This document shows positions 1 to 32,000 of a stretch of DNA of 32,000 nucleotides, piece after piece; the first letter of the stretch is position 1; the number at the start of each line of letters is the position of its first letter. The stretch is from Candidatus Kuenenia stuttgartensis (lineage in GTDB: Bacteria > Planctomycetota > Brocadiia > Brocadiales > Brocadiaceae). The stretch lies in the NCBI RefSeq assembly GCF_900232105.1, contig NZ_LT934425.1, forward strand, positions 360,001 to 392,000, in the 5' to 3' direction. Below the pieces are notes generated by a model. That model was given only the letters and a program-made list of their open reading frames with translations, did no database searches and was not told the DNA's origin. The position numbers and the translations under genes are program-made.

Positions 1-142
1 TCACAAGTGTTTTCAGATATGCTTCAGCAAAAGAACTGCCTTCCTTCCTGATCAGCAATTCCTTCTCGGTTTCACCATGTTCTTCTTCAATTGTCCATAT
101 CAACTCCAGCAATTCTTCATGGCAAGACTCAATTATGTTCAC
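1..142 (-). CDS. Partial ORF, N-terminus only (continues past the left edge); possibly a DtxR-family metal-responsive regulator
   Basis: The minus-strand frame from a GTG at 142 reads VNIIESCHEELLELIWTIEEEHGETEKELLIRKEGSSFAEAYLKTLV and stays open to position 1. It overlaps the stop of the upstream ORF. The ELLE-IW--EEE pattern resembles N-termini of DtxR-type regulators encoded near feo genes. It is too short for a firm call. Confidence 0.3.
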   Translation of the reverse strand, partial: MNIIESCHEELLELIWTIEEEHGETEKELLIRKEGSSFAEAYLKTLV

Positions 143-551
143 GTTTTTTTTCTCCATACAGTTCCATTCTCAAACAATAGTTTGGTTTTGTTATTTTTAT
201 AAGAATTATCATGATGACAACCATAATACCGCCACCGATGAAATCATATTCCGAACGATATGTACGAAACACTATAATTTTTGAAAATACTTCTGAAAGA
301 ATTACTCCAAAAATAAAGCCGCCAATTAATGATATTATTTTATTTTTATTTATCCAGTTTCTGTTATCACGCAAGATAACAAGCTGTCCAGCCTTTACTT
401 TATTTAGTCCGGCTACCTTTATGATATCTTTTGTTCCTGTTTTCTTGGGGCATGACGAACAGTTACTACACGCGCTTTGTGTATCAACAATACATACCTC
501 TGCACACTCTTCCGAAAGAGAAACAATCCTGCCTATCATTTGTCCCATCAA
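129..551 (-). CDS. Cys-rich two-TM membrane protein, RseC/MucC-like, translationally coupled to feoB
   Basis: 140-aa ORF. The N-terminal GRIVSLSEECAEVCIVDTQSACSNCSSCPKK is followed by hydrophobic segments IISLIGGFIFGVILSEVF and IGGGIMVVIMIILI, which is the RseC architecture. Its start overlaps the feoB stop by 4 nt (548-551). Confidence 0.5.
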   Translation of the reverse strand: MMGQMIGRIVSLSEECAEVCIVDTQSACSNCSSCPKKTGTKDIIKVAGLNKVKAGQLVILRDNRNWINKNKIISLIGGFIFGVILSEVFSKIIVFRTYRSEYDFIGGGIMVVIMIILIKITKPNYCLRMELYGEKKREHN

Positions 552-2893
552 AATAAACGCAAAACAATTCTTAACAAACCCCCAACGAGTATAGAATAGG
601 GCAATATAAATGCAAACATTAAAAATGCGTTTTTCGCACCGCGCTCTTTGATCATAACAAAAAAATTTGCAATGCAGGGAATAAACAAGGTGATAACCAC
701 GAGGGAAACCAGTAACTGTTTTGGATCTATTACATGCCCCACCCCCTGTTCTTCCAACACTTTAAAAATACTAACCGCTCCATAATCTCTTCTTAAAAAC
801 CCTAAAATAAATCCGCGGGTCGTTTCAACCGGCAATCCTAAAAAATATCCGATTACTGGTTGCCCTATTTTCTCAACAAAAGATAACACTCCCAACTTTG
901 TAGCAACAAATAAAACAAGCGTACCCAGTACAAACAAAGGTACGGCCTCTTTCATAAACCAGTTAACCCGATAAAATGTCTTTATGAATATATTGGATAA
1001 TTTTGGCATGCGAAACGGAGGTATCTCCATTATAAAATCAGAGGGGGCGCCTGGCAGGATTATTGCTGATAAATAACCAACAAAAAAAAGCTGTGAGCAA
1101 ATAATAAGAAAATATGCCGCAAAATATATCCCGGAAATACTACCGAGAACACTTGCAATCACCCCTAGCTGCGCGGAACAGGGTACCGCCAATGCTAACA
1201 ACAGGGTGGCAATAATCCTTTCCTTTTTCGTATTTAAAATCCTGGTGGTCATCGTTGCCATCGTGTCACATCCCAAACCTAAAACCATTGGAAGCACGGC
1301 CTTTCCGTTTAATCCGATACGCTTAAATGTCTTGTCCACCATCACCCCCAGTCTGGGCAAATACCCGCTGTCTTCCATAATGCCAAATGCAAGAAAGAAA
1401 AACCCTACAATGGGGAAAACGATTGCAATCGCATAGGTAAGTCCTACCTGAATCAGCCCTGATTGCGCATTTAAAAATAATTCGTAAATCAAATTATCTT
1501 TACTCATTATTTTTTGTGCCAACAGTCCAATATAATAATTTATTCCCTCGAAATTGATGTGGGTAAAAGTATAAACCTTTTTAAGAAAAGGAATATACAC
1601 ACATAAATCAAAGCCATCCGAGGGCGTTTCCGCACTGCCAAATATCTTGTTTTCTAAAAAGTCCACACACACACCGGAACCAAACTCTCCCACCCATTTG
1701 TAAACTATCCACAAAATTATTATCAACAGGGGAAATGCAGCTATGGGATGCATGGTAATCCGCCCCAAAACTTCGGTAATTTTACTCCGTGTTTTAAATT
1801 CATTTTTATAAAGATACAACGTAAAATAAAGGGACATTATGCCGCCGGCAGAAAGTTCCAGCACGGTCTCAAGGACATCGGATACCTGCAACTTCATGGT
1901 AATTGCATACATGAGCAACGACATAAGTTTATATCCGATTAAAAAAGTCGTCAGGGGTACCAAAAAGAAGAAAAATACTCCCCTCATAAACGGCCGGGTT
2001 TCCGCCTCTTTTCCCGCTGCGGTTGTAACCTTTTCAATCAGACTGTCAACATAATGTGAGCGTTTAATGCTAATAACGTACCCTAACGGATTACTAAAAT
2101 GTCTCTGCACGTCTTCACGTATTCCGGCAATTTCTTGCAACGAAACTTCCGGTAATTTTTCCTTTAATTTTCTTTCCAGCGATTCGTCATGCGATAACAA
2201 CATAATCGCCAAAGCCCTGTCGTTCACCACCATTAGATTGTTAAGTATCTTGCCTACCCTTGAAATTCCTTCTTCAATATATCTGCCGTAATTAATCCGG
2301 ATGTCCGGCACACTGGCAAGAGGCACCGAATGAAACAACTCTCTGAAACCTACCTTGTGTGTTGCAATAGTTTTCACTATAGGAATCTTCAAATAATCCT
2401 GCAAGGCATTGATATCAACATTCATCCCTCTGTCAAGGAGTTCATCCCACATATTAAGTACCAGCAAGACCGGCAACCCCATTTCAGCGATCTGGGTTGT
2501 TATCAATAAACCACGCCTCAGGTTTTTAGCATCGATAACCTGAACAATGCGCTTATCGTAATCTTCCAGCAAAATATCCCTTGCAACTGCCTCATCTTCA
2601 GAAAGCGGTATGAGACTATTCGCGCCCGGCGTATCTATCACTTCGATACCCCCTTCATACCCTTTATATACCCCACGCGATACTTCCACCGTGGTGCCCG
2701 GATAGTTTGATACTGTTACGTATTTACCCGTAAGTAACCCAAAAATAACACTCTTTCCGACATTCGGGTTTCCGACAAGTGCCAATTTGAAGGTACCTGC
2801 ACTCTTAATATTCATATACGTATTACCCGTAACTGCTCTTTCATTTAATTTAACGTTTAGTACCTTATCAGTAATTTCTTTGCACACTTCCAT
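548..2893 (-). CDS. feoB: Ferrous iron transporter FeoB (N-terminal GTPase plus polytopic membrane domain)
   Basis: 781-aa ORF with G1 GNPNVGKS, G3 VIDTPGANSL and G4 LNMWD, followed by a long hydrophobic permease region. An alternative start at Met27 (2815) would remove a 26-aa extension with no recognisable domain. Confidence 0.95.
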   Translation of the reverse strand: MEVCKEITDKVLNVKLNERAVTGNTYMNIKSAGTFKLALVGNPNVGKSVIFGLLTGKYVTVSNYPGTTVEVSRGVYKGYEGGIEVIDTPGANSLIPLSEDEAVARDILLEDYDKRIVQVIDAKNLRRGLLITTQIAEMGLPVLLVLNMWDELLDRGMNVDINALQDYLKIPIVKTIATHKVGFRELFHSVPLASVPDIRINYGRYIEEGISRVGKILNNLMVVNDRALAIMLLSHDESLERKLKEKLPEVSLQEIAGIREDVQRHFSNPLGYVISIKRSHYVDSLIEKVTTAAGKEAETRPFMRGVFFFFLVPLTTFLIGYKLMSLLMYAITMKLQVSDVLETVLELSAGGIMSLYFTLYLYKNEFKTRSKITEVLGRITMHPIAAFPLLIIILWIVYKWVGEFGSGVCVDFLENKIFGSAETPSDGFDLCVYIPFLKKVYTFTHINFEGINYYIGLLAQKIMSKDNLIYELFLNAQSGLIQVGLTYAIAIVFPIVGFFFLAFGIMEDSGYLPRLGVMVDKTFKRIGLNGKAVLPMVLGLGCDTMATMTTRILNTKKERIIATLLLALAVPCSAQLGVIASVLGSISGIYFAAYFLIICSQLFFVGYLSAIILPGAPSDFIMEIPPFRMPKLSNIFIKTFYRVNWFMKEAVPLFVLGTLVLFVATKLGVLSFVEKIGQPVIGYFLGLPVETTRGFILGFLRRDYGAVSIFKVLEEQGVGHVIDPKQLLVSLVVITLFIPCIANFFVMIKERGAKNAFLMFAFILPYSILVGGLLRIVLRLF

Positions 2894-2927
2894 TCGTCAG
2901 TGCGTGCTTTGTAGCAAAATATTTAAT

Positions 2928-3007
2928 GGTGGAATCCGAATATTTAATTTTTTAATCTGTGCAATCTGTGGTTCCGCCTTTAGTATTTCGTGCATGTTTG
3001 GTTCTGG
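2928..3007. repeat. Short low-complexity palindromic repeat (family E, short version)
   Basis: ggtggaatccgaa...aatctgtgcaatctgtgg...tagtatttcgtgcatgtttggttctgg. The 16-mer gcatgtttggttctgg (2992-3007) recurs exactly at 28052-28067, where the aatccgaa and tatttcgt motifs also recur. Confidence 0.6.
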
Positions 3008-3099
3008 CTTGATTGATAATGAGTCTCAGCAAAAACAGTCTACTTCCTTTCCGGTTTAAGTCAAGTAATTTCTGCGTAGAGGATTTGATGAACTCTTTC

Positions 3100-3603
3100 T
3101 TAAATATCCGGAGGGAGAATGATGTTGCCGTTTTTCAACGTGTTTGATTTGAATCTCTTAAGTTGTGGGAGAAATGGACTATACTCCCATTCGAGGTGGT
3201 ATTTATTATAGAGCGTCTTGATTAACCGATGGTATTTTTCATGTATTGATTGGGTTTCATCTTTATGTCTTTCGTCACAATAAAATGCCCTGCAGGAAAG
3301 CATCCGAAAGTTCCTGATACTGCATAAATCATTTTTGAGAAATGGACAAACATCTCTTGAAATATCAAAATCGTGAACAGACACATTTTTAGTTACATAA
3401 TCAACTTCAACACTGCTTGCATACAGCACATGGTCATATTCCCCGAAATTGCCGCACATTCCACATTTATTACATCTGGGATTAATCAAAGACACTTCAT
3501 GCTCTAAGAGACAATAAAGTTCCTTTAACTCCGAAAACAGTTGATCATTATGAGCTGTTTCCTTTTCTGCAATAATACTATTATCCGGCAAATCGATTTT
3601 CAT
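3100..3603 (-). CDS. Divergent YkgJ/UPF0153-like Cys-cluster protein
   Basis: 167-aa ORF with CNKCGMCGNFG, CPFLKNDLCSIRNF and LSCRAFYC. Its start overlaps the upstream paralogue by 23 nt. Confidence 0.55.
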   Translation of the reverse strand: MKIDLPDNSIIAEKETAHNDQLFSELKELYCLLEHEVSLINPRCNKCGMCGNFGEYDHVLYASSVEVDYVTKNVSVHDFDISRDVCPFLKNDLCSIRNFRMLSCRAFYCDERHKDETQSIHEKYHRLIKTLYNKYHLEWEYSPFLPQLKRFKSNTLKNGNIILPPDI

Positions 3604-4039
3604 ACATTATCAAATTCTTTCGTATTGTTTTCAAATTATGCAACCGCCCTTTATCTATGCCTGCACACTGCCCCTTTAACTTTTCCCACTCGTTCTTTTC
3701 TTTGATGTTCGAAGACCAAAAAGGAAACGTTCTGCATTGGCATGGTCTAACTTCATATATAACGCAACCGTTGTTATACATAACGCAATCGCCATTGCCA
3801 TATTCCACCAAACTAATTCGCCCATAAACATTTCTTAAATATTTTTTTGCAAACATTTCCTGAGTAATTCCCAGAAATCGGGAAATGTCTTTAATCTCTT
3901 TGTCATTCACCCAAACAACCCCTGGCTCCCCACGGCAACACTTGCCACACTGCTGGCATTCAAACTGTAGTCCTTTTTTGTACCAGGGCTTACAATCTGC
4001 TCCATCCTCTTTATCTTTTGTTTGTTCGCTGCAATCCAT
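3581..4039 (-). CDS. YkgJ-family (CxxCxxCC) putative Fe-S/Zn cluster protein
   Basis: 152-aa ORF with the canonical CQQCGKCCRGEPG motif, then GDCVMY...GCVIYEVRPCQCRTFPFW. Confidence 0.8.
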   Translation of the reverse strand: MDCSEQTKDKEDGADCKPWYKKGLQFECQQCGKCCRGEPGVVWVNDKEIKDISRFLGITQEMFAKKYLRNVYGRISLVEYGNGDCVMYNNGCVIYEVRPCQCRTFPFWSSNIKEKNEWEKLKGQCAGIDKGRLHNLKTIRKNLIMYENRFAG

Positions 4040-4327
4040 ATCTCAAATAAATAATTTCTCTTCTATACTTCCCACTTTTTGCGTTTATTCCACACAGTAA
4101 AATTTCTCATATATTGAAAATCTATCGGGAAATAACAATACAATTTTAACTTTGAAATGTAAAGGAAGAAATAATGGTAAAACTCCACATTCTGAAGCAA
4201 TGAATATGTACAATAAACAATTAATAATTCAATAGCTATTAACAAAAAACCATACTAGAATATATTTTTAATCTTTCTGGATGAACGGTAGTTGAAACAA
4301 TCTGTTTATGGGTTGACATTTTAAGCA

Positions 4328-5755
4328 GTGAATGTCCTTCTTGTTATCACCAATCGTTATCGCGGTCCAATACCTGTCATGCCCCTCGGAGCATGTATGG
4401 TTGCTGATGCCACTGTACGGGCTGGTTATCATGTTCAGGTATTAGACTTAATGTTTGTTCGTAACCCATTACGCGCCCTCTGTTCATCCCTCGATAAAAT
4501 ACAACCTGATGTCATAGGACTCTCTGTACGAAATATCGACAACAATGATATGTTACATCCGGTAGCGTTCTATAAAGATTTGAAACTACTTGTCGATGCA
4601 ATTCGCACAAAAACGAAAGCTATGCTTATCCTGGGAGGTGCCGGTGCAGGGGTTATGCCAGAACAACTCCTCAATTATACCGGCGCAGATTGGGTAATCA
4701 CAGGAAACGGAGAGGTTGTCTTTCCCGAAGTGTTGGATGTTCTTTCTAAAAATGAAAAGCCGATTCATGTGCCCGGTATTGCGTGGAATGACAAAACAGG
4801 TTTTAAAATAAATGCTCATAGTGGAAGCAATTTTTTATTGAACAACGTAATCCCTGATTTTCGTCGATGGATTAATGTGCCCGCGTATTTATCACGGTTT
4901 TCCACTATTCCCATTCAAACGAAACTCGGGTGCCACTTTCAATGTGTCTATTGCACGTATAGAAAACTTGAGGGCATTTCTTACCGGTTATGTGATTCTG
5001 AACAGGTAGCAAATGCGATTATTGAATTGACAAAAAGCGGTATGAAAGATATTGAGTTTGTAGACAATGTATTTAATTCCCCTTACGGACACGCACTGGA
5101 TATCTGTGATTCGATTGCAAAGACTGGAATAAATGCCAGATTCCAAACGGTGGAGTTGAATCCTCTTTTTATTGACGATAAACTTCTTCATGTAATGGAA
5201 CGTGCAGGTTTTGTTGGTATAGGCATTACCGTTGAAAGCGCTGCCGACCCCGTCCTTGAACGTTTAAAGAAAGGTTTTACCGCGCGTGAGATCTATAGGT
5301 CATCTGAAATAATCCGGAAACATACTATGCCTTGTTTATGGATATTTATGTTCGGCGGGCCAGGTGAAACGGAAGACACTGTTATGGAAACACTTGATTT
5401 CGCGAAAAGACAAATTCGCCCTGAAGATGTAGCGCTTTTTATGATAGGAATACGCATATATCCAGGTACTGAGCTTGAAAATATAGCACGGTCAGAGGAC
5501 GTATTAACCGTTTCTCCCCATAACATGCTTGAACCGGTATTTTACTTTTCTCCAACCATTCAGTTGGAATGGTTATTGAAAACAATCCGTTCTGCCATGT
5601 CGGTACACATGAATTTTATGACTCCCAAAGCTATCGGTTTGCCGTTCCTTCCTGCTCTGAATCGTATAGGATATTGGCTGGGAATCAAACCTCCTCTCTG
5701 GAAAAATACACGATTCATTCGCAGAGGGCTTAGATATTTGGGTAGAGATATATAA
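4328..5755 (+). CDS. B12-binding-domain radical SAM enzyme (class B type)
   Basis: 475-aa ORF with a GTG start; an in-frame TAA lies immediately upstream. The N-terminal Rossmann-like VLLVITN...PLGACMVADATVRAGYHVQVLDL...DVIGLSVR is followed by the radical SAM cluster motif CHFQCVYCTY (CxxxCxxC). Confidence 0.9.
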   Translation: MNVLLVITNRYRGPIPVMPLGACMVADATVRAGYHVQVLDLMFVRNPLRALCSSLDKIQPDVIGLSVRNIDNNDMLHPVAFYKDLKLLVDAIRTKTKAMLILGGAGAGVMPEQLLNYTGADWVITGNGEVVFPEVLDVLSKNEKPIHVPGIAWNDKTGFKINAHSGSNFLLNNVIPDFRRWINVPAYLSRFSTIPIQTKLGCHFQCVYCTYRKLEGISYRLCDSEQVANAIIELTKSGMKDIEFVDNVFNSPYGHALDICDSIAKTGINARFQTVELNPLFIDDKLLHVMERAGFVGIGITVESAADPVLERLKKGFTAREIYRSSEIIRKHTMPCLWIFMFGGPGETEDTVMETLDFAKRQIRPEDVALFMIGIRIYPGTELENIARSEDVLTVSPHNMLEPVFYFSPTIQLEWLLKTIRSAMSVHMNFMTPKAIGLPFLPALNRIGYWLGIKPPLWKNTRFIRRGLRYLGRDI

Positions 5756-5765
5756 TGTAATAATC

Positions 5766-6827
5766 TTGCTTATGTTTAATGAAAATGTATCTATAGCCTC
5801 ATTATCTACAGTAACACCGCCGTATGTGATAAAACAGGCAGAAGCGGAAGCTTTTCTCGCAAAACATTATGCCAGTAAATTAGGGCCAAAAAGTCTTGCA
5901 AGAATGAAAAAGATTTTCGCTCATCCGGGTGTATTATGCAGACATATTGCAACAGATAACATTGAATGCCTTGTCAATGAACCTCCGGATAGTCGTATTA
6001 CCCGTTTCACAAATTGGGCAATAGAGCTTTCGTCGCAAGCAATTAATGACTCCCTCGCACAGGCTGGTTTAACGAAAGATACCATAACAGGATTGGTAGT
6101 AAACACCTGTACCGGATACATTTGCCCGGGAATTTCTACATACCTTATAGAAAAGCTTGGTTTATCTAAACGAATAAGGATTCACGACCTTGTAGGAAGC
6201 GGTTGTGGCGGTTCTATCCCCAATCTACAGATTTGTAAAGATATGATACAGTCGAATGGAGATGGAGTGGTCGTAAGTGTTTCGGTAGAAATTTGCAGCG
6301 CAACATTTCAAATGGCAGACGATTTGAGTTTAATCGTCTCAAATGCGATCTTTGCTGACGGGGCAGCGGCAACCGTTCTATGGAAACGTCCTGGAATATT
6401 TACCTTGGTTGCTTCTGCCAGCAGGTGTGACACTCATCATCGCGAAGATATACGATACATATACAAAAATGGGCAATTGCATAACCAGCTTTCTCAGAAA
6501 TTACCTGCGATTGCCAGTAAAACTGTTTCTCAGGTTGTAATGGACTTGCTAACACCCTGGAAACTAAAACCTGAGGATATTGAACACTGGGCCTTCCATC
6601 CGGGAGGGGAAAAAGTAATCAATGCTATCAGGAACGAGCTGGGACTTTCCGAATCACAACTACAACCAACCCGTGACGTTTTGGCGAGGTATGGAAACAT
6701 GTCTTCCCCGACAGTATTGTTTGTGTTGCAAGAAATTATAAGGAAAAGCATTGCTCCCGGCGATTGGTGTGTAATGGTAGCGTTCGGCGCCGGGCTGAGC
6801 GCTCATGGATTTCTTCTTAGACATTAA
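5766..6827 (+). CDS. Type III polyketide synthase (chalcone/stilbene synthase superfamily)
   Basis: 353-aa ORF with the Cys-His-Asn triad contexts VVNTCTGYICPG, WAFHPGGEKVINAI and YGNMSSPTVLFVL. TTG at 5766 or ATG at 5772, only 10-16 nt after the radical SAM stop codon. Confidence 0.9.
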   Translation: MLMFNENVSIASLSTVTPPYVIKQAEAEAFLAKHYASKLGPKSLARMKKIFAHPGVLCRHIATDNIECLVNEPPDSRITRFTNWAIELSSQAINDSLAQAGLTKDTITGLVVNTCTGYICPGISTYLIEKLGLSKRIRIHDLVGSGCGGSIPNLQICKDMIQSNGDGVVVSVSVEICSATFQMADDLSLIVSNAIFADGAAATVLWKRPGIFTLVASASRCDTHHREDIRYIYKNGQLHNQLSQKLPAIASKTVSQVVMDLLTPWKLKPEDIEHWAFHPGGEKVINAIRNELGLSESQLQPTRDVLARYGNMSSPTVLFVLQEIIRKSIAPGDWCVMVAFGAGLSAHGFLLRH

Positions 6828-6871
6828 AAATCGTCGCAACAGTGGGGTCAAACCTCCATATTTCAATTATC

Positions 6872-7008
6872 GTAACACTTTAGTCTTTTGAAAAATTCCA
6901 ATAATAGCAATGTTTGGCGCATAGTGTAGGGACGACGGATGATGAACATCCTTCGTCTTTCGTGCTTCGTCCCTGCTCTTACGTTTTTCAAAAAAACTAA
7001 AGTGTTAT
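6872..7008. repeat. MITE-like palindromic element, TIR family A, core type 1
   Basis: The left end gtaacactttagtcttttgaaaaattccaataat pairs with the right end tttttcaaaaaaactaaagtgttat. There is an internal hairpin gtagggacgacgg...cttcgtccctgc. It lies 45 nt after the PKS stop. Confidence 0.8.
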
Positions 7009-7032
7009 CCAACTTCTCATTATCCCGCGATA

Positions 7033-7530
7033 TGGGAGCATTCCCGATTTTTTGTAAAAATGCCATTAGCGGGGAGAGGGAAAGGAATAGTAACACAAGC
7101 TTCCTGTTTGAGGGTAAAATGCCACAAGCAGGATGTTTGTGTTACAATGTACAATTAGTTAACCAAAAATCGGGAATGCGCCTGTTGTTCAAACTATGTC
7201 CCCCGCTGGCGGGGGTGCAGGGGGTGGACTGGATTTCTCCATCGATTCAACTACCCCTTTATTATGAAAACAAATTTGACCCTCTTTCCCACACTCCGCA
7301 GACTGGTCAAATGGACAATTTTATACTGTTTCGTGACATGCATTCCCGCAGAACGTAGGAATGAGAAGAAAAATTTATGGCTATTCATGTTATAAACCTC
7401 CCTGATTTCCTCCGCAGACAATTCCACCCCCTTAATCCCCCGCCAGCGGGGGACAAGGCTTGCCACATCCCTTGCAGCGTTGTTTTGCCCCAATCACACA
7501 AACGGTTACAAAAAATCGGAAATGCTCCTC
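7033..7530. repeat. Nested inverted-repeat cluster (families C and D)
   Basis: gcattcccgattttttg (7038-7054) pairs with its complements caaaaatcgggaatgc (7164-7179) and acaaaaaatcggaaatgc (7508-7525). The G/C-rich arm gtcccccgctggcgggggtgcagggggtgga (7198-7228) pairs with tccacccccttaatcccccgccagcgggggac (7424-7453). Confidence 0.7.
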
Positions 7531-7650
7531 GCGATATCCTTCGGCTTCCCTTGCAATATGCGGTATTACAGTCATCAACCTGAATAATGAGACCTCCCAA
7601 GTTCATTTATGTACCTTTCCCGGCCATACCGCCACTCTCAACTCCGACGA

Positions 7651-7689
7651 CTTGATGTAGAGACGCATTGTATGCGCCTCTACATCAAG
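7651..7689. repeat. Long near-perfect hairpin (18-bp stem, 3-nt loop)
   Basis: cttgatgtagagacgcat-tgt-atgcgcctctacatcaag, with one mismatch in the stem and no flanking U-run. Confidence 0.7.
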
Positions 7690-7966
7690 AGTAACAACAG
7701 AATAAAGTCACTGACAAAGGCGGCCTAATTTATTGAAATGCAATTTTCAAACAGCTAAAATGCTGGAAACGAGTTAAGCTGAAAAGAACTCCCCTTGCTG
7801 ATTCCCTATTTATGCTAGTTTGCACAAATATATCATACTTATATTTTTTCAGAATGCCCAAAAAATTGCTTGATTCAGAAAGTTATTTACTGTATTCTAA
7901 CCCCTACTTTAGCTTGTCCTTATGGTTATCTTATATACGCCATATTTTTAGAAAGGAGAAAGTTGT

Positions 7967-8278
7967 ATGAATAAACAGGAGTTAGTTGAGTATGTTGCGA
8001 ATGAATGTAGTGTTTCTAAGACTTGCGGAGAAAAGGCGGTAAACGCTGTATTGAACGGCATCAAGCAGGGAGTAAAGAAATCGAACGAAGTGCGTCTTAT
8101 TGGTTTCGGAACCTTTTCAGTAAAAGAAAGAAAAGCACGAAAAGGAAGGAATCCCCAAACGGGAGCAGTTATTAATATTAAGGCAAGCAAAACTGTTAAA
8201 TTCAGCGTAGGACAAGATTTTAAAAAGGTTGTAGCAAAAGGTGGTTCCGCTTCAACAGGAAAAATGAAAAAGAAGTAA
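7967..8278 (+). CDS. hup: HU/IHF-family nucleoid protein with a Lys-rich C-terminal tail
   Basis: 103-aa ORF MNKQELVEYVA...VRLIGFGTFSVKERKARKGRNPQTGAVINIKASKTVKFSVG, which is the HU arm motif. A strong SD aaaggag lies 8-9 nt upstream. The tail is KKVVAKGGSASTGKMKKK. Confidence 0.95.
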   Translation: MNKQELVEYVANECSVSKTCGEKAVNAVLNGIKQGVKKSNEVRLIGFGTFSVKERKARKGRNPQTGAVINIKASKTVKFSVGQDFKKVVAKGGSASTGKMKKK

Positions 8279-8306
8279 TAATTACATATACATTTACTAT
8301 TATTGT

Positions 8307-8340
8307 TAAAAAAAGCAGGCTGAAAAGCCTGCTTTTTTTA
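8307..8340. terminator. Bidirectional rho-independent terminator shared by hup (+) and typA (-)
   Basis: aaaaaaa-agcaggct-gaaa-agcctgct-ttttttt: a perfect 8-bp stem flanked by an A-run and a T-run, between convergent genes. Confidence 0.85.
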
Positions 8341-8375
8341 ACAAAACATTATTTGCGTAACGAATCTTCGTATCT

Positions 8376-10226
8376 TTATGGAATTGCTACCTTTTCAGGG
8401 TTCTGTTGCCTGCGTGTGGTTCTCCTTTCATTCTCCGTAAGAAATTTTTTTCTTAATCGAAATGTTTTAGGAGTAATTTCAACCAGCTCATCGTCTTCAA
8501 TATATTCAAGTGCCATTTCTAGTGAAAATTCTCTGTGCGGAGACAACTTAACGCTTTTCTCTCCGGTAGCCTGTCGGATATTCGTAGCCTTCTTCTCCCT
8601 TATCACGTTAACCACAATATCATTCTGTTCACAATGCTCACCAACTATCATCCCTTCATACACTTCTTCACCGGGTTTAACAAACATTATTCCACGATCA
8701 TGTAAACCCTCCAAAGCGTATGCCGTGGCCTCACCAGCAGCCATAGAAACCAATACGCCCTGCGTCCTGTGCACTATATCTCCTTTGTAAGGTTCGTAAT
8801 CATAAAAATTATGATGCATAACCGCCTCGCCCCGCGTAGAACTCAACAAACGGTTTCTCAAACCGATTAATCCACGCGAAGGCGCCTTAAATTCAAAATG
8901 TGTATATTGTTTTTCCGTCTTCATGCTGACAATTTCACCCTTTCTAGCCCCCAGAAGAGAAATCGCCTGTCCCTCCATTTCTTTTGGCACATCTATAACC
9001 ACATACTCCATCGGTTCCATTCTCTTCCCGTCTATTTCCTTAAAAATTACTTTCGGTTTTGATACCTGCAATTCATATCCTTCCCTGCGCATGTTTTCGA
9101 TTAATATTGAGAGATGTAATAATCCCCTTCCTGAAATGCAAAAAGCATCTGGCGAAGCTGTTTCGTCCACCTTAAGGGCAACGTTTGCACGTAATTCCCT
9201 AAACAATCTCTCCCTCAAATTTCTGCTGGTAACAAATTTTCCGTCCTTACCACAAAACGGAGAATTATTAACGGAAAATACCATGGAAAGGGTCGGTTCA
9301 TCAATATGTATCAACGGCATTGCTTGTGGATTTTCAACAGAAGTAATCGTATCACTTATATCAATATTCTCAATTCCCGTTAATGCTATGATGTCTCCAG
9401 CCATTGCCAACAGCGTTTTTTCCCTTGATAACCCCACAAACGCAAACAGATCAGTAATTTTATGCAAGGATTGTTTTCCTGTCTTATCAATTCTAACAAC
9501 TTGCTGGCCGGTGGTAATTGTGCCGGAAAAAATCCTGCCAATTCCAATCCTGCCGACATAGTCATTATAATCAAGCGATGCTATCTGCATTTGCAATGGG
9601 AATTCAGCGTCATAACATGGTTTTGGAACAAATTGTATAATTGCATCAAGGAGTGGTCTGATATCGCTGCTTTCATCATCAAGCGATAATTTGGCATAGC
9701 CGTTTCGTCCGCTTGCATATACAATTTTAAAATCCAATTGTTCGTCGTTGGCATCAAGGTCCACAAAGAGATCAAACACTTCATTGATTACATCCTGACA
9801 ACGGGCGTCAGGACGGTCTATCTTGTTAATTACAACAAGAGGATTCAGGTTATAACCAAGGGCTTTTCGCAGTACAAACCTGGTCTGAGGCATGACCCCC
9901 TCTGCCGCATCAACCAGCAGCAACACACCATCCGCCATTTTGAGCACCCGCTCCACTTCTCCGCCAAAATCAGCATGTCCTGGCGTATCTATTATATTTA
10001 TTTTCACTCCTTCGTAATTAATAGCAGTATTTTTTGCCAGTATGGTTATACCACGCTCACGCTCAAGGTCATTCGAATCCATGATTCTTTCACTATGCTG
10101 AATCTGCTGATTCACCCTAAACGTACCGCTCTGCTTAAGCAATTGATCAACCAGAGTCGTTTTGCCGTGATCAACATGGGCGATAATAGCTACATTACGA
10201 ACATTATCTCTTACCGTTTTTGCCAT
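8376..10226 (-). CDS. typA: Translational GTPase TypA/BipA
   Basis: G1 [16 protein letters not shown]3 [17 protein letters not shown] and G4 [10 protein letters not shown], with EF-G-like domains downstream. The ORF is open to 10280, but the Met at 10226 is preceded by gaggaaaaga (SD) and gives the usual short N-terminus. Confidence 0.95.
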
Positions 10227-10282
10227 TCTTTTCCTCAAATTTCTTATGGAAACATTACAATGCTTCTCTTGTGAACTCAAAA

Positions 10283-10312
10283 TAAAAAAGCCGCTACGAA
10301 TAACGAAGCGGC
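10283..10312 (-). terminator. Terminator-like hairpin read on the minus strand
   Basis: The minus strand reads gccgcttcg-ttatt-cgtagcggc followed by ttttttatttt, with one central mismatch. It would end transcripts coming from the ligase-remnant side. Confidence 0.45.
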
Positions 10313-10365
10313 ATAGAATAAGATTAACTTTTTATTAAATATACACTATTCCAGATAGATTATTA

Positions 10366-10598
10366 CAGACAATATTTTTTCTGTCAATAAAAATAAACCA
10401 TCCTGAGGATTTAAGTCACACAGTCTTCCTCATTTTTAGGTTCGGGAAATGCGTTCTTAATTGGCAAGCATAGCATTAGCTATTCCCTGAATGACTGCTT
10501 AAAATATCCTTTCTTTTTCTGTTTCCCTCTAATTGAATAATAAGGAACAACACCCCGATAACCTGCCAAAGAAATAAGGATTCAGGGGTTTTCCAGAA
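10366..10598. repeat. 233-bp direct repeat, copy 1 (identical to 11552-11784)
   Basis: Compared base by base by eye, cagacaatattttttctgtcaataaaaataaacc...ggattcaggggttttccagaa is identical in both copies. The offset is 1186 nt. Confidence 0.9.
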
Positions 10599-10760
10599 TA
10601 TATATATATTGTATTGACCATACAAAAAAAAGATGATGAAGTTGGGACATAGTCATGCAATAGTGTTTCGAAACAATATTTTGTATGTTTTGAAAAAGAT
10701 GTCGATTTCAATAACCTGCCCTTCGTATTTATCCTTATATCGAATATTAGAATACACAAA
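10476..10760 (-). pseudogene. Decayed O-antigen ligase paralogue (internal deletion, out of frame)
   Basis: The 3' part is the perfect copy of the last 123 coding nt of the ligase gene. About 10607-10705 matches ligase nt about 12654-12750 with many mismatches (SKHTKYCFETLLHDYVP vs SKNTKYCFETLLHDYVP). The two pieces are joined by a tatatatat filler in a different frame. Confidence 0.75.
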
Positions 10761-10956
10761 GAACTTGAATTTATTATATTTATTCAATATAGTCTTTACT
10801 TACATCTGTTGCTCCCTGGTAATGAATGGAATTGGTGTTTCATTCATTTAATAAGGGTTTACAGCAGATCCACACTCTTCTTTCTTTTTACTCATAGATT
10901 TTACTGAAGAGCCATAAAGTTATACCACGTAAAATTACTTTCACGTAAGAAAACTA

Positions 10957-11289
10957 ATGAATTTGCCTAATGCAGATCAGGCACAAGTAGATCGTAAAAA
11001 AATTACGGAATACTTGTTGTGTACATCACATCCGGATGGGAGCAATAAAGCGGTCTTTTTATCTCAATTTGGTTTCACGCTGGAAAATTGGAGAATATTA
11101 GCAGAATCTTTGCGCAAACATGGGGCAACCTATAATGTGGTAAAAGTCGTTGAATCTGAATATGGCACACGTTATAGTGTCGATGGATTGTTAGAAACAC
11201 CGGATAGCCGCAATCCGTATATAAGGACTGTTTGGATAATAGAAAAAAAGTCTACAACACCAAGATTGATTACTGCACACCCAAAATAG
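10957..11289 (+). CDS. DUF6883-family protein (putative toxin-like half of a two-gene cassette)
   Basis: 110-aa ORF MNLPNADQAQVDRKKITEYLLCTSHPDGSNKAVFLSQFGF...IRTVWIIEKKSTTPRLITAHP. It matches my memory of the DUF6883 pattern (A-V---K---YLL---HP-G--KA-F...W-----------PRL-T--P). Confidence 0.75.
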   Translation: MNLPNADQAQVDRKKITEYLLCTSHPDGSNKAVFLSQFGFTLENWRILAESLRKHGATYNVVKVVESEYGTRYSVDGLLETPDSRNPYIRTVWIIEKKSTTPRLITAHPK

Positions 11290-11298
11290 GAGGAAACC

Positions 11299-11529
11299 AT
11301 GATAAAAGAGCATGACCGAATTGTTTTGTTGAAAGATTTACCGGAGGATGGTTTACAGGCTGGTGATGTCGGTACGGTTATTCACATTCATCGTCAAGGT
11401 GAAGCATTTGAAGTCGAATTTATGACACTTGACGGTGGAACAGTTGCTGTTACAACTTTGCTTTCATCTCAAATACGAGCAGTTAGTAAAAGGGACATAA
11501 CCCATGTTAGAGAGCTTGCTGTCTCTTGA
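11299..11529 (+). CDS. DUF4926-family small protein (partner of the DUF6883 gene)
   Basis: 76-aa ORF MIKEHDRIVLLKDLPEDGLQAGDVGTVIHIHRQGEAFEVEFMTLDGGTVAVTTL. The SD aggagg spans the upstream stop codon (aaaataggaggaaaccatg), with a 9-nt gap. Confidence 0.75.
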   Translation: MIKEHDRIVLLKDLPEDGLQAGDVGTVIHIHRQGEAFEVEFMTLDGGTVAVTTLLSSQIRAVSKRDITHVRELAVS

Positions 11530-11551
11530 TTAAAAAAGGATTTTACTGAAG

Positions 11552-11784
11552 CAGACAATATTTTTTCTGTCAATAAAAATAAACCATCCTGAGGATTTAA
11601 GTCACACAGTCTTCCTCATTTTTAGGTTCGGGAAATGCGTTCTTAATTGGCAAGCATAGCATTAGCTATTCCCTGAATGACTGCTTAAAATATCCTTTCT
11701 TTTTCTGTTTCCCTCTAATTGAATAATAAGGAACAACACCCCGATAACCTGCCAAAGAAATAAGGATTCAGGGGTTTTCCAGAA
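11552..11784. repeat. 233-bp direct repeat, copy 2 (3' UTR plus last 41 codons of the intact ligase gene)
   Basis: Identical to 10366-10598. It covers 11552-11661 (downstream of the stop) and 11662-11784 (coding). Confidence 0.9.
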
Positions 11785-12975
11785 AATATCAGTTAATCCG
11801 TGGGAAATCAGCGAAACAAGACCGGCTGAAACACCTACAAGCAGCATTTTTTCGAATCTATTTTCTGCAATTGATTTTATCGCTTTTATTGTTCTATAAA
11901 ATATTATGGTAAACATCCATAGGAAGATCGCTAATCCAAATATCCCCGTTTCCACCCACATATGCAGTATAATATTATGCGCATGCGAAAGACTTTCAAC
12001 CTTTTGCACTTTTTTCTTCTTAATAGTCTTCGCAGGAATATCCCCAAGAGATTTCTTTTCTTTTTCTCTAATCTCCTTTCTGTATGTTTCATATATATCC
12101 CTGAAGTTTCTTTTTCCTGGCCCGATCCCCAGCAACGGATGATCAAGAATAATCGCAATCGACGCCTTCCAGCACATCAACCTTTCTCCAAGAATCTTGT
12201 TCGACGAAAAGAATTTATCATATTGTGTGATGGTTTTGGCGTGCATGGAATATTTCGATGGCAAAAGCACAAACAATAAAGGACACATAGCAATTATCGC
12301 AATGAGCAAGTACTTTTTTTTCAACATGAACGCTATATAAATCACAGCAACCATATTTGCGAACCAGCTTGCCCTGCTCATCGTCAGAACTATTGCATAT
12401 CCGCTTACAAAAACAAGACATCCAAGCCAAAACCTAACAAATATGCTTCTGTAATAAAAAAACAGACAAATAGCAATCGGCAGGAACAATGAAATATATT
12501 TTGCAATCCTTGAGTGATACTTAAATGTAGCAATTAACCTGTCATCTCTTGCGGCAATTCCCGTATAATACCCATACAAACCATATGCACATACCAGCCC
12601 ACAGGTAATAAGCATTGCCTTTATTATGCGTTTCACTTGTTCAATACTGTGTATTGTATTGACCATACAAAAAAAGATGATGAAGTACGGGACATAGTCG
12701 TGCAGGAGTGTTTCGAAACAATACTTTGTATTTTTTGAAAAAATTGATGCTATTATCAGATAAATAAAAAATACCAGTATGGGTATGTTAAGCGCTGTTT
12801 TCTCAAAGATAATCCGTTTCTCAAGCACCATCTGATACGCCAGGCATCCAACCATGGTCACCAAACACATCATCTTAATGACATCAGCGCCGAAAGGAAA
12901 AAATGTTAAAATAAAAAAATACGTAATAAATGCATACTCTGATACCTGACTTATTTTACTATTTTTCGTATTCAT
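11662..12975 (-). CDS. O-antigen ligase / Wzy_C-family polytopic membrane protein
   Basis: About 10-12 hydrophobic segments. The large loop region has HAHNIILHMWVETGIFGL, typical of the O-antigen ligase family. The ORF is open to a TTG at 13044, but residues 1-23 (LEFFKKLKCNELL...) are encoded by the MITE. The ATG at 12975 (MNTKNSKISQ) is the likely start. Confidence 0.85.
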   Translation of the reverse strand: MNTKNSKISQVSEYAFITYFFILTFFPFGADVIKMMCLVTMVGCLAYQMVLEKRIIFEKTALNIPILVFFIYLIIASIFSKNTKYCFETLLHDYVPYFIIFFCMVNTIHSIEQVKRIIKAMLITCGLVCAYGLYGYYTGIAARDDRLIATFKYHSRIAKYISLFLPIAICLFFYYRSIFVRFWLGCLVFVSGYAIVLTMSRASWFANMVAVIYIAFMLKKKYLLIAIIAMCPLLFVLLPSKYSMHAKTITQYDKFFSSNKILGERLMCWKASIAIILDHPLLGIGPGKRNFRDIYETYRKEIREKEKKSLGDIPAKTIKKKKVQKVESLSHAHNIILHMWVETGIFGLAIFLWMFTIIFYRTIKAIKSIAENRFEKMLLVGVSAGLVSLISHGLTDIFWKTPESLFLWQVIGVLFLIIQLEGNRKRKDILSSHSGNS

Positions 12976-13011
12976 CAATAGTAGTTTTGCCCGCCTATTC
13001 CTTAATAATTC

Positions 13012-13148
13012 GTTACACTTTAGTTTTTTGAAAAATTCCAACAATCAAAAAGTAGGGGCGAAGCATTTGCTGTAAATGGTCATAAATACGTTAATACCCA
13101 AACGGGCAAATGCTTCGCCCCCTGCTTTTTCAAAAAACCAAAGTGTTA
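13012..13148. repeat. MITE-like palindromic element, TIR family A, core type 2
   Basis: gttacactttagttttttgaaaaattccaacaatc...gtaggggcgaagcatttgc-[loop]-gcaaatgcttcgcccc...tttttcaaaaaaccaaagtgtta. It sits inside the operon, between the GT2 stop (13158) and the ligase start. Confidence 0.85.
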
Positions 13149-13157
13149 AAATAATTC

Positions 13158-14114
13158 TTATTTACCTGGTTTTGCCGACCGTAATCCCATCCAATCAGGA
13201 CATAACAATACATGCCATTGAAAAAGCCTGCAATATATTGTCAACCGGTATCTCAACTTCCTGCTAAGAAACATAACAATGCCGTTCCCCGCGCTATTGA
13301 TGATTAAATTGAATAAAATCTTCATAACATACAATATTCTGAAGGTAACGTAAACATCACGGGAATAATTCTTTTTAAAAAAAAGATACAATGACCGGCA
13401 ATACTCAATTTGCGATTGCCACGGCGCTTTTCTCTTGCTCTCTCCCCCCAGATGAATCACCCTGGCGTCGGGGACATGCCACACTCTCCACCCTGCATTT
13501 TTCATGCGATAGCACCAGTCAGTCTCTTCAAGAAAGAAAAAATATCTCTCATCCAATGTACCGACTTTTTTTATTGCCTCATTCCTTACCATAATACATG
13601 CCCCTATAACTGATTCTATTTCGACGGGCTGCGTGATGACGCGTTTCTTACTCAGGTATTTATCAGGAAACAACCATCGCAAGAAACTTTTATTCAATAA
13701 CTCAGATGCCAGGGTTGGATAATTATCAAAACTGTTTTGTTTCATACCGTTTAGTTTTAATAGTTGAACACCGGCAATTCCCGCATCATTATGGGATTCC
13801 ATAAAAGCATGCAATATCCGCAACGTATTTTTTTCTAAAATCGCATCTGTATTAAGCAATACATAATATTTTGGGGAAATAGCCGTTATTGCCTGATTCA
13901 CCGCAGCGGCAAACCCCTTGTTTTCCCTGTTCTCTATAATATGCACTCCGGAATACCTGTTACGCACCGCCACAACACTGTCATCTTTCGATCCGTTATC
14001 CACGACACAAATTTTAATACTACAATCTGTATCAGATTCATAAACGGATGCAATGCATTTCAACAACAGGTCTTTTGTGTTCCAGTTGACAATAATAATA
14101 CACAGGTCATTCAT
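13158..14114 (-). CDS. Family 2 glycosyltransferase (rhamnosyl/galactosyl-transferase-like)
   Basis: 318-aa ORF with CIIIVNWNTKDLLLKCIASV, VVDNGSKDDS and LLNTDAIL. ATGA overlap with the upstream GT2 (14111-14114). Confidence 0.85.
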   Translation of the reverse strand: MNDLCIIIVNWNTKDLLLKCIASVYESDTDCSIKICVVDNGSKDDSVVAVRNRYSGVHIIENRENKGFAAAVNQAITAISPKYYVLLNTDAILEKNTLRILHAFMESHNDAGIAGVQLLKLNGMKQNSFDNYPTLASELLNKSFLRWLFPDKYLSKKRVITQPVEIESVIGACIMVRNEAIKKVGTLDERYFFFLEETDWCYRMKNAGWRVWHVPDARVIHLGGESKRKAPWQSQIEYCRSLYLFFKKNYSRDVYVTFRILYVMKILFNLIINSAGNGIVMFLSRKLRYRLTIYCRLFQWHVLLCPDWMGLRSAKPGK

Positions 14115-15004
14115 GAATGAAACAAGTAGTATCTCAAGGTTCTGATATTAATCGGATCCATTTTCAACGAAAGGCGAAAATTTTCCCTTGCCACAACTTT
14201 ATCGCCCATTCGCGTATAATGTCTGCCGATTTTAGCATAATGTGCGGCTAAACGTTTTTTATACATTTTTTCGTTAATGCCGTTCTCACTGTCTTTAAAC
14301 ATAGTATATATCTTATCAATGATCACTTTCTGATATTTCAGGACATTATTGCGGTTTTTACTTAGAGATTTGGCACTATGCCTGTATTTCACCAGCGGAA
14401 CGTCTATGCCAATCGCTTTGTAATAGAATGCGATTCTCAGCCACATGTCCCAATCCTGGCAATTTACCAGTCCAGAATCAAATAAAGCCGTTTTATTAAA
14501 CACCTCTTTACGAACCACAACGGAAGAACATATTATAAAATTTTGTTCAAAGAATAATTGAGTGAAGATATTGCCAGATGGCAATCTTCTCCTGATCTTT
14601 CCTTCCAGAAACTGGCTTTTTGAGTCTATATTTATATGTTTTGAATATACCATTCCAGCATCAGGATTTTTCATGAATTGGTCAATTGACATCTCCAGTT
14701 TCTCCGGCATCCAAATATCATCGGCATCAAGGAATGCGACATACTCTCCCTTCGCCGACTGAATGCCCAGATTTCTTGCCGTTGGAAGCCCTTCATTGCG
14801 CCCTAAATCAATATACTTTATCTTTTCCATATAAGGCTTCAATACCAGCTTCGTGTTGTCAGTAGAACCATCATCAATCACAACAACTTCATACGCATCG
14901 TATGTCTGTGCAAGAACTGATTCAATTGATTCCTGTAAATAAACCGCACAGTTATAGGTAGGCATAATAACAGAAACCAGAGGTTTTTTATTTGCCATAA
15001 GCAC
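14111..15004 (-). CDS. Family 2 glycosyltransferase
   Basis: 297-aa ORF with VSVIMPTYNCAVYLQESIESVLAQTY, VVVIDDGSTDNT and the FLDADD (DxD) motif. Confidence 0.9.
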   Translation of the reverse strand: MLMANKKPLVSVIMPTYNCAVYLQESIESVLAQTYDAYEVVVIDDGSTDNTKLVLKPYMEKIKYIDLGRNEGLPTARNLGIQSAKGEYVAFLDADDIWMPEKLEMSIDQFMKNPDAGMVYSKHINIDSKSQFLEGKIRRRLPSGNIFTQLFFEQNFIICSSVVVRKEVFNKTALFDSGLVNCQDWDMWLRIAFYYKAIGIDVPLVKYRHSAKSLSKNRNNVLKYQKVIIDKIYTMFKDSENGINEKMYKKRLAAHYAKIGRHYTRMGDKVVARENFRLSLKMDPINIRTLRYYLFHS

Positions 15005-15051
15005 AGATTACACTTTTTTTGTAATGCATAGAAAACTATCCTTCTTACTAT

Positions 15052-16146
15052 TTATGGCCTGGTGCTCTTTATACATTCTTCATATAATGCGTATATTTCG
15101 CCGCCAACATTCTCCAGATCATATTTACGCCCCTGAGCGGCAGAGCGTTTTGAAAATTCAAAAAGCATATCTTTTTGAGAAAATAAGGCAAGTAATCTTT
15201 CTGCAATTTCCTTTGGATCATCTCCCGCCACAAACCCATCAATACCGTCATGGACGATTTCCTCAACAAAATCTCTCTTTAGACAGATAGCAGGTTTCCC
15301 CAACACCTGACATTGCCTTAAAGCCCTCGCTGTTCCATCAGAACCGGCAACCGTATAAAACATTACGTCAAAGCAATGTACGGCGTCCCAGTAATCCAGT
15401 CTCTTGTACCCGCCGAAAATCACACTATCCTCTAATTTATTTTTCTTAACCGGCATTACCGCCAGTTTATTCAGATTAGGGCCCCTTCCCAGCAGTAAAA
15501 ACTTAATATTTTTACCGGATTCCTTTATTATTTTAACGACTTCAACAACCAGTTCAAATTTTCTGTGATGCTGCACTCTCATGACAAGGCCAACCACAAA
15601 ATCATCATCATTTAAACCAAATTCCGGCCTGATATTTTTTGGTTTTTTTGGTATTTGATGAATATCCAGCCACGGTTTTAAACAAACTACCTTCCTGAAA
15701 TCGTTCTGCAGCATATCTCTTAATTTAAGGCTAAATACCGTGAAAACATCCGCCTTTTTGCAAATTGTTTTTTTCAAAAAACCGGGCGGAGTAACATTGA
15801 AATCGGTAAATATTTTTACCGCCTTATGCGAACTCCCCAGGTGCACAGCAAGGTCTCTATCACGAAAGAAATGAATGATGTCAGGATCAAATTGTTGAAC
15901 AACCTGCTTTGCCACACGTCTGTTTCTCATCATTGCGCCAATCCCACCGCGCTTAGCAAGGGTTTGTACCGTTTTTACCCTGCCGGATTCCACATGAAAA
16001 ATCAAGCCTGTATCCGGAATTTTAGGCACACTCGTCAACAACATAACGTCGGCCTTTTTGCTCATATAATTACACAACTCAACAATAGGCTGCGAAGGCC
16101 CCGTCCACTTGTGATCAGAATACAGGTAGAGAATTTTCATAATCAA
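15052..16146 (-). CDS. GT-B fold glycosyltransferase (GT4 / Glycos_transf_1-like)
   Basis: 364-aa ORF. The N-terminus MKILYLYSDHKWTGPSQP and the C-terminal FVEEIVHDGIDGFVAGDDPKEIAERLL are typical of GT4 enzymes. Confidence 0.8.
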   Translation of the reverse strand: MIMKILYLYSDHKWTGPSQPIVELCNYMSKKADVMLLTSVPKIPDTGLIFHVESGRVKTVQTLAKRGGIGAMMRNRRVAKQVVQQFDPDIIHFFRDRDLAVHLGSSHKAVKIFTDFNVTPPGFLKKTICKKADVFTVFSLKLRDMLQNDFRKVVCLKPWLDIHQIPKKPKNIRPEFGLNDDDFVVGLVMRVQHHRKFELVVEVVKIIKESGKNIKFLLLGRGPNLNKLAVMPVKKNKLEDSVIFGGYKRLDYWDAVHCFDVMFYTVAGSDGTARALRQCQVLGKPAICLKRDFVEEIVHDGIDGFVAGDDPKEIAERLLALFSQKDMLFEFSKRSAAQGRKYDLENVGGEIYALYEECIKSTRP

Positions 16147-16207
16147 TGCTTTTGTGTATTTTAAATACCGTTATTTCGCAGTGGAAACTTTTCCACCCTC
16201 TATTACG

Positions 16208-17242
16208 TTAAACACCCCTGATAACATTTATAAATTTCGGCGCATTCGCCTGTAATGAATATCCGGCATCTAATGTCTTTCTCCCTGCCAGCCCCATACG
16301 CCTTCTCAGCGCCGCATCATCGGCCAGGCATTTTATCTTCTCTGCCCACTCATCAACACTTGAAGCAAACATGCCGCTCACGCCTTCCTCAACAATCTCA
16401 CTGTGAACTCCCACCGGTGAACATACTACGGGAACGCCCACTGCGAAATATTGAAGCAGCTTTGTAGCGCACTTGCCCCTTGTCCATTCATGATTCGGCA
16501 AAGGCGCCAAGCCTATATCAATGCCTTGTAAATCAGCATTTTCGTCTTCAATTGCCCATATCTTTTTGTGTACAGGCATTGTTTTGCAATCAATAAATTC
16601 GTTGCAAATAATCTTCAGTTCCAGCGATTTATTCTGTTCTGCCAACTTATCAAAAGCAGGCGTCAATTCCTGTATGAACGGAAGCGATGACTTGCTTCCG
16701 ATCCATCCTATGGTTATCTTTTCCTTCCTGGTATCATAATTCCTGACCGAATACTTGCCCGTATCTATTGCAGTAGGGATAATAGTTACGTTATTATTGT
16801 AAGGCAATGCCTTTGATTTCAGATACGAATTGCCTGCAATTACAGAATCGGCAAACCGCACCATTCTGGCAAATGTCCGCTGTCTTTTAAACGATCTTCG
16901 GCGTCCATCTACCGGGCTTTTGTACATCACCGCATCGTCAAAATCATATATTATTTTGATGCACTTTCTCTTCAGATACCAAAGTTGCCAATACCACAGC
17001 CTCTTTTTCTGGACATACAATACATCATAACCATTCATTTGAGAAAACAATTTCATCCATTGCCAGAACGAACCGGGGAAAAGTGATACTGTATATGCTA
17101 TATGTGCTTCATTTAAGTAGGGAAGATACTGCAACACCCTGTATCTGCTTGCAGGGTGTTCCCATTCCTGTATTAAAAAATAGACTCTTTTTGTTTCCAT
17201 AACTATGATAGCTACTTTAAGACCTTTGCCTGCGGCGGCCAT
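16208..17242 (-). CDS. GT-B fold glycosyltransferase (GT4-like)
   Basis: 344-aa ORF with C-terminal CSPVGVHSEIVEEGVSGMFASSVDEWAEKI. An alternative start METKRVYF at 17200 would remove the 31-nt overlap with the kinase gene. Confidence 0.8.
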   Translation of the reverse strand: MAAAGKGLKVAIIVMETKRVYFLIQEWEHPASRYRVLQYLPYLNEAHIAYTVSLFPGSFWQWMKLFSQMNGYDVLYVQKKRLWYWQLWYLKRKCIKIIYDFDDAVMYKSPVDGRRRSFKRQRTFARMVRFADSVIAGNSYLKSKALPYNNNVTIIPTAIDTGKYSVRNYDTRKEKITIGWIGSKSSLPFIQELTPAFDKLAEQNKSLELKIICNEFIDCKTMPVHKKIWAIEDENADLQGIDIGLAPLPNHEWTRGKCATKLLQYFAVGVPVVCSPVGVHSEIVEEGVSGMFASSVDEWAEKIKCLADDAALRRRMGLAGRKTLDAGYSLQANAPKFINVIRGV

Positions 17243-18822
17243 AAGTGTTTTCTTGCTATGCTGGCCTTAATAATTCCCCGTATAATTTCTTTATCAGCAT
17301 TATTAATCTTCTTTCCCTTCATATACGCCCTGTAAAACCGTAATCTGTCCGTGTATGTCAAACAATCTGGCATCGATGCATTTATTTGAGACAAATTTCT
17401 AATGCGTTCATCACGCGTAATTCTTCCGTTAAAGTAAACCCTGTCGAGGTCAAGGTAATAAAAATTCCAGGCATCAGGCAATTCATTCACCAGGATATTA
17501 TTTGCCTTCAGATCAGCGTGATATACCCCCAAATCGTGCAATTTCCTAAAAGACTCCGCCAGACTTGAAACAAACCTTCTTTTTTTTCTAAAAACCGGTT
17601 TGCCATGCGCCCTATTTAATTTTTCCGTTACATATTGATTACACGGCAAATTCCCGGATGCATTCTCCGTCACAAGAAAGCTTTTCTCCAGAATGCCATA
17701 CTTCCTGCTTTCGCAAAGCGCAATCGGTTGAGGAGTCAGAAGTTTTAGCGCTAAAAGCCCATGAGAGGCAAGCCATGCCTTTCGCGCAGGGGAATGAATG
17801 AGGGAATAAACGCCTCTTTTTAACAAAGCTGGATAACGGTATTCTTTTACGCACACACCTTTGATTTTTTCATCAGGGCAGAAAACAAGGGTAATCCCTG
17901 TTTTATGAGAATTTTTAATAACATTCTCCTGCCTATCGCGCAATGAATCATTATGCTTTTCAATGAGGGCAAGCAGTGTATCTGCGTCCCACTCCGCTCT
18001 CATGTTTATTCTGTAACCGCCCTTTTTTATTATGGTAAATATATTATTTTTCTTTAAACATTTTCCCGCCCTGCTGCGCCATATACGGTATTTCGTAGCA
18101 CCTACGCTCTCTAATATTTCTTTAGGATCAAAAGTTCCGTAACAACGCGCCAATTCAATTATCTCGTCATTTGTGCATACATCTTTAATGGAATACAATA
18201 ATCGGGACAATTCCTTCTTTCTGGCAGGCAATGTCGTTTTTTTCCCGCACCTGGCACGGCCAATATCTATTAAATAAAACAGCGCAAAATCATTGACGTC
18301 AACCAATATATTCTCAGCGTGAAGTTCTCCGTGTAAAATCCCGGCGTCATGCATATTTTTTACAAAGAGTATAAGGTTTCGCAACACCTCCTTTTTTTGT
18401 ATTACGCCCGCCGGAGTCTTTATTAACTCAAGCAAAAGGGCTTTTACTGCAATGCTGTTTGGAATTGTTTTTGAAATTATGTAACAATCCCGGAGTATTC
18501 CGCAACTACGTGTTTCTCCCATAGCTACTGGTTCTGCGGTATGAAAACCGTTTTTCAGCAATAAAAAACCCTGATTCCACTCCCTTTTAGCCTTTGACTG
18601 AGCAAACAACGATTTAAACCTGTCGATACTGCCCTTTGCCTTATAGTGTTTTATATAATACGATTCATGACTATTAGTATATTTCAAAACCCTCCTGAAA
18701 TGTCCATTACGTACCATTTCATATTGATCATCCCGATGAATAGTATTAAATATTTCGCTTAACGCATCGGTTAATCCACCGTTCACCAGCCATTCAATAC
18801 CATTATTAACATAATTATTCAT
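17212..18822 (-). CDS. Tandem-domain lipopolysaccharide kinase (Kdo/WaaP family) protein
   Basis: 536-aa ORF with two kinase-like halves. Half 1 has YYIKHYK...SKAKREWNQGFLL...HGELHAENILV...LIDIGRAR. Half 2 has VCVKEYR...SPARKAWLASHGL...YHADLKANNILV...YLDLDRV. Confidence 0.8.
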   Translation of the reverse strand: MNNYVNNGIEWLVNGGLTDALSEIFNTIHRDDQYEMVRNGHFRRVLKYTNSHESYYIKHYKAKGSIDRFKSLFAQSKAKREWNQGFLLLKNGFHTAEPVAMGETRSCGILRDCYIISKTIPNSIAVKALLLELIKTPAGVIQKKEVLRNLILFVKNMHDAGILHGELHAENILVDVNDFALFYLIDIGRARCGKKTTLPARKKELSRLLYSIKDVCTNDEIIELARCYGTFDPKEILESVGATKYRIWRSRAGKCLKKNNIFTIIKKGGYRINMRAEWDADTLLALIEKHNDSLRDRQENVIKNSHKTGITLVFCPDEKIKGVCVKEYRYPALLKRGVYSLIHSPARKAWLASHGLLALKLLTPQPIALCESRKYGILEKSFLVTENASGNLPCNQYVTEKLNRAHGKPVFRKKRRFVSSLAESFRKLHDLGVYHADLKANNILVNELPDAWNFYYLDLDRVYFNGRITRDERIRNLSQINASMPDCLTYTDRLRFYRAYMKGKKINNADKEIIRGIIKASIARKHLWPPQAKVLK

Positions 18823-19104
18823 ATCTCATTTCATACCGCACATTCAGGCATGTAAATTTATTTCCAGCCGCTTTACGCTGTTAATCAATAAAATTGTACG
18901 ATCGGTTCGAAAATAAAACTACAAAAAACAACTTAAGTACATATACCACAACATGAAATGGCTATAAAACCATTTTCATCGTTTCCAGGTGTTGTTAACG
19001 CAACATGATGACTGATGACTTATTTTGTCGTTGCCAGGGTTGATTTTGTCATTACAAGCTTCCGTACTACTATCCATCAATTTCTTGTTTTTTATGCGTG
19101 TTTT

Positions 19105-20661
19105 TCATGCCGCCATTTCCGTAAGTGCTTTAATATCAAGGGCTGAAGCGGTCATCAGTGAACAAGAGAACTTCTGGCCTTTCTCCGTCAAAACATAGCG
19201 GTTGGCCCTCGGAACTTTGCGGATTAGACCGTGTGCCCGCAGCATCTTTATCCGTCGGGTCGTTCGTCCGGAATATTTCTTTTGCTGATCCTTGCCGGAT
19301 TGTTCGGATTCCCGGTAAAGCCACTTACGCAAATCATGGTTGCGGAATCCATTTATCGCGTTTTCGCCTTTGGACAGGAACATCAGCATCTGGTAATCAT
19401 CCTGCTGCCAGGGATTCAAACCTCGATACCTCTTGCCCTCTTTGACAACCTTGTTACAAGCGCTGCTCACCACTTCTTTCAGTTTCTCCTCTACCTGAGC
19501 CGCCGCCAAAGCATCCCCATAACGATCATTGCATTGTTGGCTCACCTCACACCGTCGATGAAGATCGCTTACGCCCTTACGCATCTTCTGCCATGACGCC
19601 GGTTTGCCTTCATCATCATTGGGACTCCGAAAGACCTTAAAGTCCCGCGTATTATTGATCGTTGTCTCAATACGCAAGAGACTACCGCTCTTGTTATACA
19701 TCTTCACTGAATTATAATTCACACTGTGCTTGACCCGTATACCTTCATAGCGTCTTCGATAGTCGCTGATAACCTCATCAGGGGCAGCGCCTGCAAGGTT
19801 ACGCCTACCCAAATACTTCATCACCGAAGAACTGTCGCAAACCCGCATCGCATGATGAACAAACGATGGAAACAACTCCTCCAATGCCTCAACCGATTTA
19901 AACATGATGTCCGTCGCCCACTCCGTCTCATCCGCAGACCAGTAATACTCCGGTTCCAACGGACGAAGAATCTGCGACAATGCCGGGCAACTGCCCAACG
20001 CAAGCCCGTTCAGCAGCTTCGCCCAGTCAGTCTTAAGCTGCTCATGGAGCAGAACCTGCGCAGCCGCAATATCCTCTATACGCACAAAACAGTTGCCGTC
20101 CTTAACATAATCAATACCTTGCTTCTGAAGTTGCCGCTCCAGCCAATGACGACCATTGAGACAAATGAAAATATTAAACGGCGCCCAACTCTGGATACGA
20201 ACATGACCAAAACCAAACACTGGATCGTTAAAATAATGATACACAAAGACACACTTGCGGGGCGCCATTACCAACTCGAGCTTCTTGCTGGCCTTGTTGC
20301 CCTTGACCATCGGCGCAATACAAGGCTCTACCACACTCAACAGGCAGATGGAACCTTCCGTAATCCTCTTATCCGCCGCGATCTGGCGAGCCAACTTCTC
20401 CTTATCAACACCGTTGCTCATCAAATACCACACCTCGATACCCAAATCTTTCGCCCGCGATTCACAACTGTCTCGCACCTGTGCCGTAAGCCCATTGACC
20501 CAACCGGAAAAATCCTTAAGCAGAATTCTCGCTTGGTTCATGAATGTTCCCATCCCACGCTCACTGGCCAACCACCGCAATGTCCCGCGAAAACGAATCC
20601 TGTCCAGACCGCTTATTGCACCCACGATCCTGTCTCGATATAATTCCATCAACTTATTCAT
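19105..20661 (-). CDS. Hypothetical 518-aa protein on a G+C-rich island; C-terminal winged-helix-like motif; candidate selfish or mobile gene
   Basis: Long ORF with a good SD (ggaggacactactt-ATG). No catalytic motif that I can name. The conserved-looking core is VFVYHYFNDPVFGFGHVRIQSWAPFNIFICLNGRHWLERQL. The C-terminus is RRIKMLRAHGLIRKVPRANRYVLTEKGQKF. Spot G+C counts are 47-62% inside versus 28-40% in flanking lines. Confidence 0.7.
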   Translation of the reverse strand: MNKLMELYRDRIVGAISGLDRIRFRGTLRWLASERGMGTFMNQARILLKDFSGWVNGLTAQVRDSCESRAKDLGIEVWYLMSNGVDKEKLARQIAADKRITEGSICLLSVVEPCIAPMVKGNKASKKLELVMAPRKCVFVYHYFNDPVFGFGHVRIQSWAPFNIFICLNGRHWLERQLQKQGIDYVKDGNCFVRIEDIAAAQVLLHEQLKTDWAKLLNGLALGSCPALSQILRPLEPEYYWSADETEWATDIMFKSVEALEELFPSFVHHAMRVCDSSSVMKYLGRRNLAGAAPDEVISDYRRRYEGIRVKHSVNYNSVKMYNKSGSLLRIETTINNTRDFKVFRSPNDDEGKPASWQKMRKGVSDLHRRCEVSQQCNDRYGDALAAAQVEEKLKEVVSSACNKVVKEGKRYRGLNPWQQDDYQMLMFLSKGENAINGFRNHDLRKWLYRESEQSGKDQQKKYSGRTTRRIKMLRAHGLIRKVPRANRYVLTEKGQKFSCSLMTASALDIKALTEMAA

Positions 20662-20836
20662 AAGTAGTGTCCTCCAAATTGTCTGATTACTATTTACGAG
20701 GATACTACTATACTTTATAATAAACTAAAAATCACCTTTTTGGTTGCGGCCAAAGGCCGCGCTAGGTATTCCGTGGTTAAGAGCTTGTCATTGCGAGGGC
20801 TTTTTCCGAAGCAATCTCACAAACCGTTTAGACGGT

Positions 20837-21082
20837 TTATATTCCTAGCTTTTTCGTTATAGATGAGATAGGGATAGTTTCTCTTTCCTTCGATCTTTCA
20901 TCTAGAAATTCCATGAACTTCTTACTACTACCGAGTTCTTTTACCTCTTTCTCAAACTCATCAATTTCCTCCAGGACATAATTTTTCCCATCTTTGTCGC
21001 AAATCATTAATGGTTCAGATCTTGCCATAGTCAATAATTCATCAATTGAATGTTTCTTTTTCCTTAAATCGATTGTATTCAT
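20837..21082 (-). CDS. Small acidic antitoxin-like protein (Phd/YefM-type by recollection), orphan
   Basis: MNTIDLRKKKHSIDELLTMARSEPLMICDKDGKNYVLEEIDEFEKEVKELGSSKKFMEFLDERSKERETIPISSITKKLGI. The pattern recalls a widespread small antitoxin-like family. The ORF is open to 21121. No toxin-sized ORF follows it. Confidence 0.4.
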   Translation of the reverse strand: MNTIDLRKKKHSIDELLTMARSEPLMICDKDGKNYVLEEIDEFEKEVKELGSSKKFMEFLDERSKERETIPISSITKKLGI

Positions 21083-21355
21083 AAATCGAAAATTATCACA
21101 TTTATCATCTTGACGCAACACTTGTTATTATTTTACCACCTAACAAGTATATGCTGAAACCCGCTTAAGAATCGTCCTGTCATGCTGCCTTCTCTCTGTG
21201 CAATTTGCATTTTTCATTTTGCATTTTCACTGTTTTTGCTTTAATATCGCCACAAAGAAAAGGGGGGAACACCATCCCCTCCCCGTCGTTTTACCACACA
21301 ATGATAAGCAGAAAAGATTATTCGCAATAACCATTGGAACAGGCACTCTCTCATT

Positions 21356-23383
21356 TTGAAAAAATATTTTTGCATATATTGCTCACTGGCGCTCTTGTTT
21401 TACTCATTTGTCGTTTATTTGAATTGTCTGCACAATTCCTTTGTGTATGATGATCAATCAACGATAGTCGATAATTATTTCATACGGCACTGGCATAACT
21501 TTCCGGATATTTTTACAGGCAAATATTTTTCTCTTTCCGCTGAATTAACGTATCGTCCGGTAGTCACCCTCTCTTATTTTGTTGATTTTACCTTCTGGAA
21601 ATCCAACCCTGCCGGCTACCACCTTACCAATGTTTTAATCCATTCGGCAAACTGTGTATTCTTCTTTCTCTTTTGTTTTCAACTGCTGAAAAAACGGCTA
21701 ACTGCTTTTGTGTCGGCATTACTGTTTTCTTCATATCCCCTCTTATCAGAATCCGTAAACGCAATCGGGTTTCGGGAGGATCTGTTTGCGTTTCTATTTA
21801 TGATATCGGGCTTTCTCTTTTTTTTAAAATCCCGCAAAGACAAATATTTCATTCATTACTCATTATCTTTACTCTGTTATTTTTTTGGACTTTTCTCCAA
21901 AGAAATGGCGATTACTTTACCGGTATTAATTATTTTACACGACCTTGTTTTCCCACCGTTTTTACTAAAAAATACACTGTTGGCAGGACGTCAAAACAAC
22001 GGGAGTGTGCAACCAATAAACCCATCCATATCATTACGCCTCTCTTATCTAAAATCAGGTTTTTATCGCTATTATAGCGGCTACCTGCTGATTTCTCTTT
22101 TCTATCTCTCAATCCGCTTTTACTTTCTCCACAATCCTTTGGAATCAGAAATACAATCGCCATTAAAGAATCCTTTCTCCAGCTTTCTTACCATGACCCA
22201 CGTATTGGCATATTATATAAAATTACTCTTCCTTCCCTTTCCTTTAAATGTGGATTATGTGATTCCTGTTTCAACATCCATTGCGAAAATATCCTTCTGG
22301 ATATACGCACTGCTTTTAACGGCAACGGGAATACTTGCATTTCGTACAAAACAAAGAAATAACTATATTTTCTTTTGCATTGTGTGGTTTTTCATTACCT
22401 TATCCCCCGTAATGAATATTATCCCATTGGGCAATGTTATGGCAGAAAGGTATTTATATGTTCCTTGTGCCGGTATTTGCATGGCATTTGGGATTTTGTT
22501 GACTAAGAGCGCCTCCTTTTTATCTTCTTATCATGAACGGAACACCGTCAGAAAACCTTTTACATTCACTACAACTTTCCCTATTTCGCTGACGCTGCTT
22601 CCGGCGCTCTTTTTTCTTTTGTCAGGAAGCGCATATTTAACGCTTCGGAGAAACACGGATTGGAAGGATGGGTTACGCTTATGGTCAAAAACACTTACTG
22701 TTTCACCGAACAGTGCGAGAAGTCACATTAACCTGGGAAATGCCTATGAAAAAATGGACATTAACAGCGCCGCTTTTGAAGAATACAAAAAGGCGTTAAA
22801 AATAGACCCGAACGACGCCGACCTTTTTAATAACCTTGGCATTTATTATGACAAAATGCGTCTTTATGAAGATGCAATTGCCTGTTACAAAAAAAGTATT
22901 GAAATATATCCACAACACACACAAGCACATAATAATTTAGGGGTAATATATACCAAAGAAAGAATATTAGATGAAGCAATCCGGGAATTTACCAAAGCAA
23001 TCTCAATAAATCATTATTACCCTGACGCACACAGTAACCTTGGCATCGCATATTACCGAAAGGGCGCTATGGATCTGGCGGAACGTGAATTCCTGACTGC
23101 GATTTCTATGGAACCAAATCACGCAAAGGCCCATAACGGACTTGGCATCCTCTATAACGACAGGCAGCAATTTGACAATGCCATTCATGCATTTCAAACT
23201 GCCGTAAAAATCAAACCCGATTACGCAAACGCCCATATGAATCTGGGCGCTCTGCTGCTGAAACACAAAAAAGACAAACATGCGGCATTATTTCATCTTA
23301 AAGAAAGCATAAAACTCGATCCGCAACAAGACCAGGCTACCGGCATAAACAAACTTATACAACAACTTGAACAGGCAAACTAA
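21356..23383 (+). CDS. TMTC-like GT-C membrane glycosyltransferase fused to C-terminal TPR repeats
   Basis: 675-aa ORF (TTG start). It has an N-terminal acidic motif FVYDDQSTIVDNYFI after the first TM and about 10 further hydrophobic segments. At least six 34-aa TPR units follow (NLGNAYEKMDINSAAFEEYKKALKIDPNDADLFNNLGIYY...). Confidence 0.8.
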   Translation: MKKYFCIYCSLALLFYSFVVYLNCLHNSFVYDDQSTIVDNYFIRHWHNFPDIFTGKYFSLSAELTYRPVVTLSYFVDFTFWKSNPAGYHLTNVLIHSANCVFFFLFCFQLLKKRLTAFVSALLFSSYPLLSESVNAIGFREDLFAFLFMISGFLFFLKSRKDKYFIHYSLSLLCYFFGLFSKEMAITLPVLIILHDLVFPPFLLKNTLLAGRQNNGSVQPINPSISLRLSYLKSGFYRYYSGYLLISLFYLSIRFYFLHNPLESEIQSPLKNPFSSFLTMTHVLAYYIKLLFLPFPLNVDYVIPVSTSIAKISFWIYALLLTATGILAFRTKQRNNYIFFCIVWFFITLSPVMNIIPLGNVMAERYLYVPCAGICMAFGILLTKSASFLSSYHERNTVRKPFTFTTTFPISLTLLPALFFLLSGSAYLTLRRNTDWKDGLRLWSKTLTVSPNSARSHINLGNAYEKMDINSAAFEEYKKALKIDPNDADLFNNLGIYYDKMRLYEDAIACYKKSIEIYPQHTQAHNNLGVIYTKERILDEAIREFTKAISINHYYPDAHSNLGIAYYRKGAMDLAEREFLTAISMEPNHAKAHNGLGILYNDRQQFDNAIHAFQTAVKIKPDYANAHMNLGALLLKHKKDKHAALFHLKESIKLDPQQDQATGINKLIQQLEQAN

Positions 23384-23452
23384 ACGTAATTTCTCAATAA
23401 GTTGAGACTGTGCAATCGGCAGTCGGCAAATTGCAGACTGTGGACTGTAGAA

Positions 23453-23532
23453 ATTATTATAAAAACATCAACTTATTGAGAAGTTATCAAAAGGACAAAA
23501 GCAATATTTTACACTGTCCCCTGTTCAGCATT
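23453..23532. repeat. Detached duplicate of the recD2 3' end (last 7 codons, stop and 3' UTR)
   Basis: attattataaaaacatcaacttattgagaagttatcaaaaggacaaaagcaatattttacactgtcccctgttcagcatt matches 23827-23917 apart from an 11-nt indel and a few substitutions. The coding part still reads NAEQGTV-stop (gtc to gtg, synonymous). Confidence 0.85.
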
Positions 23533-23826
23533 CGCTCTCGTTCCCAAGCTCCAGCTTGGGAATGTGATTGTTTGAGAAGCTCCGGCTTCGCATGGAAAAA
23601 AGAATAAAACCATGCTATCCATATATTTGAAAATCTATTTCATGCTTCGTTAAATCGTTAAATCTCCCAGTAGGGGGGCAAGGGGGGATGCTAATCCCTT
23701 TAACTTTGAACCGAATATGCTTACCAAAGGGAAGCGAGAGCTTCCAATGCAATTGCGTTCCCAAGCCGGAGCTTGGGAACGAGCGTTTTTGCTTTTTCAA
23801 AAAACTAAAGTGTTACAAAGTTTTAC
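23533..23826. mobile_element. 294-bp composite MITE-like insertion (inverted family-B cores plus one family-A TIR)
   Basis: The left arm cgctctcgttcccaagctccagcttgggaatgtgattgtttgagaagctccggcttcg (23533-23593) pairs with the inverted right arm gggaagcgagagcttccaatgcaattgcgttcccaagccggagcttgggaacgagcg (23729-23785). tttttcaaaaaactaaagtgttac follows at 23793-23816. Confidence 0.7.
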
Positions 23827-23893
23827 ATTATTATAAAAACATCAACTTATTGAAAAGTTACAACTAAACGATCAAAAGGACAAAGGCAATATT

Positions 23894-26101
23894 TTAGACT
23901 GTCCCCTGTTCAGCATTAAATACCTCTACCAGCCTTCTTTTTAAATACGTATATCTTTTACATGGTTTGTCATTTTTTACTGCGATTGCCAATGCCTTTT
24001 TTGTACCTATTAACACCACCAATTTCCTTCCCCTGGTTATTCCTGTATACAAAAGATTTCTTTGCAAGAGCATATAATGTTGCATATGAACAGGCAGTAT
24101 AACAACAGGGTACTCACTCCCCTGGGATTTATGAATCGATACCGCATACGCCAGCACTATTTCATCGAGTTCTTTGTAATCATATACAACCTCCCCTCCG
24201 TCATAATTTACGGTAATTTCCTGATATTCATCATCTATATCAACAATGAACCCTATATCACCATTATATACATCTTTTTCATAGTTATTTACTATTTGCA
24301 TAACCTTATCATGTTTTTTAAATTGTCTTGTGCCTTTTATTAATTCAACAGGAGATTTATTGAGGGCATTTTGAAGGGTGTTATTTAAATGATGTACCCC
24401 CAATACCCCCTTATTCATTGCCGTTAACACCTGGATATCCTTAATAGCATCAAACTGAAATCTGCCGGGAATCCGTTCTTTACATAACGAAACGATTTCG
24501 TTTATTATTTTTTCAGGGTCTTCAAGCTGAATAAAATAAAAATCCTGAAGTCTGTCTTTTTCAAAAGTAAGCACCGGCATATATCCGCTGTTTATCCGAT
24601 GAGCATTCATCACCACAACGCTTTCTTTCGCCTGACGAAAGATCTCATTGAGATGAACGTAAGGCACAACACCAGACGTTATGATATCATTTAAAACATT
24701 TCCCGCCCCTATCGAGGGAAGCTGATTTACATCACCGACGAGGATCAGGGTTGCATCCTTCCGGACAGCCTTCAAAAAATGGTACATAAGTATCGTATCC
24801 ACCATTGATACTTCATCCACGATAATTACATTTGCGTCCAGTGGATTTCTCTCATTTTTCCTGAAACCCCCTTCCTGTGGGTTTATCTCCAATAATCTAT
24901 GAAGCGTTTTCGCCTCATGTCCCGTCATCTCAAACATTCTCTTCGCCGCCCTGCCCGTTGGCGCAGCTAATATTACACTAAACCCTGATTTCTCATAAAT
25001 TCTGATAATTGTTTTTATAATCGTGGTCTTACCCGTACCAGGTCCTCCTGTAATGACAAATACCTTTTTATCTATCGCCCCTTTTACCGCCAGGAGTTGT
25101 TTTTCCGCAAGGTAAATACCAAACTCTTTCTGAACCCAATCAACAGAGGTATCCATACCCATCAGATACATCCGTTTTTCCTTTTGCATCAGGTCATTGA
25201 GCATTTCCGCTATTCCCTTTTCCGATACATAACATTTTGCAAGATATATCGCCTTGTTATTGGCCGTTATTTCATCATTTTCATTACAGTCTTCAATTAC
25301 TATCCTCTTCTCAAACGCAATGGTTCCAAATGCACGGATAATAAGGTCGCGTTCTACCTCAAGCACCTTCCTGCATTCCTCCGTCAATAATTCGTAAGGA
25401 TAGTACACATGGCCTTCGTTTAATAATTTTTTCAGAACATACAAAATGCCCGCTTCAGCACGCAATATTGAGTCCTTCGCAATGCCCATATTTTCAGCAA
25501 TTTTATCTGCGGTAATAAACCCGATACCAAATACTTCCATTGCCAGCCGGTACGGGTTCTCTTTTACAATACGGACAGATTCCCTGCCGTACTGTTTAAA
25601 TATCTTTGCCGCATATGCAGAGCTTACTCCGTTGCTTTGAAGAAAAAGCATTACCTCCTTTACTTCTTTTTGTTCCGTCCATGCGGTTTTGATCATCGCA
25701 ATGCGCTTTTCTCCAATGCCTTCCACCTGTTTTAGCTGTTCTATTGAATGTTCAATAATATCAAGTGAGGCCACTCCAAAGCGGGACACGATTCTTTTTG
25801 CCATTACCGTCCCAATGCCTTTAATAAGCCCTGAACCAAGGTATTTTTCAATACCCTTTGCAGTTGCGGGGGTCACCGGTTCGTAAGAACTCACTTTAAA
25901 TTGTTCTCCATATTTCGGATGACAATACCAATGCCCCCGAAGATTTACTGTTTCGCCTTCAGTAACCGATGCCAGGTTGCCGATAAAGGTAATGACCTCC
26001 TTATGATTATTTACCTTCATTTTGGCAATAGTGTATCCCGTATCTTCGTTGCGATAGGTAATTCTTTCTAATTGCCCCTGAATGACAGATTCTATGGTCA
26101 T
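23894..26101 (-). CDS. recD2: RecD2-type SF1 ATP-dependent DNA helicase (RecD/TraA family)
   Basis: 735-aa ORF with Walker A VITGGPGTGKTT, Walker B IIVDEVSMVD, LVGDVNQLPSIG and SIHKSQGSEYPVVIL. The N-terminal OB/HhH region is typical of RecD2. Confidence 0.95.
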   Translation of the reverse strand: MTIESVIQGQLERITYRNEDTGYTIAKMKVNNHKEVITFIGNLASVTEGETVNLRGHWYCHPKYGEQFKVSSYEPVTPATAKGIEKYLGSGLIKGIGTVMAKRIVSRFGVASLDIIEHSIEQLKQVEGIGEKRIAMIKTAWTEQKEVKEVMLFLQSNGVSSAYAAKIFKQYGRESVRIVKENPYRLAMEVFGIGFITADKIAENMGIAKDSILRAEAGILYVLKKLLNEGHVYYPYELLTEECRKVLEVERDLIIRAFGTIAFEKRIVIEDCNENDEITANNKAIYLAKCYVSEKGIAEMLNDLMQKEKRMYLMGMDTSVDWVQKEFGIYLAEKQLLAVKGAIDKKVFVITGGPGTGKTTIIKTIIRIYEKSGFSVILAAPTGRAAKRMFEMTGHEAKTLHRLLEINPQEGGFRKNERNPLDANVIIVDEVSMVDTILMYHFLKAVRKDATLILVGDVNQLPSIGAGNVLNDIITSGVVPYVHLNEIFRQAKESVVVMNAHRINSGYMPVLTFEKDRLQDFYFIQLEDPEKIINEIVSLCKERIPGRFQFDAIKDIQVLTAMNKGVLGVHHLNNTLQNALNKSPVELIKGTRQFKKHDKVMQIVNNYEKDVYNGDIGFIVDIDDEYQEITVNYDGGEVVYDYKELDEIVLAYAVSIHKSQGSEYPVVILPVHMQHYMLLQRNLLYTGITRGRKLVVLIGTKKALAIAVKNDKPCKRYTYLKRRLVEVFNAEQGTV

Positions 26102-26125
26102 ATTCTGTTACTCTACAAAAACATT

Positions 26126-26262
26126 GTAACACTTTAGTTTTTTTAAAAATTCCAATACTCGCCGTGTAGGGTCAAAGCATTTGCCCGTTTGGGTATGAAC
26201 GCATTTATGACAGTTTACATCAAATGCTTCGCCCCTGCTTTTTCAAAAAGCTAAAGTGTTAC
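26126..26262. repeat. MITE-like palindromic element, TIR family A, core type 2 (loop inverted relative to the 13012 copy)
   Basis: gtaacactttagtttttttaaaaattccaatactc...tagggtcaaagcatttgc-ccgtttgggtatgaacgcatttatgacagtttacat-caaatgcttcgcccc...tttttcaaaaagctaaagtgttac. It lies 25 nt upstream of the recD2 start. Confidence 0.85.
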
Positions 26263-26754
26263 TAAAATATTACGTACTATTTCCCTACAACATGATATGA
26301 TAGCGATGAAAATGTTAATTTAAAAAATCCTTGTATTTCAGATAGTTTGATTTTAGCATGTTTTTTGTAACATTTTGTAACATTTTAGATATTAGCCTTG
26401 TATTATCCTTCACTATTTTTAAAGCGTTTAAACAATGATACCTTGTAATAAATGCAGCCAGCATATTGGCGAACGTCTCTGTATTGGACTGGGAGACTGG
26501 CTTTGCCCGAAGTGTTGTGGACAATATCGCATTGTTGACATAAATTGCTGGAAGTATTGTCCCTTCTTTTTTAAAGAAGAAATCCCCGTCAATGCTGAAA
26601 AACAGAAACAATAACTGATTACCCGGGAAAAACCGCAGAAAACATTTACGGACGAAAACGATAATCGCTGCTTTAACAAAAGCATGTAATGAGAGGAGCG
26701 TTTTCCCCCTGGTATGCGGAGAAACCATTTTCAAAATTACCCGGCAAACGCCAC

Positions 26755-27561
26755 ATGGCAAATCAACGGTCACGGATAATAACACTTCTTACGGACTTCG
26801 GAATTCATGATGCTTATACCGGCATTATGAAGGGAGTGATTGCCGGGATTAATCCGCATGCCAACATCATCGATCTGTGCCATATGATTCCGCCACAAGA
26901 CGTTTTTCGCGGGGCATATATACTGTACACCTCTTACCAGTATTTTCCAAAAGGAACTATACACATTGCCGTTATTGACCCCGGCGTTGGCAGTGAAAGA
27001 AACATACTCTGTGCAGAATGCAAAGGACACCTGTTCCTTGCCCCGGATAATGGTTTATTGAGTTTTATCCTTCAAAAAGAAAAGACTAAAACCATCACAC
27101 GTGTGACAAATACCAAATTTTTCCTGCCGGGGCAAAGCAATACCTTTCATGGACGGGACATCTTCGCACCGGTAGCGGCACATCTGTCACTTGGCATCTT
27201 ACCCGATCAGTTAGGCAGGAAAATCAATCAGTTCCGTCAGATTGACATGCCAAATCCCGTATTTGCAAAAGAAAACAGAAGGATTAACGGAACCATTCTC
27301 TCTATTGACCATTTTGGCAACCTCATTACCAACATCACAGAAAAAGACATAGATAATTTAGAAACAACCACAAACAATCTAATTTTAACGGTAGACAATG
27401 AGAAAATAAAGGGCTTAAGTAATACCTATGCCGATGTAAAAACCGGCATGCCACTTATGTTTATAGGAAGTGCGGGGTTTTTAGAAATATCAGTAAATCA
27501 GGGAAATGCCAAAAAACATTTCAGGGCAAAACAAGGCCACAAGGTTTACCTCGATGCTTGA
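26755..27561 (+). CDS. SAM hydroxide adenosyltransferase family protein (DUF62; fluorinase/chlorinase superfamily)
   Basis: IITLLTDFGIHDAYTGIMKGVI, HIAVIDPGVGSER and TFHGRDIFAPVAAHL. The ORF is open from 26689, but the Met at 26755 gives the usual short N-terminus. Confidence 0.85.
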   Translation: MANQRSRIITLLTDFGIHDAYTGIMKGVIAGINPHANIIDLCHMIPPQDVFRGAYILYTSYQYFPKGTIHIAVIDPGVGSERNILCAECKGHLFLAPDNGLLSFILQKEKTKTITRVTNTKFFLPGQSNTFHGRDIFAPVAAHLSLGILPDQLGRKINQFRQIDMPNPVFAKENRRINGTILSIDHFGNLITNITEKDIDNLETTTNNLILTVDNEKIKGLSNTYADVKTGMPLMFIGSAGFLEISVNQGNAKKHFRAKQGHKVYLDA

Positions 27562-27584
27562 ACAAAAAGAAACCCACCTATCTA

Positions 27585-27625
27585 TAATACTTTAGTTTTT
27601 TGAAAACTTCCAATAATCGCGAGGT
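27585..27625. repeat. Solo family-A TIR plus spacer
   Basis: ataatactttagttttttgaaaacttccaataatcgcgagg abuts the truncated MCP remnant. Confidence 0.6.
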
Positions 27626-27865
27626 ATTCTCAAATTCTGTTACGCAGGTTAAAAGGGTAGCTGCTCTGATAAATGAGATTGCTTCCGCTTCAGAAGAACA
27701 AAGCAATGGCATTCAGCAGATGGATCAGGTAGTGCAAAAAATGCCGCAACTGCAGAAGAGGCTGCTTCGGCAGGAGAAGAATTGACGGCGCAAGCCCAGG
27801 AACTTAATGCCCTTGTAAAAACAATATCCCTCGAAGTCAATGCAAGCGAAGGGGAACACCATTAG
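27621..27865 (+). pseudogene. 5'-truncated, frameshifted remnant of a methyl-accepting chemotaxis protein C-terminus
   Basis: One frame reads ...VKRVAALINEIASASEEQSNGIQQMDQVVQK. After an A6 run (27736-27741) the MCP-like sequence continues in another frame as NAATAEEAASAGEELTAQAQELNALVKTISLEV...stop (27863-27865). One extra A would restore the frame. No upstream MCP domains are present. Confidence 0.75.
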
Positions 27866-27875
27866 CCTGAGTCCT

Positions 27876-28067
27876 CAATCGGCAATCTGCAATTTGCAAT
27901 TTGCCGACTGCATAATGGTGAAATCCGAAATGCGAAATACGAAGCAAATTCCAAACTTCAACTGTTCAAAACCGGGTTTTTTTCATTGGGATTTTGTATT
28001 TTTGAATTTATTTCGGACTTTGTATTTCGTACTTCAAATTTTTTATCTAACGCATGTTTGGTTCTGG
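27876..28067. repeat. Low-complexity palindromic repeat (family E, long version)
   Basis: The caatctgcaatttgcaatttgcc tract is followed by imperfect inverted arms aaatccgaaatgcgaaatacgaagcaaattccaaa and tttgaatttatttcggactttgtatttcgtacttc. It ends with gcatgtttggttctgg, shared with 2992-3007. Confidence 0.65.
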
Positions 28068-28089
28068 TTATACCAACTTAGGTACTGAA

Positions 28090-29625
28090 TCATTTTTTCT
28101 TATCCAAACAGGCGGTGATCCTGTTTTTGCCATTTTTCTTCGATTCTAATAATGCCTTATCTGCACGTCCAATAAGACCGCTCCTGTTTAAGTTATCTAT
28201 TGATGGTTTCGTTTCCGCCACACCAATGCTTATTGTTACTTTATATTGTTCTTTATTATCGGCAAAGACATGCTCTGCAACCCTTTGGCGCAGTCTCTCT
28301 GCAACAATCAAGGCGCCTTCCAGATCTGATTCAGGCAAGACTATTGCAAATTCTTCTCCCCCGTAGCGGGCGAGTATGTCATAAGTTCTGATTCCCTTTT
28401 TCAATAAATCGCACAATTCCTTTAAAATAAAATCACCTGCCTGGTGGCCATAGTTATCGTTAAATTTTTTAAAATTATCCACATCGAGCATGATTAAACA
28501 AAAAACGCCCTTTTTCCTTTTTGTTCTATTAAGTTCCCTTTCAAGAAATATTTGTAAATACCGATGATTATATACTTCCGTTAACCCGTCTATATTGGCA
28601 AGACTTTCAAGCCACTTATTTTTTATCTCAAGCTCCCTGGCCGCTTTCTGCATTTGTATTTTTGCATTGACAAGTTCTTTATTCATTTGATCATACGTCA
28701 GATTTATTCCACTGAGAATGGTATTTGCTTCAATCAATATCTCCTCAATAGATTTTGGCTTCTTAATATAAAACCCAAAATAGTTTGCATTATGCACCAC
28801 CTCCAGGTCAACTTTATCCAATATATCGTCAATTACTGCCTTGCTAAAACCCAAATTAACCTTCATTTCCTTAATAAATGTATCATAATATTTATTCGGC
28901 TCATTAGAATATAAAATGTTGGATACCAACCCTGAAAAATAAATAACATTTGTGTAAAGTTGTGCCTTTTTATCATCTCCTTTGTTCTTTTCCGGAAAAT
29001 GGTGATGTTGAATGGGAACTGATAATATATCCGGGAAGCACCAGTTCTTTGTAATCTCATAGCCTATTTGTGCGTGGTCTATACCGATAATTTGCTGCTC
29101 AATCTCAATAATGTTTTTTTTACTATTTTGCGCCTCTTTAGCGACCTGATCGTATAATTCTGGGTGTGTGCTCGCTATAATTAATTTGCCAATATCTTTT
29201 AAAAGTCCCGCAATAAATATCTCCTCAAGATCATTATTATCAATTTTATTCTTAATCAACCTGGCAACAACTGCGGTAGCAAGAGATTTCACCAAAAAAT
29301 CTTCATACATGAATAATTCCGCCTTATTGCCTCCTTTAATTGAGAGAAATGAAAAGGAAAGAACCAGGCTCCTTATAGCATTGATTCCGATACATGATAT
29401 TGCTTGCTGTATGGTGCTTATTTTATATGCAAAACCATAATAGGCAGAATTAGCAATCTTTAATACTTTCGCAGAAAGCGAAACGTCTTTTGATAACATA
29501 CCTGCTATTTCTTTTACAGACGTTTCCTCTTTTGATGTAAGGGAAATAATTTCTGATGCTACGGAAGGTAATGTTGGCAGGTCTGGCGATTTTAGTATAT
29601 CCTTTAAAATATCTTCTTTTTTCAT
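28090..29625 (-). CDS. HDOD-domain / GGDEF diguanylate cyclase
   Basis: 511-aa ORF. The N-terminal HDOD region is LPTLPSVASEIISL...VKEIAGMLSKDVSLSAKVLKIANSAYYG. A coiled-coil linker follows. The GGDEF domain has DGLTEVYNHRY and RYGGEEFAIVL, with an RxxD I-site (RTYD) 5 residues upstream. SD ggag lies 8 nt before the ATG. Confidence 0.9.
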   Translation of the reverse strand: MKKEDILKDILKSPDLPTLPSVASEIISLTSKEETSVKEIAGMLSKDVSLSAKVLKIANSAYYGFAYKISTIQQAISCIGINAIRSLVLSFSFLSIKGGNKAELFMYEDFLVKSLATAVVARLIKNKIDNNDLEEIFIAGLLKDIGKLIIASTHPELYDQVAKEAQNSKKNIIEIEQQIIGIDHAQIGYEITKNWCFPDILSVPIQHHHFPEKNKGDDKKAQLYTNVIYFSGLVSNILYSNEPNKYYDTFIKEMKVNLGFSKAVIDDILDKVDLEVVHNANYFGFYIKKPKSIEEILIEANTILSGINLTYDQMNKELVNAKIQMQKAARELEIKNKWLESLANIDGLTEVYNHRYLQIFLERELNRTKRKKGVFCLIMLDVDNFKKFNDNYGHQAGDFILKELCDLLKKGIRTYDILARYGGEEFAIVLPESDLEGALIVAERLRQRVAEHVFADNKEQYKVTISIGVAETKPSIDNLNRSGLIGRADKALLESKKNGKNRITACLDKKK

Positions 29626-29792
29626 ATCAATACTCCACTATTAATGTATAGGGCGTTTGCAAAACGGACCTTTTTGGCCACTTAATACTTATAGTTAGCG
29701 CATGGATACACTGCACAAACATCAATAGCATTGGAATTTCTTAAAAACATAAATTGTTACTATTTACCGTAAAATATATTTTTCAATTTTTA

Positions 29793-31508
29793 CCTAAATC
29801 CTGCAAACGATTTTCGCAATGCGAAAACCAGTATTTTCCACTACCAAGATTGGCAAAAAGCGATAACAGATATCCGTTTTTTAGCAATTGTGGTAGCGCT
29901 ATTGTACTACTTTAAACAAAAAGACATGGGAAATTGTCGGAAACGTGCTCTCTGATGCAATGAAAATCAAGATAGGGATGTACTGTCTCCATCTGCGGTA
30001 TACTTACCACTCTCAAAAGACTAAAAAAACGAAATACAACGTCGGTTTTCTACTGAAAAACTACATCCAGTGACATGCGTTCCCACTTTTCCCATTCCTC
30101 CTGATGGAGAAATTTCTCCGGCAATTTTAATGTCATCTGCCGGCTTCTCTCCACCAGTTTCCCTGCCACACGGATTAACCACAGTCTCATCGTCTTTACT
30201 TCCCACTGTTGTATCACTCCACCACTGAGCAATCCCATCCACTTCAAAAGATTATACGCTAACACCGCACACTGAAATAGCGCAGCATTGGCCAAAAATT
30301 CACCCGTACGTATGTGCCCCGCATTCATCTGTCCTTTACTCTCTTCTATCAAAGTCTCGCAGGTAGCCCTCTTTCCATAACAACGATGCGCTTCCATCGG
30401 ACTTAACCGCTCCGTTGTAACGTAACAAAAATACTCATACACGGACACTTCTACTAATTTCTTTTCTCTTTTGACCAATTGCCGCACTGCCACAAAACGT
30501 CTCGCACGATCCCACCCTGCACATCGATACCAAAATTCAGCCTGTTCCCATCCTGGCTCCCCTTTCACCTCATTCCATTTCTGCCCTTCAAGCAATCCTT
30601 CCAGATTCTTCAGCTTTACCTTAATCAGATATCCCGCCAATATTGACTCAAGGTATTCAAGTAATTCTCCGGTAAAAAAACCGCTGTCTCCTCGAAATAC
30701 CACCCTTACCCCCTTATTCATGTACGCCATACATTCCTTCATGAACTCTACTACTCCGTTACTCGTGTAGGCGCTTCCACAGCGGAACCAACTATGTAAT
30801 ACCTCCTTTGTTTCTGCAATAAATGCCATTAAGGGATGATACGCCTTCTGCCCCTTCTTGTGCGGATTATATCCTACCTCTGCACCCTCCTGTTTCCCAT
30901 ATACACCATCTACGGTAGAATCAACATCTATCCATACTTCGCAAAGAGCACTCCTGAGTTTATGGCCTGATCTCACCGCACGCTTCCATATCTTTCCCCT
31001 AAACCGGTGGATCACCCCCGTCAGTTCCACTATATCTCCCTGACTCGCCAGCTTCATAATACGTCCTATCGTAGTATCTACAGGTACCTCTTTCCACCCG
31101 GACATCTTCTTCAATACCTCATCTGTACACACCTTCATCACCTCTACCATCGATGTCGCCCCTGCTATCAACCCTATCACTACCATTTGTACCGCATCGA
31201 CAAACTGATACCGGGCATTTGCTCCACGATCCTTATGGACCGCTTCATGGACTCTCTCCCGGAACATCAGCTTACCCATAAAATTCAATACCGGTAAAAG
31301 CCCTGCATGTACCGTTAAGCCTTTCCCGCTCATCTCTGCCTTGATTTTCGGTTGTCTTTTGCTGTATTTTTTTGCTATATTCTTCATCGAAATGGTGAAT
31401 CTCCTTTCAGGTGTTTTTTGTTATCAATATACCGCCGAATACCTTGGAAATCCTACCATTTCAATCCTATTCCTGCAACAAGGCTTTGCCTTGTTTGCAG
31501 GATTTAGG
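29793..31508 (-). mobile_element. Intact IS1380-family insertion sequence
   Basis: Perfect 16-bp terminal IRs: cctaaatcctgcaaac (29793-29808) and gtttgcaggatttagg (31493-31508). A 5-bp direct repeat tttta lies at 29788-29792 and 31509-31513. It carries a single DDE transposase ORF and has higher G+C than its surroundings (spot count 52%). Confidence 0.85.
30050..31387 (-). CDS. IS1380-family DDE transposase
   Basis: 445-aa ORF with WIDVDSTVDGVYGKQEGAEVGYNPHKKGQKAYHPL, VFRGDSGF and YGKRATCETLIEESK, which is the D, D, E context typical of IS1380/DDE_Tnp_1_4. Confidence 0.85.
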   Translation of the reverse strand: MKNIAKKYSKRQPKIKAEMSGKGLTVHAGLLPVLNFMGKLMFRERVHEAVHKDRGANARYQFVDAVQMVVIGLIAGATSMVEVMKVCTDEVLKKMSGWKEVPVDTTIGRIMKLASQGDIVELTGVIHRFRGKIWKRAVRSGHKLRSALCEVWIDVDSTVDGVYGKQEGAEVGYNPHKKGQKAYHPLMAFIAETKEVLHSWFRCGSAYTSNGVVEFMKECMAYMNKGVRVVFRGDSGFFTGELLEYLESILAGYLIKVKLKNLEGLLEGQKWNEVKGEPGWEQAEFWYRCAGWDRARRFVAVRQLVKREKKLVEVSVYEYFCYVTTERLSPMEAHRCYGKRATCETLIEESKGQMNAGHIRTGEFLANAALFQCAVLAYNLLKWMGLLSGGVIQQWEVKTMRLWLIRVAGKLVERSRQMTLKLPEKFLHQEEWEKWERMSLDVVFQ

Positions 31509-31574
31509 TTTTATTTTCTATTGCCTTATTATACTTTACTATACTTGAAGTTTAGTGCACAAATCCAACTTTTT

Positions 31575-31687
31575 GTAACACTTTAGTTTTTTGAAAAAGT
31601 AGGGGCGAAGCATTTGCCCGTTTGGATATGAACGCATTTATGACAATTTACAGCAAATGCTTCGCCCCTACACTGCGATTATTGGAA
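31575..31687. repeat. MITE-like element, TIR family A, core type 2 (reverse orientation, right TIR missing or shared)
   Basis: gtaacactttagttttttgaaaaa-gtaggggcgaagcatttgc-ccgtttggatatgaacgcatttatgacaatttacag-caaatgcttcgccccta-cactgcgattattggaa. Confidence 0.75.
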
Positions 31688-31771
31688 ACAGTTTAGATTT
31701 TTGGAAAAACAAAAATGCTCGTTCCCAAGCTCCGGCTTGGGAACGTAATTGCGTTAGAAGCTCTGGCTTCC
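31688..31771. repeat. Family-A-type TIR joined to a family-B core
   Basis: acagtttagatttttggaaaaacaaaaatgctcgttcccaagctccggcttgggaacgtaattgcgttagaagctctggcttcc matches the reverse complement of 23729-23816. Confidence 0.7.
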
Positions 31772-31856
31772 ATTTAGCCGGCAAGCGAAACTTCGTGTAT
31801 TATTCGATTCAAAAGAGGTTTTCCAAATATCTTGGGTAACATACAGAAAAACGGGT

Positions 31857-31990
31857 GCATTCCCGATTGTTTGTAAGCGTTCATGGAGTCGGGGCAAAAC
31901 AACCCTGACAGGGTTTGAAACCCTGTCAGGGTTAACACTACTGCAACGTTTCATTAAAACATGGCGGAAATCACAAAAAATCGGGAATAC
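31857..31990. repeat. Family-D inverted pair enclosing a perfect 15-bp-stem hairpin
   Basis: gcattcccgattgtttg (31857-31873) and cacaaaaaatcgggaatac (31972-31990) bracket aaccctgacagggtt-tga-aaccctgtcagggtt (31901-31933). The adjoining ggggcaaaacaac matches gttgttttgcccc at about 7480 in inverse orientation. Confidence 0.7.
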
Positions 31991-32000
31991 ACCCCAGAAA

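Follow-up and report, generated by a model that had tools for sequence, protein, structure and literature searches.

A cobalamin-dependent radical SAM enzyme and a type III polyketide synthase form a conserved gene module in anammox bacteria and other anaerobes

In the 32,000-nucleotide stretch of DNA analysed here (the window), the gene of a cobalamin-dependent (class B) radical SAM enzyme (rSAM) directly precedes the gene of a type III polyketide synthase (PKS). The two constitute a single co-inherited biosynthetic module, a widespread accessory trait of anaerobes that most anammox bacteria share with many other anaerobic lineages. The module is so far undescribed, as a literature search yielded no paper on the pair. 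With about even confidence, we propose that the PKS makes a phenolic-type lipid, which the rSAM tailors without O2, likely by C-methylation.

Organization of the gene pair

The probable transcription unit and its borders comprise the following features.

4040..4327, + strand: 5' intergenic region, 288 nt, free of ORFs, divergent from the CxxCxxCC gene; presumed promoter region
4328..5755, + strand: cobalamin-dependent (class B) radical SAM enzyme, 475 aa, with PF02310 and PF04055
5756..5771, + strand: rSAM-PKS spacer, 16 nt, from the rSAM stop TAA (5753-5755) to the PKS ATG, read from the sequence
5772..6827, + strand: type III PKS, 351 aa, with PF02797, PF00195 and PF08392 and the triad C145, H276, N309
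6842..6859, + strand: weak terminator-like hairpin, tentative, from a consensus scan only, 15 nt past the PKS stop

The rSAM reading frame opens with a GTG immediately after an in-frame TAA. For the PKS, the ATG at 5772 is backed by homologue alignments and gives a protein of 351 aa, while the alternative TTG at 5766 would give 353 aa. The initial annotation, made from the sequence alone, had described a gap of 10-16 nt and a PKS of 353 aa; the assignment to the type III PKSs stands, and the homologues favour the 16-nt gap and the shorter protein. Its statement that both genes lie on one strand with no terminator between them agrees with our scan of the spacer, which contains neither a terminator-like site nor an obvious Shine-Dalgarno motif. 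Both genes are very probably co-transcribed, with the hairpin at 6842..6859 as a possible end of the transcription unit. The best promoter-like match of the consensus scan in the 5' intergenic region is located at 4239-4266 (10/12); in these scans, the counts of promoter-like and terminator-like matches were not above shuffled expectation. No Rfam family or riboswitch was found in the 5' region of the rSAM gene or in the window as a whole.

As noted before, the window holds no ACP, CoA ligase or exporter, which the family searches corroborated, and no methyltransferase, oxidoreductase or hydroxylase gene is found in it near the PKS. Two divergently transcribed upstream genes had been read as YkgJ Cys-cluster proteins; this applies to the one at 3581-4039, which matches the YkgJ/CxxCxxCC family PF03692, and not to the one at 3100-3603, for which the family search gave no significant match. 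The closest relatives of both proteins of the pair are those of Ca. Kuenenia hertensis YC6 (83% and 87% identity), which has the same gene order as the window, FeoB / hypothetical / CxxCxxCC / rSAM / PKS. The earlier hunch of an anammox planctomycete as host was right.

Conservation and distribution of the pair

When the search began with the PKS, 75 of the 80 best GTDB species loci had an rSAM orthologue (49-83% identity) directly upstream in the same orientation; among the exceptions, one locus is truncated at the end of its contig. In the reverse search with the rSAM, 73 of 80 metagenome loci have the PKS gene immediately downstream; in the other seven the contig ends within less than 400 bp, so that the pair is complete in 73 of 73 informative loci. 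Synteny in related genomes, on which the initial annotation had staked its interpretation, is thus kept in both search directions. An ENA metagenome contig, P0148, which had been considered as a K. stuttgartiensis sequence and proved not to be one, likewise carries the pair. Among the genes around the loci, only the rSAM and PKS families recur broadly, at 79 and 72 loci, against 16 for the third most frequent family, and the pairwise identities of the two proteins correlate with r = 0.81. Chance neighbours without functional meaning would not be expected to stay together in both search directions, at more than 150 loci and in several phyla, while all flanking genes change; synteny rules this explanation out, and we give it practically no probability. 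The pair had also been called tightly coupled, which holds for this genome; elsewhere the gap is larger, with an approximate median of 66 nt and a maximum of a few hundred nt.

Among the anammox bacteria, the pair is carried by Scalindua, Brocadia, Jettenia, Kuenenia (hertensis and Bin_40), Loosdrechtia and Subterrananammoxibius. Of the 80 best GTDB loci, about 40 are non-anammox; they belong to Nitrospirota, Desulfobacterota and other phyla, with Geobacteraceae and Desulfobulbaceae among the families represented. Several of these sit on Mb-scale contigs, therefore misbinning is not behind the non-anammox loci.

The neighbourhoods differ between lineages. In Nitrospirota and Geobacteraceae, a UbiE-like methyltransferase, a U32-family protein, ACP and FabF join the module, and in four Nitrospirota loci (L045, L046, L053, L059) the rSAM gene directly follows an ACP and/or FabF gene. 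A related cluster of Citrifermentans (Geobacter) bemidjiense Bem (CP001124, about 1.193-1.200 Mb) consists of six genes, for an rSAM, a hypothetical protein, a methyltransferase, a U32 protein, the PKS and a second rSAM. In Brocadiaceae, genes of a WrbA-like flavoprotein and a cupredoxin are located directly upstream. Two loci without an rSAM (L066, L078) contain PKS orthologues, 61% identical to the window PKS, in the order PKS / methyltransferase / FAD oxidoreductase. The YkgJ/CxxCxxCC proteins had been suggested as redox partners of the pair; in a tblastn search, Ca. K. hertensis (L001/L052) was the single case among the examined loci in which they adjoin it, and this role was dismissed. 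Because the flanking genes change completely between loci, we place the YkgJ-like neighbours outside the unit.

The radical SAM enzyme

The Pfam search for which the initial annotation had called identified both expected domains in the rSAM, PF02310 (B12-binding) at residues 18-135 with 48 bits and PF04055 (Radical_SAM) at residues 201-359 with 66 bits. The protein is composed of a B12-binding domain (about residues 1-160), the radical SAM core and a C-terminal helical region. The motif CHFQCVYC, corresponding to C202-x3-C206-x2-C209, is conserved in at least 97% of 68 orthologues, as are 102 positions of the protein overall. The earlier description of a 475-aa ORF with a B12-binding N-domain and this motif agrees with the domains and the conserved cysteines. 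With an N-terminal B12-binding domain followed by a core with CxxxCxxC, the rSAM belongs to class B by its domains, and is predicted to use cobalamin, a [4Fe-4S] cluster and SAM.

In the AF2 model (pLDDT 92.9), the closest fold is that of TsrM with a TMq of 0.85; MgmA, OxsB, CysS and TokK are further neighbours. TsrM from Kitasatospora setae (PDB 6wte), a cobalamin-dependent tryptophan C2-methyltransferase, was also the top PDB profile match (E 3e-47). Both proteins have a B12-binding domain followed by a radical SAM core, and both contain a VRN(T/I)D motif, in which the profile alignment places R69 of TsrM at the invariant R68 (VRNID) of the rSAM family. In KsTsrM, R69 occupies the lower face of the corrin, as Knox et al. 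reportedly described in 2021. However, the identity is only 22-23% and the rSAM is about 100 residues shorter. Moreover, Glu273 of TsrM, the ligand of the unique iron in its non-radical mechanism, corresponds to V248, conserved at 97% or more (TDSEFN versus VDNVFN). Because the glutamate is replaced by valine, the mechanism of TsrM is not simply transferable to the rSAM.

The best-scoring curated family, matched over nearly the full length, is TIGR04072 (rSAM_ladder_B12, 'lipid biosynthesis B12-binding/radical SAM protein'), with 316.3 bits for residues 3-449 and thus below its equivalog cut-off of 360. Runners-up among the NCBIfam models are BzaD (TIGR04385; 157.7 bits, cut-off 450) and TsrM (117 bits, cut-off 500). 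Against TIGR04072, the orthologues of the window rSAM scored 298-301 bits and the 10 nearest cluster representatives (50% clusters), all of them environmental proteins, 265-343 bits, every score being under the cut-off; the rSAM of the Geobacteraceae cluster variant reached 349 bits. With 629 cluster representatives matching it at E <= 1e-30, the window rSAM is part of a large uncharacterised group. The models of BchE, HpnJ and HpnR gave only 65-80 bits, which places the rSAM outside the BchE/Hpn-type housekeeping clades that had been named as a competing assignment. The sp3 methylases TokK, CysS and MgmA are further from it than TsrM and BzaD. In fold the rSAM comes closest to TsrM, in sequence to TIGR04072 and BzaD; it is a member of none of them. 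It shares with TIGR04072 the occurrence in lipid-type clusters with condensing enzymes alongside, but its partner is a type III PKS and not FabF with ACP. BzaD, a B12 lower-ligand enzyme, is likewise a class B radical SAM enzyme; the score of the rSAM is far under the BzaD cut-off, and the window has no bza or cob genes that would provide such a context. BzaD reportedly C-methylates an oxygen-substituted aromatic ring, at a ring carbon of the benzimidazole (Hazra et al., 2015).

Most characterised class B radical SAM enzymes are methylases, and reactions beyond methylation are represented by BchE and OxsB. By analogy to the latter two, the rSAM might not methylate but catalyse a radical rearrangement, cyclisation, C-C coupling or oxidation of the polyketide, which would lead to a scaffold new among type III PKS products. 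With Val248 at the position of Glu273, the unique iron would be open to SAM binding in the canonical way and to 5'-deoxyadenosyl radical chemistry. The position of the family under every equivalog cut-off, including that of TIGR04072 for its 10 nearest representatives, the size of the group and the retention of the rSAM in clusters that already have a SAM methyltransferase point in the same direction. We nevertheless consider a non-methylating rSAM improbable, given the preponderance of methylases in the class, the arginine under the corrin of TsrM being kept in the invariant VRNID, and the poor score of the BchE-type model (65 bits).

The type III polyketide synthase

As anticipated, the PKS matches PF00195 (51.7 bits) and PF02797 (72.6 bits) above the gathering cut-offs, and in addition PF08392 (58.8 bits; cut-off 27 each). 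Its nucleophile is C145 in VGSGCGGSIPNL, which aligns with the catalytic cysteine position of PKS18 and CHS; the aligned residues are presumably the catalytic cysteines of these enzymes. H276 (FHPGGEKV) and N309 (YGNMSSPT) complete the triad, and all three residues are invariant in two alignments of 14 and 45 homologues. Of the Cys/His/Asn contexts listed in the initial annotation, FHPGGEKV and YGNMSSPTVLF were right, while NTCTGYICPG does not hold the nucleophile; this loop aligns with the substrate loop CTTSGVDMPG of CHS.

The AF2 model of the PKS (pLDDT 90) superimposes on solved type III PKSs with TM values of 0.86-0.91, and its 50 best matches in the Foldseek PDB search are all type III PKSs. 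The lowest rmsd, 2.2 Å, was obtained with PKS11 from M. tuberculosis. By its domains, triad and fold, the protein belongs to the type III PKSs of the chalcone/stilbene synthase superfamily. Its best sequence and structure matches include the long-chain acyl users PKS18, PKS11 and Ectocarpus PKS1. The fold was discarded as a guide to the starter or the cyclisation mode, since the solved type III PKSs match about equally in the TM range above. The top NCBIfam model is DpgA with 164 bits, far under its cut-off of 425. DpgA uses malonyl-CoA only.

Relation to ladderane biosynthesis

The anammox host, the occurrence of the pair in several anammox genera and the name rSAM_ladder_B12 of the nearest NCBIfam model would speak for a contribution to ladderane biosynthesis, for instance a hypothetical separate route to the cyclobutane part, and published models leave space for an unidentified gene set for the ladderane moiety (PMC10139942, PMC13459092). 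The initial annotation had raised this link as well. The known Cluster I (kuste3603-3608) differs in composition, with amxACP, amxFabZ, two FabF homologues and a phytoene-dehydrogenase-like gene and without a type III PKS; none of its genes (amxACP, amxFabZ, the FabF pair, PDH) is present in the window. Cluster I was described as unique to anammox bacteria, whereas the rSAM-PKS pair also occurs in non-anammox bacteria. K. stuttgartiensis, the model ladderane producer, is found neither in the two top-120 protein lists nor among the 80 best genome loci, and two papers report no PKS in its genome (PMC2649909, PMC4790861), hence it appears to be without the pair. Because some 40 of the 80 best species loci come from phyla not known for ladderanes and K. 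stuttgartiensis apparently lacks the pair, a ladderane role is very unlikely, and the TIGR04072 score below the cut-off also argues against it. We rejected the link on the grounds of the taxonomic spread and the apparent absence from K. stuttgartiensis, and regard it as close to refuted. For anammox research, this removes a tempting ladderane candidate; at the same time, most anammox genera carry the PKS, against the impression given by the K. stuttgartiensis literature.

Proposed function of the module

We infer the substrate and the product class as follows. By means of Cys145-His276-Asn309, the PKS would add malonyl units to an acyl thioester starter and then cyclise the chain. The starter would most likely be a fatty acyl-CoA or acyl-ACP, and its supply by primary lipid metabolism, as suggested earlier, is plausible. 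An alkylresorcinol- or alkylpyrone-type phenolic lipid would be the most likely product. The rSAM, which we infer to be a methylase acting after the PKS, would provide the O2-independent tailoring step, most likely a methylcobalamin-mediated C-methylation of the polyketide ring or an adjacent carbon. In the broader form of the initial annotation, in which the rSAM C-methylates or forms C-C bonds on either the PKS product or the starter, the prediction is a reasonable one.

This proposal is in agreement with the near-obligate two-way synteny in several phyla and the strong conservation of both proteins, and C-methylation in particular with the closest characterised rSAM relatives, TsrM and BzaD, being aromatic C-methylases. 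The intact catalytic motifs, the long-chain acyl users among the PKS matches and the gene neighbourhoods of the related loci also speak for it. Some observations weaken it. The quinone and phenolic-lipid context is borrowed from other phyla, while the window and most anammox loci contain no methyltransferase, hydroxylase, ACP or CoA ligase. The fold of the PKS does not reveal the starter or the cyclisation mode, its top model DpgA, although far under the cut-off, is that of an enzyme restricted to malonyl-CoA, class B enzymes also include non-methylating ones, and TIGR04072 is functionally uncharacterised.

The rSAM could instead act before the PKS and modify a CoA- or ACP-bound acyl starter, e.g. 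by methyl-branching or by functionalising an unactivated carbon, with the PKS extending the result. The ACP and/or FabF genes directly ahead of the rSAM in the four Nitrospirota loci would fit this order, as would the 'lipid biosynthesis' annotation of TIGR04072, whose relatives adjoin ACP and FabF in anammox Cluster I (PMC10139942). Moreover, CysS and TokK, two class B enzymes of solved structure, have pantetheine-linked substrates according to the structure descriptions. The rSAM gene is ahead of the PKS gene in every locus, but gene order is a poor guide to reaction order, and in the window, as at most loci, ACP and FabF genes are absent from the surroundings of the pair. As TsrM and BzaD methylate aromatic carbons and not acyl chains, we regard an rSAM acting first as rather unlikely.

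Comparison with known operons and significance

The alkylquinone operons pkqABC (Mycobacterium smegmatis, Streptomyces sp. MNU77) and srsABC (Streptomyces griseus) encode a PKS, a methyltransferase and an oxidoreductase (PMC9927152). Their products are alkylresorcinol-derived polyketide quinones. The module resembles them in combining a small bacterial type III PKS as core enzyme with tailoring genes in one operon; their gene order recurs in the two rSAM-free loci, and a UbiE-like methyltransferase in other relatives of the module. In contrast, the window lacks the methyltransferase and the oxidoreductase and falls outside this operon type, and the constant partner of its PKS, the cobalamin radical SAM enzyme, is missing from those operons. 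The likeness is one of gene order. Where a hydroxylase-type gene is present in the anaerobe relatives, it belongs to the U32 family, unlike the flavoprotein of pkqABC and srsABC. U32 proteins include the O2-independent hydroxylases UbiU and UbiV.

The type III PKS operons known for phenolic lipids and polyketide quinones come from aerobes, where tailoring is performed by ordinary SAM methyltransferases and O2-dependent hydroxylases. The initial annotation had stated that no characterised bacterial type III PKS cassette is paired with a cobalamin radical SAM enzyme; our literature search found none either, and no report on anammox or Geobacter type III PKSs. A cobalamin radical SAM enzyme as constant PKS partner at more than 150 loci, in strict and facultative anaerobes of several phyla, suggests an anaerobic version of such chemistry, and points to a class B subfamily with a defined, testable substrate.

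A more specific reading, which we hold only tentatively and judge rather unlikely, makes the module the core of an O2-independent pathway by which strict anaerobes, most anammox bacteria among them, produce quinone-like redox lipids of the membrane from polyketides. In this scheme, the cobalamin rSAM would replace the methylmalonyl-CoA incorporation or the O2-dependent flavoprotein steps of the aerobes, with the U32-family hydroxylase and the UbiE-like methyltransferase assisting in the fuller clusters. If true, this would amount to a new class of electron carriers or membrane lipids for anaerobic respiration and to a new reaction type for class B radical SAM chemistry. If formed in large amounts, the product of the module could also be of use as a lipid biomarker. 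Citrifermentans bemidjiense, which is available in culture and has the related six-gene cluster, makes the system experimentally approachable.

The window encodes a radical SAM enzyme next to a type III polyketide synthase

Two adjoining genes encode a cobalamin-dependent (class B) radical SAM enzyme and a type III polyketide synthase (PKS). They are listed here with the two reading frames upstream.

3100–3603, minus strand, ORF with no significant family match
3581–4039, minus strand, CxxCxxCC protein
4328–5755, plus strand, radical SAM enzyme, 475 aa, GTG start immediately after an in-frame TAA
5766/5772–6827, plus strand, type III PKS, 351 aa from the ATG at 5772

In agreement with the B12-binding-like N-terminal domain and CHFQCVYC motif described in the initial annotation, Pfam assigns PF02310 (B12-binding, residues 18–135) and PF04055 (radical SAM, residues 201–359) to the 475-aa protein, the motif cysteines being C202, C206 and C209. 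The downstream protein carries the type III PKS domains PF02797, PF00195 and PF08392. Because the first residue of its homologues aligns at ATG 5772, the PKS is 351 aa long and separated from the radical SAM stop codon by 16 nt. Of the catalytic triad proposed initially, H276 and N309 hold, while the nucleophile is not the cysteine of NTCTGYICPG, which aligns with the substrate loop of chalcone synthase, but C145 in GSGCGGS, as seen in the alignment to M. tuberculosis PKS18. C145, H276 and N309 show no variation in 45 homologues. Both enzymes are identified, and their catalytic motifs are intact. No known RNA element was found upstream of the radical SAM gene, and the whole window holds no ACP, CoA ligase or exporter, as had been noted before.

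The top matches of both proteins come from anammox planctomycetes. The closest is Ca. Kuenenia hertensis YC6 (83% identity for the radical SAM enzyme, 87% for the PKS), whose contig has the gene order of the window (FeoB, hypothetical, CxxCxxCC protein, radical SAM enzyme, PKS), followed by Scalindua, Brocadia, Jettenia, Wunengus and Loosdrechtia with 55–77% identity. These matches and the shared gene order bear out the earlier hunch of an anammox planctomycete host. A 99% identical radical SAM enzyme is present on two public metagenome contigs. The anammox MAG Ca. Subterrananammoxibius californiae Bin_309 has two PKS copies on separate contigs (L029 and L033), each 71% identical to the PKS of the window; a radical SAM gene lies 5' of one, and the contig breaks off at the other.

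The two genes form one module

A PKS alignment searched against one genome per GTDB species yielded 367 relatives, of which the best 80 loci were examined. In 75 of them the gene immediately before the PKS, in the same orientation, encodes a radical SAM orthologue (49–83% identity). The exceptions are a PKS at a contig edge (L033), a locus with another, TIGR04072-like radical SAM gene 2 kb upstream (L064) and three loci with no radical SAM gene in the flank (L019, L066, L078). Conversely, a radical SAM alignment searched against JGI metagenomes gave 80 loci (52–99% identity), 73 with the PKS directly downstream and seven in which the contig ends within 400 bp. The adjacency, whose conservation the initial annotation had proposed to check across genomes, is therefore kept from either side.

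When the flanking ORFs were clustered, only the two families of the pair recurred, at 79 and 72 loci; the third most frequent was found at 16. Brocadia sinica, Kuenenia sp. Bin_40, an ENA contig and a 'Pseudomonadota' MAG each set the pair in wholly different surroundings. When loci are compared two by two, the identities of one protein correlate with those of the other (r = 0.81), 102 radical SAM positions are at least 97% conserved in 68 orthologues, and the intergenic gap is short and variable, with an approximate median of 66 nt. The two genes are one module with near-obligate linkage; that their adjacency is meaningless has a negligible probability.

Two upstream YkgJ proteins had been suggested as redox partners. 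The product of 3581–4039 is a true CxxCxxCC protein, while the ORF at 3100–3603, which overlaps it by 23 nt, shares with it just a short C-x-I-x3-R-x3-CR-x-F-like motif. Within the flanks of the 80 best loci both were found beside the pair in K. hertensis alone, and hence they are placed outside the module, which speaks against the suggested role.

Relationships of the two enzymes

The best NCBIfam family for the radical SAM enzyme is TIGR04072 ('lipid biosynthesis B12-binding/radical SAM protein', model name rSAM_ladder_B12), with 316 bits under a cut-off of 360. BzaD and TsrM reach 158 and 117 bits, and BchE, HpnJ and HpnR just 65–80 bits. Among 1.8 billion cluster representatives, 629 relatives were found at E ≤ 1e-30 with gradually declining identity; the ten nearest are environmental proteins, every one under the TIGR04072 cut-off. 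The closest fold to the model (pLDDT 92.9) is TsrM (TMq 0.85), followed by MgmA, OxsB, CysS and TokK (0.65–0.71). In the profile alignment, VRNTD of TsrM, with the Arg under the corrin, corresponds to the invariant VRNID (R68) of the family; Glu273 of TsrM, a ligand of the unique iron, is replaced by the conserved Val248. Taken together, the NCBIfam scores, fold and motif alignment indicate a class B enzyme that appears related to TsrM and BzaD, is apparently still able to bind SAM in the usual way and, judged by sequence, belongs to no named family.

The PKS model (pLDDT 90) matches solely type III PKSs (TM 0.86–0.91), with the lowest rmsd to M. tuberculosis PKS11; by sequence the enzyme comes closest to Ectocarpus PKS1 and PKS18. 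All three are long-chain acyl users, the margins between matches being small. No NCBIfam equivalog fits the PKS (DpgA 164 against a cut-off of 425).

Substrate, product and order of steps are inferred. The PKS would use a fatty acyl starter and malonyl-CoA to make an alkyl-phenolic polyketide, which the radical SAM enzyme would then tailor without O2, most likely by C-methylation; we consider the chances of this reading about even. Modification of the acyl starter by the radical SAM enzyme before the PKS acts appears unlikely, and radical chemistry other than methylation is likewise rather improbable.

Fuller clusters in other lineages

Four Nitrospirota loci (L045, L046, L053, L059) show the order UbiE-like methyltransferase, U32-family protein, ACP and/or FabF (both only in L059), radical SAM enzyme and PKS. 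The U32 family is also that of UbiU and UbiV, ubiquinone hydroxylases that work without O2. Geobacteraceae have the order TIGR04072-like radical SAM enzyme (349 bits in L064), hypothetical, methyltransferase, U32 and PKS; another radical SAM gene, of BchE-like type, lies on the opposite strand. A related six-gene cluster in the cultured Citrifermentans bemidjiense Bem (L088, CP001124.1, ~1,193,200–1,200,040), with a 284-aa hypothetical lacking a Pfam hit and a UbiE-like methyltransferase, offers a tractable experimental system. Compared with the proteins of the window, its PKS shows 51% and its radical SAM enzyme 35% identity; Geomonas, Geoanaerobacter and Geobacter sp. M21 share this radical SAM type.

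Fourteen anammox-clade, Brocadiaceae-type loci (L013, L016, L017, L022, L023, L027, L028, L032, L036, L037, L039–L042) carry a WrbA-like flavodoxin-fold FMN reductase gene (PF03358) directly upstream of the radical SAM gene on the same strand, only ~6 nt away in L028; in 6 of the 14 a cupredoxin-like lipoprotein gene lies in between. Two loci without the radical SAM gene (L066, L078) have the order cupredoxin, PKS, methyltransferase and FAD-dependent oxidoreductase, the last three as in pkqABC and srsABC, which lead from alkylresorcinol to alkyl benzoquinone (PMC9927152). The contexts described here suggest that the product is a phenolic lipid, possibly quinone-like, whose synthesis needs no oxygen; they are taken from other lineages, and the window itself has none of them.

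In Scalindua and Nitrospinota-type loci, cupredoxins of a second family are neighbours of the pair or of the PKS. Directly 3' of the PKS, a Nitrospirota subset (L048, L051, L058, L060, L062, L065, L070 and others) encodes a Cys-rich DUF5714 protein resembling half of the 'metal-binding double selenoprotein MbdU' (366 bits, under the cut-off of 600). One ENA anammox-type contig (L087) has a COQ7-family gene (PF03232, 10791–11252) ~1.7 kb downstream of the pair, which may be coincidence, with a NorB/COX1-type gene beyond.

In full-text searches of the literature, neither a type III PKS from anammox bacteria nor one paired with a cobalamin radical SAM enzyme was found described, consistent with the earlier statement that no known cassette has this pairing. 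The new element is the constant class B radical SAM partner of a type III PKS tailoring cassette, in a module that is widespread, strictly linked and testable.

Distribution and the ladderane question

Anammox bacteria account for about 38 of the 80 species loci; the other ~42, with 56–65% PKS identity, are labelled:

Nitrospirota, Thermodesulfovibrionales (including contigs of 0.6–3.5 Mb)
Geobacteraceae, Desulfuromonadaceae, Desulfobulbaceae
Rokubacteria, Nitrospinota
single MAGs labelled Pseudomonadota and Betaproteobacteria; one unclassified

L007 (labelled Neomarinimicrobiota, 4 kb) and L011 (labelled Thermodesulfobacteriota, 11 kb) nest inside the Scalindua clade and were counted as anammox; misbinning of anammox contigs is a more probable explanation than true occurrence in the labelled phyla. 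Neighbour joining, applied to the PKS and to the concatenated pair, places the anammox sequences in a single clade nested among the others.

The most exciting reading, participation in ladderane synthesis, had been raised initially. The proposed ladderane gene cluster, Cluster I (kuste3603–3608), comprises amxACP, amxFabZ, two FabF homologues, a PDH-like gene and a B12-radical SAM gene (PMC10139942; bioRxiv 10.64898/2026.05.19.726425); no counterpart was found in the window. K. stuttgartiensis is not among the top-120 matches of either protein or the 80 best genome loci, the source of the window itself being named Candidatus Kuenenia stuttgartensis, and two papers that searched its genome for a PKS found none (PMC2649909; PMC4790861). 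Since the model ladderane producer thus appears without the module and non-producers carry it, a role in ladderane synthesis is very unlikely, to the point of being essentially excluded.

Other features of the window

The 1.1 kb of non-coding DNA between the PKS and HU genes contains dense nested inverted repeats (6870–7690) that look like REP- or MITE-type elements; at the same position 3' of the PKS, K. hertensis has a Y1 (IS200/RAYT-like) transposase gene. The envelope polysaccharide cluster is unrelated to the pair.

7035–7057 with 7506–7528, inverted repeat, 96% complementary
7190–7224 with 7428–7462, GC-rich inverted-repeat pair
7651–7689, hairpin
11662–18822, minus strand, envelope polysaccharide cluster: O-antigen ligase (Wzy_C), four glycosyltransferases, Kdo/WaaP-family kinase
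19105–20661, minus strand, 518-aa ORF with no Pfam family, local GC 0.46–0.48 against ~0.39
26689–27561, plus strand, SAM hydroxide adenosyltransferase (PF01887/PF20257)
30050–31387, minus strand, DDE transposase (PF13701)

Follow-up and report, generated by a model that had tools for sequence, protein, structure and literature searches.

A duplicated ligase gene end around a stranded integron cassette in Candidatus Kuenenia, probably an ancient rearrangement scar

Genes and Repeats Between typA and the Ligase Gene

The window analyzed here is a 32,000-nucleotide stretch of the Candidatus Kuenenia genome, and positions are those of the window unless a genome position is named. Two intact minus-strand genes border the locus. 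On the left lies the GTPase gene typA/bipA (8376–10226), with Pfam matches to GTP_EFTU (8e-58) and BipA_C (3e-45); its 616-aa form is that of the public gene calls, and the exact protein is present in many K. stuttgartiensis assemblies. On the right lies the gene of a Wzy_C "O-antigen ligase-like" membrane protein (11662–13044; Pfam PF04932, 1.1e-24), every NCBIfam match of which falls below its cut-off. Public gene calls start this ligase at 12975 (437 aa), and the upstream TTG extension enters a MITE. A promoter-like site on the minus strand at 10359–10387 (TTGACA-17-TG-AATAAT, an 11/12 consensus match) is probably the typA promoter, and its sequence is conserved at the corresponding sites of two more distant Kuenenia species (G027 and G028).

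A preliminary description of this DNA had reported an exact 233-bp duplication between these genes, and comparison of the window with itself and with the whole genome agrees. Copies A (10366–10598) and B (11552–11784) are identical at 233/233 positions, extension to 10603 and 11789 adds one mismatch (237/238), and no further copy exists in the 4,406,153-bp single-contig genome. As that description held, the repeat consists of the final 123 coding nt of the ligase gene and the 110 nt 3' of it; the coordinates of copy B agree with this, and it is there that the intact gene truly ends and its downstream region follows. Copy A is preceded on its left by the ancestral typA-side intergenic sequence, continuous with that of the empty sites described below, so that the candidate typA promoter has its -35 element within copy A and its -10 element in the unique left flank.

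The identity is perfect and the repeat short, as might be seen if a repeat had been collapsed, chimerically joined or made identical by polishing. In public data, however, seven other contigs span the same two-copy structure; they come from six assemblies, one of them the complete genome CP049055.1. A SPAdes MAG of a sister species also spans both copies, which there differ slightly from each other. An assembly artefact is thus very unlikely, to the point where it can be neglected. Contigs built from short reads stop right at the edge of the repeat, which is what a genuine repeat should produce. Short-read polishing could in principle over-homogenise near-identical repeats, yet several independent assemblies give the 233-nt identity.

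A Patchwork Interior

The 948-nt interior between the copies encodes only DUF6883 and DUF4926, and the remainder is non-coding debris. At its left edge, junction J1 (10599–10606) is a (TA)n run between the ligase tail and a patch of internal ligase sequence, amounting to the deletion of ~862 nt of ligase sequence. The same junction is found in the sister species (Ca. Kuenenia sp. Bin_40, G029), and a MITE sits at J1 in some strains. The patch itself, 91 nt on the minus strand (10607–10697), is equivalent to 12652–12742 and is 84/92 identical (91%, with two indels) to the genome's own ligase, as against 96.7% to the ligase of the sister species, whose own patch and ligase match at 90/91 positions. 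What had been read as one internally deleted, diverged ligase fragment is therefore ligase-derived over these 91 nt, while the remainder (10698–10913) has no ligase similarity and is the end of an insertion sequence (IS).

This second piece is the left-end remnant of an ISL3-family element on the minus strand. It keeps the first ~60 codons, now degenerate, of a transposase, and a terminal inverted repeat (GGCTCTTCAGTAAAATC...) whose end is at 10913. It is 80–85% identical to multi-copy elements of a related genus (G009), copies of which have both inverted repeats and ORFs that match DDE_Tnp_ISL3 (2e-15); their Zn_ribbon_ISL3 match (E 4.5e-4, 21 bits) is under the 25.5-bit cut-off. Its terminal repeat (GGCTCTTCAG...) and its codons for the transposase N terminus both match the elements of the related genus and are what it shares with ISL3 insertion sequences, but just ~216 nt of the left end are kept here. 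The window contains no DDE_Tnp_ISL3 transposase, second end or 8-bp target duplication, leaving a fragment only. At junction J2, a CATCAAT 7-mer common to the IS and the ligase lies within 3 nt, and on the other side the IS end adjoins the cassette 5 nt outside the cassette core site. A search for an intact donor locus of this IS–cassette junction returned just a 48-nt copy at genome position 4.13 Mb, which is missing at the orthologous place in the sister species.

An Integron-Type Cassette Without Its attC Site

The third piece is an integron-type gene cassette on the plus strand (10919–11561), which starts at a G|TTATACC core, is truncated before attC and overlaps copy B with its last 9–10 nt. 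Pfam profiles agree with the earlier placement of a DUF6883/DUF4926 pair between the repeats: the DUF6883 ORF (10957–11289, plus strand; PF21814, 1.7e-37) is followed after a 9-nt gap by the DUF4926 ORF (11299–11529, plus strand; PF16277, 3.5e-22). Relatives of the cassette occur at seven other loci or genomes of Brocadiaceae belonging to other genera, with 91–96% nucleotide identity. In four of them (L007, L009, L011 and L013) homology begins exactly at G|TTATACC (10919), which is the 5' boundary of an integron cassette, and in L008, L010 and L012 it begins 3–5 nt upstream of the core; the core departs from the RRR of G|TTRRRY at one position. The cassette continues to an attC start in L007 and L009–L012, with complete attC sites in three. 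An attC precedes the cassette in L009 and L013 and follows it in L009–L012, where the downstream site reads TTATAAC-AAGGCGTTCAACCTGACGCC...GGCGCAGGTTAACTTGC-GTTA.. In the window, homology stops at 11561, no attC-like hairpin follows DUF4926, and the sequence downstream of the cassette folds no better than shuffles (z -0.16). Since attC is absent, the unit is a truncated cassette.

Elsewhere the genome encodes an integron integrase (2802206–2803507 of the genome; TIGR02249, 411 bits, cut-off 265), and an attI (GTTAGGC) and cassettes ending in GTTATAC/GTTATGA lie near intI, 2.4 Mb from the ligase locus. The attC sites were read directly beside intI and in the related loci, a genome-wide regex scan having been too strict to give anything useful. 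The K. stuttgartiensis IntI has also been cited previously (PMC3607928). The window unit thus resembles the cassettes of sedentary chromosomal integrons and of attC clusters without integrase in its small size, its G|TTRRRY-type core and its high similarity across genera, as well as in having relatives flanked by attC sites with R''/L''/L'/R' organisation and bulged bases, and a host with IntI, attI and cassettes. It differs in lacking attC, in its distance from intI and in being joined by an IS end and a microhomology. With attC lost and such joins on either side, the integrase can no longer move the cassette, which is left stranded.

The association of DUF6883 with DUF4926 and their assignment as toxin and immunity protein have been reported (bioRxiv 10.64898/2026.08.28.747851), by which DUF6883 is a predicted BECR-Tox3 RNase toxin and DUF4926 a putative immunity protein. 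Both cassette genes are under purifying selection (dN/dS 0.03–0.33), and where one of the two is truncated, in L007 and L012, it is the toxin gene and not its partner, an indirect indication that the partner may neutralise an RNase toxin. We infer that the cassette genes are still functional.

The 13-mer gattttactgaag is exact at both 10897–10909 and 11539–11551, as had been noted, but its two copies differ in origin: the left one lies inside the IS terminal inverted repeat, and the right one is native 3' sequence of the cassette. A target-site duplication was considered and rejected, the position of the right copy reading GATTTTGCTGATG in the sister species and in other genera. At the right junction proper, the sequence is ...GTAGACAATAT|GGTTAGGC in the native cassette and ...TTACA(A/G)ACAATAT|TTTTTTCTG in the empty site. 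The two have AGACAATAT in common, which constitutes a 9-nt microhomology.

Age, Distribution and Concerted Evolution of the Repeat

Comparison with related genomes, which the preliminary description had proposed, revealed empty sites in the two more distant Kuenenia species, where a single 238-nt segment lies between typA and the ligase gene. In a descriptive sense, then, the insertion does regenerate the gene terminus. The sister species carries the filled arrangement with the same junctions; its identity to this genome is uniform (~94–95%) over typA, the insert and the ligase, and the two cassettes are sisters in a tree (support 85/85). Judged from these sequences, the arrangement predates the split between the two species, which are ~5% diverged. 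Every K. stuttgartiensis assembly that spans the locus carries the structure, and we saw no presence/absence polymorphism of the insert among public assemblies of the species. In JGI metagenome contigs an empty K. stuttgartiensis allele had 0 matches, in a search where the filled-junction control itself found just 1 contig. The active process envisaged earlier is not borne out, as the structure is old, fixed and common to all spanning assemblies and the sister species.

Despite this age, the two copies have remained nearly or fully identical within each genome: 233/233 here (1/238 mismatched over the longer span), 231/233 in strain L066 and 233/237 in the sister species. Between this genome and the sister species, the copies differ by 5–12 mismatches per ~238 nt (by BLAST or MAFFT count). 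Four sites distinguish the two genomes in both copies alike, and none groups the copies by position; the expectation without conversion is ~12 differences. Copies within a genome are thus closer than orthologues, which indicates gene conversion, as had been suggested from the window sequence, and their complete identity in so old a structure points to repeated conversion or unequal exchange. Concerted evolution of the two copies is supported, by a handful of sites in the two filled species.

Concerted evolution by intrachromosomal gene conversion is known from duplicated bacterial genes such as tuf and the rRNA operons. The Kuenenia repeat is like these in that copies within a genome are more alike and in that identity stops abruptly at the homology edge, but differs in that the tract is just 233–238 nt long and half non-coding. 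One of its copies is a functionless fragment, and there is consequently no obvious selection for identity.

Origin of the Duplication

Taken together, we consider the locus likely to be a fixed, ancient rearrangement scar in the typA–ligase intergenic region of Candidatus Kuenenia that subsequently underwent gene conversion. Before this genome and the sister species parted, composite DNA would have been built into the region in their common ancestor, through joins that were non-site-specific and mostly of short homology. The composite would have comprised the 91-nt ligase patch, the ISL3 left end and the adjacent integron cassette, already without attC. The 238 nt duplicated in the event would have consisted of the ligase gene's final 41 codons with the stop, the sequence downstream of that gene and the -35 half of the probable typA promoter, so that both neighboring genes would have stayed intact. 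Afterwards, intrachromosomal gene conversion (or unequal exchange) would have homogenised the copies repeatedly.

How such a scar formed can be stated only tentatively. A single replication-associated template switch, producing a short tandem duplication at whose junction templated sequence was inserted, is the most likely origin, though at somewhat less than even odds. As in template switching of the FoSTeS/MMBIR type, the junction of a tandem duplication holds pieces from elsewhere (91 nt from the ligase, ~860 nt from the IS and cassette). The pieces are all collinear, and the joins have short stretches of shared sequence at or beside them. In contrast to that model, the process is here read from an old scar only, and J1 has an extra, untemplated (TA)n run where a clean microhomology would be looked for; the shared 7-mer lies 3 nt away from J2, and no intact donor locus was found for the IS and cassette, just the 48-nt copy. 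We know of no demonstration of a FoSTeS/MMBIR-type process in anammox bacteria. We regard it as somewhat unlikely that the structure arose in several steps. On this view, an ISL3 element with the neighboring cassette would first have landed in or near the ligase gene, or else the ligase region would have undergone a larger tandem duplication. Homology-facilitated illegitimate recombination at AGACAATAT would then have restored an intact ligase copy or allowed one to be kept, and later deletions would have left 238 + 91 nt of the first ligase copy and 216 nt of the IS. Such a course agrees with the position of the IS end 5 nt outside the cassette core, which is like a true transposition junction in an array, with J1 and J2 as deletion-type junctions, with the use of the (TA)n run at J1 as a MITE target in some strains and with a genome full of IS and MITE debris. 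It would nevertheless require at least four independent events and intermediates that disrupt the ligase or the typA promoter, no intermediate is seen among ~15 Kuenenia assemblies, and no second cassette or IS copy is left to the right of the ligase.

There is only a slim chance that the locus arose by Campbell-type integration of a 1,186-bp circle, made up of the 238-nt segment and the patchwork insert, through a single crossover in that segment. One crossover would yield the repeat–insert–repeat order, initially identical repeats and the empty site of the relatives, and recombination between the repeats would free just such a circle. The problem is merely moved back, however, as the circle must already have held junctions J1, J2 and J4; it would encode no replication or transfer function, and the structure, which is fixed, has been inherited vertically together with its flanks. 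The preliminary description had instead compared the locus with integrative elements, in which case the 233-bp repeats would be attL and attR of a site-specific element, possibly a decayed cis-mobilisable island. Like genomic islands at gene 3' ends, the locus has foreign DNA bracketed by direct repeats that include a gene 3' end, the gene is intact, and two relatives have the empty site. Yet no integrase or recombinase lies between or beside the repeats, the neighbors being typA and the ligase, element-specific arms and a defined crossover core are likewise lacking, and the edges are illegitimate joins. The right edge is the 9-nt microhomology, and the native cassette sequence that takes part in it has a different continuation in other genera. 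The left interior edge is the (TA)n run followed by a patchwork of ligase and IS debris. The only integrase-type logic is the integron core G|TTATACC, which lies inside the insert without an attC partner; moreover, no presence/absence polymorphism of the insert is seen within the species, and the repeat is far longer than typical att cores. This att reading is accordingly scarcely credible. Capture of a fragment at a staggered break by canonical NHEJ was also considered; it is unlikely, since the genome has neither Ku nor a LigD polymerase domain.

The earlier suggestion was that the same architecture recurs in this genome. A second example is indeed found at recD2 (23453–23917), where a ~80-nt duplication (23453–23532 and 23827–23917, with an 11-nt indel) comprises the last 24 nt of recD2 plus downstream sequence and flanks a 294-nt composite MITE (23533–23826); the site is empty and single-copy in the sister species. 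Four clean cases with empty sites in relatives are now apparent: besides the ligase and recD2, they are a terminator (1.15 Mb) and, at 3.67 Mb, a multihaem cytochrome with hicBA. Recurrence at recD2 and at least two further loci therefore stands, but it is sporadic, and a dedicated recurrent mechanism does not find support. Other copies of the MITE families at recD2 and elsewhere have no long flanking repeats, only background flank similarity, and thus give no evidence for such a mechanism. Long target duplications as an intrinsic property of the MITE families were rejected on the flanks of these copies. Genome-wide, nearby two-copy direct repeats are mostly CRISPR arrays with duplicated spacers, attC sites within cassette arrays, intragenic repeats and paralogues. 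That Kuenenia characteristically gains small inserts (MITEs and toxin–antitoxin modules) with a 76–305-nt target duplication, typically of a gene 3' end and terminator, we consider unlikely; flanking genes would then never be broken. If the four cases came from a specific template-switching or widely staggered-cut insertion pathway and not from survivorship, this would represent a distinct mode of gene acquisition.

Implications

The structure accounts for the confusing pattern of pseudo-ligase and ORFs in the annotation, and short-read Kuenenia assemblies will break at this repeat. It reveals no new type of mobile element and is better seen as genome archaeology. It does offer a clean case from nature in which conversion has maintained the identity of a non-functional 233-bp fragment with its source across species-level time. 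More broadly, integron cassettes circulate among the anammox genera of the Brocadiaceae at >90% nucleotide identity, and a predicted toxin–immunity cassette can exit its integron and settle permanently in the chromosome, here beside cell-envelope genes.

Structure of the Duplicated Region

The two copies of the repeat, at 10366-10598 (copy A, on the typA side) and 11552-11784 (copy B, on the ligase side), are identical over 233 nt, and with one mismatch their similarity extends to 10603/11789. The segment occurs exactly twice in the genome, a single contig of 4,406,153 bp, which bears out the perfect duplication of a ligase 3' end given in the preliminary description. Copy B is the genuine end of the Wzy_C-domain "O-antigen ligase-like" gene (11662-13044, minus strand; PF04932, 1.1e-24), comprising 123 coding nt and 110 nt downstream. 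By a profile match, typA/bipA lies upstream on the same (minus) strand, and between the copies lie plus-strand DUF6883 (1.7e-37) and DUF4926 (3.5e-22) ORFs. The MITE at the ligase 5' end (13015-13149) is missing from the sister species Candidatus Kuenenia sp. Bin_40 (G029), in which its two flanks share an overlap of about 12 nt, and so represents an insertion specific to the species. The TTG-extended ligase start running into this MITE is probably spurious, public gene calls placing the start at 12975.

Next to copy A, across a (TA)n run, lies a ligase-derived patch (10607-10697) corresponding to ligase 12652-12742 with two 1-nt indels. The "decayed ligase copy" described earlier is thus present but far smaller than proposed, as 10698-10913 has no ligase similarity. 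That stretch instead resembles, at 80-85% identity, an element present in multiple copies in another genus of the family (G009), and read on the minus strand it holds a left terminal repeat, GGCTCTTCAGTAAAATC..., and the first ~60 transposase codons. The transposase of the G009 element matches DDE_Tnp_ISL3 (2e-15), with a sub-threshold match to Zn_ribbon_ISL3 (E 4.5e-4). In two other K. stuttgartiensis assemblies (L059 3416-3647, CP049055.1; L062), a ~230-nt TIR MITE (TAGTGTCTGAACGAAAACTAT...) occupies the (TA)n junction (window ~10599-10606) beside copy A. It is not at this junction in our genome, which carries a 100% identical copy at 1075999-1076229; this is a strain-level MITE polymorphism.

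The repeat-insert-repeat structure is real, old and fixed. All four junctions are common to G029, with ~94-95% identity uniform over typA, insert, ligase and the next gene, and the two cassettes are sisters in the tree (85/85 support). The empty site sought among related genomes is found in two more distant Kuenenia species, G027 and G028 (80-85% identical). Exact-protein look-ups give the same gene order for every spanning K. stuttgartiensis contig, the complete genome CP049055.1 among them, and many short-read contigs end exactly at the copy A edge. The empty allele had 0 matches in metagenome contigs, a search in which the positive control matched only one contig and which therefore carries no weight.

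With the duplication older than the split from G029, its copies should differ by at least the between-species divergence, roughly 12 differences in 233 nt. They differ at 0 positions here, 2 in strain L066 and 4 in G029. At four sites both copies here differ from both G029 copies, and no site in this comparison groups the copies by position. These counts support the earlier suggestion that gene conversion homogenised the repeat. Copy B in G029 still begins with the T of the cassette, whereas here it begins with copy A's C; at that end, conversion thus ran from A to B. The 91-nt patch points to the same process with the two genomes in reversed roles, matching its own ligase at 90/91 positions in G029 and 84/92 here.

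A Stranded Integron Cassette

The DUF6883/DUF4926 unit is an integron cassette. A family-wide DNA search recovered 10914/10919-11561 from many further genera at a nucleotide identity of 91-96%, in genomes that named records assign to Brocadiaceae and whose typA is only ~79-83% identical. Homology starts exactly at G-TTATACC in four loci, and in two of these other Brocadiaceae loci (L009, L013) typical attC ends precede the core, e.g., ...AATCGTTCAAGCGGCCTGCGCCGCTTAACTCATT-GTTATAC, folding well beyond shuffles (z -3.9). Elsewhere the native cassette runs ~85 nt beyond the position of window 11561 into a downstream attC, TTATAAC-AAGGCGTTCAACCTGACGCC ... GGCGCAGGTTAACTTGC(T/G)C-GTTA(T/G).., with two bulged bases. 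The R''/L''/L'/R' symmetry is directly visible in these related attC sequences, which we take to resemble the classical consensus. The cassette in the window carries no attC.

An integron integrase is encoded at 2.80 Mb (TIGR02249, 411 bits; cut-off 265), beside an attI (GTTAGGC) and cassettes with ends GTTATAC and GTTATGA. This integron (genome 2799900-2803507) is complete: its intI and attI are accompanied by at least three attC-bearing cassettes. Between intI and attI sits a palindromic MITE (GTAGGGGCGAAGCATTTGCC...) that belongs to one family with the MITE at 13012-13148 of the window. IntI in K. stuttgartiensis was already known (PMC3607928). A 2026 preprint places DUF6883 among the BECR-Tox3 RNase toxins and treats DUF4926, conserved downstream of it, as the putative immunity gene (bioRxiv 10.64898/2026.08.28.747851). 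Every comparison shows purifying selection on both genes (dN/dS 0.03-0.33). In two other Brocadiaceae genomes the toxin ORF is truncated (L007, 261 nt; L012, 234 nt) and its DUF4926 partner is full length, the usual order of toxin-antitoxin decay.

Homology to the native cassette ends on the right at ...GTAGACAATAT, past which the native cassette continues as GGTTAGGC... and the window as TTTTTTCTG..., the start of copy B. Comparison of both with the empty site of G027 and G028, TTATTACA(A)ACAATATTTTTTCTG, places the right join in the shared (C)AGACAATAT. The 13-nt direct repeat previously noted around the gene pair is indeed identical in the window, but its copies have separate origins. The left (10897-10909) falls within the IS terminal repeat and the right (11539-11551) is native cassette 3' sequence, so this repeat is not a target duplication. 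For the right 13-mer, K. stuttgartiensis has GATTTTACTGAAG where G029 and other genera have GATTTTGCTGATG; two substitutions, by either chance or micro-conversion, render the K. stuttgartiensis version identical to the IS 13-mer 640 nt away.

Between IS end and cassette core is a spacer, ATAAA. Two other loci (L008, L010) have the identical ATAAAG-TTATACC context ahead of the cassette, and L012 has GAAAG, which suggests that the IS had inserted next to the cassette within an array before both arrived here. The IS is joined to ligase sequence 3 nt from a CATCAAT 7-mer common to both partners. The exact junction of IS end, ATAAAG and cassette start recurs as a 48-nt copy (92%) at genome 4131853-4131900 (L080 1254-1301), adjoining a truncated small gene. 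This copy, which G029 lacks at the orthologous position, is either what remains of a donor locus or a copied patch.

Origin of the Duplication

The att-like, integrative-element reading first proposed is wrong, as the junctions and insert encode no recombinase and contain nothing like att arms. At its left edge the repeat splits a strong typA-strand promoter-like site (TTGACA-17-TG-AATAAT, 10387-10359) that is conserved in the empty sites, and the right edge lies ~42 codons ahead of the ligase stop. Plain insertion at either edge would thus be expected to harm the typA promoter or the ligase; duplication would spare both. We tentatively favour, at somewhat less than even confidence, a single replication-associated template-switching event. 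Such an event would have produced a short tandem duplication, with 91 nt of ligase sequence and about 860 nt of IS plus cassette acquired at its junction. No deleterious intermediate is required, and every piece is collinear. The main rival is a history of several steps: insertion, rescue through illegitimate recombination, and deletions. The genome lacks Ku and LigD-pol, which makes canonical NHEJ unlikely.

The same architecture was confirmed at recD2, where a ~80-nt duplication surrounds a 294-nt composite MITE and the G029 site is empty. Two more clean cases were found: a 76-nt convergent terminator duplication around a 215-nt MITE at 1.15 Mb (1150511-1150878; empty in G027), and a hicB-hicA pair at 3.67 Mb that is bracketed by a duplicated ~290 nt of a multihaem cytochrome 3' end (3667282-3668618; empty in G029). 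Long flanking repeats are missing from other copies of these MITE families, and the remaining local repeats are mostly attC sites, CRISPR spacers or paralogues. The pattern, recurrent as suspected, is therefore sporadic, and survivorship of gene-preserving insertions fits better than a dedicated mechanism. Duplicated spacers in two CRISPR arrays (~93.9 kb and ~2964 kb) also appear as unique local direct repeats.

Overall, the preliminary description was largely right in observation and wrong in its att-element interpretation. The locus is a stranded integron cassette, with a predicted toxin-immunity role, and IS debris within a converted duplication, and as such adds a new instance of processes already known.
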